Part shown: piece by piece, positions 1 through 64,000 of the stretch
Layout of the letters: every line of letters begins with the position of its first letter
Numbering within the stretch: the first letter of the stretch is position 1
NCBI GenBank assembly: GCA_963741445.1
Contig: CAVUIE010000001.1
Span: 510,566-574,565 of the forward strand
Length of the DNA stretch: 64,000 nt
Source of the DNA: an uncultured Chloroflexia bacterium
GTDB taxonomy: Bacteria; Chloroflexota; Limnocylindria; Limnocylindrales; CSP1-4
Direction of reading: 5' to 3'
The notes under the pieces: model-generated
Database searches by the model: none
What the model saw: the letters and a program-made list of their open reading frames with translations, nothing else
What the model was told of the DNA's origin: nothing
Program-made: the position numbers and the translations under genes

Positions 1-3832
<3,832 letters not shown>

Positions 3833-3894
3833 GACCGCGGGTCGCCAAGGAGGCGATTGACGACGGCGTCGGGTGGCGCGATGGTGTCGGGGCC

Positions 3895-4422
3895 GTGGCC
3901 CGCCGTCGACTTCTCCCGTCCCTCATCGTCGCCAGCGTCGTGGCGATGATCGGCCTGACCGCGTTCTCGATCTCGCTGACGCTCCGACCGGTCGTCTCGG
4001 CCGAACCGCTTCCGACCTGGCCGGTCCCGCCGGAGGTGCTGGCGCCGGTCGCCGACGCCATGCCCGCGGGGTTCGGGACGGCGACCTGGGGACTCGATCC
4101 CGCCTATCCGGCGCCGACGCCCGGTTCCACCGAGCTCCATCTCCTCGTCTGGGAGCGGGCGTGCTCGAGTGGGTCGCCCGCGACCGGACGGATGTCGGCG
4201 CCCGTCGTCATGGCCGACCGATCCAGGGTCATCATCTCGATCGGCGTCCGACAGCGACGGGCGGGCGCCGACACGCTCGAGACGTGCCCACTGCCGCCCG
4301 GGACCCCCGCGATCATGCGGCTCGCCGAGCCCCTCGGGTCACGGGTCCTGTTGGATGGCGGCGTCGACCCGCCGGCAGCGCCATCCCCCGTATTCGAGTG
4401 GTGGACCGACTCGCCCTCGTAA
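3895..4422 (+). CDS. Hypothetical secreted protein with an N-terminal signal/TM segment.
   Basis: The 175-aa ORF starts MARRRLLPSLIVASVVAMIGLTAF, which is signal-peptide-like. I do not recognise a family. It lies between the gltB stop and the response-regulator gene. Confidence 0.3.
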   Translation: MARRRLLPSLIVASVVAMIGLTAFSISLTLRPVVSAEPLPTWPVPPEVLAPVADAMPAGFGTATWGLDPAYPAPTPGSTELHLLVWERACSSGSPATGRMSAPVVMADRSRVIISIGVRQRRAGADTLETCPLPPGTPAIMRLAEPLGSRVLLDGGVDPPAAPSPVFEWWTDSPS

Positions 4423-4578
4423 CCGGACCGCAACCCCACCGTCGCCGTTCCGACGCCGACGAAGCGCCCCGTTCGGGCCTACGCTCGCTCGACGATGGGG
4501 TCCCGTCACCCGCGGGTGGCCGACGCCCTCGAGCCAGGGTCCCCCAGCCCGCACGCAGATCTCCCCGGAGGCGACCAG

Positions 4579-4800
4579 ATGATCCACCCCAGCGACCCAG
4601 GACTCCGGGACACGACCGCGGTGCGCGAGGGCCGCAGCGGACCCGTCACGTGCGCGTCGTGCGGCTGCCGCCTGACCCCCGAGGGCGACGCCTGGTTCCA
4701 CTTCAGCCCGCTCGGCGGCCGCGATGCCCGCGGCTGCCGCGTCGACTGCGCCGAAGCCGCGCACGACGCCAGCGGCCGCCGCCTCGCCGTCCCCGTCTGA
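4579..4800 (+). CDS. Small hypothetical cysteine-rich protein (CxxC...C...C).
   Basis: The ORF contains VTCASCGCRLTPEGDAWFHF...GCRVDC. The start codon is uncertain because the ORF track begins at 4495. Confidence 0.2.
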   Translation: MIHPSDPGLRDTTAVREGRSGPVTCASCGCRLTPEGDAWFHFSPLGGRDARGCRVDCAEAAHDASGRRLAVPV

Positions 4801-4843
4801 CGGTCGCGGGCCCGATCGCGCGGGCCCGCCGGTGGTCCCCCCG

Positions 4844-5551
4844 CTACTCGTCGACGACGAGCCGATAGCCCACGCCACGGACCGCCACCACGTGCGGCCC
4901 GCCGGCTGCCTCCACCTTCGAGCGCAGGCGCGCGAGGTGCGGCTTCAGCCAGAGCAGGTCCGGATCGGTCTCGGCCGGCCAGCCGGCACGCGCGAGCTGG
5001 AGGTGCGGGACGATGTCGCCGTTTGCCCGGACGAGCGCCTCGAGCAGGCGGAACTCGGTGGGCGTGAGGGTCAGCGCGGTCTCGCCGACCTTGGCCTCGT
5101 GGCGTCCCGGCTCGAGCACGAGCGAGCCCGCCTCGAGCGGCCCGCCCGCCGACCCGCCGACGCCCGGCCGGTCGACCCGGCGCATGATCGCCGCGATGCG
5201 GGCCAGCAGCTCGGCCTTGCCGAACGGCTTGGTCAGGTAGTCGTCCGCGCCGATGCCGAGCGCGCGGACCTTGGCGGCCTCGCCGCTCTCGCCCGAGACG
5301 ATCAGGATCGGCGCCTGGCCCACGGCGCGCATCTGGCCGGCGACGCTGAACCCGTCCGGGCCCGGCATCGCGAGGTCCAGCAGGACGAGGTCGGGATGCT
5401 CCTCGCGGAAGCGCTTGACGGCGGTGAGCCCGTCGTAGGCGGTGATGACCTGGTGGCCCTCGGTGCCGACGAGCGCGGTGACGGCGCCGACCATCGCCGG
5501 GTCGTCATCGACGACGAGGATGCGGAGCGGTCGGGTAGGCATCGTGATCAT
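4844..5551 (-). CDS. OmpR-family two-component response regulator (receiver plus winged-helix domain).
   Basis: RILVVDDDPAMVG...LLDLAMPGPDGF...LTKPF is a receiver domain. The C-terminal TPTEFRLLEAL...GYRL is an OmpR wHTH. The ORF is an intact 235 aa. Confidence 0.85.
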   Translation of the reverse strand: MITMPTRPLRILVVDDDPAMVGAVTALVGTEGHQVITAYDGLTAVKRFREEHPDLVLLDLAMPGPDGFSVAGQMRAVGQAPILIVSGESGEAAKVRALGIGADDYLTKPFGKAELLARIAAIMRRVDRPGVGGSAGGPLEAGSLVLEPGRHEAKVGETALTLTPTEFRLLEALVRANGDIVPHLQLARAGWPAETDPDLLWLKPHLARLRSKVEAAGGPHVVAVRGVGYRLVVDE

Positions 5552-5569
5552 GTTCCTCTCGATCGTGGT

Positions 5570-6891
5570 TCAGACCGCCACGGCGGCGGGCAGGGCGACG
5601 ACGAAGCGCGCGCCCTGGGTCCTCGATGGCTCGACCCACAGGCGGGCCCCCATCGATTCGCCGAGGCGCTTGGCGGCGTAGAGACCGATCCCGGATCCCC
5701 GGGCGGTGTGGGTGTCGCGGCGGGCGTACGGCTCGAAGATCCGCTCGCGCCACTCCTCGGGGATGCCCGGGCCCTCGTCGCTCACGCCGAGCTGGACGAT
5801 GCCCTTCGACGAGGTCCCAGTCGATCGTGATGGTCGTCTCGGGCGGGGCGTACTTGACGGCGTTCTCGATGAGGTGCTCGATGATCTGGCGGAGCCGCGG
5901 CGGATCGGCCAGGGCCTGCAGACGGGCCGTCGGACGGACCTCCACCCGGTGGTTGGCGAGCAGCGGCCGGAGCCCGGTCAGCACCTCGCCGACGGCGGCC
6001 TCGACATCGATGGGCTCGACGGCGGCCGGGCCCTTCCGGGACGACGCGCACCGAGGCGAGGATCGAGTCCACGAGGCGGTCGAGCCGCTCGATCTGCTCG
6101 AGCGTCGCGCGGTGCCACGACGCACGCGTATCGCGCCGGATGATGTCGCGCGACTGTCGCCCGACGAGTGGCGGCTCCTCGGCGAGCAGGTCCGCGTACG
6201 CGCGGACCACCGCGAGCGGGGTTCGCAGCTCGTGGGTGACGAGGGCGATCAGCTCGCTGCGCGCCTGGTCGATGGCCTTGAGCGACTCGACCCGCGCCTC
6301 CGCCTCGGCCTGCTGGCGGCCCTTCTCGACGATGCCGGCGAGGACGTCGGCGATCGCGCGGAGCTGATCGACGTCGGCCTGGCTGAAGTCGCGCGGCTCC
6401 TCGGTCTGGACGTTGAGGACCCCGACGATCTGGTCGTGCCAGGTCAGCGGGACCGAGAGCATCGAGGCGACGAACCGCCGCTGGTCGATGCCGCGCACCC
6501 ACAGGAAGCGCGTGTCGGCCTTGACGTCCGGGATGACCAGCGGCTCGCGCGAGGCGGCGACGCGTCCGGTGACGCCCTCGCCGAACGGCACGCGCGCCCG
6601 GCCGATCTGGAAACGGTCGAGCCCGGTCGTGGCCGCCAGCGTCAGGTACGCTCCATCGCGGTCCAGCAGGTAGAGGGAGGAGACGTGCGCGTGGAGCGCG
6701 TCGCGGGTCCCGTCGACGACGGTCTCGAGCAGCTCGTCCCACGTTCGCGCGGTCGTGGCCAGGCGCAGGACGTGGTGGAGGAAGCCGAGCCGGTCCACCT
6801 GGTCCGAGGCGCGCGCGACCGGGGTCGCGGCACCCGCCGGGGCGGCGGCGCGGTCACGGGGAGCGGTCGAACGGGCCGGCGTCATCGCCAT
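5570..6891 (-). CDS. Sensor histidine kinase with a GAF domain, a HisKA dimerisation domain and an HATPase_c domain. It has at least two apparent frameshifts.
   Basis: The GAF region reads FGEGVTGRVAASREPLVIPDV. The H-box reads ELIALVTHELRTPLAVV. The N and G boxes (IIEHLIENAVKYAP, GSGIGLYAAKRL) lie in the ORFs 5505..6125 and 5570..5785, in other frames. The gene is directly upstream of the regulator on the same strand. Confidence 0.75.
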
Positions 6892-6980
6892 CACCTTACA
6901 AGCGTAGGGAAGGTGATGGCCCCGAAAGGTTGCGACGCGGGAAAGGTTGCGAACCGTTGCGGTCCGCAAGGTTGGGCGGC

Positions 6981-9776
6981 ATGAGCGAGCGCGAGCGGCG
7001 CACGCCCTCGAGCGCGGTGCGCGCGGAACCGGCCGGGATCGGGACCGCAGGGGCGCACGACACGCTCTCCGCGGAGGTCCGCCTGCTGGGCTCGCTCCTC
7101 GGCCAGGTCGTGTCCGAGCAGGCCGGGCCGGACCTCTTCGAGCTCGTGGAGCGCGTGCGCCGTCGGGCGATCGCCCTGCGCCAGGACGACGACCCGGAGG
7201 AGCGGCGTCGCCTCGACGAGGACCTCGCCGACCTCGACCTCGGGTCCGCCGAGGCGGTCATCGAGTCGTTCGCGCTCTACTTCCAGCTCGTCAACCTCGC
7301 CGAGGCCCGCGGCCGCGTCCGCGCCCTCCGCCGTCGCGAGCGCGCGGCCCGTGACGGCGTCCTCGACGATTCCGTGGCCGAGGCCGTGGTCGCCCTGCGT
7401 CGCGGCGGCGCCGGCGACGATCGACTCGACGAGCTGCTCGGCGGGCTGTCGATCGCGCTCGTCCTGACCGCCCATCCGACGGAGGCCCGCCGGCGGACCG
7501 CGCTCGTCGCCCTGCGCCGGTGCGCCGCGCTGCTGGAACGCCTGGACGACCCGCGGCTCACCCCGGCGGAGGATCGCGAGGTCCGCCGCCGCCTCCGGGA
7601 GGAGATCACGCTCCTGTGGCGCACCTCCGACCTCCGCGCCGTGGCGCCCACCCCGCTCGACGAGGTGCGCACGGCGATGGCGATCTTCGATGCGACGCTG
7701 TTCACGGTCGTCCCCCGCCTCTACCGGTCGCTCGACGGCGCGCTCGACCCGCCGACCGCCTCGTCGCGGCGCGGCCTCGGCGCGGCCTCGGACTCCGGGC
7801 GGACCGGGACGCGACCGCCCCGGGTCGGGCCATACCTGCATTGGGGGAGCTGGATCGGCGGCGACCGCGACGGCAATCCCGAGGTCACCGCGGACGTGAC
7901 CGAGCGGACCCTGCGGATCCAGGCCGAGCACGTGCTCCACGGTTACGAGGCGGTCGCCACGCGGCTGATGCAGACGCTCGCGGCGGCGGTGTCGGGCGAT
8001 CGCGTTGCGCGCTCGCTGGCGCTGCGACTGGCCCGCGACGCGGAGGCGCTCCCCGAGACCGACCGGCTGCTCCGGCGGCGCTTCCCCGACGAGCCGTACC
8101 GGCAGCGGTTCGGGTTCATCGCCGAGCGGCTGCGCCGCACCCGTGCCGCGCTCACCGGCGAGGCCGCCCCCATCAGCGGCCGGTACGCGGACGCCGCGGA
8201 GCTCGACGCCGAGCTGGCCGAGGTGCAGGACGCGCTGGTCGCGGACCGCCTCGAGCGGGTCGCCTTCGGGGAGGTCGCCGACCTGCGCTGGCAGCTGGGC
8301 ACGTTCGGGTTCCACCTGGCGTCGCTCGAGGTCCGCCAGCACGCCGACGTGCACCGGGCCGCGCTCGAGGCGCTGCGCGACGGGGCGACGGGGCTCGTCG
8401 AGGTGGCCCCCAACGTGCCGCTCGACGAGGTCACCGCCACGTTCCGGGCGATCTCGGCGATCCAGGCGCGGTTCGGCGTCGAGGCCTGCCACCGGCTCGT
8501 GGTCAGCTTCACGGCGTCGGCGACCGACGTCCTCGACGTGCTCGAGCTGGCCCGGCTGTCCGTCGGCGACGAGCCGCCGGTCCTCGACGTCGTGCCGCTC
8601 TTCGAGTCGTCCGAGGCCCTCGTGGGCGCCGGGCCGATCCTTGCGGCCATGCTCGACGACCCCGTGTACCGCGCCCACCTCGCGTCGCGCGGCGACCGGC
8701 AAGAGGTGATGCTGGGCTATTCGGACTCGAACAAGGAGTCGGGCTTCCTCGCCGCCGCGTGGCAGCTCCACGGGGCGCAGTCGGGCCTGGTCGAGGTCGC
8801 CGCGGAGCGCGGCGTGGAGCTGACGCTCTTCCACGGCCGTGGCGGGGCGATCGGGCGCGGCGGCGGACCCACGAACCGCGCGATCCTCGGCCAGGCGCCG
8901 GGATCCGTGGCGGGTCGGCTCAAGCTCACCGAGCAGGGCGAGGTCATCGCCGCCAACTACTCCGACGCGGTGATCGCGCGCCGTCATCTCGAGCAGGTGA
9001 CCGCCGCGGTCCTCCTCGCCTCGGCACCCGACCACGACGCCGCGCTCCGCCGGGCGGTGTCGCTCGGCGCCCCGATCATGGACGAGCTGGCCGCGACGTC
9101 GCGGGCCGCGTACCGCTCGCTCGTCCACGACGACCCGGGCTTCGCGTCGTTCTTCCGCGACATCACGCCCATCGCGGAGCTGTCCGCGTTGCGGCTCGGG
9201 TCGCGACCCGCGGCCCGCGGCCGCTCCGACGAGGCCCCGTCGATCGACCGGCTCCGGGCGATCCCCTGGACGTTCGCCTGGTCGCAGGCCCGGATCAACC
9301 TCCCCGGCTGGTTCGGGCTGGGCACGGCCCTCGAGCGCTACCGCGAGGTGCACGGCGAGGCCGGGCTCGACGCCATCTCCCGGCTCGGGCGCGACTGGCC
9401 GTTCCTACGCAGCCTCCTCGACAACGCCGAGATGAGCCTGGCCAAGGCCGACATGGGCGTCGCACGCCTCTATGCGGCGCTGGCACACGGGGAGGGCGAC
9501 GGGCGCCGCTGGGCGGCCATCGAGACCGAGTTCCACCGCACGGTCGCCATGCTCCGACGGGTGACCGGGCGCGAGCGCCTGCTGGACGAGGCGCCGGTCC
9601 TCCAGCGCTCGATCGCGCTGCGCAACCCGTACGTCGATTCGCTCTCGGAGCTTCAGGTCCGCCTGCTGGCGCGGCTGCGCGCGCTGCCGGCCGACGACTC
9701 GGAGCGCGACCGGGTGCTCCGGCTGGTCCAGCTGACCGTCAACGGCGTGGCTGCCGGGCTCCAGAACACGGGCTGA
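6981..9776 (+). CDS. ppc: Phosphoenolpyruvate carboxylase.
   Basis: The roughly 930-aa intact ORF has LTAHPTE, the conserved Lys/Arg motifs (FHGRGGAIGRGGGP) and a C-terminal LQNTG. Confidence 0.9.
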   Translation: MSERERRTPSSAVRAEPAGIGTAGAHDTLSAEVRLLGSLLGQVVSEQAGPDLFELVERVRRRAIALRQDDDPEERRRLDEDLADLDLGSAEAVIESFALYFQLVNLAEARGRVRALRRRERAARDGVLDDSVAEAVVALRRGGAGDDRLDELLGGLSIALVLTAHPTEARRRTALVALRRCAALLERLDDPRLTPAEDREVRRRLREEITLLWRTSDLRAVAPTPLDEVRTAMAIFDATLFTVVPRLYRSLDGALDPPTASSRRGLGAASDSGRTGTRPPRVGPYLHWGSWIGGDRDGNPEVTADVTERTLRIQAEHVLHGYEAVATRLMQTLAAAVSGDRVARSLALRLARDAEALPETDRLLRRRFPDEPYRQRFGFIAERLRRTRAALTGEAAPISGRYADAAELDAELAEVQDALVADRLERVAFGEVADLRWQLGTFGFHLASLEVRQHADVHRAALEALRDGATGLVEVAPNVPLDEVTATFRAISAIQARFGVEACHRLVVSFTASATDVLDVLELARLSVGDEPPVLDVVPLFESSEALVGAGPILAAMLDDPVYRAHLASRGDRQEVMLGYSDSNKESGFLAAAWQLHGAQSGLVEVAAERGVELTLFHGRGGAIGRGGGPTNRAILGQAPGSVAGRLKLTEQGEVIAANYSDAVIARRHLEQVTAAVLLASAPDHDAALRRAVSLGAPIMDELAATSRAAYRSLVHDDPGFASFFRDITPIAELSALRLGSRPAARGRSDEAPSIDRLRAIPWTFAWSQARINLPGWFGLGTALERYREVHGEAGLDAISRLGRDWPFLRSLLDNAEMSLAKADMGVARLYAALAHGEGDGRRWAAIETEFHRTVAMLRRVTGRERLLDEAPVLQRSIALRNPYVDSLSELQVRLLARLRALPADDSERDRVLRLVQLTVNGVAAGLQNTG

Positions 9777-9778
9777 CC

Positions 9779-10333
9779 GTGGACCACCGCGACCACGTCG
9801 CGCTGCTCCGCGACGGGGTGACGCGACCGGACGCCGACGCCGGGCGCCCGGCGACCTGGGCCGACATCGGCGCGGGCGAAGGGGCGTTCACCCTGGCGCT
9901 GGCCGACCTGCTCGGGCCGGGCGCGACGATCGTCGCCGTCGACCGCGACCGGAGCGCCCTCCGGGAGAACGACCGGCGGATGGCCGAGCGCTTCCCCGGG
10001 ACGGCACTGCTGACGCAGGTCGCCGACCTGACCGGGCCGCTCGAGCTGCCGACGCTCGACGGGCTCGTGGCCGCGAACAGCCTCCATTTCGTCGCCCGCG
10101 ACCGGCAGGCGGAGGTCATCCGCGGGCTCGCTGCCAACCTCCGGCCTGGCGGCACGTTCCTCGTGGTCGAGTACGACGCCGACCGCGGCAACCCGTGGGT
10201 CCCGAACCCGTTCAGCGCCGGGTCGTGGCCGGGGCTCGCCGTGGCGGCCGGGCTGGTCGAGGCACGGACCGTCGGCCGGGTCCCGAGCCGGTTCCTCGGG
10301 GCGATCTACGCGGCGGTCGCGCGGCGCCCCTGA
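9779..10333 (+). CDS. Class I SAM-dependent methyltransferase, small.
   Basis: A GTG start lies immediately after the ppc stop. The motif DIGAGEGAFTLALA is a SAM-binding motif I. The protein is about 185 aa. Confidence 0.55.
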   Translation: MDHRDHVALLRDGVTRPDADAGRPATWADIGAGEGAFTLALADLLGPGATIVAVDRDRSALRENDRRMAERFPGTALLTQVADLTGPLELPTLDGLVAANSLHFVARDRQAEVIRGLAANLRPGGTFLVVEYDADRGNPWVPNPFSAGSWPGLAVAAGLVEARTVGRVPSRFLGAIYAAVARRP

Positions 10334-10704
10334 CGGGACGGATCCGCGCCGCGCGGGCGGGTCCACTCGTTGTCGATGCGGGGCGCGCCGGCCAGCCGTG
10401 CCGACTCGGGTAGCTGGCACAACGCTCGCCAGGTGAACGGTATGGCCGGTACTCGGGCCGCACGGCTTCGTTGGGCAGGGTTCCACCGGCCCCGTATGCA
10501 GTTCGTTGCACGGATTTGCATACGGCCAGCCCTTCCGCGTTGGGTTCGGCTCGCGGTTCGGCCATACGGGTCCCCCGGTGAGGATCCTGCCGGGTCGTTG
10601 ACGGTCAGCGATGGTCGCGTCGTCCTCACGACCCTCTCAGGCGGCATCGCCAAGGTCGGGTCCGATCGATCGATCCCTCGACCAACGCAGCCACGAACCT
10701 GGAG

Positions 10705-11178
10705 ATGCACATGGAATGGATCCCAGAGCCGCTGACCCCGGCTCCGCCACCCGCGCCGGCCGCGCCGGCTGAGCCACCGACCACGCCGGCGGCGCCGGCT
10801 GAGCCACCGACCACGCCGGCCGCGCCGGCGGCACTCGCCACGCGACCGGGCGGCATCCGCCGCGCGGTCCTGACGGCGGGTGTCTCGGCGCTGCTCCTCG
10901 TGGGCGGTGCCGCGGCGATCGTGAATGCCGCGAGCCCGAGCCCCTCGACGGCGCCGAGCACGACGACCGACCCATCGACCACGCCGGGCACGACCGACCC
11001 GTCAGCCCGGCCGCCGGCCGGCACGGGTCACTCGACCAGGGACTGCCCGAACATGGGCGGTTCCGGTGGCTCGTCCGGCGGCACGTCGGGCGGGTCGTCG
11101 GCCACCCCGGCACCGGCCACCCCGGCACCGGCCACGCCGGCCACGCCGGCCACCCCGGCGCCGACCCCGGCGACCTAG
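10705..11178 (+). CDS. Pro/Thr/Ala-rich low-complexity protein with one TM segment.
   Basis: The sequence has PAAPAEPPTTPAAPA repeats, a hydrophobic segment (AVLTAGVSALLLVGGAAAIV) and a (PAT)n tail. I recognise no family. Confidence 0.35.
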   Translation: MHMEWIPEPLTPAPPPAPAAPAEPPTTPAAPAEPPTTPAAPAALATRPGGIRRAVLTAGVSALLLVGGAAAIVNAASPSPSTAPSTTTDPSTTPGTTDPSARPPAGTGHSTRDCPNMGGSGGSSGGTSGGSSATPAPATPAPATPATPATPAPTPAT

Positions 11179-11238
11179 GTCCGCTCGATCCGGCGGTCTG
11201 CCCGTGGCGGGCCGCCGGATCCCATCTGGCCGCGAGAC

Positions 11239-12429
11239 CTATCGGATCGCTGCCGCCACGGCCTCCGCCAGCCGGTCGAAGTCGGCCGGCTCGTTGTAGC
11301 GCTGGGCGGAGAGCCGCAGCAGGACGAGCCGTGGCGGATCGGTCGGGGCGTGGCGCGCCGCCCGCACCGGCCAGCCGAGCACCGGCACTTCGAGCCGCTC
11401 CCCGACCAGCCGCTCATGCAGGGCGGCCGCCCCGGCATCGGTGGCCGCCATCGGGATCGGCACCGTCGCCATCGACCCGATCATCGAGTCCGGCGAGGGC
11501 GCCCCGATCCCCAGCGCCGTCACGAGGCGGTCCCGCCCGACGAGGGCCAGCGCCCGGTTCGCCGCCATGATCTCGGGCCAGCCGCCCGGCACCTGGGCCG
11601 CCATCCAGTCGATGGCCGCCGGGATCGTCAGGTACGGCGTCGGATCGGCGGTCCCCATCCAGTCGAACTCCAGCCGGAACCGCGACCGGTCGGCCAGCGG
11701 CTCGTTCGCCCCGTGCGAGATGACCAGCGGCCGGATCCGCTCCCGCCGATCGGCCCGCACCCACAGGATCCCGCTGCCCTTGGGCGCGCACAGCCACTTG
11801 TGGGCATTGCCGGTCCAGTAGGCGGGCGCCATCGCATCGAGGTCGAGCGGCACCATCCCGGGCGTGTGGGCGCCGTCCACGAACGTGTCGATCCCGCGGG
11901 CCTCGAAGGCCTCGATCAACGACTCGATCGGGAAGGCCAGCGCGGTCGGGCTGGTCACGTGGCTGACCACGAGCAGGCGCGTGCGGGGCGTGACCGCGGC
12001 CAGATGCGCCTCGACCACGGCGGCCGGGTCCGCGATCGGATAGGGGACGGGCACGACCACGACGCGCGCCCCGTCCCGCGCCGCGACGGCCTGCATCGCG
12101 TTGATCGTCGCGTTGTACTCGTGGTCGTTGGTGAGCAGCTCGTCGCCCGGCTGGAAGCGCAGGCTCTGGAGGACGGTGTTGATCGCCGTGCTCGCGTTCG
12201 GCACGAACGCGATGCCCTCGGGATCGGCGTGGAGGAAGGCCCCGACCGCGACCCTCGCCTCGTCGAGCCTGGCCGCGAGGCCGCGCGTCAGGAAGGCGAT
12301 CGGCTCGTGCTCGAGCTGGTCGCGGAAGCCGCGCTGGACGGCCAGCACGTCGCTTGGGCACGCGCCGTAGGAGCCGTGGTTGAAGAACACGACCGAGGGG
12401 TCGAGCTGCCAGCCGAGATCCGTCCGCAT
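11239..12429 (-). CDS. Class V aminotransferase. It is PLP-dependent and of the cysteine desulfurase or isopenicillin-N epimerase-like family.
   Basis: The N-terminus reads VVFFNHGSYGACP. The PLP-lysine context reads GNAHKWLCAPKGSGILWV. The protein is about 396 aa. Its start overlaps the upstream stop (TGATG). Confidence 0.8.
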   Translation of the reverse strand: MRTDLGWQLDPSVVFFNHGSYGACPSDVLAVQRGFRDQLEHEPIAFLTRGLAARLDEARVAVGAFLHADPEGIAFVPNASTAINTVLQSLRFQPGDELLTNDHEYNATINAMQAVAARDGARVVVVPVPYPIADPAAVVEAHLAAVTPRTRLLVVSHVTSPTALAFPIESLIEAFEARGIDTFVDGAHTPGMVPLDLDAMAPAYWTGNAHKWLCAPKGSGILWVRADRRERIRPLVISHGANEPLADRSRFRLEFDWMGTADPTPYLTIPAAIDWMAAQVPGGWPEIMAANRALALVGRDRLVTALGIGAPSPDSMIGSMATVPIPMAATDAGAAALHERLVGERLEVPVLGWPVRAARHAPTDPPRLVLLRLSAQRYNEPADFDRLAEAVAAAIR

Positions 12430-12776
12430 CAGCCGGGGGCGCCAGGCTCGTCGGGCGGCGTGACGTTCTTGATCGGCGGCCGCCCACCCGGTGGCGGGGG
12501 CTTGGGGGCGCCGCGCCGCGACCGCCGCGACGCACGATCCGGTCGAGCGCCGTCGGGCGACGCGACGAACGGCGCGAGGTAGGCGACCAGCAGGATCGGG
12601 ATCAGGATCCGCAACAGGCCGGGGCGGATGGCGACCACGAGGGCCAGGAGCCACAGGCTGGTCGCGTAGGCGCCGATCGTCCGCGCGCCGAAGCCGGCCA
12701 GCTGCAGCCGGCGCGCCGGGACGAGGACGAGGAGGACGAGGACGAGCCCGAGCGCGAGGAACTCGGGCGGGACCAC
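12429..12776 (-). CDS. Small two-TM membrane protein with a Pro-rich tail.
   Basis: The 115-aa ORF has two hydrophobic helices and is translationally coupled to the aminotransferase. Confidence 0.35.
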   Translation of the reverse strand: MVPPEFLALGLVLVLLVLVPARRLQLAGFGARTIGAYATSLWLLALVVAIRPGLLRILIPILLVAYLAPFVASPDGARPDRASRRSRRGAPKPPPPGGRPPIKNVTPPDEPGAPG

Positions 12777-12777
12777 C

Positions 12778-12974
12778 TCAGCGGCTCATCGAGCGATAGC
12801 GGCGGACCGCGAGCGGCCCGAAGACCGCGATGATCACGACGACCCAGGCGATGGTCACCAGGACCGGCTCCGTCGTGGCCAGACGGTCAGGTCGACGCCG
12901 TCGAGGGCGTGGGCCTCGCTCTTCCGGGAGCGGTAGACCTTGACCAGGCCTTCCGCGGTGGTCGCTTGGGTCAT
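12778..12974 (-). pseudogene. Remnant of an ABC exporter locus. An ATPase N-terminus is fused, through a frameshift, to what looks like a permease C-terminal helix.
   Basis: MTQATTAEGLVKVYRSRKSEAHALDGVDLTV is a DrrA-like ABC ATPase start. The ORF then shifts frame into ...PVLVTIAWVVVIIAVFGPLAVRRYRSMSR and stops. The Walker A motif and the rest of the transporter are absent. Confidence 0.35.
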
Positions 12975-13111
12975 CCGATGGCCTCTCATGCGTGGGCTGG
13001 GGCGGCGACGTGGGGTGGTCGAGTATACGGGGCGTCCTGCGCCGCGCGCCGGAGCGCGCTGGACCCAGCCATCCGGGTAGGCTCGCCGCACCCGCACGCT
13101 GCCTGGACCCG

Positions 13112-14401
13112 ATGACCGACGCGCCGACGCCATCCCGGATCGCGACCTGGCTCGACCGCTGGGGCGACATCGTGCCGCTCCTGGTGGCCGAGTTCGTCGT
13201 GTGGCTCGGGTTCGGCGGGCTGCTCCCGGTGCTGCCGATCTACTTCACCGAGCAGGGCCTCGACTTCGCGACGCTCGGGCTGGTCGTCGCGGCCTGGCCG
13301 GCCGCGCGGCTCGTGTCGGAGCCGATCTTCGGGTGGCTCGCCGACCGCACGGGGCGGGTCCGGCTGATGGTCATCGGACTGCTCGTGACCGGCGTCCTCG
13401 GGGCGCTGCCCCTGGTCTTCACCGGCGCCCTCCCGTTCCTGCTGCTCCGCGCCGGCGCGGGGGTCGGCGCCGCGATCTACGACCCGGCGGCCCGTGGCTA
13501 CCTGACGGACGCGACGCCGCCGGGCCGCCGCGGCGAGGCGTTCGGGCTCTACGGCGCGGCGCAGATGGGCGGCCTGCTGCTGGGCCCGGCGATCGGCGCG
13601 TTCGGCGCCGACCGGTTCGGCGGCATCGGCTTCGTGTTCATCTTCAGCGCGATCGCCGCATTCGCGGCGGCCCTGGCGATCGGCCTCCGCGTCCGCGAGA
13701 CACCGGGCCGGACGCACCCGGCGCCCTCGCCCGACTCGACCGAGTTCCCGCCCAATTCGGCGTCCCTCGTCCGTCGCGCCGCGAGCGACGTGGATGCCGA
13801 TCGCGACCGCGCCCCGGACCCGACGCTCCCCACGAGCCTCTGGAACCGCGGCCTGATCGCGGTCATCGTGATCAACGCCGGCGGGTACTTCGCGGGCGGC
13901 ACGTACGAGGTCATCTGGAGCATCTTCCTGCAGGGCCTCGGGGCGGGCCTCGGGCTCATCGGGTTCACGTTCATGATGTTCGGCTTGCCGGTCCTCCTGT
14001 TCTCGCCGGTCGCAGGGGCGATCGTGGACAGGCGCGGCTCGTTCGCGTTCATCGTCATCGGGTCCATCCTGCCCGCGCTCTGCGGCATCGCGTACACGCT
14101 CATCCGCGACCCGATCCTGGCGGTGCCATTGATCCTGATCGAGGCGACGGGCTTCGCGTTCCTCAATCCGGCGCTCTACGCGGTGGTCGCGGCCAACTCG
14201 CCGGCCGGCCGGTCATCGACGACGCAGGGCCTGTTCGGGGCGGCGGGAACGCTCGGATTCATCACGGCGTCCCTGCTCGCCGGCGTACTCGCGGAGTCGT
14301 CGATCTACTACCCGTTCTACGTCTTCTCGGCCGTCCTTCTGGGCTCGCTCGTGCTCGGATTGCTGATCGGTGGGCCGCGTCTGCGGGGCCGGACCGTTTG
14401 A
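13112..14401 (+). CDS. MFS transporter with about 12 TM segments.
   Basis: MFS motif A-like sequences are present (GWLADRTGRVRLM, FGADRFGG). The fold is a 6+6 helix arrangement with a central hydrophilic loop. Confidence 0.8.
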   Translation: MTDAPTPSRIATWLDRWGDIVPLLVAEFVVWLGFGGLLPVLPIYFTEQGLDFATLGLVVAAWPAARLVSEPIFGWLADRTGRVRLMVIGLLVTGVLGALPLVFTGALPFLLLRAGAGVGAAIYDPAARGYLTDATPPGRRGEAFGLYGAAQMGGLLLGPAIGAFGADRFGGIGFVFIFSAIAAFAAALAIGLRVRETPGRTHPAPSPDSTEFPPNSASLVRRAASDVDADRDRAPDPTLPTSLWNRGLIAVIVINAGGYFAGGTYEVIWSIFLQGLGAGLGLIGFTFMMFGLPVLLFSPVAGAIVDRRGSFAFIVIGSILPALCGIAYTLIRDPILAVPLILIEATGFAFLNPALYAVVAANSPAGRSSTTQGLFGAAGTLGFITASLLAGVLAESSIYYPFYVFSAVLLGSLVLGLLIGGPRLRGRTV

Positions 14402-14431
14402 CCGAATCGGCCCCGGCGACTACCATCCGCG

Positions 14432-14506
14432 GGCGGGGTGGAGCAGCGGCAGCTCGTCGGGCTCATAACCCGAAGGTCACTGGTTCGAATCCAGTCCCCG
14501 CAACCA
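14432..14506 (+). tRNA. Initiator tRNA-Met (CAT anticodon).
   Basis: The sequence is nearly identical to E. coli tRNA-fMet: TGGAGCAGC D-arm, a CTCGTCGGGCTCATAACCCGA anticodon arm with three consecutive G:C pairs, GGTTCGAATCC T-arm and a CCCCGCAACCA 3' end. Confidence 0.85.
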
Positions 14507-14630
14507 AGACGCCTTTTCCTGAACCCCGGGCCCGACCACCCGGGGTTCTTCCTTGTTCGGGACCTCGCCCGCCCAGGACGAGGCGAGACCCAGATCCTTC
14601 CGGGCCGCGGATCGACGATCGAGGATCGCG

Positions 14631-15933
14631 TCAGGGGGCGACGCGCTGCCAGCTGCCCTCGCCGTCTCCCGTCCAGGGCGTCTCGGTCACGCGACCCGTG
14701 GCTGGATCGGCCGTGACGTAGTGGGACGTCGTCCCGTCCCCCTCGATGCCGCCGAGCAGGGATCGGTCGTCCGGCGCCCACGACCACCCTTCGCCGCAGC
14801 TGGCGACCTCGCTCGTCGGGCAGACGAGCTCGAGGGACGCACCCGTCCCGTCGATCGGCACCACCACGGTGCGTACGATCGACCCGTCAGGCGGAAACCC
14901 CCGGACGAGGACCATCCGCGTGGAGTCGTTGGACCAGGCCATGGGCCCGGCGGCGTACAAGGTCCCGGGAAGCGTGTCGACCTCGCGGTCTCCCGTCCCG
15001 TCGGCAGCCATCACATGGGCGCGCGCGGTGATCGTGTCGGCATTCGTGTCGAACTTGCCGTACGAGATCCACTCGCCATTCGGGGACCAACTTGCGCCGA
15101 AGATGTCCGAAGAGGCCGATGGCGCCACAAGCGTGCGGGTGGTGCCGGCGTCGAGGTCGACGAGGGACAGGCTCCGCGTCCTCGCACCGGGTAGCCACTC
15201 CGTCACCAGGACCTGAGAACTGTCGGTCGGGCGATAGCGCGGTGCCTCGGCCTGGTCTGCCGAGGCCGGGAGTCGGACGTCGAGGGTCCGTGGTTGGCCG
15301 GAGGCATCGCTGGCGACCGCGAAGATCTGCGGACGCCCGTCGACCATCGCCGTCACGAGGAGGGCACGGCCATCGGGCGAGAAGGTCCAGTCCAGAAGGT
15401 CATCGACCGGGTTCGGTGTCACCCTGATCGGGCCTGACCCGTCGGCCTTGACGACGAAGACGGCCCGGCCGCCGGGGCCGAGGTCTCGCTCGAACGCGAT
15501 CTTCGTCCCGTCATTCGAGTAGACGGGCGCGCCATCGCGCTCCGGGCCGCCGACGAGCACCCGCATCGCCGCCGTCGCGGGATCGACGGTGACGATGTCA
15601 CCAGCCTGTTCGAAGGCGATCAGCCCATTGCCGGCCACGCCGAACGGCGGTGGCAGCTTCGGCTGTAGTGCGCCGATGAAGGCCACGGTGCCGGCGATGA
15701 CCAGGGCGACGAGGAGAAGGGCCAGGACGATCGTCCGCCACGGCATGCGCGGCGCGAACGCGGAGCGGCCGGTGATGTCCGCCATGGGAAGCCACCTTTC
15801 GGGGAACGTCCAGCGAGGGCGCTGCCGCTCGCGAGCGGTCTTGCCCAGGACGTCGTCGATGTAGTCAGGGTTGGGGCCCATCGCCAGGTCGCCAAGGATC
15901 GACGGGAGGTTGCGCTCGAGGCGCTCGGGGGTC
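14631..15933 (-). CDS. Anti-sigma factor. It has an N-terminal anti-sigma domain, a single TM helix and a TolB-like beta-propeller periplasmic domain.
   Basis: Its ATG overlaps the sigma stop (ATGA). The N-terminal roughly 60 aa end in RPRWTFPERWLPM before the TM helix WRTIVLALLLVALVIAG. The C-terminal repeats (SNDGTKIAFER, FSPDGRALLV, WSPNGEWISY) are TolB or DPP-IV propeller-like. Confidence 0.7.
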
Positions 15934-15934
15934 G

Positions 15935-16495
15935 TCATGCGACCTGCGCTCCCTTGACCGGCGATGGGGTGGGCGGCTCCGTGCCGACCGCGATCCGCAT
16001 CTCGCCCAGGGCGCGATGGAGCCGCGACTTGACGGTGCCGATGGGGATCCCGAGGGTCGCCGCGACGTCCGTCAGCGGCAGCCCCAGGAAGTAGTGCAGG
16101 ACGACGATCGCGCGGCCCGCATCGTCGAGCCGCTGCATCGCGGTATCGACGATCTCGCGGTCGGCGAGCGCGCCGGACATGTCGGACGCGGCCGGCATGT
16201 CGATCGGCGTGAGCTCGACCTCGATCGGACGGCGTCGTCGACGACGCGCCTGGTCGAGACACGAGTTGATGGTCAGCCGGTACAGCCAGGCATCGAACCG
16301 GTCGGGGTCACGCAACCTCGGCAGGTCTCGCCAGGCCCGGATCAGCGCCTCCTGGACCGCGTCGCGGGCCAGCTCCGGATCCCGGAGGACGAGGCGGGCG
16401 GCCTGGTCCAGCCGCGTGACGGCCCCACGGGCGAGTTCGGCGAAGGCGTCATGATCGCCCTTCCCGGCTCGCTCGACGAGTCCACGCTGGTCCAC
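15935..16495 (-). CDS. ECF (sigma-70 family group IV) RNA polymerase sigma factor.
   Basis: The start is GTG. Region 2 reads DPDRFDAWLYRLTINSC. Region 4 reads LPLTDVAATLGIPIGTVKSRLHRA. Confidence 0.85.
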   Translation of the reverse strand: MDQRGLVERAGKGDHDAFAELARGAVTRLDQAARLVLRDPELARDAVQEALIRAWRDLPRLRDPDRFDAWLYRLTINSCLDQARRRRRRPIEVELTPIDMPAASDMSGALADREIVDTAMQRLDDAGRAIVVLHYFLGLPLTDVAATLGIPIGTVKSRLHRALGEMRIAVGTEPPTPSPVKGAQVA

Positions 16496-16618
16496 GGTCG
16501 CCTCGACATCGGCACGGCCTGGAGGTCGTGCTCACTAGGGTATGGCGTCAGGGCCGCGGTTTCGGTTCTTGGTCGGCCAGGGCGTGACCCGGGATCGATC
16601 GTCGGCCGCCGCGCGTGG

Positions 16619-19600
16619 TCAGCGGACCCCGGTCCGGCGGCGGTAGGCGACGGCGCCGGCGGCGGCGATCGTCGCCGCGAGTACCGCGCACGCCGCGATC
16701 ATCGCGGCACCACCAGGCACCGCCCGGAATGGGTCACGGGCCGCGTCGGTCGGTGGCGGGGTGGCAGTCGGGACCGGCGTCGGCGCGGCAGCCGTGACGA
16801 TGATGGTCAGGACCGCGGTGTCGCATACCGCCTGGTCGTTGGGGCTGCAGACCTGGTAGGTCACCTGGTCGGTGCCGACGAACCCGGCGTTCGGTGTGTA
16901 GATGATCGAGCCGATGACCGCGGTCCCGTTCGTCGGCGGGGTCACGATGGTCGGCGCGCCGGCGTCGCCGATGTCGTTGGCCTCGACATCCACCTCGACC
17001 GGCGTGCCGTCCGTGGTCGTCGCGGCGTCGTCCACGGCGAGCGGGCTGACCGTCACCGTCACCGTTCCGGTGTCGCACAGGCTGGGCGTACCGTCGTCGC
17101 AGCCCTCGACCGTGAACGTATCGGTGCCGGTGAAGGTGCCCGTCGGGGTGTAGATGAATGCGCCGCTGTCGTCGACGGTGGCCGTGCCGTTCGCCGCGCC
17201 GACCGTCACCGACATGGTGATGGTCTGGCCCGCGTCGGGATCACTGACGGCCACGCTCCCGGTCGCCTGGACGGTGGCCGTCGTCGACGCGGTCGCGTCG
17301 CCCACGACGGGGGGCTCGTTCGGGATCGCGGCGACGTCGACGGTCACGGTCGCGGTGGCGCAGACGGTGGGCGAGACGGTGCTGCAAACCTGGTAGTCGA
17401 AGCTGTCGGTGCCGGTGAAGCCCGGGGTCGGCGAATAGGTGATCGTGCCGTCTGTCTCGACCGTCGTGGTGCCATTCCCGGGCGCCACCACGACCGTCGG
17501 CGCGCCGACCGCGCCAAGGTCGTTGGCCGCGATGTCGACGTTGACCGGCACCCCGTCCGTGGTCGTGGCCGCGTCGTCACCGGCAACCGGGTTGACGGTC
17601 ACCGTCACGACCCCGGTGTCGCAGAGGCTCGGGGTCCCGTCGTCGCAGCCCTGGACCGTGAAGGTGTCGATGCCGGTGAACGTGCCCGTCGGCGTGTACG
17701 TGAAGGCCCCCGTGTCGTCGACGGTGCCGACGCCGTTGATCGCCGCGACCGTCACGGTCATCGTCACCGTCTGCCCGACATCCGGGTCGCTGACCGCCAC
17801 GTTCCCCGTGGCCGGGACGGTCGCGGTCGTGATCGCGGTCGCGTCCCCGACGACCGGCGGCTGGTTCGGCGTCGCGGCCACGTCGACGGTCACGGTCGCG
17901 GTCGCGCAGACGGTCGGCGACACCGTGCTGCAGATCTGGTAGTCGAACGTGTCCGTGCCCGGTGAAGCCCGGCGTCGGCGAGTAGGTGATGGTGCCGTCC
18001 GCCTCGACGGTGGTCGATCCGTTCGCCGGGCCGCTCACCACCGTCGGGGGACCGGTATCGCCCAGGTCGTTCGCCGCGATGTCGACGTTGACCGCGACGC
18101 CGTCCGTGGTCGTCGCCGCGTCGTCCCCGGCGAGCGGGCTCACCGTCACGGTCACCACGCCGGTGTCGCACAGGCTCGGCGTCCCGTCATCGCAGCCCTG
18201 CACCGTGAACGTGTCGGTGCCGCTGAACGCCCCGGTCGGCGTATAGGTGAACGCTCCCGTGTCGTCGATGGTGGCGGTCCCGTTGATCGCGGCGACCGAC
18301 ACGGTCATCGTCACCGTCTGTCCGGCATCCGGGTCGCTGACGGTGACGCTTCCGGTCGCCGGGACGGTCGCGGTCGTCGCGGCCGTCGCGTCGCCGACCA
18401 CGGGCGGCTGGTTCGGCGTCGGGGCCACGTCCACGGTCACGGTCGCCTGATCGCAGGCCGTGGGCGCGGCCACGCTGCAGATCTCGTAGACGAAGCTGTC
18501 CGTGCCCGTGAAGCCTGGGGTCGGGGCGTAGGTGATCGAGTCGTTTGGCTGCACGGTGGCGGTGCCATTCGCGGGTCCGCTGACGATCGTGGGCGCGCCG
18601 GCCGATCCGATGTCGTTGGCCGTGACGGTGACGTTGACCGCGACCCCGTCCGTGGTCGAAGCGGCATCGTCCACCGCGAGCGGACGGACCGTGACCGTGA
18701 CGTGGCCGCTGTCGCACAGGACCGGGTCGCCATCGTCGCAGCCGACGACCACGAACTCGTCGATCCCGGTGAACGTGCCCGATGGCGTGTAGGTGAACGC
18801 GCCGGTGTCGTCGATCGTCGCCGTGCCGTTCGCCGGCGCGACCGCCACGGACAACGTCACGGTCTGCCCGGCGTCCGGGTCGCTGACGGCCACGCTCCCG
18901 GTGGCCGGGATGGTCGCGGCGGTCGTCGCGGTGGCGTCACCGACGGCCGGCGGCTGGTTCGGCGCGGCGCCCACCTCGATGGTGACCGTCGCCTGTCCGC
19001 AGACCGTCGGCGAGATCGTGCTGCAGACCTCGTAGACGAAGGTATCGGTACCGGTGAAGCCTGGCGTCGGCGAGTAGGTGATCGAGCCGTCGGCCTCGAC
19101 CGTGGCGCTCCCGTTCGCCGGCCCACTCACGACCGTCGGCGCTCCGGTGTCGCCCAGGTCGTTGGCGGCCACGTCCACGTTCACCGGGACCCCGTCCGTG
19201 GTGGTCGCCGTGTCGTCGGCGGGGATCGGCGCGATCGTGATGGTGACGGTGCCGCTGTCGCACAGGCTCGGGCTGCCGTTGTCGCAGCCCGTCACGACGA
19301 ACGTGTCGATGCCCGTGAACGCACCCGTCGGCACCCATTCGAACGAGCCGTCAGGCCCCACGGTCGCCGTCCCGTGTCCCGGCGGCGTCGTCAGCGACGC
19401 AGTGACGACCTGGCCGGTGTCCGGATCGCTCATCGGGACGACGCCGGTGAGCCGCGAGGTCGGGATCCAGTCGATGCTCACATCGTCCACGACCGGTGGC
19501 TGGTTTGCCGGCGGGGCCGCATCGACCACCGTGGTGACGATCGCGTTCGGGCTCGAGCCGTCGTTGTTCCCCGGCCGCCCGTCGACGGACGTCGAGGTGG

Positions 19601-20929
19601 CGGAGACCACGGCCACCAGGGTTCCCGACGCCGGCGCGGTCCCGGTCACGGTGAAGATCCGGGTCGCGCCGGGGGCCAAGGTGCCGACCGTCCAGGTGAC
19701 CGTGCCGCCGCCGATCACGCCGCCACCATCGGCCGCCACGCCGCCGAGCGCCGGCGGCAGCGCCTCCGTGACGACCACCCCGGTCGCTGTGGTCGGCCCG
19801 CGATTGACCGCCACGATGGTGTAGGTGATCGTCCCGCCCGGAGCCACGATGGCCGGTCCAGCCTGGACGACCGAGACGTCGGCGGTCGCCGGTGGGACCG
19901 TGCCGCAGCCGAACGGCAGGTCCGCCAGGCCCGTCCTCGTCACCGGAGCGGCCACGACGTTCGTGACGGTGCCGTTCTGCGTGTCGAAGATCTGGCTGCC
20001 GGTCGGCGACGTGTCGTCGAAGACGATCGGCTGGGCGGCGGACAGCCCGCTGAAGACGTTCTGGGTGACCGTCGTTGCCGGTGAACGAGAACTCGCCGAA
20101 GCCGGTCACCGAGCCGCTGTTGGTCATGTTCGCACCGGTGGTGACGCCGACGATCCCCTGGAAGAACGTGCCGTTGTTCTGCCACGTCGTCCCGGGATCG
20201 AGCTGGATCCAGCCGCCGTTGAGGACCTGGGAGCCGTTGTTGAGGCCGTTGCGGATCCGCATGACGCAGGCGTTGCCGAGCAGCGCGCTGCTATTGAGGT
20301 TCACGCTCCCGGCGAAGTCGAGCGACCCGGTGTTCAGCACGCCGCCGTTGAGGTTCGTTGATCCGTTGATGGTCAGCGTCCCGCCGTTCTGCACGACGCC
20401 GCCGTTCTGGTTGAACCCGTTCGAGATCGTGGCCGTGCCGTCGTTGACGAAGGTCGCCGAGGTGTTGAACCCATTCGGCATCGTCCACGTGGCCCCGGCG
20501 TGGTTCGTCAGCGTCGCCGGGCCGTTCGTGTTGAAGCCGCTCGGGAAGTCGGCAAGGCCGAAGTTGTCGTAGGTGAAGCCACCCTGGACCGACGTCCCGG
20601 GCATCACGACTCGGCCGCGGTTGTACAGGGAGCCGGCCGCGTTGTTCATGTACGGCGGCTGGAAGGTCGCGGAGGCAGCCACGCAGATCACGCCGCCGCT
20701 CGCCCAGCTGTTGACGCCGCCCTGGAACGTGCCGGCGGAGATGAGGACGACGCTGGTCGAGGTCACGTCGATGGCCGTCGTCGAGCTCGACGCCGATCGT
20801 CGTGGTCGGGCTCGCGCACGCGTCGTCGTAGGCGTCGGCCAGGACCGTCAGCGGAGCGGCGGCCCAGGCGCCGAGCATCGTGACGAAGGCCAGCAGGGCA
20901 AGGACGGCGGGCGAGCGTCGTCGGTGCAT
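16619..20929 (-). CDS. Giant cell-surface protein of about 1,430 aa. It has a signal peptide, a beta-helix-like NGG-rich region, a DUF11-like domain, about eight tandem-95 (cadherin-like or Big_9) repeats and a C-terminal TM anchor. It is split over four ORF-track frames.
   Basis: The signal peptide is MHRRRSPAVLALLAFVTMLGAWAAAPL. The repeat unit reads DDAATTTDGVPVNVDIAANDLG...GTITYSPTPGFTGTDSF.YQVCS. DUF11 reads GTITYTIVAVNRGPTTATGVVVTEALP. The C-terminal anchor reads AAMIAACAVLAATIAAAGAVAYRRRTG. Confidence 0.7.
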
Positions 20930-20973
20930 CGGGCGATGATAGGCGAGCCGGCTGGCGTCCAGGCGTCCTCGAC

Positions 20974-21731
20974 TCACTCCCATCGGAACCATCGGACGGC
21001 CACGCCGACGGCCGCGACGGCCCAAACGCGCCGACGACGACGAGGGCCGGGCCGGCCTCGCCGGCCCCGCCGAGGGCGACCCGGAACGCCTCGACGAGGG
21101 CGCCCGCCGGGAGCAGTCCGCCAAGGGTCGCCAGACGGGCCGGCAGGTGGTCGAGCGGGATCACGACCCCGCCGAGCAGCAGGCAGGCGATGAACAAGGC
21201 GTTGGCAAGGGTCAGCGTCGCCTCGGCCCGCAGCGTCCCGGCGAGCGCGAGGCCCGAGTCCGGCGAACGCGGCGGTCCCGATGAGCAGCGTGATCGCGAA
21301 CAGCGGCCACGAGACCCCCGATCCCGGGCGCCAGCCGAAGACGGCGGCGGCGATCGCCATCAGGACGAGCACCACGAGGACTTCGATCGATGAGGATCGT
21401 CAGCGAGCTTCGCCGCGATCAGCCCGGTCCGCCCGAGCGGCGACCCGCCGAGCCGCTTGAGGACGCCGTACGACCGTTCGTAGGCGGTCGCGATCCCGAG
21501 GTTGACGAGCCCGGCGGCGATGACCGCCAGGGCGAGCGTGCCCGGCAGCAGGACGTCGATCCGCGCCTGGCCCGCGGGGACCGGCACGAGATCGACCGAG
21601 CCGAAGAACAGCAGGACCGCCACCGGGATCCCGACCAGCGCCAGCAGGTTCTCGCCACGTCGCGAGGTCAGGCGCGCCTCCATCGCGACCTGGGCCAGGG
21701 TCGCCCGTGGCCAGCTTGCCGCGGCGCTCAT
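20974..21731 (-). CDS. ABC-2 family transporter permease with several frameshifts.
   Basis: Hydrophobic helices are found in three frames (ORFs 21419..21658, 20974..21375 and 20763..21197). The ATG overlaps the ATPase stop (ATGA). Confidence 0.6.
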
Positions 21732-22655
21732 GCCGCGCCGACCAGGGCGAGGTAGGCATCCTCGAGCGAGCCGCCGACCGAGCGCGATTCGACGACCAGC
21801 AGGCCCTCGGACGCGGCCCAGGCCGTGATCGCCGCGGTCAGGTCCGGGGTCGGGCGGCACGCCGGCGATGGCGTACCAGTCCGCCTCGACGACGACGCTG
21901 GCGCCCGCCGTTGCCCCCGCCGCGGCGGCCAGGGCCTCCACCTGGGCGGGCGTCAGCGGTCGCTCGAAGCGCAGCCGCAGCCGCGGACGGAGGCCGGCGG
22001 CGAGCTCGGCGGGCGTGCCCGCGGCGACGACCCGCCCGTCCACCAGGATCGCGATCCGGTCCGCGAGCCGCTCGACGTCGGCCAGGTCGTGGCTGGTGAG
22101 CAGGATCGCGACGCCCGCCGGCCCGCAGGTCGGCGACGATCCGCGCGGGTCGCGGCGCGGCCCTCCGGGTCCATCCCGGCGGTCGGCTCGTCGAGCAGGA
22201 CCACCTCCGGGCGCCCGACCAGCGCCAGGGCGAGGCCGAGCCGCTGCCGCTCGCCGCCCGACAGGCGCCGGTAGCGGGTGTCGGCGACGCCACGCAGCCC
22301 CACGAGGTCCAGCAGCTCGTCGGGGTCGCGCGGGTCCAGCGTGGAACGCCGCGTACTGGCGCAGGGTCTCGCGCGGCCGGGCGCGCATGTCGATGCCGCC
22401 GCCCTGCAGCATCAGCCCGACCCGGGCGCGCAGCTCGCGACCGCCGGCGGCGGGGTCCAGCCCGAGGACCCGGGCGCTCCCGGCGTCCGCGCGACGATAG
22501 CCCTCGACGATCTCGACGGTCGTCGTCTTGCCCGCGCCGTTCGGCCCGAGCAGCGCCACGATCTCGCCGGCCCCGACCTGGATCGAGACGTCGTCGACCA
22601 CCGCTCGATCGCCGTACCGCTTGACCAGGCCATCGAGCTCGATGGCGGCAGTCAC
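21728..22655 (-). CDS. ABC transporter ATP-binding protein with several frameshifts.
   Basis: Walker A reads [10 protein letters not shown]. The signature and Walker B motifs ([28 protein letters not shown]) lie in an alternate-frame ORF (21953..22303). The H-loop reads [16 protein letters not shown]. Confidence 0.75.
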
Positions 22656-22722
22656 GGCGCGATCCGCGCGTACTGGCGTTCGAAGTCGGCGTCCGTCAGC
22701 TCGCCGATCTGGATCGACCGGA

Positions 22723-23160
22723 TCACGCCGGTCCCGTCCACGAAGTAGGTCTGCGGTCGCCCGGCGACGCGATAGGCCGATCTTGAGCGACTTGTCCGGA
22801 TCGACGACGGTCGGCCACGTGGCGCCGTACTCGCGCGACGAACTCCCGGGCGGGGACGACCGGGTCGTCGGTCAGGACCCCCACGATCTCGAGCCCGTCG
22901 GCGGCGTGCTCGGCCAGCTTCCCCTCCAGGAGCGGGAACTCGTCGCGGCAGGGCACGCAGGACGGTCCCCAGAAGTTGACGACGGCAGGATGACCGCGCA
23001 GCGACGCCAGGTCGAAGGCCGCCCCGTCGAGGGTGGTGCCGGCGATCGGCGGCGCCGCCTCGCCGACCGCCGCCTTCGGGCCGCCGCGGATCGAGCCGGC
23101 GACGAGGACGACGACCATGGTCGTGACCAGGGCGATGGCGACCGCGAGCAGGATCGGACG
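22723..23160 (-). CDS. TlpA/ResA-like thiol:disulfide oxidoreductase, membrane-anchored, with a C-terminal frameshift.
   Basis: The thioredoxin-fold active site reads [17 protein letters not shown]. There is a hydrophobic N-terminal anchor. The start codon is uncertain. Confidence 0.65.
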
Positions 23161-23181
23161 ACGTGGCGTGGCGGACCCGGC

Positions 23182-24297
23182 CTATTGCAGGGTGGCGGCG
23201 CCCGTCATGTCCGGGTGGATCGTGCAGACGAACGTGTACGAACCTGCGGGCAGTGACGGGACGTCGTACACCACGGTCTTCACGCCCGGGAACGGCTCAC
23301 CCTGGTAGACGCTCGCCCCGGACGCGTCCTTGAACTCGACGTTGTGGTTGGCACCCGCATCCTGGTTGGTGAAGACGACGGTGAACGGCTTGCCGGCCGG
23401 TGCCGTGACGCTCGACTCGATGAACTTGAGGCCCTGGGCGGTGATGCTCACGTCACCGGTCGGCGCCGGGGACGCGGGGCCGGCGCTGGGCGGGGGCGCG
23501 CCCGACGGCGCAGGACCGGATGGGGCCGGCGACCCCGATGGCGTCGCCCCGCCGGCGCTCGCCGTGCCAGGCGGCAGGATCCCGGTCTGGAACAGCACCC
23601 CGCCCACGAACAGGACGGTCAGGGCCGTGACCATCAGCCTCGGGACGCGCGGGTCGGGGGCATTCTCGAGGTGGCCGGTCCGGTCCGCCTCGACCGTCCG
23701 GCGGTATTCGCCGATCGCGTCGAAGAGCCACGGGACCAGCGTCAGGATCAGGGCGAAGACACCGGCCAGGAGCAGCCAGCCGCCGAAGACGAGCCCGAAC
23801 ATGAGGATCGCCAGCCCGATGGCGCCGATGATCGGCCGGAACGACGGTCCGGGCATGTGGACGCCGGGCGGCGGGCCGTCGTGGACCACGGCCGGGAGCG
23901 CGGGGATCGTCTCCTCGACATCGTGCTCGTAGAGGCGCATCGACTCGCGGAACCAGTACAGCAGCGTCAGGACCAGCGCGAGGATGCCCAGCCAGAGGAT
24001 CGGGCCGGGGAAGACGATGCCGAGGAAGAGCAGGAACAACCCGACGGCCGCGAAGACCGGGGCGAACGACGGCCCCGGCATGTGGATGCCGGCCGGTGTC
24101 TTCGGCGGGACGGGCATCTTGCCGCGCCGGGCGGGCGGGGCCCCGCGCAGACGCCGGATCGTGTAGATCAGCCAGACGATGACGACCGCCATCACGCCGA
24201 CCGGCAGCAGCAGGATGAGGCCGCCCCAGTCGGGGATCACCAGCTTGCTGGTCAGATCCAGGAACCAGTTCCAGATCTGCTCGAGCATCTCGACCAA
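23182..24297 (-). CDS. Membrane protein with two tandem subunit-IV-like (actinobacterial CtaF-like) modules fused to a C-terminal cupredoxin (blue copper) domain.
   Basis: The motif HMPGPSF.P...A.G...LW is repeated twice, each copy with two TM helices. The C-terminus (TVVFTNQDAGANHNVEF...YTFVCTIHPDMTGAATLQ) carries type-1 copper ligand spacing H...C..H....M. Confidence 0.65.
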   Translation of the reverse strand: MVEMLEQIWNWFLDLTSKLVIPDWGGLILLLPVGVMAVVIVWLIYTIRRLRGAPPARRGKMPVPPKTPAGIHMPGPSFAPVFAAVGLFLLFLGIVFPGPILWLGILALVLTLLYWFRESMRLYEHDVEETIPALPAVVHDGPPPGVHMPGPSFRPIIGAIGLAILMFGLVFGGWLLLAGVFALILTLVPWLFDAIGEYRRTVEADRTGHLENAPDPRVPRLMVTALTVLFVGGVLFQTGILPPGTASAGGATPSGSPAPSGPAPSGAPPPSAGPASPAPTGDVSITAQGLKFIESSVTAPAGKPFTVVFTNQDAGANHNVEFKDASGASVYQGEPFPGVKTVVYDVPSLPAGSYTFVCTIHPDMTGAATLQ

Positions 24298-24329
24298 GGG
24301 TCAGCCCCGCGCGACGGGGGTCGGGCGGG

Positions 24330-24521
24330 TCACTCGTGCGAACCGGCGATGAGGACGTACGCCATGAGGCTCATCGCGATCCCCAGGAAGAGCAGCATCG
24401 TCACGCCGGCATAGTCGACCTCCCAGCCGCCGATCGTCGGGACCGCCCAGTAGACGATGGCGATCGCGACGAAGACGAGGCCGACGAAGACCGAGTTGCG
24501 CGGGTGTCGGAGCGGATGCAT
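24330..24521 (-). CDS. Cytochrome c oxidase subunit IV-like small membrane protein.
   Basis: This 63-aa two-TM protein lies between the cupredoxin-fusion gene and ctaE. Confidence 0.5.
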   Translation of the reverse strand: MHPLRHPRNSVFVGLVFVAIAIVYWAVPTIGGWEVDYAGVTMLLFLGIAMSLMAYVLIAGSHE

Positions 24522-24533
24522 GGCGCCCTCTCC

Positions 24534-25211
24534 TCAGTGCGGCGCGTTGCCGGGCAGGATGTAGAGCAGCGAGAACAGCAGGATCCAGACGACGTCGACG
24601 AAGTGCCAGTAGAGCGAGGCGGCCTCGACGGCATCGTGGTGCTTCGGGGAGAACTGGCCGGCGATCCCGCGGTAGAGCACCACGCCCAGCATGATCACGC
24701 CGCCGAAGACGTGGGCGCCGTGGAACCCGGTGAGCGTGAAGTACGTGGTCCCGAACGTTCCCGACGTCAGCGTCACGCCCTCCTGGCCGAGCAGCGCGTA
24801 GTCGGTCAGCTGCATCACGAGGAAGACGCCGCCGATGACCAGCGTGACCGCGAAGAAGCGCAGGAACGCGGTGCGGTCGCCGCGCCGGATCGCCCAGACG
24901 CCGAACTGGCACGTGAACGACGAGATGATCAGGAGGATCGTCGCCGGCAGGACCAGCGGCAGCATGTCGACGTGGAACGCCGCGCCGGTCTCCGGGTCGA
25001 TGGGCGGCCACTGGCTGGCGTTGGCCCGGACGTTGAAGTAGGCGGCGAAGAGGCCGGAGAAGAACATCACCTCCGAGGTGATGAACAGCAGCATCCCGAG
25101 GACCGGGTTGCTGATCCCGCCGCTCACGTCGTGGTCCAGGCCGCCGAAGCGATGGTCCCCTTCGGGCGTCGCGTCGACCACTGGGGCGATGGCGCTGGCG
25201 TTCGTCGTCAT
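24534..25211 (-). CDS. ctaE: Cytochrome c oxidase subunit III.
   Basis: The protein is 225 aa. It has LGMLLFITSEVMFFSGLFAAYF and a C-terminal HFVDVVW motif typical of CoxC. Confidence 0.85.
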   Translation of the reverse strand: MTTNASAIAPVVDATPEGDHRFGGLDHDVSGGISNPVLGMLLFITSEVMFFSGLFAAYFNVRANASQWPPIDPETGAAFHVDMLPLVLPATILLIISSFTCQFGVWAIRRGDRTAFLRFFAVTLVIGGVFLVMQLTDYALLGQEGVTLTSGTFGTTYFTLTGFHGAHVFGGVIMLGVVLYRGIAGQFSPKHHDAVEAASLYWHFVDVVWILLFSLLYILPGNAPH

Positions 25212-25224
25212 CGTCGTCGTCCGC

Positions 25225-26853
25225 TCAGTGGCCGCTGGTCTGGGGGTGGCGAGCGTCGAAGAGCGGGCGCTCGGAGCGGATGTCGGGCAGGTGGTCGAAG
25301 TTGTAGGCGGGCGGCGGCGAGCTGGTCGCCCACTCCAGCGTGTTGGCCTCCCACGGGTCGTCGCCGGCGGGCTTGCCGCTGCGCAGCGAGATGAAGATGT
25401 TCCAGAGGAAGGGCAGCATCGACAGCGCGATCGTGAACCCGCCGATCGTGGCCACGATGTTGAGGTCCTGCCAGCCGGCCGCGGACGAGTAGTCGGCGAT
25501 GCGCCGCGGCATGCCGACCAGCCCCAGCTCGTGCATCGGGAAGAACGTCATGTTGAAGCCGATGAACATGAGCAGGAACTGCGCGCGGCCCAGGGTCTCG
25601 TTCAGCATCCGGCCGGTCATCTTCGGGAACCAGTAGTAGAAGCCGGCCATGATCCCGAAGACCGAGCCGCCGAACAGGACGTAGTGCAGGTGCGCGACCA
25701 CCCAGTAGGTGTCGTGCAGGGCGAAGTCCACCGGGACGGCGGCGCTGAACGCCCCGTTGATGCCGCCGATCAGGAACATCGTCAGGAAGCCGAGGGCGAA
25801 GAGCAGCGGCGTCCGCAGCATCAGCTGGCCGCGCCACATCGTGAAGATCCAGTTGAACATCTTCACCCCGGTCGGGACCGCGATGAGGAACGTCATCAGG
25901 CTGAAGAACGGCAGGAAGACCGCGCCGGTCGTGAACATGTGGTGGGCCCACACGGAGAACCCGAGGGCGCCGATTCCGGCCGTGGCGAAGATGAACGCCT
26001 TGTAGCCGAACAGCGGCTTGCGGCTGAAGACGGGCAGGATCTCGCTGATCATGCCCATCGCGGGCAGGACCATGACGTAGACCGCCGGGTGCGAGTAGAA
26101 CCAGAAGACGTTCTGGTAGAGGATCGGGTCGCCGCCGTTGCGCGGGTCGAAGAAGGCGCCGCCGAGGTTCCGGTCGATGAACAGCATGATCAGGGCGCTG
26201 GTGATGACCGGCGTGGCCATCAGGACCAGCACCGAGGTGACCAGCACGGTCCAGACCATGATCGGCATCCGGAAGAGCGTCATGCCCGGGGCGCGCATCT
26301 TGAAGATCGTGACGAGGAAGTTGATGGCGCCCAGGATCGAGCTGGTGCCGATCAGGACGAGCGCGACGATCCACAGGTCCTGGCCGGACCCGGTGGCGGC
26401 CAGGGCATGGTCCTCCGACAGCGGGGGATAGCTCGTCCAGCCCGCGGCGGCCGTGCCGCCCGTGACGAACCCGGCGAGGAGCAGCACGCCGGCCAGCGGC
26501 AGCATCCACAGCGAGAGCGCGTTGATGCGCGGGAACGCCATGTCCGGGGCGCCGATCTGGAGCGGCACGACGTAGTTCCCGAAGCCCGCCAGCATCGGGA
26601 TCACGAACAGGAAGATCATGAACGTGGCGTGCATCGAGAACAGCTCGTTGTAGCCGTGATCGGTCACGAGCTGGAGGCCGGGGAACGCGAGCTCGGAGCG
26701 GACGAAGAGCGCCAGCACGCCGCCGATGAAGAAGAAGACGAACGAGTTGATCACGTACATGATCCCGATCTTCTTGTGATCGGTCGTCGTGATCCAGTCG
26801 TACAGGCTGCTCCGATACGTCGTGGCGGCCGGCGTCAACGTGGTCGTTGCCAT
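25225..26853 (-). CDS. ctaD: Cytochrome c oxidase subunit I (aa3-type haem-copper oxidase catalytic subunit).
   Basis: The intact 542-aa ORF has DHKKIGIMY, histidine ligands in the WAHHMF and HYVL contexts, and 12 TM helices. Confidence 0.9.
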   Translation of the reverse strand: MATTTLTPAATTYRSSLYDWITTTDHKKIGIMYVINSFVFFFIGGVLALFVRSELAFPGLQLVTDHGYNELFSMHATFMIFLFVIPMLAGFGNYVVPLQIGAPDMAFPRINALSLWMLPLAGVLLLAGFVTGGTAAAGWTSYPPLSEDHALAATGSGQDLWIVALVLIGTSSILGAINFLVTIFKMRAPGMTLFRMPIMVWTVLVTSVLVLMATPVITSALIMLFIDRNLGGAFFDPRNGGDPILYQNVFWFYSHPAVYVMVLPAMGMISEILPVFSRKPLFGYKAFIFATAGIGALGFSVWAHHMFTTGAVFLPFFSLMTFLIAVPTGVKMFNWIFTMWRGQLMLRTPLLFALGFLTMFLIGGINGAFSAAVPVDFALHDTYWVVAHLHYVLFGGSVFGIMAGFYYWFPKMTGRMLNETLGRAQFLLMFIGFNMTFFPMHELGLVGMPRRIADYSSAAGWQDLNIVATIGGFTIALSMLPFLWNIFISLRSGKPAGDDPWEANTLEWATSSPPPAYNFDHLPDIRSERPLFDARHPQTSGH

Positions 26854-26862
26854 CGGGTTCCC

Positions 26863-27240
26863 TTACTGCACCGTCAGCGTGCCGGTCATGTTCTGGTGGA
26901 CGAAGCACTCGAAGGGGTAGGTGCCCGCGGGCAGCGGTCCGACCGGGTAGTTCTCGGTCGCCACGCCCGGGAAGACCTTGCCGTCGAAGACGACCTGGCC
27001 GCCGATCGAGTCCTTGAAGATCTTGACGTTGTGCGGCACGGACGCGTCCTGGTTGTCGAACTTGATGGTGATCGGCGCGTTCGCGGGGGCCGACACGGCC
27101 GGGGTCGTGAACGCCACGTTCTTGGCGACGATGTCGACCGTGACCGGGGGTGCCGCCGGGCCGCCGCCGGTGCCGCCGCTCGCGGAGGGGGCCGGGGACG
27201 GCGACGGCTTCGGCGCCGTCTGCCTGGGCCAGCCAGGCAT
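26863..27240 (-). CDS. Cupredoxin (plastocyanin-like) domain. It is either fused to the C-terminus of CoxB by a 1-nt frame change or a separate small blue-copper protein.
   Basis: The sequence ITIKFDNQDASVPHNVKIF...YPFECFVHQNMTGTLTVQ shows the H...C..H....M copper site. Its frame continues out of the coxB 3' end at about 27240, and no plausible independent start with a signal peptide is present. Confidence 0.55.
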   Translation of the reverse strand: MPGWPRQTAPKPSPSPAPSASGGTGGGPAAPPVTVDIVAKNVAFTTPAVSAPANAPITIKFDNQDASVPHNVKIFKDSIGGQVVFDGKVFPGVATENYPVGPLPAGTYPFECFVHQNMTGTLTVQ

Positions 27241-28048
27241 CGAAGTCGGAGCCGGACAGCGCGTGCACGTCGAACAGCATGATCGCGTGGCCGGTGCCGC
27301 ACAGCTCGGCGCACTGGCCGCGGAACGTCTGGCCGGCGTCCTTGTCATCCACCTTGAAGTCGAACTGGTTGATCCGGCCCGGGACCACGTCGCGCTTGAA
27401 CAGGAACTGCGGGACGTAGAACGCGTGGATGACGTCGTGGCTGGTCAGGTACAGCTGGACGGTCCGACCGGTCGGGACGACCAGGCCGCCGTCCGCGCCG
27501 GTCGGGACGAACTGGCTGAACAGCGGATCCGGCGCCGGCGGGATGTTCCCGTTGGCATCCTTGACCGTGGTGTAGGTGTCCGGCATGTAGTCGAACTGCC
27601 ACTGGAACTGCCCGGCGACCGCCCGGATCTTGAGGTCCGGCACCGCGGTCTTGGTGTCGACGACGTTGAGCGTCTGCCAGGAGACCACGAACAGGGCCGC
27701 CACGATGATCGTCGGGACGACCGTCCAGACGAGCTCGGCGATCGCGTTGCCGTGCGTCTGGGCCGGGAGTTCGACATCGTCCGGCTTGCGCCGGTAGCGG
27801 AGGACCGTGTAGACGATCAGCCCTTCGACGAGGAAGAAGATGATCGCGGCGATGAGGAAGACGATGGTGTAGAGGTCCCGGATGTGGGCTCCCTGCTCGG
27901 TCACCGCGACCGGTGGGAACAGGCTCTCGACGATCCGCGCGCCGGCGCCGCTGATGAGGGCCAGGACCAGGAGGAGGGCCACGCCGAAGGCGACGAGCAC
28001 GGTCGCGAGGATCGAGCCGGTGGGGCGCGCGCTTCGGGTGCTCGACAT
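27240..28048 (-). CDS. coxB: Cytochrome c oxidase subunit II (CuA subunit).
   Basis: The protein has two N-terminal TM helices and the CuA motif HDVIHAFYVPQF...CAELCGTGHAIM. Confidence 0.85.
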
Positions 28049-28233
28049 CCAGGGTCCTCAGCGGAGTCACACGGGACGCCCGGTCGGAGCGTCTCGCCGT
28101 CAGGAGCAGGGTCTCGATCGGCCCGAGGACGGACCGAGGCCATGATAGCGGGAGCGCAAGCGTGACGTTCGCGCGGCCCCGACCTCCGGGCCGCCCGACA
28201 TCGGTCCGCGACGGTTCGTGCGACGATGCCGCG

Positions 28234-29261
28234 ATGCGCCGTCGATCGGTCCTCGCGCGGGCTGGCTGGGTCGCCGGGCCGCTCGTCATCTGGCTCGCAG
28301 CCGCCCCGTCGGCCGCCGCCCACGGCGCCGGCCCCGGCGGAGCCGCCGACGCTCGCCAACCTGCTCCTCGGCTGGACCTGGGAGCCGCTCCCGACCCTCG
28401 CCATCGGGGTCTCGCTGGTCTGGTGGTGGTGGGCGGTCCGGCGGGTCGACGCCGCCCACCCGGGCAACCCCGTGCCGCGCCGTCGGTCGGTCGCGTTCGG
28501 GCTCGCGATGCTCGCGCTGGCCTTCGCGCTGATCTCGGGGATCGAGCGCTACGACACGACGCTGTTCTCGGTCCACATGGTCCAGCACATCCTGCTGATG
28601 CTGGTCGCGGCGCCGCTCATCGCGCTGGCCGCGCCGATCACGCTGATCCTGCGCGTCTCGTCACCGACGACGCGCAAGCGCCTGGTGCTGCCGGTCCTCC
28701 ACTCGCGGGTGATGCGCGTGCTCGCCTTCCCGGTGGTCGCCTGGCTGCTCTTCGCGGTCGTCATGTGGGTGTCGCACTTCTCGCCGCTGTTCAACGCGGC
28801 CCTCGAGGACCCGTTCGTCCACACCCTCGAGCACGTCCTGTTCCTGGCCAGCGCGCTCCTCTTCTGGTGGCCGGCGGTCGCGCTCGACCCCGCCCCGTGG
28901 CGGATGGGCCATCCGGGACGGCTCGATGCACGTCTTCATGCAGATGATGCAGAACACGTTCCTCGCGGTCGTGATCCTGTTCGCCTCGGGCGTGCTCTAC
29001 CCGCACTACGCGACGGTCGTCCGCGACTGGGGCCCGACCCCGCTCGACGACCAGCGTCTGGCCGCCGGCATCATGTGGTTCGTCGGCGACCTGATCTTCC
29101 TCTCCGCGATCATGGCGATCGTCGCGGGCTGGATCCGGACCGACGCCCGCGACACGGCCCGGACCGACCGCTACGCCGCGGTCGAGATGGCCGAGATCCG
29201 CGTCCGCGAGCAGCGGCTCGCCGAGCGGCTGGCCCGCGAGCGCGGAGAGACGCCGGGGTAG
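28234..29261 (+). CDS. ctaG: Cytochrome c oxidase assembly factor CtaG (Caa3_CtaG family membrane protein), divergent from coxB, with two frameshifts.
   Basis: The signal or TM start is MRRRSVLARAGWVAGPLVIWLAAAPSAAAHG. The protein then reads LANLLLGWTWEPLPTL...FSVHMVQHILLMLVAAPLIALAAP. The C-terminal part is in ORF 28926..29261. Confidence 0.7.
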
Positions 29262-29559
29262 GGCCGCAGGTCCGCGAGTCTCCGCGGCCAGGTTCGTCGC
29301 ACGCGGTCGTCCCCATGCTTGCCCCGACACGACTCCCAGTCTTAGGCCACGCACAAACGCAGGTATACGCCTTCGGTTACAGCCGGCTCGACCGACTCGA
29401 TCACGCTCGACGATGCCCGGTCAGGCTCGATCTCACTCGTCCGGCGCCTCGAGTCCTCGCCGTTCGGACCTCGATCGCCCAGCGGGTACGACTCTCGGCC
29501 GTCCCCGGGTCGAATTTCGCGGCCTAGCGGCACCGTGCCGACCGCCTCAGCGCCGTCGG

Positions 29560-30612
29560 GCAGGCGTGGCCGTCGATCAGGCGCGCCTCTCCACCGGGAT
29601 CGCGCGCGCCGGTCAGCCTCCCCCGGGATCGGCGCCGCCAGGTACTCGCGGTAGCGGTCCGGGTCCACGTTGCCGCCGCTGACCACGGCCACGACCGGAC
29701 CGTCGAGGCCCGTCAGAGCCGGCACTCCTCGGCACGGAACGCCATGGCCGCGATCGACAGGGCGCCCGGACGGCTCGGCGACCAGCCGCGACTGCTCGGC
29801 CGCGAGGCGGACCCCGGCGGCGATCTCGGCCTCGCTGACCGTGACGATCGAGTCGAGGTGCGCGCGGAGGTGCGCGAAGGTGCGGACGCCGATGGCCTGG
29901 GTGCGCGTCCCGTCGGCGATGGTCCGCGAGACGTCGGCCGCCGGCCACTCGACGATCTCGCCCGCGGCCAGCGAGTCGCGCGCGTCCGCGGAAAGCTCCG
30001 GTTCCACGCCGACCACGCGGGCCGAGGGCCGGAGCGCCTTGACCGCGGTCGCGATCCCGCTCGCGAGCCCGCCGCCACCGATCGGCACGAGCACGGCAGC
30101 CAGGTCGGGCAGGTCCTCGAGGAGCTCGAGGCCGATCGTGCCCTGGCCGGCGATGATCCGGTCGTCGTCGAACGGCGGGATGACGGTCAGCGATCGCTCA
30201 GCGGCCAGCCGCTCTGCCACGATCCGCCGCTCGTCGCTGGCCGGGCCGACGACGATGACCTCGGCGCCGTCGGCCTCGACCCGTTCGCGCTTGATGGCCG
30301 GGGCGTCGGATGGCATGACCACGACGGCCGGGATGCCGAGCAGCCGGGCGGCCCGGGCGACGCCCTGGGCATGGTTCCCGGACGAGTAGGTGATGACGCC
30401 GCGTGCACGATCGGCGGTCGGCAGCGACGCGACCATCGCGTACGCGCCGCGGATCTTGAAGGCACCGATCGGCTGCAGCGACTCGGCCTTGAGGAAGCGT
30501 CGGTCGGCCGGCGGGCCGAACGGGACCAGCGGCGTGCGGGTCGCGACGCCTCGCAGGACCACGGCGGCCGCGCGGATGTCCTCGAGAGTGACGAGCGGCG
30601 CGTCGCCCATCA
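29560..30612 (-). CDS. ilvA: Threonine dehydratase or threonine ammonia-lyase (PLP fold-type II, short form). The 3' end is uncertain.
   Basis: The PLP-lysine motif reads SLQPIGAFKIRGA. The glycine loop reads GGGGLASG. The protein also contains YSSGNHAQG. Confidence 0.75.
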
Positions 30613-30954
30613 GCGGGCGCCGCGGTCGAGGTCGCGCTGGCAGTCGATGCAGGTGGCGGCCCACGGCAGCGCCTCGAGCCGCGCCGGCGCGATCGGCTTG
30701 CCGCAGCGGACGCAGACCCCGAACGATCCGTCGTCGAGCCGCGCCAGGGCCGCCTCGACCAGCGCGAGCTGCGCGGCGGAACGGTCGCGCAGCGCGAGGT
30801 CGCGCTGCTGCTCGAAGACCTGGCTCGCCGCGGCGGCCTGCGAGCCGTAGGTCATCTGCCCGGGCGCCACGATCGCCTCGCCGACCTCGGCGGCGAGACG
30901 GGCGCGCTCGGCGAGCAGGGCGGTGCGCGCGGCGTCGGTGTCGGTGGATCCCAT
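30610..30954 (-). CDS. DksA/TraR family C4-type zinc-finger protein.
   Basis: The C-terminal motif CVRCGKPIAPARLEALPWAATCIDCQ is a C4 zinc finger following a coiled-coil region. Its stop overlaps the ilvA start. Confidence 0.7.
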   Translation of the reverse strand: MGSTDTDAARTALLAERARLAAEVGEAIVAPGQMTYGSQAAAASQVFEQQRDLALRDRSAAQLALVEAALARLDDGSFGVCVRCGKPIAPARLEALPWAATCIDCQRDLDRGAR

Positions 30955-31048
30955 CGGCGGATGCTACCCCGCCATCGACCGTGGCCGCGCCTGACACCGT
31001 ATACTCCCCTCCAGTACCGCCACACTCGACCAGCCCCGGAGGAGCGCC

Positions 31049-31219
31049 ATGGCCATCGCGATCGATCCCGTCTGCGGCATGGAGGTCGACACGACCACGT
31101 CGGAGCTGTCGTGGGAACACGACGGGACCACGTACTGGTTCTGCGGCCGCGGCTGCATGCTCGACTTCCAGGACGACCCGGCCAAGTACCTGGACCCGGA
31201 CCACACCCCGTCGATGTGA
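31049..31219 (+). CDS. YHS-domain (TRASH-like) metal-binding small protein of 56 aa.
   Basis: MAIAIDPVCGMEVD...YWFCGRGCMLDF is the YHS consensus. The ORF is below the track's length cut-off and was read directly from the sequence. Confidence 0.65.
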   Translation: MAIAIDPVCGMEVDTTTSELSWEHDGTTYWFCGRGCMLDFQDDPAKYLDPDHTPSM

Positions 31220-31282
31220 GGCGTCGGCCGGCGCGGCGCCGATGCGCCGTGCAGGTTGCTGGGAACGGCCTACACTCGGCGC

Positions 31283-31766
31283 ATGCCGGTCCACGTGGTC
31301 TGGTTCCTGATCGCGATCGCGCTCCTCGTCGTGGAGCTGGCGAGCACGACCTTCTACGCGATCTTCCTGGCCGTCGGCGCGGCCGCGGCGGGCCTGCTCG
31401 CCTTCTTCGTCCCTGACTCCCCGGCCTGGGTCCAGGCCGTCCTCGCCGTGGCCGTCGCGATCGCGGGCGTGGTGCTCGTCCGACCGATCCTCGGGCGCCG
31501 CCTCCAACGGCACGGGTCCGGCGCGATCTGCCCCGGGGACCCACGGCGGGTTCGTCGGCCAGCGCGCGCTGACCACCGACGCGATCGGCGACGAGCTGCA
31601 TCCCGGCCACGTCCGGCTCGCCGGCGAGGTGTGGATGGCCTTCACCGATACCCACGAGACGATCGACGGCGGCGTCCCCGTGGTCGTCAGCGCCGTTCGA
31701 GGGACGACGCTCATCGTCCGTCCCGCCGGTTCGGCGCCCGCCCCGGCCCAGATCCCGGAGGTCTGA
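31283..31766 (+). CDS. NfeD-family membrane protein, the partner of the SPFH protein. It has a frameshift in the middle.
   Basis: The N-terminus has three TM helices. The C-terminal OB-fold reads GHVRLAGEVWMAFTD...VVVSAVRGTTLIVRP. It is read by joining the ORF at 31256 to the alternate frame that ends at the TGA at 31764. Confidence 0.6.
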
Positions 31767-31768
31767 CC

Positions 31769-32719
31769 GTGGAACCCACCACCGTCGCCGCGATCGTCGC
31801 GGCGATCACGCTCCTGCTCATCTTCGTCTTCGCGATCTACCTGCTGCGCTCGACGGTCAACCTCGTCCAGCAGGGCTCGGTCGGGGTCGTCAAGCGGCTC
31901 GGCGAGTTCCACGGGATCCACGAGCCCGGGATGGTCGTCATCGCGCCGTTCATCGACGCGATCGTCTTCGTCGACATGCGCGAGATCCCGCGGCCCGGCG
32001 ACCGCCAGGAGGTCATCACCAAGGACAACGTCGTCGTGGCGGTGAACGCGACGATCTTCACCCAGGTCGTCGACGCGAAGCAGGCGCTCTTCAGCATCGC
32101 CAACTTCGACGTCGCCATCGACGCGCTGGCGCGGACGGCGCTGCGCTCGGTCATCGGGACGCTCTCGCTGGACGAGGCGCTGTCGGAGCGCGAGCGGATC
32201 AACATCGACGTCCAGCAGCAGATGGAGGCGGTGACCGACAAGTGGGGGATCCGGATCAACCGGATCGAGATCGTCGAGATCACCCCGCCGCCGCAGATCC
32301 TCCAGGCGCTGGCCCTCCAGAAGCAGGCCGACCAGGAGAAGCGCGCGAAGATCCTCCAGTCCGAGGGCATCCAGCAGTCGGCGGTGAACGTCGCCGACGG
32401 CGACCGGCAGGCCGCGATCAAGAACGCCGAGGGCGAGCGGCAGGCCGCGATCCTGCGCGCCGAGGGCAACCGGCAGGCGGCGATCCTCGAGGCCGAGGGT
32501 CGAGCGCAGGCGATCGCCACGGTCTACGCCGCGATCACCGCGCAGAACCCGGACCCGACGCTGGTCGCGATCCTCCAGCTCGACACGCTCTCGAAGTTCG
32601 CCGCGAGCCCGAACACGAAGATCGTGATCCCGGCCGAGTCCGCGGCCCTCATGGGCGCGGTGCAGGCGATCCAGTCCGTGCTGGCGCAGGTGCCGGCGGC
32701 GCCGGAGACCGCCGGGTAG
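31769..32719 (+). CDS. SPFH/band-7 (stomatin or prohibitin-like) protein.
   Basis: A GTG start lies 2 nt after the NfeD stop. The protein has an N-terminal TM helix followed by the band-7 core (VNLVQQGSVGVVKRLGEF...MREIPRPGDRQEVITKDN) and a C-terminal coiled-coil. Confidence 0.8.
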   Translation: MEPTTVAAIVAAITLLLIFVFAIYLLRSTVNLVQQGSVGVVKRLGEFHGIHEPGMVVIAPFIDAIVFVDMREIPRPGDRQEVITKDNVVVAVNATIFTQVVDAKQALFSIANFDVAIDALARTALRSVIGTLSLDEALSERERINIDVQQQMEAVTDKWGIRINRIEIVEITPPPQILQALALQKQADQEKRAKILQSEGIQQSAVNVADGDRQAAIKNAEGERQAAILRAEGNRQAAILEAEGRAQAIATVYAAITAQNPDPTLVAILQLDTLSKFAASPNTKIVIPAESAALMGAVQAIQSVLAQVPAAPETAG

Positions 32720-32761
32720 GTCGACCCCGATGCCGGCGCGGCGCGCCGCACTGGCGCTTGG

Positions 32762-35700
32762 TCAGGGCGAGTAGGTAAAGGTCCCGGCGCCGGTCAGCCA
32801 CGGCCGGAACTGATTGTTCCGCCACGAGTAGATGAAGCAGCTACTCCCGGGCGACGAGATGGTGTAGCTCCGACTTCCGAGTGTCGCCGGGCCGTAGTGG
32901 TTCTCCCCGCTACCCACGCAGTACACACCGATGTTGCCCGAGTCGTCGAGCGGCCCGGTCAGCGTGATCGTGACGGTGGTCCCCGCACGAGGGTTGAAGA
33001 GACCCGCTCAGGCGATTGGCAAGCGAGGGTCGGGTGTCGGGCATCCCCGCGAACGAGAGTGCCTCGCCCGGGCGACGCCGGCGGCGGCTCGATCGGGACC
33101 TTCCTGGTGAAGGAGCCGGCGCCGGTCAGGCCGGGCCGATAGGTCGAGTTTCGCCACGAGTACACGAAGCAGTTGCCGCTGGTGGTCGTCAGGCCCCAGC
33201 GATGCGTCCCGACCGTGGCGTTCTCGTAGTGGTTCTCCCCGGTCGCCGCGCAGAAGACACCGATGTTGCCTGGATCATTGAGGGCCGTCGTGATGGTGAT
33301 CTCCACGCCCAGCCCGTAGCTCGGCGAGAAGGAGTCCGACAGCCGGTTCACGCGCGTGCCTGCGGTGTCGGTGACGCCCGGGAACGTCAACGCGGTCGGC
33401 CCTGGAGGTGGTGGCGGCGGAGGGGGGTGGCGGGGTCGGCGTGGGTGTCGGGGTCGGCGTCGGGGTCGGGGTCGGCGTGGGTGTCGGCGTCGGCGTGGGT
33501 GTCGGCGTGGGTGTCGGCGTGGGTGTCGGCGTCGGCGTCGGCGTGGGTGTCGGCGTCGGCGTGGGTGTCGGCGTGGGTGTCGGCGCGGCGCTCGGCGTGT
33601 ACGCGAACGTCCCTGCGCCTGTCAGGGTCGGCCGGTAGGTCTTGTCCTTCCACGAGTAGACGAAGCAGTCGCCCGGTTTCGCGATCGTGTAGCTCGTGAT
33701 GCCGACAGCGGCCGTTCCGTAGTGGTTCTCGCCGCTGGTCGCGCAGTAGACGCCGATGTTGCCGGAATCGCTGAGCGGGCTGGTGAGCGTGATGGAGACG
33801 GTCGAGTCGACGGTCGGCGTGAACAAGCCGGTCAACCGGTTCGACAACGTGGGTCGACTTTCGGCGGCGCCTGCGAACGAGAGGCTGCCGTTCGGAGTCG
33901 CAGGTGGCGGCTCGGTCGACGAGATCGTGAACCAGCCAGCCCCGTCGAGCCCGGGTCGATACGTCGACCCCTTCCACGAATAGACGAAGCACGATCCGCC
34001 GCTCGAGGTCAGGCCCCAGCGATGGAAGCCGACCGTCGCGGCTTCGTAGTGGTTCTCATTCGTTCCCTGGCAGAACACCCCGATATTGCCGGCGTCGCTC
34101 AGCGGCTTCGTCAGGGTGACTTCGATGGCCGTCCCGATCGCGGGCGTGAAGAAGTCGGACAGCCGGTTCACGGTCGTTCCGGCCGTCGCCTGGACGCCTG
34201 GGAAGGCAAGGACCAGCGCGTTCGGCGGCGGGTGCGAGAGCTGCGTGACCGTGACGGTCACCGCGCCGGTGTCGATCCCGCCATGACCGTCCGAGACGGT
34301 ATACGTGAACGCATCGCCGCCGACGTACCCGGATTCGGGCACGTAGTGGACCGTGCCATTCGCGTTGATGCTCGTGGCGCCGTGCAACGCGGGCGAGACG
34401 GTCGACACCGACAGCGTGTCGCCGTCGGGGTCGGTGTCGTTGGCGAGGACGTTGGCATCGGCCGCGGTGTACTGGTAGGTCGCGAGGTCGTCATCGACCG
34501 CGACCGGCGGGTCGTTCGGCGGGGGCGGCGGTACGTAGCCCAGGACCGCCTCGGCTGCGTCAAGCTCGCCGCAGCCGAAGAACGAGGCATATCGCGGGTC
34601 GCTCTGGGGGATCGGCGTGTAGCCGAAGATGCCCTGCAGGCCGCCATTCGTCATGTTGGCGGTCGCGCACAGCTTCGCTCGGACGTCGTCGAAGAGGCCC
34701 GGGGCCCCGGTGTCCGTGACCCCGGCACTCGAGCAGCAGGGCGACGGTGCCGGCGACGTGCGGGGACGCCATCGACGTGCCGCTCTCTGCCGCGTAGCCA
34801 TTCGGCGAGCAGAACTGGCACCCGCCGACGGGGACCGTCGAGATGATGCTGTCGCCCGGCGAGGCGATGTCGACCTCCTGGCCGGTGCACGAATAGCCCG
34901 TGATCGCATCGCTCGGGTTCGTGAACGTGGTCGACAGGACCTGTGGATAGGCGCCCGGATACGCGACCGGGCAACCATTGAGGATGTCCTGGATCGAGAC
35001 GGCGTTGCCGGAGGCGGCCACCATCAGGAGGCCGGCGGCCGATGCATTCGCCACCGCGGTCTCGAGTGCCGGCGAGACCTCGTGCGTCCCGAGGCTCATG
35101 TTGACGATGTCCATGTGGTTGTCGACGGCCCACTGCAACGCGAGGATCAGGTCGGAGACCTCGCCTTGTCCTGTGCTGTCGAGGATCTTCAGGGCATACA
35201 GGTCCACGCCCGGCGCCACGCCGACGACCAGATAGTTGTTCCGTTCTGCCGCGAGGATGCCGGCGACGTGCGTGCCATGGCCGTTGTCATCCATCGGGTC
35301 GCTGTCGTGGTTGACGAAGTCGTAGCCCCCCTTGTAGGTGCCCAGGAACTCGGGATCGACGTTCGGCGGAACGTCATGGACGTAGTCGATCCCGGTATCG
35401 ATGACCGCGACCTTGACGCCGGCGCCCGTGATCCCAGCGTCATGGACCGCCTTGGCGCCGATATGCGCGACGCCCCAGGCGTTGGCGTATTCGAAGTCAC
35501 CGGTCGATGCGGCGGAACCCACCGGCTCGAAGGCGGCGATGGTCGCGTCCCGTTCGACGGTCTTGACGTTCTTCCCGAGTCGGGCCTTGGCGAGGATGTT
35601 CGAGGGCAGCGTCACCACGAGCCCGTTGATGAGCCCGACGCCACGGCCGACCTTGCCGCCGAGCGCCATGATCGCCGCCTTCTCGACAGCCCCTGGCTGA

Positions 35701-35927
35701 TGCGTGTAGGTGACGATGACCGTGACAGGCGGTCCATCCGCGGCGAAGACGGCGGGCGCCGGGCGAGGAGCGCCGTCGTCATGCCGGCGATCACCAGGCC
35801 GACAGCAGGACCTACCCGCTCTTCGGCGTGCGCTCGATCCGAACCATCCCTGTCCCTCCGTCGCGCTCTGCGGGTCAGCGTAGGCGGGTCCAGCCCGCCG
35901 AACAATAGGGTCGGCGCGGCGATGCAC
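32762..35927 (-). CDS. Secreted S8 subtilisin-family serine protease of about 1,050 aa. It has a cadherin-like domain, a (PT)n linker and five C-terminal copies of an uncharacterised two-Cys repeat of about 95 aa. It has several frameshifts.
   Basis: The catalytic triad contexts are VAVIDTGID (Asp), HGTHVAGI (His) and [11 protein letters not shown] (Ser). After the protease there is [13 protein letters not shown]...ANDTDPDGD, which is cadherin-like. The repeat reads NRLS..F.P.....V.ITLT.PLSD.GNIGV.C....ENHY....VG........CFVYSWK..TYRP.L.GAGTF. The PT linker is (PT)n. Confidence 0.75.
33408..33560. repeat. Imperfect hexanucleotide microsatellite (GGTGTC/GGCGTC)n that encodes the (PT)n linker of the protease.
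   Basis: About 25 tandem hexamer units are visible on the plus strand. The antisense frame produces the artefact ORF 33408..33638 (GVGVGV...). Confidence 0.8.
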
Positions 35928-36091
35928 CGCCCATGTCGGTCACCCCGATGGTCCTACGGCCACCTGGCATAAGCCGCAGATAAGCGCCGCCGAGGACACT
36001 GGCGGCCAGCGATCGAACGGACCGGGCACTCCGCGACTCGGGGTCCAGCGCTGCTGACGTCGCCGGCCGGACGGCCGGCGGGAGGTGCCCG

Positions 36092-36186
36092 ATGCGTGCC
36101 CGGATCATCCATGCCGCCGCGACCCTGGCCACGACCGTCCTCGCCGTGGGGATCGCCTTCGGGACCAAGTGGGGCACCGGCGGCTG
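36092..36186 (+). CDS. Candidate small hydrophobic protein of 31 aa.
   Basis: A GGAGGTG Shine-Dalgarno sequence lies 5 nt upstream of the ATG. The peptide MRARIIHAAATLATTVLAVGIAFGTKWGTGG sits in an otherwise empty 270-nt gap. Confidence 0.3.
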
Positions 36187-36203
36187 AACCCGGCCCGGCC
36201 CCG

Positions 36204-37020
36204 CTAGGTGCGCGTCCCGGCCACGCCCGCCGGATCCGACGTGAGGCGCGTCGCGAGGTAGACCGGGATGATCGAGAGGACCAGCACGAAGACCGCCGCG
36301 ACGTTCACGAGCGGCAGCTGGTTCGGGCGCTGGTAGTTGTTGAAGATCCAGATCGGCAGGGTCTGCGTGCCCGCGCTCGACGGTGAAGTTCGTGACGATG
36401 ATCTCGTCGAACGACAGCGCGAAGGCGAGCAGGGCGCCGGCGATCAGCGCCGTCCGGATGGCCGGGACCGGTCACCTTGCCGGAACGTCGTGAAGGTGTC
36501 CGCGCCGAGGTCGGCCGAGGCCTCCTCGAACGAGCGCGACGTCCGGCGCAGGCGGGCGATGACGTTGTTGTAGATGACGACGATGCAGAACGTCGCGTGG
36601 CCGATGATGATCGTCAGCATCCCGAGGTCGATGCCGATCGTCCGGAACGCCGTGTTCAGCGCCAGGCCGGTGACGATGCCCGGCAGCGCCAGCGGCAGGA
36701 TCACGACGAACGAGATCGTCTCGCGCCCGAAGAACTTGTAGCGCTGGACCGCGAGCGCGATCAGCGAACCGAGGATGAGCGCGGCGATCGTCGCGCCGAT
36801 CGCCGCCTGCGAGCGAGGTCAGGATCGCCTCGCGGATGCCGCGGTCCGAGAGCGCCTTCGCGTACCACTCGAGGGTGAACGAGGTGATCGGCCAGGTCGC
36901 CACCTTGGCGGCGTTGAACGAGTACAGGACGATGATCCCGATCGGGATGTAGATGAACGCGAGCAGCAGGCCGGTCGCGACCCGCAGGAGCGATCCGCGT
37001 GCCGCGCCCGTAGCCCATCA
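36204..37020 (-). CDS. potC: Polyamine ABC transporter permease (PotC or PotI-like), frameshifted.
   Basis: TM segments with an EAA-loop-like region ([16 protein letters not shown]) are seen in ORF 36444..36704 plus other frames. It is the last gene of the pot operon. Confidence 0.6.
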
Positions 37021-37923
37021 GAGGGCCTCGAACGCGCCGAGCCGGCGCGCGACGAGCAGGAAGACGAGCATGATCGTCACCGGCACCATCGCGTAGGCGG
37101 CCGCCAGCGGCTGGTTCCCGGCGACCCGCGAAGTCGTAGACGACGTTGCCGATGAACTTGGTGTTCGAGACCAGGGTCGGCGTGATGTAGTCGCCCAGGG
37201 TCAGGCTGAACGTGAAGATCGAGCCGGCGATCGACGGCCGGCAGCGCCAGCGGCAGGATGACCCGCCGGAACGTCATGCCGGCCCGTGCCGCCGAGGTCC
37301 GACGACGCCTCGAGCAGCGAGTTCGGGATCCGCTCCAGGCCGGCGAAGATCGGGATGATCATGTAGGGCAGCCAGAGGTAGCTCTCGACCAGCCAGACCG
37401 CGACGATCGCTGTAGCCCGGCCCCTTGAGGCCGAACGGCTCGAGGATCGAGTTGAGGACGCCGTTCTCGGCCAGGATCAGGCGCCAGGCGTAGACCTTGA
37501 CGAGATAGCCGGACCAGAGCGGCAGCAGGATCGAGACGGCCAGGATGCCCGCGGACGTCGCGGCGAGGCCACGCGCGCCATGTAGAAGGCGATCGGGAAG
37601 GCGAGGACGATCGTCGTCAGCGTGACGAGCGCGGCCATGACGACCGTCCGGATCGCGATCGTCCGGTAGATCTCGCTCGCCGAAGATCCGCTGGTAGTTC
37701 TCGAGCGTCAGCTCGGTGATCGACGTTGCCGCTGAACGAATCGACCGACCAGAACGACGAGATCAGGAACAGCGCGAGCGACCCGAGATAGGCGATGACG
37801 AGCCAGCCGATGGGCGCGGCGAGCAGCCCCGCCAGCTGGACCCGGGGATGGCGATAGAGCACCGCCGCCACCCGCCGCGCCGAGGGAGGCGGGCGGGGCG
37901 GCGGCGGTGTCGAGTGCGGTCAT
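37017..37923 (-). CDS. potB: Polyamine ABC transporter permease (PotB or PotH-like), frameshifted.
   Basis: The N-terminus reads MTALDTAAAPP then ...AAVLYRHPRVQLAGLLAAPIGWLVIAYLGSLALFLISSFWSVD. The EAA region lies in neighbouring frames. Confidence 0.6.
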
Positions 37924-37969
37924 GTCACGCCGCGTGGCGGCGCTGGCCGCGGTCGGTCAGCGTCGGCGG

Positions 37970-39236
37970 CTAGCCGCCGGTGATCTCCGTCCACGCCTTG
38001 GTCCACGCGTCGAAGTCCTTGCAGATCGGCCCGCGGCCGTCGAGGCACTCGGTCGTGGGCGTGTTCCAGTAGTAGATGTTCTTGAAGTACGCCTCGTCGT
38101 CGGCGTGGAACTGCTCGCAGTGGCCGGCGGTCTGCTTCTCGGCCTCGGCGCACGCCGGCGCGCTGACCGGCGCCTCGCCGAAGTAGACGGTCACGTCCGC
38201 GTTGGCCTTGGGCGAGATGATGTAGTCCATCCACTTGTACATGCAGTTCGGGTGCTTGGCCTTGGACGAGATCATCCAGGTGTCGGACCAGCCGGTGGCG
38301 CCTTCCTTGGGCGTGACGCTGGCGACCTGCTTGCCGCCGGCCGCGTTGATGGTGTTCTGCTGGTACAGCCAGGCGCGTGCCGATCGCCATGTCGCCGTTG
38401 GCGAACCCGTCGATCTCCTCCTGGGCGGTGCCCCAGTACTTGCCGATCAGGGCCTTCTGCTGCTTGAGCAGGTCGACCGCTGCCTCGAACTGCGCCTCGT
38501 CGAGCGCGTACGGGTTGGTGATCTTGAGGTCCGGCTTGGTCTTCATCAGGTACAGCGCCGCGTCGGCGATGTAGATCGCGTAGTTGTAGGCGGTGACCTT
38601 GCCCTTGTAGGGCGAGCTCGCGTCGAAGACGACGCTCCAGGAGTCGGGCGCGGTGGTGACGACCGTCGGGTCGTACATGAGGACGTTGGCGCCGCGACCG
38701 TGGGGCACGCCGTAGCTGACGCCGTTGACGGTGTTGTAGGACTGGTTCTTGAGGCCCTCGAAGACGTCCTTGTAGTTCGGGATCAGGCTCGAGGTTGACC
38801 CCGGCCACGTCGCCGCCGGCGATCAGCCGGAGGGTCGCGTCGCCCGAGGCCGAGACGCCGTCGTACTGGCCGGTCTTCATGAGCTGGACCATGTTGGCCG
38901 AGTCGACGCCGACCTTCGACGTTGACCTTGCAGCCGGTCGCCGTCTCGAACGGGGTGACCCAGTCGTAGCCCTGCACCTGCTCGCCGCCGGTCCCGCCGA
39001 CGACGTAGCCGGTCCAGGCCACGAGGTTGAGCGCGCCCTCGCCCTCGCCGACGGACGTCGGGCCGACCTGGCTCGGCGCGGCCGACGGGGCCTCGCTGGC
39101 GGCCGCGCTGGCCGCCGCGCTCGGCTGCGACGCTGGCCGCAGCGGACGGGGCCGTGCTGGCCGTCCCGCCGCTCGAACACGCCCCGACGACGACCGCCGC
39201 CACCGCGGCGAGCGCCAGGATCCTGTGCTTCCTCAT
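37970..39236 (-). CDS. potD: Polyamine (spermidine or putrescine) ABC transporter substrate-binding lipoprotein, frameshifted.
   Basis: The lipobox reads [12 protein letters not shown]. Type II PBP sequences ([30 protein letters not shown]) are spread over ORFs 38877.., 38272.., 37920.. and 37970... Confidence 0.65.
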
Positions 39237-39258
39237 CCCGTTGCTCCTCCTCCTCGCG

Positions 39259-40301
39259 TCACGCCCCGTCCGCGACGGGGAGTGCGTGCTGTCGCTTCCA
39301 GATCAGGCGGACAGCGTTGCCTTCCTGTGCGAGCGCCTCCATCGACGACGTGTCGAGGTTCTGGCGAAGGACGACGAGGCGGGCCCCGGCGTCGAGGTTG
39401 ACGATGTAGCGGGTGTCCGAGCCGAGGTAGACGACGTCGTGGATCCGGCCGTCGGCCGCGATCTCGTCGTCGCCGACCGCGGCGCCCGGCGTCGGCCAGC
39501 CGGATCTTCTCGGGCCGGATCGTGAAGGTGCCGGCCGTCCCGATGACGGCCTGGGCGACGTCGCCGGTGAGCAGGTTGGACGTCCCCACGAAGCCGGCGA
39601 CGAACCGCGTCGCCGGATGCTCGTAGACGTCGGCCGGCGCCCCGACCTGCTCGATCCGGCCGCGGTTGAACACCGCCAGCCGGTCGCTCATGGTCAGCGC
39701 CTCCTCCTGGTCGTGGGTCACGTAGATGAAGGTGATGCCGACCTGCTGCTGGATGGCCTTGAGCTCGATCTGCATCTCCTCGCGGAGCTTGAGGTCGAGC
39801 GCCCCGAGCGGCTCGTCGAGCAGGAGGACGCGCGGCCGGTTGATGAGCGCGCGCGCGAGCGCGACCCGCTGGCGCTGGCCGCCCGAGAGCTGGCTCGGCC
39901 TGCCGCCCCTCGTAGCCCTCGAGCCGGACCATCCGGAGCGCCTCGGTGACGCGGGCGGCGCGATCGGCCTTGGCGACCTTGCGGACCATCAGCCCGTACG
40001 CGACGTTGTCCCCGACGGTCATGTGCGGGAAGAGCGCGTAGTCCTGGAAGACCGTGTTCACGTCGCGGTCGAACGGCGGCACGGTGGTCACGTCGGTCCC
40101 GTGCAGGAGGACGCGGCCCGCGGTCGGCAGCTCGAACCCGGCGATCATCCGCAGCATCGTGGTCTTGCCCGAGCCGGACGGGCCGAGCATCGAGAAGAAC
40201 TCGCCGTCGCGGACGTCGAGGTCGATGCCGTCGACCGCCACGACATCGCCGTAGCGCTTCTCGACCCCCTCGAGTCGCACGGCGACGGGCGCCGTCGGCA
40301 T
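39259..40301 (-). CDS. potA: Polyamine ABC transporter ATP-binding protein, frameshifted.
   Basis: Walker A reads [10 protein letters not shown]. The Q-loop and signature region lies in an alternate frame. The H-loop reads [13 protein letters not shown]. The C-terminal TOBE-like domain lies in ORF 39233..39775. Confidence 0.75.
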
Positions 40302-40493
40302 CGCGCTGGGTCCCGGTTCCGGGACGGTGGTCGGGATGGCCAATCGGACCTCGACAGCTGGGGGCGGATCGCGCCGGATGCGGTCCTCGCCGGGTGCGGT
40401 TCGGGGCACTGTGCCGTCGCGCGGGCGGGGCTGTCAAGGGAACCGGCGGCACGTTCCGGGGACCGCGTCGGGCGCCCGCCGTAGACTCCGCGC

Positions 40494-41045
40494 GTGCCCC
40501 GTCCCTCGAGCCTCGTCCGCTCGCTCGTCCTGCTCGTGCCGCTGCTGCTGGCCGCCTGCGACCCGGAGCCGGTCGCGGTCACGCCGATCCCGGTCGGCGG
40601 CACGAACGACGCCCCGCGCGAGGTCAACCTCATCGCCAAGGACTACACGTTCGTGCCGCCGGTCCTGGACCTCGTCCCCGGCGAGACCGTGATGCTCCAC
40701 ATCGTCAACGGCGGGCTCGACGTCCACGAGGTCGTCATCGGCGACGGCGCGGTCCAGGACGCCTGGGAGGCCGCGGAGGCGGCGCTCGACGGGGCGCCGC
40801 CCGGTCCCACGCCCGTCGTGAGCGTCGCGCCCGACACTCGGCGGCGTGCGCGTGGTCGTCCCGTCCGGCCAGCGCGTCGACCTGCTCTGGGAGGTCCCGG
40901 CGGACGTCCCGACGACGTTGCCGCTCCCGAGCGCGAGCGCCACCCCGGACCCATCGGCCTGGACGGTCGAATGCCACATCCCCGGGCACCTCGCGAAGGG
41001 CATGTGGATCCCCATCCGGTGGGTCGTCAGACACGCCCTCGTGAG
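40494..41045 (+). CDS. Cupredoxin-domain lipoprotein (type-1 blue copper). It has a frameshift near 40850, and its 3' end is uncertain.
   Basis: The signal plus lipobox reads LVLLVPLLLAACDPEP. The cupredoxin core has DVHEVVIGDG and a copper site ECHIPGHLAKGMW in the ORF 40846.. frame. Confidence 0.55.
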
Positions 41046-41116
41046 GGGCGCCGGTGGTACGCTTCGTGCGTGCCGGCTGGGGTACGCCGAGCCGCCCCGC
41101 CTTCAGGAGGACCCGA

Positions 41117-41407
41117 ATGGCCTACGTGATCGCCGAGCCCTGCATCGACGTGCTCGACATCTCGTGCGTCTCCGTCTGTCCGGTCGACTGCATCCACTAC
41201 GACGAAGGCACCGATCGCAAGCTGTTCATCGACCCGAACGAGTGCATCGACTGCGGGGCCTGCGAGCCGGAGTGCCCGGTGAACGCGATCTTCCCCGAGG
41301 AGTCGCTGCCGTCCGAGTGGGCGAAGTTCACGACCATCGACGCCACCTGGTACACGGACAAGTCCGCCGCGCGCGCCGCGGTCGACGAGATCAAACCCTC
41401 GGGCTGA
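41117..41407 (+). CDS. fdxA: Ferredoxin (actinobacterial FdxA-type, 3Fe-4S plus 4Fe-4S).
   Basis: AYVIAEPCIDVLDISCVSVCPVDCIH...CIDCGACEPECPVNAIF is seen. An AGGAGG RBS lies 6 nt upstream. Confidence 0.85.
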   Translation: MAYVIAEPCIDVLDISCVSVCPVDCIHYDEGTDRKLFIDPNECIDCGACEPECPVNAIFPEESLPSEWAKFTTIDATWYTDKSAARAAVDEIKPSG

Positions 41408-41485
41408 TGGCCTCGCGGGGCTCGGCCTCAGGCCTCGGGGCGTGCGGGTCAGTACCCCGCTGAGGGTGCCAGTACCGAGGTCTGT

Positions 41486-42415
41486 ATGCGCATCGTCTCC
41501 CTCCTTCCGTCCGCCACCGAGATCGTCTGCGCCATCGGGCTCGGCGACGAGCTGGTCGGCGTGACCCATGAGTGCGACTGGCCGCCCGAGGTCATCGGCA
41601 AGCCGGTCATGACCCGCAGCGTCCACGACCTCACCGAGACGTCGTCGCGCGACATCCACCGGTTGGTCACCGACTCGATGCACGGCGGGTCCTCGCTGTA
41701 CGCCCTCGATGCCGAGGCGCTCGAGGCCGCCGAGCCCGACCTCATCCTCACCCAGGAGCTGTGCCGTGTCTGCGCGGTGAGCTATCGCGAGGTCAACGAG
41801 GTCGCCCGGGCGATCGACGCGGACATCACGGTGGTCTCGCTCGAGCCGAGCTCGATCGAGGGGATCTTCCACACGATCACGACCGTCGGCGCGATGGCCG
41901 AGGCCGAGGATCCCGCCATCGACCTCGTCGAGGCGCTGCGCGAGCGCCTCGGCGCCATCGAGGCGACCGTCGCGAAGCGACGCGAGGGCGGCCGGGCGGC
42001 GCCCCGCATCGTCAGCCTCGAATGGCTCGACCCGCCGTTCTCCGCCGGCCACTGGGTGCCGGAGCAGGTGCGACGTGCCGGCGGCTGGGACGTCCTGGGC
42101 CAGGATGGCGAGCGGTCGCAGGAGACGACCTGGGACGCGGTCGCCGAGATGGACCCCGAGACGCTGGTGCTGATGCCGTGCGGGTTCCACCTGGCGGAGA
42201 CCGTCGAGGAGTGGGCGCGCACGCCGCGGCCGGCCTGGTACGGCGAGCTGCCGGCGGTCCGTCGCGGGCAGGTCTTCGCGGTCGACGGGTCGGCCTACTT
42301 CAGCCGGCCGGGACCGCGGGTCATCGACGGCATCGAGCTGCTGGCCGAGATCCTCGACCCCGACGCGTTCGAGGAGATCGCGCCGATCGGGTCGTGGACC
42401 CCGGTCACGTCGTAG
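41486..42415 (+). CDS. Periplasmic-binding-protein-fold protein (BtuF or FecB-like class III SBP). It has no obvious signal peptide.
   Basis: MRIVSLLPSATEIVCAIGLGDELVGVTHECDWP is typical of the BtuF family N-terminus. The ORF is an intact 309 aa. Confidence 0.6.
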   Translation: MRIVSLLPSATEIVCAIGLGDELVGVTHECDWPPEVIGKPVMTRSVHDLTETSSRDIHRLVTDSMHGGSSLYALDAEALEAAEPDLILTQELCRVCAVSYREVNEVARAIDADITVVSLEPSSIEGIFHTITTVGAMAEAEDPAIDLVEALRERLGAIEATVAKRREGGRAAPRIVSLEWLDPPFSAGHWVPEQVRRAGGWDVLGQDGERSQETTWDAVAEMDPETLVLMPCGFHLAETVEEWARTPRPAWYGELPAVRRGQVFAVDGSAYFSRPGPRVIDGIELLAEILDPDAFEEIAPIGSWTPVTS

Positions 42416-42425
42416 CCCGGATCGC

Positions 42426-43401
42426 CATGCCGTTCCTCGGGTCGTTCAGCTGCCTCTGGTGCGGCGCGCCGCACACGTGTCGCGCGCCCGACGACCTCGA
42501 GGGCTGGGCGCAGCTGTGCTCGTCGTGCCTGGGCAAGGCGGGCGACAACACCTTCCTGCGCTTCCGGCTCCACCAGGCGATCACCGAGCGCGGCCGGGCA
42601 GTGGGCGGATCCAACGCCGAGGACGCGGCGCCCGCTGAGCACGCGGCGCCGGCAGAGCACGCGCCGCCGGCTGGGATCGCGACGACGGCCGCGTCGCCCG
42701 CCGGCGCCTCCGCGACGTCGCCGTCCGACCCGGAGGCCGCCCTGATCCCGTACTACGAGGCCCGCGCGGGCGAGTACGACGACTGGTATCTCCGCCGCGG
42801 CCGGTACGCGCGCGGCGCCGTCCACGATGCCGTCTGGAACACCGAGCTCGACATGGCTGGACGGTGGCTGGACGGCCTGCCCATCGGCGGCGAGATCGTC
42901 GAGCTCGCGGCCGGGACCGGGTGGTGGTCACCGCTGCTCGCCGCCAAGGGCCAGCTGTCGATCTACGACGCCGCGCCGGCCACGCTCGAGAAGGCGCGCG
43001 ACCGCCTCGTGGCGCATGGGCTGCGCGCGCACCTGCACGTGCGCGACGCGTGGGCCGAGCCGGACCGCCCGGTCGACGCGGTCTACACCGGGTTCTGGCT
43101 GAGCCACGTCCCGCGCGAGCGCCTGCCGGCCTTCCTCGCGCTGGTCCGCCGCTGGCTCAAGCCGGGCGGGCGGTTCGCGTTCATCGATTCGCTGCCCGAT
43201 CCGCAGTCGTCGGCGGCCGATCACCCGACGCCGGCGGACGACGTTTCGCTGCGCCGCCTGGCCGACGGCCGCGAGTTCACGATCGTCAAGGTCTACTACC
43301 GGCCGGACGAGCTCGCCGCCGCGCTTCGCGACGCTGGATTCGCGACGGCGGACGTCATCACATCGGGTCGCTTCTTCGTGCTCGGGACGGCCACCGCCTG
43401 A
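42426..43401 (+). CDS. Class I SAM-dependent methyltransferase with an N-terminal Cys4 zinc ribbon.
   Basis: The N-terminus reads CLWCGAPHTC...CSSCLGKAG. The SAM motif reads IVELAAGTGWWS, followed by a motif II-like FIDSL. Confidence 0.6.
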
Positions 43402-43416
43402 CCTATACTCCGGCCG

Positions 43417-44287
43417 ATGTCCCCCCTCTCCAAGGCCACGATCGCGACGGTCGGCTCCGGCGTCATGGCCGAGGCGATGATCGCGGGCATCCTCCGCGGC
43501 AAGCTGGTCGAGCCGGGCCAGGTCGTCGCGAGCCATCCGCGCCAGGAGCGCCGCGAGCATCTCGAGCGCGAGTTCGGGATCCGGACGGTCGCGGGCAACG
43601 CCGAGGCCGTGAAGGGCGCCGACGTCATCCTCCTCGGGATCAAGCCCCAGATGCTGGCCAAGGTCGGCCGCGAGATCGGGCCTGGCCTCCGCCGCGGTCA
43701 GCTCGTCCTGAGCGTCCTCGCCGGCGCGACCACCGACGGCGCTCACCGGGCTGCTCGGCCACGACCAGGTCGTGCGCAGCATGCCGAACACGCCGGCCCG
43801 CCTCGGCCGCGGCATGACCGTCTGGTACGCCACCCCGAAGACGACCGAGGCCCAGCGCGCCCAGGCGGCCGCCCTGCTCGGGTCGCTCGGCGCCCAGATC
43901 GAGGTCGACGACGAGAAGTTCGTCGCGATGGCGACCGCGGTCAGCGGCACCGGCCCCACCTACGTCTTCCTCGTCATGGAGGCGCTCATCGACGCTGCGG
44001 TCCACCTCGGCTTCCCGCGGCACGTCGCCCACGACCTCGTCATCGAGACCCTCGAGGGCTCGACGGTCTTCGCCAAGCAGTCGGGGATGCACCCGGCCGA
44101 GCTGCGCAACATGGTCACCTCGCCGGGCGGGACCTCCGCCGCGGCGCTCCACGAGCTCGAATCGGGCCGGCTTCGGACGGTCCTGTCGGAGGCCGTGTGG
44201 GCCGCCTACCGGCGCACGGTCGAGCTCGGCGAGCAGCTCGAGGCGTCTGTGGGATCCGAGGAGGCCGGGACGGACCGCACGACGTGA
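43417..44287 (+). CDS. proC: Pyrroline-5-carboxylate reductase, with a frameshift near 43740.
   Basis: The NADP-binding start reads IATVGSGVMAEAMIAG. The C-terminal dimerisation domain (SPGGTSAAALHELE) lies in ORF 43772..44287. Confidence 0.8.
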
Positions 44288-45354
44288 GCCTCGTCGGCAT
44301 CGCCCCCGCGATCGACCTGCGACGAGCGCCGCTGGCCGAGCTCCGGGCGGTGGACATGCGCGCGCCCGAGCGCGACTTCTGGGCGGACGAGGCGGCCCTG
44401 TGGGATCGGCTGGTCTCGACGTGGGCCGGCCTCGATGACGCGGCCTGGCGGATCCCCGGCGCCTCGACCTCCGATGCCGGCGGCCCGGACTGGTCCCTGG
44501 CCGAGCACGTCGGGCATCTCGCCGCCTGGCAGGGGCTCGCCGAGGTCTACACGCAGAACGCGATCGCGACGGGCCGCTGGCCGTCGGACGAGGAGCTTCG
44601 ACGGCGGCGACTTCGACAAGTTCAACGAGCGCCTCCGCGAGCCGTGGCGGTCGCTGTCGAGCGACGCGATCGTCGCCCGCTTCGCGGCGTCGCGTCGAGG
44701 CCTCCTCCGCCAGGCCAACCGCCTGACCGCGACCGCCATCCGCGGCGACAACGAGTGGGGCTGGGTCTACCTGGCCCTGCACGGCCACTATCTGGACCAC
44801 CTCACGGTCATCGAGACGTGGACAGGCGCGCTGCGCGCCCGGCAGGCCGACGGCGACCCGTTCGTCGCGGACCCGCGGACGCCCGACCTCGACACCTTCA
44901 TGGCACAGCGACGAGCTCGCCAACACGACCCTCGAGGCCTGCTCGGGTCGGTGCCGTTCGACCGCTGGGAGCACCGTCGAGGTCACGCCCGGCTGGACGA
45001 TCCGCGACCACGTCGCCCACCTGGCCGACTGGGCCGAGGAGGGCGCCCGGGCGATCCAGGTCTACCGCGACGAGCGGATCGCTGGCTCGCCGACCCGGAC
45101 GAGGGGTCGACGCCTGGAACGAGCGGATGGTCAGCCGGATCGCGATCGGTCGAGCCCGCGCCACGACCCTCGCCCGCTACGAGCAGGCGCGCGAGGCGAT
45201 GCACGACGCGGTCGCGACGCTGACCCTCGCCGAGCTGCGGTCGCCCGACGGCTGGAGCTGGGCCTACGATTGCACGTACGGACACGTCCGCAAGCACCTC
45301 GCGATGCTCGGACCGTGGTGCGCCGCGGCATCCTGGCCGGACCCGACGGCTTGA
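44284..45354 (+). CDS. Tandem DinB-family (DinB_2 or DUF664-like four-helix bundle) protein, frameshifted.
   Basis: The GTGA start overlaps the proC stop. HxxxH-type contexts occur twice (SLAEHVGHLAAWQG, IRDHVAHLADWAEEGA). Confidence 0.5.
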   Translation: MSLVGIAPAIDLRRAPLAELRAVDMRAPERDFWADEAALWDRLVSTWAGLDDAAWRIPGASTSDAGGPDWSLAEHVGHLAAWQGLAEVYTQNAIATGRWPSDEELRRRRLRQVQRAPPRAVAVAVERRDRRPLRGVASRPPPPGQPPDRDRHPRRQRVGLGLPGPARPLSGPPHGHRDVDRRAARPAGRRRPVRRGPADARPRHLHGTATSSPTRPSRPARVGAVRPLGAPSRSRPAGRSATTSPTWPTGPRRAPGRSRSTATSGSLARRPGRGVDAWNERMVSRIAIGRARATTLARYEQAREAMHDAVATLTLAELRSPDGWSWAYDCTYGHVRKHLAMLGPWCAAASWPDPTA

Positions 45355-47322
45355 TGCCGGAGCCGTCCAGGACGTCGACGACCGGGCTGACGATCGAGGC
45401 GATCACCTCGGTCGACCCGCATCGCGAGTTCCGGCTCCACCCGCGCGACCGGGTCGTCGCCTACACGGCCGATGTCGGCGGCGCGCGCCAGCTGTTCACG
45501 ATGCCGCTCCGCGGCGGGACGCCGACCCAGCTGACCGCCTCGTCGAAGCCGGTCGGCGACCCGCAGTGGTCGCCCGACGGGCGGCGTCTCGCGTTCATCC
45601 GCGACGACGAGCTCTGGGTGGTCGAGGCTGACGGCTCGCGGAGCACGCGCGTGGTCGCCAAGCCGGGCGGCGCCAAGGCCGGACGCTGGTCGCCCGACGG
45701 GCGGCGGCTCGCCTTCCTGTCGCGGCGACGCGGCTGGTCGCAGGTCTGGCTCATCGACGCCCCGGTCCCGCGCCGCGGCCGGCCGGCGAACAGCCCGAAG
45801 GCGCCGGAGGCGACGGTCCTCACCGAGCCCGGGATCGACGTCGACGACTTCCAGTGGTCGCCCGACGGGACCCGCCTGGCGGTCACGGCCCGCCGCCGGC
45901 CGGACGACCTCGAGACCGCCCAGATCGCGCTGGTCGACGTCGCCACGGGCGCGACCCAGGTCGTGGCCGGCGAGAGCCAGCCTCGACACGGGTGCGCGCT
46001 GGCTGCCCGACGGGTCGCTGCTCTACGTCTCGGACGCGGACGGCTGGTTCCAGGTGGTGCGGCTGACCGCCGACGGCCACGACCGGATCGTCCTGACGGC
46101 CGGCGACCGCGAGCACGGCGAGCCGTCCGGCGGGTTCGGCTACGCCCCGCTGCCGTCGCCCGACGGCACCCGCTTCGTGCATGTCGAGGTCCACGACGGG
46201 CTGTGCGACCTGGTCGTCGGGCGACCTGGCCGGGAGCGTCGCCCCGAAGCGGGGCCGCGGCCGTCCGCCGAAGGTGCCGCGCACGGTCGCGGCGGCCGGC
46301 ACCGGTCGTCGGATCAACCCGTGGGACGGCGTCTGGCGCTCGGTCGGCTGGCTGTCGGACGGGGCGTGGATCGCCGCGGTCGGGGACAGCGAGACCCGTT
46401 CGGAGGACCTGTGGCTCCTGCCGGTCCCGGGGGTCGCGCCCGGACGACGCGCGACCGCGCCGGGTCACCGATTCCATGCCCGCCGTGCTCGGCGGCCGCC
46501 CTCGCGGCCGGCCGGGTCCCGGCCGGGGAGCGGGTGACCGTCACGGCGCGCGACGGCCTGCGTCTCGAGGGCACGCTGTGGCGCCCCGTGCCCGCGACCG
46601 GCAAGCGCGGCGGCCGGCGCGTCCCGACCGTCGTCTACCCGCACGGCGGCCCGACCTGGCAGTCGTTCCGGAGCTTCCAGCCGTTCAAGCTGCTGCTGGC
46701 CGAGGCCGGGTTCGCGTTCCTCGACATCGACTTCCGCGGGTCCACCGGCTACGGGCGAGCGTTCCGCCACGCCAACCACGACGAGTGGGGCCACGCCGAC
46801 GTGAACGACGTGATCGACGCCGCCCGCTGGGCGGCCGAGCAGCCCTGGTCCGACGGCCGGCTCGCCGTCTACGGCGGCTCGTACGGCGGCTACCTCGTGC
46901 TCAGCGCTCTCGTCGAGGAGCCGGCCCTGTGGCGGGCCGGGGTCGACCTCTTCGGCGACTCCGAGATCGCCGAGAGCTTCCGTCACGGCGACCGGCCCGG
47001 CCGGCTCGACCTCCAGCGGATGATGGGCTCGCCCGACGACGCGGGGCGCGCGGCCGCCTACCGCCGCGGGTCCCCGGTCTACCGCGCCGAGCGGATCGAG
47101 GCACCGCTGCTGATCCTCCACGGCCGCAAGGACAAGCGGGTGGTGCCGCTGATGACCGAGCGGATGGTCGAGGCGCTCGAGATCGAGGGCAAGACCTTCG
47201 AGGTCCACTGGTACGACGACGAGGGCCACGGCTGGGAGCGCCGGGAGAACCGCCGCGACGCCTACGAGCGCACGCTCGGATTCCTGCGCACGCACGTGCT
47301 CGACGAGGTCCCCGAGGACTGA
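45354..47322 (+). CDS. S9 family serine peptidase (prolyl oligopeptidase or acylaminoacyl peptidase) with a beta-propeller N-domain, frameshifted near 46000-46500.
   Basis: The propeller repeats read WSPDGRRLAF (twice) and WSPDGTRLAV. The catalytic Ser context is VYGGSYGGYL. Asp and His contexts are also present (HGRKDKRV, DDEGHG). Confidence 0.8.
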
Positions 47323-47325
47323 GCG

Positions 47326-47862
47326 TCAGGCGGCCGCCGGCTCCGGATCCGCGCGCATCCCGACGGCGATCACCGTCGCGACGCCGATCCCGATCAGGAC
47401 GTCGCCGATGCTGAAGACGTTGGCCAGCGGGATCGCCGCGGGGATCGCGAAGATGTCGGTCAGGAGCCGGAGCGCCGGGTCGGCGACCACGATGCTGTTG
47501 GTCGGTCCGCTGGTGTCCACGCCGGCGGTCGCCAGCGCGCTCGGATCCGCGGGCATGTACCCGCCGTTCGCGACGATCGCGGCCATGTTGCAGAGCGCGC
47601 CGGCGGCGATGACGGGCATGCCGCGCAGCGGGAGGTTGCGGAGCACCGCGGCGAGGACCGCCACGTTGGAGAGGACGTAGACGACCGGCACCGCGTCGCC
47701 GAGCGCGTCCCCGACCGCCATCGAGTAGATCGCCAGCTGGACCACGAAGCCCGCGACCGCGAGCCAGGCCCAGCGGATCCGCAGCCGGGCGAGGGCCCCG
47801 ATCCGGCCGCCCATCAGGAGCCCCACGAGCAGTCCGACCGGGACGGCGTAGACGATGAACAC
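47326..47862 (-). CDS. Multi-pass membrane protein of unknown function (DUF5317-like).
   Basis: The 178-aa protein has five hydrophobic helices. I recognise no catalytic motifs. Confidence 0.4.
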   Translation of the reverse strand: MFIVYAVPVGLLVGLLMGGRIGALARLRIRWAWLAVAGFVVQLAIYSMAVGDALGDAVPVVYVLSNVAVLAAVLRNLPLRGMPVIAAGALCNMAAIVANGGYMPADPSALATAGVDTSGPTNSIVVADPALRLLTDIFAIPAAIPLANVFSIGDVLIGIGVATVIAVGMRADPEPAAA

Positions 47863-47867
47863 GGACG

Positions 47868-48381
47868 GTCAGTCGGACGGGCGGGCTGATCCCGAGGGCC
47901 TGTTCGAGCTGGTCCGCGTGGTCCTCGAGGTGGCGGTAGATGAACCGCCCGAGCCCGAACTCGACGGTCACCTCGCCGAGGCGCGGATGGAGGCCGACGC
48001 GGGCGAGATCCTCGTCGGACCAGGCGGAGCACGCGGCGATGAGGGCCGCGGCCTTCGCGTCGATGCTGGCGTCGAGCTCGTCGAGCGGCCAGTCGCCGCT
48101 CGCGCTCGATGGCGGCCAGGCGGGCGGCGTCGCTCGAGATCCGGCCGAACGGGACCGGCTCGTCGCTCCGGGACGTCGACGATCCGGCCCAGCTCGCCGT
48201 GCCAGAACCCGATCATCTCGTCGACGTGGGCGAGGACCTCGGGCGGGCCCCACGTCGCCTCGGGGGCATCGTCGAACCGCTCCGAGAGCGGCCACGGTGC
48301 CCCGGCGTGGACCGCGGGGCGCAGGGCGGCGAGCCGCGCCCGGCCCGCCTCGATCCGTGCAGGAGCGTCGTTCGTCGCCAT
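47868..48381 (-). CDS. DinB or MDMPI-N-terminal-like (TIGR03083-type) protein, frameshifted, divergent from hpd.
   Basis: ATNDAPARIEAGRARLAALRPAV...WGPPEVLAHVDEMIGFWHGEL reads as the N-terminal helix bundle of mycothiol-dependent maleylpyruvate isomerase-like proteins. Confidence 0.5.
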
Positions 48382-48484
48382 GGCGGCAGTGTGGCACGAC
48401 CGGCGTAGCATGGGTGGCCACATCACCGGGCCGTCGCGGGGAGACCCGCGGCCGTCCGCCGGCTCGCAGCACGGGAGCGACGCG

Positions 48485-49655
<1,171 letters not shown>

Positions 49656-49682
49656 GCGAGGCTCCCGCGCCACACGTCACCG

Positions 49683-50590
49683 CCGCCTCACGGCGGTGAA
49701 CCTGAGCCGAGATCGACGATCGCCTGGGCCGACGGCGCGGTCCGCCGCCGGCGTCCCGGCGTAGTCGTCGATGATCACGATGACGTCGCGTCCGCCGTCG
49801 ACGTCCAGGATCCACAGGTGCCAGATGGCATTCGGGCCCTGGGCGTACAGGCTGCCGCCGGGGTCGGCCGAAGACGAAGGAGTCGCCGCTGCATCAGCCG
49901 AGGTCGGGCAACTGGAGGTCGATCCGCTTGCCGGAGAAGCCGTCGACCGACACCGGCACGGTGACGTCGAGGCCTCGATGGCCCGGTGGCCGACGAGCGC
50001 GGTCGCCAGGTCGTCGACCGGTCGGGCCGATCGGCTCGTCGCCGGCCTCGGCGTCAACGGGTCCGCATCCATGACATGGATCGCGTGAACAGCGACGTGG
50101 CCATCAGCAGCGCGAGACCCGATCGCCGTCCGGTGCCGACGTGCCCTTCGGCCCGAGATCGCCCAGTCGCCGTACGCGGACCAGCCCGCGGGCACGGGGA
50201 CGCGGACGGTCACGGGTCCTCGGCGAGCGATCCGAATGAGATAGTCGCCCGGCGTCAGGCGTCCGTCAGGACGGCGATCCGGCGATCGGCGATGGCGAGG
50301 GCGACGCGGTCGGGCGTCGCGGTCGGCGCCGGACCGCCGAAGCCGGCGAGGCACCGGGCAGAACGTTGTAGCCGACCACGGCCACGACGAGCACGGCCGC
50401 CAACCCGGCGGCGATCTTGAGGTTGGTGTTCATGGGGATGTCGCCTCCAGGTCGAGGCGCCATCCGGGTCGTTGCGGCTGACGGCCGATCCGGTCGGCGA
50501 CCACGTCGATGACGCGGTCGGGGGCCTGGGTCGGGCCGTCGGCGAACCAGAGATCCAGGAGTCGTTCGGTGTCGCGATCGTGGGTCATGC
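49683..50590 (-). CDS. Anti-sigma factor (module A). It has an N-terminal anti-sigma domain, a TM helix and a type-I periplasmic domain. It is read as a 52-aa ORF plus the downstream ORF and is probably a single gene interrupted by indels.
   Basis: The ATGA overlaps the sigma stop. MTHDRDTERLLDLWFADGPTQAPDRVIDVV...PGWRL is followed by the MNTNLKIAAGLAAVLVVAVV TM helix. The C-terminus WHLWILDVDGGRDVIVIIDDYAGT matches module C. Confidence 0.55.
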
Positions 50591-51136
50591 CGAACGGCCT
50601 CCTTCGAGCGCGACCCGGGCGTCCGCGTCGAGCGCGGCGCGCATGGCGCGATGGGCGTTGTACAAGCGGGAGCGGGCCGTCCCGGCCGGGATCCCGAGGG
50701 TCTCGGCGATCTCGGACGGGGCGTACCCGAGGTAGTGGTGCATGGCGAGGATCGCCCGATGCTCGGGCGGCAGCCGGCGGAACCCGCGTTCGAGCAGGTC
50801 GCGCTCGGCGATGGTGAGCAGGTCATCGGGCGCGGCCGGTCCATCGACCGGCAGGACCCGCAGGTTCGCGGTGCGACGACGCTCGCGCGTCGCCTGGGCG
50901 ATGCAGACGTTGACGACCAGGCGATGCAGCCACGCATCGAAGCGGTCCGGATCGCGGAGTCCCCGCAGGTCGCGCCAGGCGATCACCAATGCGTCCTGGA
51001 GGGCATCCTCGGCCCGATCGACGTCGCGCAGGATCCGCTGTGCGAGCGCGAAGAGCCGGTCGCTGCGAACGCGGATCAGGTCGACGAACGCCGCCTGGTC
51101 CCCGTTCCGTGCCGCCTCGACGAGATCGCGATCCAC
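50588..51136 (-). CDS. ECF sigma factor (module A). The start may be as far upstream as 51244.
   Basis: VDRDLVEAARNGDQAAF...DPDRFDAWLHRLVVNVC...GIPAGTARSRLYNA. Confidence 0.8.
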
Positions 51137-51284
51137 CTGCGCCGCCTCGGTCGTCGCGCCCAGCGGGGGCGCCGTCCGACTCCTATGGTCGAGTCGCCCG
51201 GTCACGCGTTCATTCTTCTCGGCGCTCGCGTCGGGTCTAGGCATGATTCGAGGCCGACAGCGGCCGCCGGAGAGGAGGGACGTC

Positions 51285-51749
51285 GTGTATCAGTGGCTCG
51301 TGTTCGCCCACCTGGTCGGACTGGTCTTCTTCGCGATGTGCCACGGCGTGGCGATCTTCAGCGCGTTCCGGATCCGCAGCCTGCGCGACACGGCGGCCGT
51401 CCGCGGCCAGCTCGAGCTGGCGACGCAGTCGAGCCGGCTGATGTACATCGGCCTGATCCTGCTCGCGGTCGGCGGCATCGGCGCGGCGTCGTCGGCGAAC
51501 CTGTGGGGCGCGGCCTGGATCACGTGGTCGATCGTCGTGTTCATCGCCGTCATCGTGGCGATGTACGCCGTCGGCGGGAGCTACTACTACCCGTTGCGCG
51601 ACCTCGTGTACGGCAAGGACGGCGCGGCGCCGGCCGAGGGCGAGGCCCTGGCCAAGGCCCTGGACTCGCGTCGTCCCGAGATCCTGCTCGCGATCGGTGG
51701 CGGCGGCCTCCTGATCCTCATCTGGCTCATGGTGCTCAAGCCGGCCTGA
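51285..51749 (+). CDS. DUF2269-like four-TM membrane protein.
   Basis: The GTG start has an AGGAGGG RBS. The protein has four hydrophobic helices. Confidence 0.45.
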   Translation: MYQWLVFAHLVGLVFFAMCHGVAIFSAFRIRSLRDTAAVRGQLELATQSSRLMYIGLILLAVGGIGAASSANLWGAAWITWSIVVFIAVIVAMYAVGGSYYYPLRDLVYGKDGAAPAEGEALAKALDSRRPEILLAIGGGGLLILIWLMVLKPA

Positions 51750-51801
51750 CGTCCGCGTCTGCCGCCGCGTATCCTCGACCCGCCCGAACCCGAGGAGACG
51801 C

Positions 51802-52222
51802 GATGACTCGAACCGTGTGGCTGCTGGTCGCCACGTTCGCCTTGGTCCTGACCGCCTGCGGCGGATCGTCATCCGGGACGCACGACATCAAGGGCACCGC
51901 CTGGACCGTGAGCACCATCGGCGGCCAGGCGACCGTGCCCGGTGCGCAGCCGACCGATCGCCTTCGGCAGCGACGGGACGATCAGCGGCTCGACCGGCTG
52001 CAACACGTACTCGGGCACGTACACGGTCGACGGCGACAAGCTGACGGTCTCCCAGCTGGCCATGACCAGGAAGGCCTGCGCGGACCCCGCCGTCAACACC
52101 CAGGAGGCGGCGGTCACGGCGGCCTCACGGGCGCCACGAGCTGGTCCATCGGCTCCGACGGCAACCTGACCATCAAGGGCGCCACCGAGATCGTGGCCAA
52201 GCCGGGCGCCGCCGCCACCTGA
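51802..52222 (+). CDS. META or HslJ-like (DUF306) lipoprotein, frameshifted.
   Basis: The lipobox reads LVLTACGG. The META domain reads TAWTVSTIGG...GSTGCNTYSGTYTVDGDKLTVSQLAMTRKAC in alternate-frame ORF 51942... Confidence 0.5.
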
Positions 52223-52272
52223 TCGAACGGTCCCGGATCGACCGGTCGACGCCGGCCGTCGCTGGAGGGTCG

Positions 52273-53304
52273 GATGCGCATCGCCCACGTCCGCGAGCGG
52301 CACGCCCCGGCGGGTGCGCCCTGGCGGCTGGCCGCGGCTGACCCGTCGGCGGCGCCGGCGTAGGCGATCCGACCCGCTGGATCGACCTCGAGCCGGCCCG
52401 TCGTCGCGCCGTCGCCGACCGGCCCGAGCTGGCGCACGACAGCGCGCTGCATCGCCAGCCGCTGACGACGCTCGACGACCTGCTCGCGCGCCGGATGCGG
52501 GTCGACGCGTTGCGCGACCTCGTCGAGGGCTTCGCCGCCCGCGGCGACGACGACCCGGCGCTCCTCGATGCGGCGGACCTCGTCTTCGGGCCGCCCGTGC
52601 TCCAGCCGCCGTCGATCCGCGACTTCTACGCGTTCGAAGGGCACGTCCGGACGATGTGGGAGCGTCGCGGCGGCGAGGTCCCCGAGGCGTGGTACCGGCT
52701 GCCGATCTTCTACTTCAGCAACGCCTCCGAGGTCCGCGGTCCCGGCGATCCCGTCTGGGCGCCGGCGGCGTCGTCGGAGCTGGACTACGAGCTGGAGGTC
52801 GCGGCGCTGATCGACACCCCGGCCATCGACCTCTCCGACGGCGACGCGGAGGACGCGATCGGCGGCTACACGATCTTCGACGACTGGTCGGCGCGCGACC
52901 TCCAGCGCGACGAGACGACCGTCCGGCTCGGGCCGGCGAAGGGCAAGGACTTCGCGAGCTCCTTCGGGCCGTGGCTCGTGACGCCGGACGAGCTGGCCGA
53001 CGCGCGGTCGGGGACCGGCTACGACCTCGCCATGACCGCCGAGGTGAACGGCACCGAGACCAGCCGCGGCCGCTGGTCGGATGCGCAGTTCTCGTTCGGG
53101 GCGATGGTCGCGCGCGCCTCGGCGGACGCCCGCCTGCGGCCCGGCGACCTCATCGGCAGCGGGACCGTCGGGACCGGCTGCCTGCTCGAGGTCCGCGACG
53201 CGACGCTCGGTCGCTACCTCGAACCCGGTGACGAGGTCACGCTCCGCATCGACCGGCTCGGCGCGCTGACGACCCCGATCGTGGCGCGCCCGCCCGGGAC
53301 CTGA
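52273..53304 (+). CDS. Fumarylacetoacetate hydrolase (FAH) family protein. It has an N-terminal frameshift and is read from ORF 52495...
   Basis: The FAH-fold signature region reads DYELEVAALID...IFDDWSARDLQ. The C-terminus reads DLIGSGTVGTGCLLE...PGDEVTLRIDRLG. Confidence 0.7.
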
Positions 53305-53387
53305 CACGAAGACTGAACCATCGCCGCCGCTGGCGACTCATCGGGGGCGTAGCGTCCACGTCGGACGCATCGACGGAGGACCGCCGG

Positions 53388-53943
53388 GTGCAGCATCAAG
53401 GACTCGTGGACCTGGCTCGTCGGGGTGATGAGGAAGCGTTCACCGACCTCGCACGTGCGGTCGGCGACCGGCTCATGGCGATCGCGTACCGGATCCTTCG
53501 CGACGCGGATCGAGCCGAGGACGCGGTCCAGCAGGCCCTGGTGATCGCCTGGCGCGAGCTGCCGACGCTGCGCGACCCCGACCGGTTCGACGCCTGGCTT
53601 CGGCGGATCCTCGTCAACGCGTGCTACGCGGAGGCGCGGCGACACCGGCGCTGGGCGGCGAACATCCGCGTCCTGCCGGTCGACGGACCGGACGGGCGCG
53701 ACGACATGTCGACCGTCGTCGAACGTGACCGCCTCGAGCGCGGCTTCCGGCGGCTGTCGCCGGAGCAGCGCGCCATCTTCGTCCTGCATCACGACCTCGG
53801 CTTGACGCTCGCGGAGATCGCCGGCGATGCTCGATGTGCCGCTTGGGACGGTCAAGTCGCGCCTTCACCACGCCGCCCAGGGCCTTCGTGCGGCGCTCGA
53901 CGCCGATGCGCGATCGGCCACCATCGCGGAGCGACTCGCATGA
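53388..53943 (+). CDS. ECF sigma factor (module B), with a frameshift near 53825.
   Basis: GLVDLARRGDEEAF...DPDRFDAWLRRILVNAC. Region 4 (LDVPLGTVKSRLHHA) lies in the next frame and ends ...AERLA with an ATGA overlap. Confidence 0.8.
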
Positions 53944-54790
53944 CCACGGACCGCGACTTCGACCGGATCGCCCGCATGCTGGCTGACCGCCGGGCCCGAC
54001 GAGCTGCCCGAACGCGTGGTGGACGCCGTGGCGGACGAGATCCATCACACCCGACAGCGGCATGTCCTGCATCTGCCGCGGAGGTTCCCACCGATGTTCA
54101 TCCCGGCACGTACCGCCGCGATCCTCGTGCTTGCCGCCCTCGTCGCCGTGGCCGGGTTGGCCGTCGTCGGCGGCGCAGGGCGCGGTCCTGCCCCGTCCAA
54201 CACGCCGTCCCCGGAAGCGGCAGCAGACGCAACCTTCGCCCCGATCCCGCCTCCCGTACCTCGACGCGCACATTCATCTCGCCCCGGAACGGGCTGCGCG
54301 TGAACTACCCGGGGGCACGGACGGTGACGCCGGCCACATCGGGATGGCTTCCTGGGACGCAGTGATCGGTACGGCAGCGCTGCCCTCGACGTCCTGCAAG
54401 GCCCGGACGCCAGATTCGTGGCCGCCGCCCAGCTCGTACCTGACGGCATGACCGACGCCGATTGGCTGACGGCCTGGCGTCGCAGCCTCGCGACGCGAGG
54501 TCGAATGCACGAACGTGCCGGCGAGATGGCCCACGGTCCAGATCGTCGGCGATGCCCGGGTACGTCGTCACGGATCGGCGACCAGGAGCAGCGGGCGATC
54601 CCGGTCACGACGAACGCCGGCTCGATGCAGGCCATCGTGATCGTCGCGAACGTGGCGTACGACCTCCGACTGGACGGGAACGTTGACGCGCCTACTTCGA
54701 TGCGCTCCGTCGCGACGATGCGAGCTCGCGCCTTCCGACGTGGGGGACCCGTCGCCCCAGCCCTGAAGCACCAGCCGAGCGGGCATCATC
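53940..54790 (+). CDS. Anti-sigma factor (module B). The 3' end is unresolved because of frameshifts.
   Basis: MTTDRDFDRIA... then ELPERVVDAVADEIHHTRQRHVLHLPRRFPPM followed by the TM helix ARTAAILVLAALVAVAGLAVV (ORF 54016..54303). The periplasmic region is spread over at least two frames. Confidence 0.45.
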
Positions 54791-54795
54791 GGCGC

Positions 54796-55311
54796 ATGAC
54801 CCTCCGCATCGAGCCGATGACCGTCGACGACTGGCCGTCTGTCCGGCGCATCTACACCGAGGGCATCGCGACCGGGGACGCCACGCTCGAGCGCGAGGCG
54901 CCCGACTGGGACCATTTCGACCGGTCCGCATCGCCCCGATTGCCGGCTGGTCGCCAGGCGACGTCGATCCCGACGCGGACGTGCGCGATCGTCGGCTGGA
55001 CCGCGCTGAGCGCGTACTCGGGACGGCGCGTCTACACGGGCGTCGCCTGGGAGAGCGTCTACGTGGCGGAGGCCGCCCGCGGCACGGGCGTCGGCCGCGC
55101 CCTGCTCGAGGCGCTCATCCCGGCGTCCGAGGCGGCCGGGTTCTGGACGCTGCTCGCCGGGGTCCTGGCGGACAACGCCGCGAGCCTCGCGCTCCACGAG
55201 CGGGTCGGCTTCGTCCGCGTCGGCGTCCAGCATCGGCTGGGCCAGGACGCGACGCGGTCGCTGGCGCGACGTCGTCCTGCTCGAGCGGCGGAGCTCGACG
55301 GTCGGCGCTGA
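54796..55311 (+). CDS. GNAT family N-acetyltransferase (phosphinothricin acetyltransferase-like).
   Basis: MTLRIEPMTVDDWPSVRRIY...VYVAEAARGTGVGRALLEAL...LHERVGF shows GNAT motifs A and B. Confidence 0.7.
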   Translation: MTLRIEPMTVDDWPSVRRIYTEGIATGDATLEREAPDWDHFDRSASPRLPAGRQATSIPTRTCAIVGWTALSAYSGRRVYTGVAWESVYVAEAARGTGVGRALLEALIPASEAAGFWTLLAGVLADNAASLALHERVGFVRVGVQHRLGQDATRSLARRRPARAAELDGRR

Positions 55312-55406
55312 GCCGGGCTGCCAGCACGACTGAACGTTCGCGCTGGCCGCCTCCCGTCATAGTGGGTAGTCCGCGGCCATCGAGGTGGCGACGACCGGAG
55401 GTCCAG

Positions 55407-55957
55407 GTGGATCGAGACCTGGTCGAGCAGGCCCGTCGGGGTGATCGCGAGGCGTTCGCCGTCCTGGTGCACCAGGTCAGCGACTCGCTCTACGCGGTCG
55501 CCCAGCGGATCCTGCGCGACTCGGCCTCGCCGAGGACGCGCTGCAGAACGCCCTCGTCCTCGCCTGGCGCCGGATCCCGCATCTGCGGGAGCCGGACCGG
55601 TTCGAAGCCTGGATCCATCGGATCCTCGTCCATGCCTGCTACGACGAAGCGCAGCGGGCACGCCACTGGGTCGCCAACGTCCGCGTCCTGCCCGTCGACG
55701 GGCCATCGACCCCGGACGGAAGCGACGCCATCGCCGACCGCGACGAACTGGAGCGAGCGTTCCGCCGGCTCCCGGTCGACCAGCGGGCGGTCTTCGTCCT
55801 GCACCACTACCTCGGGCTGCCGCTCGTGGAGATCGCCGAGATGCTGGAGATCCCCGCGGGACGGCCCGATCGCGCTTGCACTACGCCACGCGCGGGCTCC
55901 GCGACGCCCTCGATGGCCGAGGCGGAGCCCGCTGTCCACGGAGGACGACTCGCATGA
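55407..55957 (+). CDS. ECF sigma factor (module C), frameshifted.
   Basis: The GTG start has a GGAGG RBS. VDRDLVEQARRGDREAF...EPDRFEAWIHRILVHAC. Region 4 reads LPLVEIAEMLEIPAG. It ends ...GGRLA with an ATGA overlap. Confidence 0.8.
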
Positions 55958-56885
55958 CCGACGATCGCTCGCTCGAACGCGCCGCTCGGTCGTGGCTCGA
56001 GGCCGGTCCGTCCCAGGCGCCCGACCGCGCCGTCGAGGCCGCGCTCCTCCGCATCGAAACGACACCACAGGAGCGGGATCTCGGAGTCCCGTGGAGGTTC
56101 CCCACGATGACCACTCCGGCTCGCGTCGCCTCGGCCGCCGTCATCGGCGTGCTCGCGATCGGCGGCGCGCTCTTCATGCTCGGCAGTCCCGGTCCGATCG
56201 GCCGGTCGGCGGCCCGGCCCGTCGCCGACGCCGAGCCAGCCTGCATCGCCGTCGGCCAGAGTGCCCGCGGCGCTCCATGACGTCCGCTGAGGCGGGGACG
56301 TACTCGTCGCGCCGTTCGGGCGGGACGACCGCCTGTGCACGCGCCGCCATCAGCCCGGATGCACCGAAACAGCCGCCGATCGACGCGATCCGCTTCACGT
56401 TCACCGTCCCCGACGGTTGGGAAGGGCATCGTTCAATTCGATCTGGCTCCCGTGTCGCGAACAACTCGGCTCCCGACGGCGCGAGTCTGATCTTCGAGAG
56501 CGGCGGTCGGCTGTCGAACGATCCGTGCGGAGGCACGCGGGGACATCCCGGTCGGACCGAGCGTCGACGATTTCGCGACCGCGCTTGCGGAGCACCCGAC
56601 CCTCGGGGCGACGACGCCTGTCGATGTCGCGATCGACGGCTACTCCGGGAAGTTCGTGGAGCTCCAGGCGCCGCCGACCTCTCCGGCTTGCCGGCCACGA
56701 TCATGCGGCCCTCCCGTGGGAGTCATCGCTGCTATGTCCAGGGACCGAGCCAGCGTTGGCACCTTCGGATCATCGACGTCGATGGCACTCGGGTGGTGGT
56801 CCAGACCAACGACTATGCCGGGACGTCCGCCGAGCACCGCGCCGAACTCGAGGCGATCGTCGATTCGATCCAGATCAACCCCTGA
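55954..56885 (+). CDS. Anti-sigma factor (module C) with a type-I periplasmic domain, frameshifted.
   Basis: MTDDRSLERAARSWLEAGPSQAPDRAVEAALLRIETTPQERDLGVPWRFPTM is followed by the TM helix AVIGVLAIGGALFML. The C-terminus reads QRWHLRIIDVDGTRVVVQTNDYAGTSAEHRAELEAIVDSIQINP. Confidence 0.65.
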
Positions 56886-57663
56886 GCGAGGTTCGTGCGC
56901 CAGCTCGCCGCCCGCGCGCACCTCGAGCGTCCGGCGCTCCGCGCCGGACGCCACCGTGCCCGCCGCCTCGGCCGCGTCCACGCTGACCAGCAGCTCGCCG
57001 GCCGCGGCCGCGGACGCGAGGCGGGCCGAGGTGTTGACGGGATCGCCGAGCGCGGTGAAGTCGTCGACGAGCCCCTCCGGCCCGGTCGGGCCGACGAACG
57101 CGATCCCGGTGTGGACCCCGGCGCCGATCGGGATCGCGCCCATCGGGGTCGCGTCGGCGCGCCCGGCGCTGGCGACGAGCTCGGTCGCGGCCGCGATCGC
57201 CGCCGCGGCATGGTCGCGGCCCGCTGACCCCGCCGAAGAACAGGCCGATCACCTCGTCGCCGACGAGCTTGTCGACGATGCCGCCGTGGTCGAGGATGGC
57301 CGACGACCCGAGCCGGTAGAAGTACGCGAGGAAGTCGTGGAAGCCGGTGGGGCTGAGCCGCTCGCCGATCGCCGTGGACCCGCGGATGTCGGCGAAGAGC
57401 AGCGTGATCGGGATCTCCGCCCCGGTGACGCCCATCTTGCGGTACTGGCGATGCAGTTCTGGCAGATGGCCGGGTTGCCCGGGAAGCGGGCGAAGCCGAG
57501 GTGCTTCATGACCGCGCCGCCGGCTCCCCCGAACGGGGCGTTGCACAGCTTGCAGCGCGGCGACGACGGGATGCGCTTCATGTTGTTGCGGAACGTTCGC
57601 GAACCCCTCGTGCTCGCCGGTCAGGATCTGCCGGAACTCCTCGTTGGTCCACGTCCCGGGCAT
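56875..57663 (-). CDS. Class III adenylate or guanylate cyclase with an N-terminal zinc ribbon, frameshifted.
   Basis: The cyclase core reads ITLLFADIRGSTAIGE...DKLVGDEVIGLFF and the downstream GAIPIGAGVHTGIAFVG...GDPVNTSARL (ORF 56640..). The N-terminus has CKLCNAPF...CQNC in ORF 57249... Confidence 0.65.
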   Translation of the reverse strand: MPGTWTNEEFRQILTGEHEGFANVPQQHEAHPVVAALQAVQRPVRGSRRRGHEAPRLRPLPGQPGHLPELHRQYRKMGVTGAEIPITLLFADIRGSTAIGERLSPTGFHDFLAYFYRLGSSAILDHGGIVDKLVGDEVIGLFFGGVSGPRPCRGGDRGRDRARRQRRARRRDPDGRDPDRRRGPHRDRVRRPDRAGGARRRLHRARRSRQHLGPPRVRGRGRRAAGQRGRGRGGGHGGVRRGAPDARGARGRRAGARTSLRG

Positions 57664-57764
57664 GGCGCGACTCTACGCCCCGTCACCGGGCTCGCGGATG
57701 ACGGTCCGGACCGACGCCGCCACGACCTAGACTGACCTCCACGGACGAAGGAGGCCAGTCGCCG

Positions 57765-58989
57765 ATGTTCTACGCCTCGCGTGGCAGCGTCCCGCACACC
57801 CGGCACACCCAGCACCGCGCGGCCGACGGCTCGCTCTACGCCGAGGAGCTGTTCGGCGTCGAGGGGTTCACCGGTCGCTCGTCGCTGCTCTACCACCTCG
57901 TGCCGCCGACGCGGACGCACCGGATCGAGCCGGGCGCGACCATCGCGCTCGAGGAGGCCGACGACGGCTACCACCACCATCGATTGATCGATTCGGCCGG
58001 CGTCCCGGTCGCGGGCGACGCGGTCACCGGGCGCATCCCGCTGTTCTTCAACCACGACATCGTGATGGGCGTGGTCCGCCCGGCCGACGTCGATGCCGGA
58101 CGGCACCTTCTACCGCAACGGCGAGGCCGACGAGCTGCTCTTCGTCCACGAGGGCGCGGGCCTGCTCGACACGAACTTCGGGCCGCTGCGCTACGGGCCG
58201 GGCGACTACCTGGTGCTGCCGATCGGCACGACCTGGCGGCTGGAGCCGGACGCCGGATCCGCCCAGCGGATGCTCTACCTCGAGTGCCCGTCCGAGATCG
58301 AGGCGCCGAAGCGCTACCGCAACGACTACGGCCAGCTGCTCGAGCACGCGCCGTACTCGCAGCGCGACATCCGCGTGCCCGACGAGGTGCCGCCGCGGAC
58401 CGACGAGGGCGACTTCGTCGTCCACGTCAAGATGCGCAACCGGCTGACCGCCTACCACTACCGGCATCACCCGTTCGACGTCGTCGGCTGGGACGGCTAC
58501 CTCTGGCCGTTCGCCTTCGACATCGCGGACTTCCAGCCGATCACCGGGCGCGTCCACCAGCCGCCGCCGGTCCACCAGACGTTCGCGGCGCGGAACTTCG
58601 TGGTGTGCTCGTTCGTGCCCCGCAAGTTCGACTACCACCCGCTCGCGATCCCGGCGCCGTACAACCACTCGAACATCAACTCGGACGAGGTCATCTACTA
58701 CGTGGCCGGCAACTTCATGAGCCGGCGCGGGGTCGGGATCTCCTCGTTCACGCTCCACCCGGCGGGGATCCCGCACGGGCCGCACCCGGGCACCGCCGAG
58801 GCGTCGATCGGCAAGGAGGCCACCGAGGAGCTGGCGGTGATGGTCGACACCTTCCATCCGCTGCGCCTGACGAAGGAAGCGGCCGCCCTGGAGGACGACC
58901 GCTACCCGTATTCGTGGCTGCCGGCCGAGGACGCCCCCGGCGAGGCCCGCGAACTCGCGGACCGCGGACCGGAGGCGTTCCCGGACTGA
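57765..58989 (+). CDS. hmgA: Homogentisate 1,2-dioxygenase, with a frameshift near 58090.
   Basis: FAARNFVVCSFVPRKFDYHP and the N-terminal LYAEELFGVEGFTG are HGO signatures. Confidence 0.8.
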
Positions 58990-59000
58990 GCCCGCTGTCG

Positions 59001-59843
59001 TCAGCTCGGGGCCGGGTTCTGGCTTGGCGCCGGCGGGTCGACGGCCGAGGCCGGGTCGAGCTTGACCGTCGAGATCCAGCTGTCGAACAGCGCTCGGAAC
59101 GCATCGGTGGTCCCGGCCGTGGTCGAGTCCTGGCCCCAACCTCCGAACTCGTAGAACCGGTCGTCGACCCAGACATACGCGTCAATCAAGTTGCACCCCA
59201 CGCCGACATGGCCGACATGGCCATCGATCGTCATCGCGGTACCGTCCGGCGGACCGCTGTCACAAACGGTCTTGTCGGCCGCTGGGTCGCTGGTGAAGTA
59301 CTTCGCCAGGAACTGGTCCCGGGTCTCACCTGGCCTCAAGCCGGTCGAGACCGACGAGAGGTATATGTACTCGTTGCCAGACAGGCCCATCAACATATCC
59401 GTGTTCTCGATGCTGTCTGCCGACACCGTCCAGAACGCCTGCGCGGGCGTGGCGATCCAATCCATCGGGACCGCCGCGGAATACCCGTACAGCGACGAAG
59501 TGAACGGTTTCCAGGTCGTCGTGTCCAGGGGGGTCGATGAGCGCGGGGAGGGACTCGGGCTCGCGGACGGCGGCGGGACCCCAACGCCGTCGAGCGACGA
59601 CGGTGGCCGGGTGAGGAGCGCTCCGCCGAGGACGATGGCGGTGACCGCCGCCGCCCCGAGGGCGAGCTTGGGCATGGTGCTCATGGTCGGGAACCTCCGC
59701 GGCAGGCGCATGGCATGCCGCTGTCGGATCGATGGGAACGCCGCCAGGACGATCTGGAGCGTGGGTTCGGGTGCGGCGTTCGGGTCGTCCTCGAGCCAGT
59801 CGGCGATGCGGGGATCGAAGGACGCCCGGTCCTGGTCGTTCAT
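59001..59843 (-). CDS. Anti-sigma factor (module D) with a type-II periplasmic domain.
   Basis: The ATGA overlaps the sigma stop. DPRIADWLEDDPNAAPEPTLQIVLAAFPSIRQRHAMRLPRRFPTM is followed by the TM helix LALGAAAVTAIVLGGALL. The C-terminus reads ...C.SGPPDGTAMTIDGH...C...DRFYEF....TDAFRALFDS. Confidence 0.7.
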   Translation of the reverse strand: MNDQDRASFDPRIADWLEDDPNAAPEPTLQIVLAAFPSIRQRHAMRLPRRFPTMSTMPKLALGAAAVTAIVLGGALLTRPPSSLDGVGVPPPSASPSPSPRSSTPLDTTTWKPFTSSLYGYSAAVPMDWIATPAQAFWTVSADSIENTDMLMGLSGNEYIYLSSVSTGLRPGETRDQFLAKYFTSDPAADKTVCDSGPPDGTAMTIDGHVGHVGVGCNLIDAYVWVDDRFYEFGGWGQDSTTAGTTDAFRALFDSWISTVKLDPASAVDPPAPSQNPAPS

Positions 59844-60393
59844 GCTGGTCGCTCCTGCCGGGTGATCGCGGATGGAGCATCCGCATCGAGCGCGACCCGC
59901 AGCTGACGGACCGCGTAGTGGAGGCGGGACCGCGCGGTCCCTTCAGGGATCCCAAGGGTCGCCGCGATCTCGGTGAGCGGGTACCCGAGGTGGTGGTGCA
60001 GCACGACGACCGCCCGCTGTTCCGGTGTCAGCAGTCGGAAGGCGTGCTCGAGGGCGTCGCGATCGACGACCGAGGTCGCATGATCGGGCGTCGTAGGAGG
60101 GACGATCGAGAGGACCGGACCCGGGCCGTCCAGCGTCGTTGGCTCCGTCCTTCGACGTAGCACGCGTGGACGACGATCCGATACAGCCAGGCATCGAAGC
60201 GGTCCGGATCGCGAAGGGTGGCGAGGTCGCGCCAGGCGCTCAGCAGGGCCTGCTGCGTGACGTCCTGTGCGCGGTCGGCGTCACGGAGGATGCGGTACGC
60301 GATGGCGTAGCAGCGGTCGACGTGCTGGGTCGCCAGGTCGGCGAATGCCGTCTGGTTCCCCTGTGCCGCCTGCTCCACGAGATCGCGTTGCAC
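59840..60393 (-). CDS. ECF sigma factor (module D), frameshifted.
   Basis: MQRDLVEQAAQGNQTAF...DPDRFDAWLYRIVVHAC. Region 4 (LGIPEGTARSRLHYA) lies in ORF 59840..60163. Confidence 0.8.
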
Positions 60394-60523
60394 GGCATCG
60401 GCCCCTTCGGGGCGAGCAGCCCGTCTGGCCGCGTCACTGAGTATGGGACCGCCCGGTCCCGAAACGTTCAGGACCGGGCGGTTGGCGGGCGCACCGACCG
60501 ATCGTGGTCGGTCGCTGTGCTTC

Positions 60524-61327
60524 CTAGGTGCCGAACTTGAACGAGGCCAGGATCCGATCGAAGGTCGCTCGATCCGTGGCGGTCAACGGAGAGTCGACCG
60601 AGGTGACGAGGTTGATCTCGAAGAAGCGGTCCTTGCTGGCGCCGAGGACCTCGACGACCTGGACGCTCTGGGCACAGACCTGGTCCTCCTGGCGCATGGT
60701 CACGCCATCGAGGGTGATGTCGTGCCGATTCGACGTCGAGTTGCAGAAGGCGGTGTTCTGGGCATCGAATTCCGCCAGCAATGCCGCCGCGTCCTTGGCG
60801 GACGCCACGGGGACCGACGTGATGTAGACCTCGATGCCAGTCGGCATCTGGCGAAAGACATCCATCGTCCAGCCGCCCTTCTCCGGAAGACCGATCTTGG
60901 GCCAGTCGAAGTTCGCGGGGGTCAGGGACCAGGACGCCGGATGGTCGAAGGTGTACGCGAACCGGCTCGACGTGGAGGTCGTCCAGTCCGTCGCGCCGGT
61001 CGCCTGGGCCTGCAGCGACGGCGGCGCCGACGATGGCGCCGCGGTGACGCTTGGAGATGGCGAAGGCGTGGGACCGCCGGCGTGCTGCTGCGGTCCGATG
61101 AAGTAGGCGGCCCCACCGAGCATGGCGATCACCGCGACGGTGGCAAACGCGATCCGCGCGTACGTTGGCATCAGAGGGGTCCTCCACGGCACCCACGTGG
61201 AGCGCCGCTTCTGTTCGGTCGTTCGGGTGGTGAAGGAGATCGCTCGCCGGGTCAGTTCGGGGAGCCGGTTCGGCCCCTCTTCCAGCCAGGCGGCGAGGAC
61301 GGCGTCAGGATCACGCTGAACATTCAT
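60524..61327 (-). CDS. Anti-sigma factor (module E) with a type-II periplasmic domain. The ORF is an intact 267 aa.
   Basis: LAAWLEEGPNRLPELTRRAISFTTRTTEQKRRSTWVPWRTPLM is followed by the TM helix IAFATVAVIAMLGGAAYFIG. The C-terminal domain is homologous to module D (W..TS..Y.Y....P..W..TPA...C...DG.TM..D..C.....DRFFEI....TATDRATFDRIL). Confidence 0.75.
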   Translation of the reverse strand: MNVQRDPDAVLAAWLEEGPNRLPELTRRAISFTTRTTEQKRRSTWVPWRTPLMPTYARIAFATVAVIAMLGGAAYFIGPQQHAGGPTPSPSPSVTAAPSSAPPSLQAQATGATDWTTSTSSRFAYTFDHPASWSLTPANFDWPKIGLPEKGGWTMDVFRQMPTGIEVYITSVPVASAKDAAALLAEFDAQNTAFCNSTSNRHDITLDGVTMRQEDQVCAQSVQVVEVLGASKDRFFEINLVTSVDSPLTATDRATFDRILASFKFGT

Positions 61328-61875
61328 GCCAGTCGTGCCTCCGTGGGATCGAGTCGGCTGTCAGCGATGATCGCCGCGCGCAGGGTTCGGGTGGCGTAGT
61401 GCAGTCGAGACTTCACCGTTCCGGTCGGCGCACCGACGATGTCGGCGATGTCGGCCAGGGGAAGCCCGGCATGGTGGTGCAGGACGAAGACCGCACGGTG
61501 CTCCGGCGTCAAGCGCAGGAACGCGCGATCGAGGGCGTCCCGGTCGTCGACCAGGACCATCGGATCCGGCACGCTCGGTCCGTCGACCGGGAGCGCCGTG
61601 ATGCGGGTGCTCCAGCGCCGATGCCGGCGCAGCTCCTCGTAACAGGCATTGACGAGCAGCCGATGGAGCCATGGGCCGAAGCGTTCCGGGTCACGCAGCC
61701 TGGGGAGTTCCCGCCATGCGTTGAGGAACGCCTGTTGGACGGCGTCCTGAGCCCGCTCCGCGTCGCGCAAGATCCGGTACGCGATGGCGTAGCAGCGGTC
61801 GCCGTCCAGGTCGACCAGTTCCGAGAAGGCGATCTCGTCGCCATCCCGTGCCCGTTCGACCAGCCTCGTCCGCAT
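61324..61875 (-). CDS. ECF sigma factor (module E). The ORF is an intact 183 aa.
   Basis: MRTRLVERARDGDEIAF...DPERFGPWLHRLLVNAC...GAPTGTVKSRLHYA. The ATGA overlaps the anti-sigma start. Confidence 0.85.
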   Translation of the reverse strand: MRTRLVERARDGDEIAFSELVDLDGDRCYAIAYRILRDAERAQDAVQQAFLNAWRELPRLRDPERFGPWLHRLLVNACYEELRRHRRWSTRITALPVDGPSVPDPMVLVDDRDALDRAFLRLTPEHRAVFVLHHHAGLPLADIADIVGAPTGTVKSRLHYATRTLRAAIIADSRLDPTEARLA

Positions 61876-62040
61876 CGGCGATCACTCCCGATGGCACCCT
61901 GATCGGGCGCTTCACCCAGTACAGATGGTCGCACCCGCCGAAAGGTTCAACCGGTGCCTCGCGGAACCGGACCACGGGGGCGCAACGGCGGGACCAGTTG
62001 GTGGGTGCCCGTGCGACCTGCGGCGCGCCACCATCCCCAC

Positions 62041-63513
62041 ATGACCCCCATGCGTCGCTCCGGGCTCGTCGCCGTGCTCGCCACGCTGGTGCTGGCCGGC
62101 CTGCCGGCCCTCGCGTCCGCCTCGAGCACGGATCCCGACGGCGACGGCCTCCCGACGACCTACGAGAAGACGAAGACCCTGACGAGCCCGACACGGGCGG
62201 ACACCGATCGCGACGGCCTCCCGGACGGCAAGGAGGACCCCGACCACGACCGGTTGACGAACCGCCAGGAGTTCATCGTCGGGACCAACCCGCGCAAGGG
62301 CCGACACCGACGGCGACAAGCTCCGGGACGACCGCGAGGACCCGGACCACGACGGGCTCCGGAACGGCTTCGAGTCGCGGCGACACCCACCCGCGACAGG
62401 CCGACACCGACGGCGACAAGCTCCGCGACGACCGCGAGAACCCGGACAACGACGGGCTCACCAACACCATGGAGCAGGCGATCAAGACCGACCCGCGCAA
62501 GGCCGGATACCGACGGCGACGGCTACCTGGACGGCACCGAATACCACGCCGGGACCGATCCGCGCAGCGCGGCGAGCCATCCTGCGGGCTCCGGGCCGCC
62601 CCCGCCACCGCCGCCCCCGCCTCCACCGCCTCCACCGCCCCCGCCGCCGCCCGGGTCGGGCGACGCACCGACCCTGCCGGGCGCCCCGGCGTGCACCGTC
62701 TTCCCGGCCGACAACGTCTGGAACGTGGCGGTCGACGGCCGGGCCGTGGCGTCGGACTCCGCGACGCTCATCTCGACGATCGGCCTCACCAAGGGCCTGC
62801 ACATGGACTTCGGCTCCTATGCCGGATACGGCATCCCGTACAACATCGTGACCTCGGCCACGCCTCGCTCGACGGTCACGTTCGACTACGACGAGGACTC
62901 CGACCACGTCCCGTACCCGATCCCGGCCAGCCCGCTTCAGGAGGGCGGCGGCGTCGGCGACGCCCACATCCTCCTGGTCGACAAGGACGCCTGCACGCTC
63001 TATGAGCTATTCGCGGCGCACAAGGTCGGGAGCGCGTGGCAGGCCGGCAGCGGAGCGATCTGGAGCCTGACATCGAACGCGCTGCGGACGGCCGGCTACA
63101 CCAGCGCCGACGCCGCGGGCCTGCCGATCCTCCCGGGCCTGGTCCGCTACGACGAGGTCGCCGCCGGTGAGATCGCCCACGCCCTCCGCTTCACGACCGA
63201 CCGGACCCGCACGTCGTACATCTATCCGGCGCGCCACCAGGCTGGCGAGTCGAGCTCGCTCAGCCTGCCGCCGATGGGTCTTCGCGTGCGGCTCAAGGCG
63301 ACCTACGACACGTCCGGCTTCTCGCCGCAGGCGCGGGTCATCGCGGAGGCGCTCAAGCACTACGGGATGATCCTCGCGGACAACGGCTCGGACTGGTACG
63401 TGACCGGCGCCAGCGACCCGCGGTTCGACGACGACGTGCTCCACCAGCTCGACGTCATCAAGGGCTCGGACCTGGAGGTCGTGAACACGACCGGGCTGGT
63501 CAACGGCCCCTAG
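62041..63513 (+). CDS. Secreted protein with thrombospondin type-3-like calcium-binding repeats, a polyproline linker and a C-terminal domain of about 280 aa of unknown function. It is frameshifted in the repeat region.
   Basis: The signal peptide reads MTPMRRSGLVAVLATLVLAGLPALASA. The repeats read DTDRDGLPDGKEDPDHD, ADTDGDKLRDDREDPDHDGL and ADTDGDGYLDGTEY. A polyproline run follows. The C-terminal domain in ORF 61954.. ends VNTTGLVNGP. Confidence 0.6.
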   Translation: MTPMRRSGLVAVLATLVLAGLPALASASSTDPDGDGLPTTYEKTKTLTSPTRADTDRDGLPDGKEDPDHDRLTNRQEFIVGTNPRKGRHRRRQAPGRPRGPGPRRAPERLRVAATPTRDRPTPTATSSATTARTRTTTGSPTPWSRRSRPTRARPDTDGDGYLDGTEYHAGTDPRSAASHPAGSGPPPPPPPPPPPPPPPPPPPGSGDAPTLPGAPACTVFPADNVWNVAVDGRAVASDSATLISTIGLTKGLHMDFGSYAGYGIPYNIVTSATPRSTVTFDYDEDSDHVPYPIPASPLQEGGGVGDAHILLVDKDACTLYELFAAHKVGSAWQAGSGAIWSLTSNALRTAGYTSADAAGLPILPGLVRYDEVAAGEIAHALRFTTDRTRTSYIYPARHQAGESSSLSLPPMGLRVRLKATYDTSGFSPQARVIAEALKHYGMILADNGSDWYVTGASDPRFDDDVLHQLDVIKGSDLEVVNTTGLVNGP

Positions 63514-63552
63514 ACCGCGACCCGCGCGCCGGCAATCGCGCATCATGGGGCG

Positions 63553-64000
63553 ATGACTGACATCCGTGCCCGCGCCCTGGCCGGTGAGACCCTCCTCGGC
63601 GCCTTCCTCGACCTGGACTCGCCGCTATCCGCGGAGATCTGCGGCCGTGCCGGCTACGACTGGGTGCTCATCGACCTCGAGCACGGCGCCGCGACCGAGG
63701 CCAGACCTGCTGGCGCACCTCCACGCCGTCGGCGTCACGCCGGCGGCCGCGCTCGTCCGGCCGCAGTCCGGCGAACGGCTGCGCATCGGCCGCGCCCTCG
63801 ACCTCGGCGCCGACGGCGTCATGGTCCCGCGGCTCGACACGGCCGACCAGGTCCGCGAGGCGGTCGGCTACCTGCGCTACCCGCCGGCCGGTGGTCGCGG
63901 GGTGGCGCTCCGGACCCGCGGCGCCGGGCTGGGCTCGCGCGGCCACGGCCAGGTCGGCGAGGTCAACGAGCTGACGCTCGGCATCATCCAGATCGAGTCC
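63553..64000 (+). CDS. HpcH/HpaI aldolase or citrate-lyase-like family protein, 3'-truncated by the window edge and frameshifted.
   Basis: MTDIRARALAGETLLGAFLDLDSPLSAEICGRAGYDWVLIDLEHGA is the canonical HpcH N-terminus. The sequence continues in another frame with GVMVPRLDTADQVREAVGYLRYPPAGGRG. Confidence 0.6.
   Translation, partial: MTDIRARALAGETLLGAFLDLDSPLSAEICGRAGYDWVLIDLEHGAATEARPAGAPPRRRRHAGGRARPAAVRRTAAHRPRPRPRRRRRHGPAARHGRPGPRGGRLPALPAGRWSRGGAPDPRRRAGLARPRPGRRGQRADARHHPDRV

Follow-up and report, generated by a model that had tools for sequence, protein, structure and literature searches.

An aa3-type oxidase locus of Chloroflexota with type-1 copper domains fused to two subunits

Gene order at the oxidase locus

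The window analysed here, a 64-kb stretch of Chloroflexota DNA, carries a cytochrome oxidase operon on its minus strand and a divergently transcribed assembly gene on the other side of coxB. The features, in order of transcription of the operon, are as follows.

28268..29258, plus strand: Caa3_CtaG-type oxidase assembly factor, divergently transcribed (orthologue match PF09678)
27226..28048, minus strand: coxB part 1, N-terminal hydrophobic segment, two transmembrane helices and CuA domain
27226..27228, minus strand: CCC run with one extra C, the single gap relative to the L082 alignment
26863..27225 including the stop codon, minus strand: coxB part 2, Pro/Ser/Gly/Ala linker and C-terminal type-1-copper cupredoxin domain
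25225..26853, minus strand: coxA, A-family subunit I, 542 aa (Pfam COX1, TIGR02891)
24534..25211, minus strand: coxC, subunit III, 225 aa (Pfam COX3, E = 3e-35)
24330..24521, minus strand: 63-aa two-helix membrane protein, conserved in position in related loci
23182..24297, minus strand: 371-aa accessory subunit (Pfam PF12270 and PF13473, internal repeat, AF2 model)
22655..23178, minus strand: TlpA/ResA-like thioredoxin-fold protein (WGPSCVPC; orthologue Pfam matches AhpC-TSA and Redoxin)

CoxA matches COX1 with an E value of 2e-164 and TIGR02891 with 713.6 bits (cut-off 670.75), and its helix VI motif, FYSHPAVY as read from the translation, is an A2 signature. Residues 1-274 of CoxB, encoded on the minus strand from 28048 to about 27226, match COX2_TM and COX2 in Pfam, and the protein scores 177.9 bits against TIGR02866 (cut-off 147.7). 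The coxC gene is collinear in related loci of sufficient length. The 63-aa protein is kept at the same position in all loci that reach it and is probably a small oxidase subunit; it has no sequence match in Pfam, NCBIfam or PDB, and an hhalign comparison with residues 9-46 of Mycobacterium tuberculosis CtaF gives an E value of only 0.013.

Both genes that flank the operon are frame-broken in the window, the CtaG-type gene at about 28925 (frames 2 then 3) and the TlpA/ResA-like gene, which begins 4 nt past the 371-aa gene, at about 22800 (frames -2 then -1). The L010 orthologue of the former matches PF09678 with an E value of 2e-69, and that of the latter is intact. The CtaG-type gene lies upstream in all 79 loci and the TlpA-like gene directly downstream in 60 of the 79. 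The TlpA/ResA-like protein is probably a copper-site biogenesis factor.

The neighbourhood ctaG / coxB-cup-coxA-coxC-p63-p371-tlpA is conserved. Its five-gene order and both cupredoxin fusions were found again in every related locus of sufficient length, so the architecture is not a product of chance. The earlier note on this DNA had looked to Actinomycetota as the related group; the relatives are instead Chloroflexota in all 80 species-representative genomes, many of them labelled Candidatus Limnocylindrales.

A single extra base in coxB

In the window, coxB and the cupredoxin domain that follows it are separated by a 1-nt frame change. The earlier note detected this change and placed it at about 27240; alignment with L082, an independent metagenome contig from JGI (98.6% nucleotide identity), moves it to the CCC run at 27226-27228, where one extra C is the sole gap over 2272 aligned nucleotides. 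The tblastn frames change over at 27222-27224. L082 lacks the extra C and encodes an intact 394-aa fusion, and the base is likewise absent from L010, L001 and L002. As at least seven other genes of the window are also frame-broken against intact orthologues, the frame change is most likely an assembly indel, arising from a long-read homopolymer error.

Were the frameshift genuine, CoxB would end in a long out-of-frame tail and the cupredoxin would be lost through pseudogenisation, made separately, or reached by programmed +1 frameshifting. The extra base is, after all, present in the window sequence, the coxB frame runs on without a stop for 946 codons, and the linker region of L005 (93% identical) is frame-broken too. 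However, the break in L005 sits at another position, and both L082 and 79 of the 80 genomes are intact. The site is a homopolymer in DNA of 72% G+C and has no slippery sequence, and the same kind of break recurs in those other window genes. Read out of frame, the tail of CoxB would run over coxA. Because no start with a signal peptide lies in the cupredoxin frame, a cupredoxin made on its own could not be exported. We consider a genuine frameshift highly improbable.

Returning to the indel reading, the roughly 120 residues after the CuA part, in the +1 frame and ending at a stop codon at 26863-26865, match Cupredoxin_1 above the Pfam gathering score (E = 6e-12). The fusion that had been proposed from the window alone, with neither a start codon nor a signal peptide between CuA and cupredoxin, is borne out by the relatives: it forms one 394-aa ORF (P0001/L082) and is in a single frame in 79 of 80 species-representative genomes, with no intervening stop, new start or signal peptide. 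Of the 120 top database homologues, which measure about 370-420 aa, nearly all have COX2_TM, COX2 and Cupredoxin_1 in one ORF, and the junction in intact homologue proteins reads AWLARQTAPKPSPS. Judged from these sequences, native CoxB is a single 394-aa CuA-cupredoxin polypeptide, and the fusion is real and lineage-wide.

Two copper domains on two subunits

The CuA ligands of CoxB (H208, C246, E248, C250, H254 and M257) are invariant in an alignment of 47 homologues. A Pro/Ser/Gly/Ala linker of about 25-30 residues leads from the CuA domain to the cupredoxin, in which the type-1 copper (T1Cu) ligands are H339, C381, H384 and M387, with the loop CFVHQNM. In the AF2 model of the fusion protein (pTM 0.57), the cupredoxin domain is predicted with pLDDT of 91-96 and the linker with values below 50.

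The second cupredoxin terminates the 371-aa protein. Ahead of it come an N-terminal helix, TM1, two CtaF-like hairpins in tandem and TM6, and a disordered stretch of about 40 residues links this part to the type-1-copper domain. As first described from the window, two subunit-IV-like modules stand in tandem, each hairpin (24102-23911 and 23877-23686) beginning with HMPGPSF. The modules share 48% identity over 61 aa (E = 5e-19), and Cyt_c_ox_IV (PF12270) matches two stretches of the protein with a score of 38.5 bits (cut-off 26.9). The C-terminal Cupredoxin_1 domain (23484-23185; ligands H318, C358, H361 and M364) is 49% identical to that of CoxB (E = 9e-27). All four ligands, together with H72 and H147, are invariant across 51 loci. 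The AF2 model (pTM 0.38) gives the cupredoxin a pLDDT above 90 and a disordered linker (below 50), and the best Foldseek match is amicyanin 1id2 (E = 7.8e-8).

The likeness to CtaF, the actinobacterial subunit IV (PF12270; PDB 8HCR chain H, 6ADQ chain H), lies in these hairpins, which exceed the PF12270 gathering score, and HMPGPSFxP parallels FSPHSWWP of CtaF. However, the match is limited to profile positions 82-125, the C-terminal hairpin, and the hhalign comparison with M. tuberculosis CtaF is weak (E = 0.018). The 371-aa protein contains this hairpin twice, with additional helices on either side and a cupredoxin after it.

The His/Cys/His/Met set is invariant in both cupredoxin domains on alignment, in agreement with the type-1 copper assignment first made for them. 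Both also share a His-Asn motif and an amicyanin-type C-x2-H-x2-M loop, as read from sequence. In 105 of 105 cases the nearest neighbour of a domain falls within its own class, with identities of 58-62% within and 47% between classes; by this measure the CoxB and 371-aa sets are distinct, separately conserved paralogues. Among solved structures, Foldseek and phmmer searches place both domains closest to amicyanin, auracyanin and plastocyanin, each of them an electron carrier.

Proposed electron entry and known relatives

What, then, do the tethered domains do? The best solved match of CoxB is subunit II of Thermus thermophilus caa3 oxidase (2yev_B; sequence E = 1.6e-33, Foldseek E = 8.7e-16), and the alignment extends into the linker, exactly where the Thermus protein continues into its cytochrome c domain. 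Sequence and fold thus bear out the caa3 analogy drawn in the earlier note, the copper domain occupying the cytochrome c position. Both enzymes are A2-type, with YSHPxV in subunit I; the CuA domain has QFQW in CoxB and QFWW in Thermus, Phe replacing the first Trp of Paracoccus QWYW; both fuse a one-electron carrier past CuA through a Pro/Ala-rich linker; and a small two-helix subunit follows in both operons. Unlike the Thermus enzyme (2YEV), the carrier in CoxB is a type-1 copper cupredoxin rather than a c-type cytochrome (there are just three Cys in the whole fusion protein, none in a CxxCH motif), the longer linker is predicted to be disordered, and another subunit tethers a second carrier domain. 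Whereas related oxidases fuse cytochrome c, here blue-copper domains are fused to two of the enzyme's own subunits.

We conclude, with a probability of about 0.68, that this is the locus of an aa3-type heme-copper oxygen reductase of the A family (A2 subtype), in which two tethered type-1 copper domains would serve as points of electron entry. In this reading both single-domain T1Cu cupredoxins are tethered covalently to the oxidase at the outer membrane face, that of CoxB taking the place of the caa3 cytochrome c domain and the second hanging from a six-helix accessory subunit of duplicated CtaF (subunit IV)-like hairpins. That the sites bind copper, which way and by what path electrons move, and what donates them are inferred. 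A quinol-oxidising complex encoded outside the window would reduce a tethered T1Cu domain, which would then swing or dock onto subunit II and hand over its electron. The path may run from T1Cu(IV-like) through T1Cu(II) to CuA, or from each T1Cu directly to CuA, and onward by the normal route to heme a, heme a3-CuB and O2. CtaG, encoded upstream, and the TlpA-like thioredoxin, encoded downstream, would serve copper-site assembly. Searches of the 64-kb window and of 10 kb on either side of the relatives' loci found no quinol:cupredoxin oxidoreductase or other donor.

A third cupredoxin had been listed alongside these two. The lipoprotein at 40494 exists (lipobox LLLAAC, loop CHIPGHLAKGM; gene frame-broken at about 40800-40835), but it lies 12 kb from the oxidase operon and is another kind of protein, outside this system. 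Its loop is of the azurin type, it matches CopI weakly, and it falls in a different cupredoxin subfamily.

This CopI-like protein bears on whether the tethered cupredoxins handle copper instead of electrons, as a metallochaperone, store or tolerance module supplying or protecting CuA and CuB in the manner of PCuAC, Sco or CopI. Copper chaperones use cupredoxin-like folds, and copper-site biogenesis genes flank the operon. However, PCuAC-type chaperones use His/Met ligands and are not known to use Cys, whereas in both domains here the ligands form the canonical redox T1Cu set, the Cys is invariant and the loop is of the amicyanin type. Their nearest solved relatives all carry electrons, and the domain sits where caa3 oxidases have their electron-donor domain. 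We therefore consider a copper-handling role improbable.

If the domains do carry electrons, these could come from Fe(II) or another inorganic or extracytoplasmic donor rather than from the quinol pool, as modelled on rusticyanin and AcoP in Acidithiobacillus and sulfocyanin in Ferroplasma and Sulfolobus. Iron-oxidiser cox operons characteristically carry cupredoxin genes beside COX2 (bioRxiv 10.1101/2020.03.01.968255; PMC10654088), and the same cupredoxin subfamily occurs in databases as secreted poly-cupredoxin proteins. Yet the window and flanks hold no outer-membrane or surface iron-oxidation genes, rusticyanin and sulfocyanin signatures in Pfam gave no matches above threshold, and a large group of soil/freshwater heterotroph-like genomes carries the arrangement without exception, making such a donor unlikely. 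AcoP ('cup') of the Acidithiobacillus rus/cta operon and SoxE, the sulfocyanin of the Sulfolobus SoxM supercomplex, are membrane-bound cupredoxins of heme-copper oxidase operons and proposed oxidase feeders, but they are separate genes of acidophilic iron or sulfur oxidisers, unfused to subunit II or a subunit-IV-like protein.

Auracyanins, single-domain blue copper proteins tethered to the membrane, are believed to stand in for soluble cytochrome c. Those of Chloroflexus and Roseiflexus (PDB 2AAN, 1QHQ, 6KOL), from the same phylum, are among the top structural matches, but they are distant in sequence (E = 0.9 and 1.7e-4), exist as proteins of their own and have a ligand loop of the azurin type, whereas the domains described here have a short amicyanin/plastocyanin-type loop and are fused to oxidase subunits.

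The logic of the 371-aa protein has a counterpart in haloarchaea, where halocyanin, the donor of ba3 oxidase, forms a fusion with subunit IIa of the oxidase (PMC3128077). A blue-copper donor is thereby attached covalently, through a small membrane subunit, to the oxidase that it presumably reduces. The archaeal oxidase belongs to the B family, and a single IIa helix at the C-terminus of halocyanin acts as the anchor. Here, in contrast, the oxidase is bacterial and A-family, the cupredoxin is C-terminal to a six-helix anchor with duplicated CtaF-like hairpins, and subunit II carries a cupredoxin too.

Gene order and domains of the oxidase operon

The minus strand of the window (G+C ~72%) carries six collinear genes between 28048 and 22655. 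The best-supported reading is that they encode an aa3 oxidase of the A2 type, to which two type-1 copper (T1Cu) domains are tethered on the outer face; these would do what the fused cytochrome c does in caa3 enzymes. The earlier note had described the domains and gene order accurately: the succession of genes, the tandem modules and the second cupredoxin are all present.

Genes of the oxidase operon and the divergent gene upstream
28048 to ~27226, minus strand: coxB (Pfam COX2_TM and COX2)
Just 3' of coxB, displaced by +1 nt, stop codon at 26863-26865, minus strand: Cupredoxin_1 domain (Pfam)
26853-25225, minus strand: coxA (542 aa)
25211-24534, minus strand: coxC (225 aa)
24521-24330, minus strand: p63, a two-helix protein (63 aa)
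24297-23182, minus strand: p371 (371 aa), with two HMPGPSF modules and a C-terminal Cupredoxin_1 domain
4 nt beyond p371 to the operon end at 22655, minus strand: TlpA-like thioredoxin with the motif WGPSCVPC
28268-29258, divergent, upstream of coxB: Caa3_CtaG assembly factor

Subunits I and II show the features of an A-family heme-copper oxygen reductase of the aa3 type and A2 subtype. CoxA scores 713.6 bits against the CtaD/CoxA model TIGR02891 (cut-off 670.75), matches Pfam COX1 at E 2e-164 and contains the motifs HPAVY and WAHHMF. Its helix VI translates as FWFYSHPAVYV. In the Pereira classification, YSHPxV at this site, in place of the glutamate of A1 GHPEV, marks the A2 subtype, and the Thermus and Rhodothermus caa3 enzymes have the same signature. 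CoxB exceeds the cut-off of TIGR02866 (177.9 vs 147.7 bits), and its CuA ligands H208, C246, E248, C250, H254 and M257 (H...C-x-E-x-C-x3-H-x2-M) are invariant in 47 sequences. No gene for heme O synthase (CtaB) or heme A synthase (CtaA) was found in the window, or within 10 kb on either side of the related loci.

Both the reconstructed CoxB-cupredoxin fusion (394 aa) and p371 score above the gathering threshold of PF13473, and AF2 models both cupredoxin domains with pLDDT 91-98. They have in common the pattern His-Asn ... Cys-x2-His-x2-Met. The ligands are H339-N340, C381, H384 and M387 in CoxB, invariant in 47 sequences, and H318-N319, C358, H361 and M364 in p371, invariant at 51 loci; the His/Cys/His/Met set is thus present and invariant in both, in keeping with their first description as blue-copper domains. 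The two domains are 49% identical (E 9e-27). Amicyanin is the nearest solved relative of the p371 domain by sequence (E 8e-6), and the best Foldseek matches to the p371 model are amicyanin (1id2, E 7.8e-8), auracyanin (6kol, 2.9e-7) and plastocyanin, all of them one-electron carriers. Beside such relatives, and with ligand sets intact in both domains, a role of the cupredoxins in copper handling seems improbable.

The AF2 model of the fusion (mean pLDDT 80.6) is disordered at residues 278-300 and then forms a confident cupredoxin at 302-393. Linkers measure ~18-50 residues in CoxB homologues (median 31) and 27-125 in the accessory subunit (median 42). Both T1Cu domains are predicted to face the outer (P) side: that of CoxB because no further hydrophobic segment follows the CuA domain, and that of p371 because the protein has six predicted helices, whose alternate-side loops are rich in Arg/Lys, and would thus have its C-terminus outside.

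The accessory subunit p371 is, on profile comparison, best described as CtaF-like in its modules and not as a CtaF orthologue. Its modules, each opening with HMPGPSF, are 48% identical (E 5e-19), and two stretches match PF12270 (actinobacterial subunit IV, CtaF) at 38.5 bits vs a gathering score of 26.9. Most p371 homologues carry a precomputed PF12270 match; p371 covers only profile positions 82-125, short of the full four-helix architecture (~140 aa). The AF2 model consists of an N-terminal helix, TM 24-51, hairpins at 79-127 and 154-207, and TM 220-238, after which residues 241-281 are disordered and residues 283-370 form a cupredoxin (pLDDT above 94). When compared with M. tuberculosis CtaF by hhalign, the 371-aa family gave E 0.018 and the 63-aa family E 0.013, the latter as the N-terminal half of CtaF and with no PDB profile match, so that a tie between p63 and that half is only hinted at. 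Searches of Pfam, NCBIfam and PDB detected no relatives of p63, which in position and size resembles subunit IV of Thermus caa3, likewise a small protein of two helices.

A whole-library search with a 100-residue cupredoxin query returned 2378 cluster representatives at E <= 1e-3. The top scores went to 'poly-cupredoxin' proteins of 320-660 aa with 3-5 tandem T1Cu-type domains (database proteins P0253-P0261, P0286 and P0301), which could act as multi-copper electron conduits. Another match, database protein P0351 (665 aa), joins a Ser/Thr protein kinase domain to one cupredoxin copy of the same subfamily and a CarboxypepD_reg domain, an unusual architecture that resembles a sensor.

The frame change in coxB

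As sequenced, the coxB frame runs without a stop for 946 codons and crosses coxA in the wrong frame, which makes a real out-of-frame CoxB product implausible. The reconstructed fusion matches 2672 database proteins at E <= 1e-10, and nearly all of the best 120 of these are ~370-420 aa long and hold COX2_TM, COX2 and Cupredoxin_1 in one ORF. An example junction peptide is AWLARQTAPKPSPSPAPSASGGTGGGPAAPPVTVDIVAK; among the 120, two proteins share 99% identity with the window and have the junction AWLARQTAPKPSPS. At the DNA level, the source of one of these two, a JGI metagenome contig (L082), aligns with the window at 98.6% identity over 2272 nt with exactly one gap, at 27226-27228, where the window has CCC and the contig CC. 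The extra base is also missing from three other related loci (L010, L001 and L002). The fusion first read across a 1-nt frame change therefore stands, as one ORF in relatives, and the site of the change moves from about 27240 to 27226-27228.

On these comparisons the native gene is almost certainly a single 394-codon ORF, and the frame change in the window an assembly error. A genuine mutation in this strain we consider very improbable: at least seven other window genes have apparent single-base frame breaks where the orthologous ORFs of related genomes are intact. These breaks were counted by frame switches against the intact ORFs; a GC3 frame plot was too noisy for strand calls.

Apparent frame breaks in other window genes (frame switches against intact orthologues)
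~20073: frame break
~22800: tlpA
~28925: ctaG
~34727: frame break
~40800-40835: cupredoxin lipoprotein
21360-22655 and 39233-40409: inside two ABC ATPase genes

The pattern probably reflects homopolymer indels of a long-read assembly, a link that we draw from contig sizes and background knowledge. The nearest relatives are long contigs of the MFD series of metagenome-assembled genomes, and a 688-kb contig carries a 100%-identical copy of the 371-aa protein (P0121). For genome scanning there is a caution here: the frame change, which stands out more than anything else in the raw sequence, is almost certainly such an error.

Programmed +1 frameshifting was also considered and set aside: the sequence has no slippery site, the 98.6%-identical contig lacks the additional base, and the break in a further related locus, L005 (93% identical), lies elsewhere. 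That locus has its own 1-nt frame break in the G+C-rich linker (L005:10831-10908), at a position that differs from the window's. With breaks in both, the G+C-rich linker between coxB and the cupredoxin seems especially error-prone. Elsewhere in the window, 16622-20105 (minus strand) holds one or more very large repetitive surface-protein genes with many Big_9, Cadherin_4, Cadherin_5 and DUF11 repeats, a region prone to mis-assembly because homologous ORFs match several repeat copies.

Spread and conservation in Chloroflexota

A scan of one genome per species returned 584 relatives of the query, of which the best 80 were taken. Their titles read Candidatus Limnocylindrales (an order of Chloroflexota), Limnocylindria, Chloroflexota or 'uncultured Chloroflexia', apart from a few odd labels that resemble binning or naming noise. 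An origin in Actinomycetota, as the earlier note had proposed, is wrong: all named relatives are Chloroflexota, many of them labelled Candidatus Limnocylindrales, and the NCBIfam models for actinobacterial aa3 oxidases fall short of their cut-offs.

Among these best 80 of 584, a single in-frame tblastn segment spans the CuA domain and the cupredoxin at 79 of 80 loci, and 52 loci have a full 371-aa homologue in one segment. The order coxB-cupredoxin, coxA, coxC, p63, p371 is identical in every sufficiently long locus, with ctaG upstream in 79/79 and a TlpA-like gene directly downstream in 60/79. The two sets of cupredoxins are separately conserved paralogues, with identities of 58-62% within a set and 47% between sets. 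Because the nearest neighbour of each domain always comes from the same set (105/105), the duplication predates the radiation of the sampled lineage.

Two of the related loci, L014 and L015, lie on one contig (JBCLDE010000003.1, 76,410 bp) in opposite orientation with identical hit tables, and each is preceded, at a distance of 10 kb, by a partial coxB match on the other strand. The contig resembles an inverted duplication or a palindromic assembly artefact.

Proposed electron entry and likeness to known oxidases

Heme-copper oxidases receive electrons from soluble or fused cytochrome c, the fusion in caa3 oxidases being to subunit II; in some archaea, cyanobacteria and acidophiles the oxidase is fed by separate blue copper proteins. 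Subunit II of the Thermus thermophilus caa3 enzyme is the nearest solved relative of CoxB, both by sequence and by fold. The alignment extends through ...FDAWLARQTAPKPSPSPAP against ...FDRFVEAAKASPAPVA, where the linker begins that in Thermus connects to the cytochrome c domain. At the position of the first Trp in the Paracoccus motif QWYW, both proteins have Phe; that Trp, W121, is reported to be the site at which electrons enter. Past about residue 295 the fusion aligns with no solved chain except a stand-alone auracyanin (residues 288-346). The 394-aa fusion, whose C-terminal domain is Cupredoxin_1, has only three Cys (C246, C250 and C381) and no CxxCH; the enzyme is therefore not itself a caa3 oxidase, and by analogy may work like one.

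Electron carriers fused or adjacent to an oxidase have precedents. In haloarchaeal ba3 oxidases, halocyanin is joined to subunit IIa (PMC3128077); that cupredoxin is N-terminal to the single IIa helix and adjoins a B-family subunit II, whereas the enzyme described here is of the A family, with a C-terminal cupredoxin and a six-helix anchor, and the likeness is one of analogy only. In Acidithiobacillus the cupredoxin gene 'cup' precedes COX2 (bioRxiv 10.1101/2020.03.01.968255), and sulfocyanin is part of the SoxM supercomplex. The present system differs from these in that the CuA subunit of a bacterial A-family enzyme is itself fused to a T1Cu domain, a protein of duplicated CtaF-like hairpins carries another, and both fusions are fixed across a large lineage. 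In public annotation the two proteins appear as 'cytochrome c oxidase subunit II' and 'plastocyanin'. The full texts searched, among them a 2026 Limnocylindria genomics paper, do not describe the arrangement; most subscription journals fall outside this scope, and an earlier mention may exist.

The architecture, its conservation, the ligand sets, the folds and the logic of the topology are shown by the results above; copper binding, and the direction, route and donor of electron transfer, we infer as follows. The tethered T1Cu domains would take up electrons one at a time from a complex upstream of the oxidase and hand them to CuA, acting in series or in parallel; a swinging-arm shuttle would fit the long disordered linkers. 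As to the donor, a search of the window and of the related loci with ±10 kb flanks found no bc complex, alternative complex III or cytochrome c. Auracyanin, from the same phylum, is proposed to connect alternative complex III with its acceptors, which makes a quinol:cupredoxin oxidoreductase the natural donor candidate. The cupredoxins could also join the oxidase to an inorganic donor, as in iron oxidisers, although we rate this as improbable as copper handling.

Tentatively, and as a possibility that we regard as doubtful, the system may provide an all-copper, carrier-free entry to the main terminal oxidase, in which electrons would pass from the p371 cupredoxin to the subunit-II cupredoxin and on to CuA. 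Such a relay would stand in for c-type cytochromes on the way from quinol oxidation to O2 reduction, possibly in an obligate supercomplex with the quinol-oxidising complex. If true, it would be a natural Cu-to-Cu-to-Cu electron wire, undescribed for any bacterial A-family oxidase.

The arrangement matters for its spread: T1Cu domains are hard-wired into two subunits of an A2-type oxidase in an environmentally abundant Chloroflexota lineage (at least 80 species-level genomes), with thousands of matching database proteins. Should the function be confirmed, the enzyme would be a copper counterpart of the caa3 oxidases and a natural single-polypeptide system in which to study T1Cu-to-CuA electron transfer. 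It would also bear on how respiration in these bacteria of soil and freshwater is limited by the supply of copper and not by heme c biogenesis.

A third cupredoxin lies in the window:

40485-41028, plus strand: cupredoxin lipoprotein with an LLLAAC lipobox and the azurin-type loop CHIPGHLAKGM

This lipoprotein, which the earlier note had placed at 40494 and counted with the oxidase, does exist, and we leave it out of the system: its loop is of a different type, its CopI match is weak, it is 12 kb away, and its neighbours are an ABC transporter and a ferredoxin gene (41054-41407). The intact orthologue at the related locus L010 matches NCBIfam CopI weakly (27.8 bits vs a cut-off of 280) and has no Pfam or PDB match. 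Other window genes unrelated to the oxidase encode a DUF5317 membrane protein (47329-47868, minus strand) and, for aromatic amino-acid catabolism, homogentisate dioxygenase-like and fumarylacetoacetate hydrolase proteins (58066-58986 and 52342-53301, both plus strand).

Follow-up and report, generated by a model that had tools for sequence, protein, structure and literature searches.

Introduction

For single-pass anti-sigma factors, regulated proteolysis is the default expectation for release of the sigma factor. Two of the described anti-sigma classes, class I and class II, are relevant here (PMC6101532; PMC7406223). In the canonical layout, the anti-sigma gene occupies position +1 relative to its sigma gene, is translationally coupled to it, and encodes a short cytoplasmic domain with one transmembrane (TM) helix (PMC7826278). 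Casas-Pastor et al. caution that putative anti-sigmas do not all function as such (PMC7826278).

Here we analyze a 64,000-nucleotide stretch of DNA (referred to as the window), in which six modules would represent paralogous ECF signalling units of an uncultured, high-GC Chloroflexota bacterium from soil, most likely a member of the class Limnocylindria. We consider it probable that these modules are self-contained, each combining a single-pass anti-sigma, a class II-like clamp, a variable sensor and an internal start.

Six ECF sigma/anti-sigma modules

The window contains six ECF sigma genes, encoding proteins of 183–186 aa with Sigma70_r2 and r4 domains and pairwise identities of 47–65%. Modules A–E lie at 49.7–61.9 kb and module F at 14.6–16.5 kb, which agrees with the five pairs and distant sixth pair listed in an earlier note made from the DNA letters. 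Modules B and C are on the plus strand, and A, D, E and F on the minus strand. A profile search detects exactly six copies of a ~52-aa domain in the window, each directly 3' of an ECF sigma gene. In all modules the anti-sigma consists of this Cys-free N-domain, one TM helix and a variable ectodomain. It would thus be a single-pass membrane protein with a cytoplasmic N-domain and an extracytoplasmic sensor. The genes are as follows.

61324..61875, minus strand: ECF sigma E, intact, 183 aa (Pfam Sigma70_r2 8.7e-15, r4 2.4e-10)
60524..61327, minus strand: anti-sigma E, intact, 267 aa (profile 4.7e-32; ATGA at 61327); N-domain 1–53, TM ~55–73, Pro/Ser linker, PsbP/DcrB-like ectodomain 112–267
59840..60393, minus strand: ECF sigma D, frame-broken (tblastn in two frames; stitched, 183 aa)
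59001..59843, minus strand: anti-sigma D, intact, 280 aa (profile 1e-28; ATGA at 59843)
55401..55957, plus strand: ECF sigma C, frame-broken (tblastn in three frames; stitched, 185 aa)
55954..56885, plus strand: anti-sigma C, N-domain and TM intact, ectodomain frame-broken (profile 3e-34)
53388..53943, plus strand: ECF sigma B, frame-broken (tblastn in frames 3 then 1; stitched, 184 aa)
53940..54790 (3' end approximate), plus strand: anti-sigma B (profile 3.9e-21, HMM positions 13–80)
50585..51136, minus strand: ECF sigma A, intact (Pfam r2 and r4)
49677..50588, minus strand: anti-sigma A, at least two frame breaks (profile 2.7e-14, HMM positions 1–46; ATGA at 50588)
15935..16495, minus strand: ECF sigma F, intact, 186 aa (Pfam r2 9e-14, r4_2 2.3e-13)
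14631..15938, minus strand: anti-sigma F, intact, 435 aa (profile 2.9e-26; PF07676 PD40 1.3e-11; ATGA at 15938); divergent N-domain, TM, PD40/TolB-like beta-propeller

Sigma A probably starts at GTG 51136, because the ATG at 51244 sits upstream of the promoter. A GNAT gene starts at 54796, just beyond the approximate 3' end of anti-sigma B.

Only modules E and F are fully intact in the DNA as given, together with sigma A and anti-sigma D. Frame breaks interrupt sigma B (at about 53822–53827), sigma C (at about 55524, 55860 and 55907), sigma D and anti-sigmas A, B and C; in anti-sigma B, one break follows about residue 12 and others fall in the ectodomain. With 6 of 12 genes interrupted, and the adjoining HPPD, HgmA and GNAT genes broken too, the array might be read as a set of real pseudogenes, the decaying remnant of an expansion. 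We regard this as decidedly unlikely. After stitching, every sigma is 183–186 aa long with no further lesions. The break in sigma D is a 1-nt deletion at ~60117; at this point an extra A is present in a related contig (L001), in which the sigma is called intact at 198 aa. Compared with contig L024, in which pair C is intact, the breaks in sigma C are 1-nt indels, three of four in short G/C runs (GG/CC). In the relatives, different genes are broken, and all genes are called intact in an NCBI assembly with the same synteny (L051). Same-strand frame switches occur throughout the window, unrelated genes included, and the names and sizes of the affected contigs look long-read style. Long-read errors are therefore the most likely cause of the frame breaks.

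Operon structure and promoters

The sigma stop overlaps the anti-sigma start as ATGA in all six modules, with a GGAG-type Shine-Dalgarno (SD) sequence 9–13 nt upstream. The same junction, with a sigma gene upstream, is present in 21/21 readable family members from nine related loci, so the uniform coupling first noticed in the window extends to its relatives. This overlap, with the SD lying inside the 3' part of the sigma gene, would tie production of the inhibitor to that of the sigma.

As suggested in the earlier note, we searched for −35/−10 boxes upstream of the sigma genes. A single [T/A]GAAC[C/G] element lies 85–91 nt upstream of the LVE codon in 13/13 sigma genes. The −10 element is weakly defined, and the spacing from TGAAC to CAT varies from 17 to 22 nt. 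The motif positions in the window are as follows.

61924..61948, minus strand: promoter-like element of module E (TGAACC, spacer, CATC)
60442..60469, minus strand: promoter-like element of module D (TGAACG-N20-CATA)
55332..55361, plus strand: promoter-like element of module C
53315..53342, plus strand: promoter-like element of module B
51184..51211, minus strand: promoter-like element of module A
16541..16568, minus strand: promoter-like element of module F (AGAACC-N20-CATA)

Each module may therefore be seen as a putative operon of two genes headed by a separate ECF-type promoter ([T/A]GAAC[C/G], ~20 nt, CAT[A/C]). Since each would have such a promoter of its own, each is probably autoregulated. 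Within the window, the search gave no further target promoter beyond those of the modules themselves, in keeping with the remark that targets are not obvious from the neighboring genes.

The N-domain family

After frame correction, the six N-domains align with invariant P19, P23, Q39 and M53 and a conserved W/L-GP, and the motif similarity survives the correction. In A and B the shared domain is visible only once the frames are stitched; these copies match the profile separately (E=3e-14 and 4e-21). The copies are diverged, with 20–36% identity to that of E. The claim that the domain holds no Cys or His is half right: Cys is absent from all six copies, whereas His occurs in A (one), B (four) and D (one), none of them conserved. 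The lack of Cys bears out the view that this is not the zinc-binding ZAS pattern.

With a cutoff of E<=1e-3, the profile matches 6,092 representatives of 50%-identity clusters; with E<=1e-10, it matches 2,539. The organism names among family members are only Candidatus Limnocylindrales and Chloroflexota. Of 249 domain hits, 233 place the domain at the N-terminus, and sigma–anti-sigma fusion proteins occur as well (P0125: r2, r4, then the N-domain at residues 184–264). Searches with 16 members returned no Pfam or NCBIfam match to the N-domain even at E<=10, and no PDB chain matched its profile; no characterised family thus turned up behind it. These results support the idea that the N-domain defines a large, expanded and uncatalogued anti-sigma family, as the proposal of a lineage expansion had it.

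Predicted sigma binding

We modeled sigma E with residues 1–55 of anti-sigma E as an artificial head-to-tail fusion, using AF2 with monomer weights. The fusion model has a pLDDT of 81 and a pTM of 0.76. The N-domain is predicted as two short helices (about residues 7–16 and 24–36), with pLDDT 77–90 in the fusion and 39–58 without sigma, the latter in a control with a different alignment. The modeled sigma state is closest to SigW/RsiW (TM 0.83), EcfG/NepR (0.78) and CnrH/CnrY (0.78), and further from RseA/MucA-type complexes (0.45) and RNAP-bound sigma (0.35), a comparison to be read with the caveat that AF2 may favor the closed ECF conformation whatever the anti-sigma. In helix number, length and modeled sigma state, the N-domain resembles the class II clamp by architecture, while CnrY and NepR have no sequence similarity to it. 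From this model we infer the binding of sigma and its geometry: the two helices would clamp sigma in a closed, RNA-polymerase-incompetent state, like CnrY and NepR (class II) and RsiW.

RsiW itself belongs to class I, and the best structural match of the modeled sigma is SigW bound to it. The N-domain could then be a degenerate, shortened class I domain (helix 1, loop and helix 2 of the RsiW/RslA type) that has lost the zinc ligands and helices 3–4 and binds mainly to sigma region 4. By eye, W-L-E-x-G-P...P-D-R-x-V-E-A-A-L resembles Y-L-D-G-E-L...E-R-x-x-V-E-x-H-L, and the sole hhalign alignment falls in exactly that register. However, hhalign gives this alignment a probability of 0.4%, and its 20 columns are 10% identical. 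zf-HC2 and RskA are absent even at E<=10 in the 16 members, and no class I chain is hit by the profile in the PDB. Only two helices are predicted ahead of the TM, and ~52 aa leave too little room for a bundle of three helices and a further one (PMC7406223). We consider a class I origin unlikely and retain the class II-like clamp.

Exchange of the sensor ectodomains

The ectodomains are diverse, as the earlier note had it. That of F is a PD40 propeller, and relatives carry Kelch propellers. The ectodomain of anti-sigma E is PsbP/DcrB-like (AF2 pLDDT 83–97), with Foldseek matches to CyanoP, DcrB and LpqN. A and C share a third type (tblastx of A against C, 1.6e-16 in shifted frames).

For the ectodomain of anti-sigma E, the nearest homologs (73–79% identical) bear D-type N-domains, and the DNA homology of module C to L024 ends at the TM helix, at ~56113. 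These comparisons show that ectodomains have been swapped between modules at the boundary of the closing motif and the TM helix. The extracytoplasmic half would thus be a variable sensor (PD40 propeller, PsbP/DcrB-like or others) that is exchanged between modules. The notion that members have diversified only in their sensor domains does not hold: N-domains and sigmas have diverged as well, and the sensor halves were swapped.

A candidate internal start in the closing motif

No part of the family is more strongly conserved than the motif that closes the N-domain (P46 97%, R48 98% and M52 95% in 217 proteins). The earlier note had described it as [PW]-[WR]-R-x-P-x-M; the motif is real, but reading it at the protein level is incomplete, as its codons reveal selection on the nucleotide sequence. 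In the DNA, P-[W/R]-R-x-P-x-M reads (T/C)GG-AGG-N9-ATG. R48 is AGG in 22 of 23 copies, whereas all other conserved Arg positions use CGN. At position 47 the codon is either TGG or CGG, with GAA in its place in the F-like group (GAA-AGG in 4/4 aligned members); at position 52, 19 copies have ATG and three have GTG. Background usage is 3.9% for AGG, 10% for GAA and 30% for GTG. The bias has P of about 3e-30, or 2e-13 when nine lineages are counted, as the 23 copies share phylogeny. The sites in the window are as follows.

61169..61185, minus strand: internal GGAGG-N9-ATG (Met53) of anti-sigma E (TGG AGG ACC CCT CTG ATG)
59682..59698, minus strand: internal GGAGG-N9-ATG of anti-sigma D (CGG AGG TTC CCG ACC ATG)
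56093..56109, plus strand: internal GGAGG-N9-ATG of anti-sigma C (TGG AGG TTC CCC ACG ATG)
54080..54096, plus strand: internal GGAGG-N9-ATG of anti-sigma B (CGG AGG TTC CCA CCG ATG)
50431..50448, minus strand: internal GGAGG-N10-ATG of anti-sigma A, beside a frame break (GGAGGCGACATCCCCATG)
15783..15800, minus strand: internal purine-rich GAAAGG(TGG), then ATG (Met52), of anti-sigma F (GAA AGG TGG CTT CCC ATG)

GGAGG-N5-10-ATG occurs only 22 times in the window; five of these are the internal sites and three are junction SDs. Genuine starts in the clade have GGAGG at the same spacing in 21 of 29 cases. Both mRNA structure and G+C dip at the internal site, and the tail of the N-domain is a coil (pLDDT about 65 in the fusion model). 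Both the internal SD and the ATG are missing from one divergent member (L048 14120), so a family member can do without the feature. Because of the AGG bias and of ATG or GTG at a fixed spacing, an in-frame internal start is indicated, and the closing motif looks like mainly a nucleotide signal, an embedded ribosome-binding site with an in-frame start.

In the protein itself, P46 and P50 may be important too, as both are conserved though an SD needs neither. P-W-R-x-P-x-M could even be purely a protein motif without internal initiation, either a sigma2 contact like class I helix 4 or a recognition site next to the membrane for a site-2 protease or ClpXP. Its location would suit either another contact with sigma or a handle for proteolysis, and its intermediate pLDDT of about 65 does not indicate disorder. 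As a parallel, a conserved aromatic residue of class I helix 4 often lies against a proline of the sigma (PMC7406223). What a protein motif leaves unexplained is the use of AGG for Arg48, the alternation of W and R at position 47 (chemically unlike, with both codons ending in -GG), the rare GAA of the F-like members, and the preference for Met or Val (always GTG) at position 52, where Leu and Ile hardly ever occur. We therefore hold this reading to be rather improbable.

On the other hand, SD-like elements have been suggested to act as pause sites near TM segments. The in-frame GGAGG might accordingly be a programmed translational pause before synthesis of the TM, which would assist targeting to the membrane or the capture of sigma during translation; in every member, an SD-like element does lie 4–5 codons ahead of the stretch that encodes the signal anchor. 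Yet a pause needs no start codon, and ATG or GTG stands at the fixed 9-nt spacing in 22/23 copies. The TM helix is still unmade at that point, and a complete n-region and h-region follow Met52, like those of an independent exported protein. We find a pause very unlikely, and return to the internal start.

Initiation at the internal site would yield, in addition, a short isoform that begins with Met-x4-Arg and a hydrophobic helix, a normal signal-anchor N-terminus. It would lack the sigma-binding domain and keep the sensor. We infer the use of this start and the role of the sensor-only isoform from the codon pattern. Such a stand-alone exported protein might suggest that the downstream gene is no anti-sigma at all, but encodes a membrane or exported protein that is co-transcribed with the sigma and is its target. 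The searches of Pfam, NCBIfam and the PDB gave no homology to a proven anti-sigma, and the caution of Casas-Pastor et al. applies (PMC7826278). Nevertheless, the canonical layout (PMC7826278) is kept in 21/21 members, the AF2 confidence of the N-domain rises only with sigma present, and the N-domain, unlike the independently swapped ectodomain, co-varies with the type of sigma. We give this possibility hardly any weight and regard the gene as an anti-sigma.

What is new here is a candidate internal-start signal hidden in the most conserved motif of the family. If made, the short isoform may act as a decoy or buffer for the signal or the protease, or may be the module's own exported output.

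Six ECF sigma/anti-sigma modules with a common inhibitor domain

The G+C content of the window is about 72%. By frame-by-frame translation, tblastn with intact paralogs and Pfam, we located six ECF sigma genes, each followed by an anti-sigma gene; the pairs are referred to as modules A–F.

15935-16495, - strand, ECF sigma F
50585-51136, - strand, ECF sigma A
53388-53943, + strand, ECF sigma B
55401-55957, + strand, ECF sigma C
59840-60393, - strand, ECF sigma D
61324-61875, - strand, ECF sigma E

Once the frames are stitched, all six sigmas are 183–186 aa long, within the ECF size range of about 170–220 aa, and they share 47–65% pairwise identity. Pfam matches Sigma70_r2 and Sigma70_r4/r4_2 in sigmas E, F and A, which is the two-region composition of ECF (group IV) factors. 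In NCBIfam, the general family TIGR02937 (sigma70-ECF) scores above its cut-off, while the closest family, TIGR02983 (SigE-fam_strep), scores under its own.

A six-frame HMM scan of the 64 kb revealed exactly six copies of the N-domain, the cytoplasmic start of about 52 aa that precedes a single TM helix and a variable ectodomain in each anti-sigma. Each copy lies directly 3' of an ECF sigma gene. The two genes overlap as ATGA in six of six junctions, with a GGAG-type Shine-Dalgarno (SD) sequence 9–13 nt upstream, within the sigma coding sequence. The core observation of the earlier note, six ECF pairs with a common N-domain and ATGA coupling, is therefore borne out. Its description of the domain as free of Cys and His holds for Cys, which is absent from all six copies, and fails for His, which occurs unconserved in A (one), B (four) and D (one). 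It had also misplaced the strands of modules B and C, whose sigma genes are both on the + strand.

Between the modules lie genes of tyrosine catabolism (an HPPD-like fragment, FAA hydrolase and HgmA) and a GNAT gene. The same order of catabolism, GNAT and ECF genes is found at 49020-58989 of the window and in the related contigs L024, L025, L050 and L051, with a varying number of modules; L025 has only C- and D-type modules in that stretch. A putative cyclase fragment at 56905-57248 has no Pfam match, and Guanylate_cyc is found at the syntenic place in relatives only. Other features of the window are as follows.

14432-14506, + strand, tRNA-Met (CAT), the only Rfam/ARAGORN match in the window
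17577-20105, - strand, surface-protein-like ORF of 842 aa with six Big_9 repeats, cadherin-like domains and DUF11
~33400-33600, - strand, repetitive Pro/Ser/Thr-rich coding stretch, matched by the anti-sigma E linker as a tblastn ladder
61954-63513, + strand, ORF of 519 aa with a bacterial TSP3 repeat and a long poly-proline run

The tRNA gene is flanked by an MFS-type transporter gene (12944-14401) on one side and by the 3' end of anti-sigma F on the other. The 842-aa ORF is weakly similar to the ectodomain region of anti-sigma F (tblastn, E=8e-5), and the 519-aa ORF adjoins the module E promoter, divergent from sigma E. The tblastn matches of the Pro/Ser/Thr-rich stretch to the anti-sigma E linker recur at 6-nt offsets and reflect low-complexity sequence instead of homology.

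Frame breaks in the array

The earlier note misjudged the state of the genes: frame breaks interrupt sigmas B, C and D and anti-sigmas A, B and C. The break in sigma D is a single base missing relative to a 97%-identical metagenome contig (L001), whose gene is intact. At its breaks, sigma C differs by 1-nt indels from the syntenic L024, in which pair C is called intact; three of the four indels fall within GG/CC runs. The broken modules might be read as pseudogenes, which we judge unlikely: stitching restores full-length sigmas, the broken genes differ from relative to relative, and in L051 (NCBI assembly GCA_045804925.1) the gene order is the same and every gene is called intact. Unrelated genes are affected as well. 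The HPPD, HgmA and GNAT genes are frame-broken (GNAT at its C-terminus), and a crude third-position-GC tracker reveals same-strand frame switches along the whole window. Based on the stitched sigma lengths, the 1-nt indels, the intact relatives and the breaks in unrelated genes, we read the frame breaks as assembly errors, and the window has the look of long-read sequence from a high-GC genome that was assembled without polishing. As a practical warning, indels in long-read MAGs of high-GC organisms can break half the genes of a region.

Outside the ECF modules, the tracker gave 42 candidate same-strand switches (for example 44281-46021, 48991-49051, 55250-55311 and 58051-58111), some of which are ordinary gene junctions; across 44–46 kb of the window they recur every 200–300 nt. 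Identity to L001, a JGI metagenome contig, is mosaic over window 59829-61740: the sigma E and anti-sigma E genes differ at one position in about 1.2 kb, and the adjacent sigma D by about 8%. The pattern suggests that strains have recombined or that the assembly is chimeric.

A large uncatalogued family of anti-sigma domains

A family profile built from 16 sequences matched the representatives of 6,092 clusters (50% identity) at E<=1e-3; at the stricter E<=1e-10 it matched 2,539. Most of these proteins have 200–575 aa, and 233 of 249 domain hits place the N-domain at the N-terminus. Among the few exceptions with an internal domain are fusions of a sigma with an anti-sigma, such as the family protein P0125, in which r2 and r4 are followed by the domain at residues 184–264. 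The proteins have no Pfam annotation and are named ‘hypothetical’ or ‘WD40 repeat protein’. Homologs with organism names come only from Candidatus Limnocylindrales and Chloroflexota MAGs. Soil families of the class Limnocylindria have about 68% G+C and 2.4–3.2 Mb, and soil lineages have more sigma factors (PMC13212565). The array is part of an anti-sigma family of soil Chloroflexota that is very large and lacks annotation.

The earlier note proposed a Pfam search as a check on whether the domain was already characterised. Pfam and NCBIfam scans of the N-domain were empty, and 16 members searched at E<=10 gave no consistent family. No PDB chain matched the profile better than E=0.4, with no anti-sigma among the matches at E<=10, and profile-profile comparison with the class I segments of RslA, RsiW, DdvA and ChrR (hhalign) gave a probability of 0.4%. 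Since all these comparisons are negative, we regard the family as uncatalogued. Our literature search found no anti-sigma work on the soil lineage that carries it.

The N-domain resembles class II inhibitors by architecture

In the literature consulted, anti-sigma domains fall into just three structural classes (PMC6101532, PMC7406223). Class I comprises a bundle of three helices, a linker and one further helix; class II is a clamp of two helices, and class III has a three-helix fold. In the class II clamp, helix 1 lies on sigma4 and helix 2 on sigma2, along the outer surface of a closed sigma. We modeled sigma E joined head-to-tail to anti-sigma E(1–55) with AlphaFold2, using an alignment with five paralogous pairs, 11 sigma orthologs and 30 N-domains. 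In this fusion model (pLDDT 81, pTM 0.76), the anti-sigma forms two helices (residues 7–16 and 24–36, pLDDT 77–90), and the conserved tail of the N-domain is a coil (pLDDT about 65). Full-length anti-sigma E modeled without sigma has helices at 7–17 and 24–39 with a pLDDT of only 39–58, from a different alignment, which makes it an imperfect control. The modeled sigma is closed. It superimposes on the sigmas of SigW/RsiW with a TM score of 0.83, of EcfG/NepR with 0.78 (rmsd 3.6 Å) and of CnrH/CnrY with 0.78, compared with about 0.45 for the RseA/MucA-type ‘sandwich’ complexes and about 0.35 for RNAP-bound sigma.

By the published class definitions, the two predicted helices and the closed sigma suggest that the N-domain probably works most like class II, in which it is placed by architecture and not by homology. 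As in CnrY and NepR, the sigma-binding region is very short with just two helices, here predicted, and the modeled sigma adopts the closed sigma2/sigma4 state of CnrH/CnrY and EcfG/NepR. CnrY also has a single TM helix after its two-helix region, as the window anti-sigmas do. In contrast to class II, there is no detectable sequence similarity, CnrY and NepR being absent from the PDB profile matches at E<=10, and the window anti-sigmas have a large variable sensor ectodomain and a putative embedded start site and come from a different phylum.

Class I (RsiW, RslA, ChrR, RseA and RskA; Pfam zf-HC2/RskA) shares with the window proteins an N-terminal cytoplasmic inhibitor, usually one TM helix, the +1 gene position and frequent translational coupling. 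RsiW wraps closed SigW, the best structural match of our modeled sigma, and the N-domain bears a faint pattern resemblance to class I across helix 1, loop and helix 2. However, two predicted helices in about 52 aa differ from a three-helix bundle with a fourth helix, the N-domain has neither Cys nor the HxxxCxxC (Hx3Cx2C) motif nor a zf-HC2 or RskA match, and the hhalign probability rejects a class I (ASDI/ZAS) assignment statistically. We regard the rival reading of a degenerate class I domain as unlikely. The earlier reading that this is not the zinc-binding ZAS or RskA pattern agrees with these results. As for class III, its member RsbN has three helices instead of two, BldN matches the modeled sigma poorly (TM 0.47), and no sequence match was found; the RsbN type is apparently limited to Streptomyces (PMC6101532).

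According to the ECF classification 2.0 paper (Casas-Pastor et al. 2021, PMC7826278), the anti-sigma of most of the 114 ECF groups that have one is encoded at +1, has a single TM helix and matches no Pfam domain known from characterised anti-sigmas. The window layout is exactly this generic one, and is ordinary for that reason; Chloroflexi go unmentioned in the main text of that paper. The modules are standard ECF modules in layout, and their inhibitor domain is a new variant, class II-like by its predicted architecture. We also considered that the downstream genes might not encode anti-sigmas at all, and judge this unlikely.

A promoter element at a fixed position

Conserved -35/-10 boxes upstream of the sigma genes, a check suggested in the earlier note, were found for the -35. 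Exactly one [T/A]GAAC[C/G] occurs within 220 nt upstream of 13 of 13 sigma genes (six in the window, seven in relatives), always 85–91 nt before a conserved LVE codon, with CAT[A/C] about 20 nt further on. Measured from the anti-sigma ATG, 16 of 21 family members have the element 593–631 nt upstream. The six modules have the -35 core in common and differ in the next base and in the -10-like element, which is poorly defined. ECF promoters typically have a -35 element that contains AAC. The fixed position of this AAC-type element supports, rather than proves, autoregulation of each module.

Scanning the window gave 17 sites against about 10 expected, of which only the six sigma promoters are convincing. 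In this 64-kb scan, no extra promoter copy precedes any neighbouring gene and no regulon target was identified, nor is there a shared motif before the tyrosine-catabolism genes.

A putative second translation start in the anti-sigma genes

The N-domain closes with the motif P-[W/R]-R-x-P-x-M, positions 46–52 in family numbering (the Met is Met53 in anti-sigma E). A degenerate DNA pattern with CGN at Arg48 matched no true family member, window included, because this conserved Arg is encoded by AGG. Among 23 N-domain copies from ten sequences, 22 have AGG at Arg48, and the one without it has no Met either; wherever Arg occurs at the remaining conserved positions (5, 9, 25, 41, 44 and 57), its codon is CGN. 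Position 47 is TGG (W) or CGG (R), unlike residues with a common -GG codon end, or GAA in the F-like group. At position 52, 19 copies have ATG and three have GTG, and at the protein level the residue is Met in 95% and Val in 4%, essentially never Leu or Ile. In the window, AGG makes up 3.9% of Arg codons, GAA 10% of Glu codons and GTG 30% of Val codons. The AGG bias has P of about 3e-30 for 22 of 23 copies, and 2e-13 when nine lineages only are counted.

The resulting GGAGG-N9-ATG inside the anti-sigma genes has the core and spacing of genuine ribosome-binding sites of the clade (for example CAGGAGGTTCCCCG-ATG), where an SD-like core is found at 21 of 29 called gene starts. It is an SD-like element 5–10 nt from an in-frame start codon, conserved beyond the needs of the protein. 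GGAGG-N5-10-ATG occurs 22 times on both strands of the window, five times as internal sites and three times as junction SDs. Predicted mRNA structure and G+C dip at the internal site as at the primary start, and the predicted product begins Met-x4-Arg followed by a hydrophobic helix, a normal signal-anchor N-terminus. These codon data strongly support a nucleotide-level signal for a second translation start, which was unexpected. From the codon bias, the genuine-type SD spacing and the signal-anchor N-terminus, we propose an in-frame internal start yielding a sensor-only isoform, and we infer its use by ribosomes. As rivals we weighed a motif that acts purely in the protein and a translational pause, and hold both to be less likely. 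The practical warning is that what reads as a conserved ‘protein motif’ may be a signal in the nucleotide sequence.

Another P-R-M-P-W-R in anti-sigma F (residues 63–68, 15743-15751), just before the TM helix, was considered as a copy of the signal; its Arg is CGG and it has no SD, so the signal is not repeated there. A divergent member with a Kelch ectodomain, at 14120-14914 of the related contig L048, has neither AGG nor Met (CGC, TTC), so the internal start is not universal, and this gene offers a natural control for experiments.

At the sigma/anti-sigma junctions, the final sense codon of the sigma gene is GCA in 19 of 21 tabulated cases (window and related loci), with GTG and CCG in the two L048 modules. 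The predominance of GCA follows from the ATGA overlap. GCA is expected to be rare among Ala codons at such G+C; if so, it is the second case in these modules of a translation signal dictating a rare codon.

In-frame internal starts giving N-terminally truncated proteoforms are established in bacteria by retapamulin Ribo-seq in E. coli (bioRxiv 10.1101/520783). Those sites likewise combine an SD-like element with an in-frame start codon inside an ORF, and the predicted second product lacks the N-terminal domain. They were measured, whereas the window sites are deduced from codon-level conservation; the window site also differs in lying exactly at the anti-sigma domain boundary and in being conserved across a large paralogous family. 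Our literature search found no report linking internal starts to anti-sigma factors. If used, the embedded start would be a mechanism for which we found no description, with one gene giving both an inhibitor and an inhibitor-less copy of the sensor.

Ectodomains and exchange of sensor halves

The ectodomains fall into several types. Anti-sigma F carries a PD40/TolB-like propeller (Pfam), A and C have a common type distinct from that of F, and relatives' anti-sigmas carry Kelch propellers. The ectodomain of anti-sigma E has no Pfam match by sequence; it is modeled with a pLDDT of 83–97 as an alpha-beta-alpha sandwich of the PsbP/Mog1p/DcrB-like fold. In Foldseek, this model matches CyanoP (E=9e-7, TM 0.60–0.65) and also DcrB and the mycobacterial LpqN, Mtc28 and Apa. 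By eye, the ectodomain of D, and probably that of B, looks similar.

The anti-sigma E ectodomain was found in only 18 clusters. Its nearest homologs (73–79% identical) bear D-type N-domains, 72–96% identical to that of window anti-sigma D, whereas proteins with E-type N-domains have more distant ectodomains, 46–61% identical to that of anti-sigma E. Meanwhile, DNA homology between module C of the window and L024 ends at the TM helix, with flanks 85–95% identical. The E ectodomain on D-type N-domains and the break in L024 homology indicate that sensor halves are exchanged between modules at the boundary where the putative internal start lies.

We speculate that the ATGA-coupled start would give the full-length anti-sigma, and that the conserved ribosome-binding site and start codon inside the gene, where the cytoplasmic part meets the membrane, would give a signal-anchored, sensor-only protein. 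The latter may buffer the signal or act as a decoy for it, or the module may export it as an output in its own right. In this model the internal start would also bound a ‘sensor cassette’ that can be swapped, in essence a gene for an exported protein complete with translation signals of its own, and such cassettes may recombine between paralogous modules. We put forward this model of two-product anti-sigma genes with swappable, self-translated sensor cassettes tentatively, at slightly less than even confidence.

ECF sigma/anti-sigma pairs are among the main bacterial signalling systems and are much used as orthogonal parts in synthetic biology. The family would add a compact (about 50 aa), Cys-free inhibitor domain with many diverged, presumably orthogonal natural pairs. 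The embedded start, if used, would give a concrete model for sensor-domain exchange, and cassette recombination, if true, would explain both the rapid diversification of sensors and the absence of obvious regulon targets.
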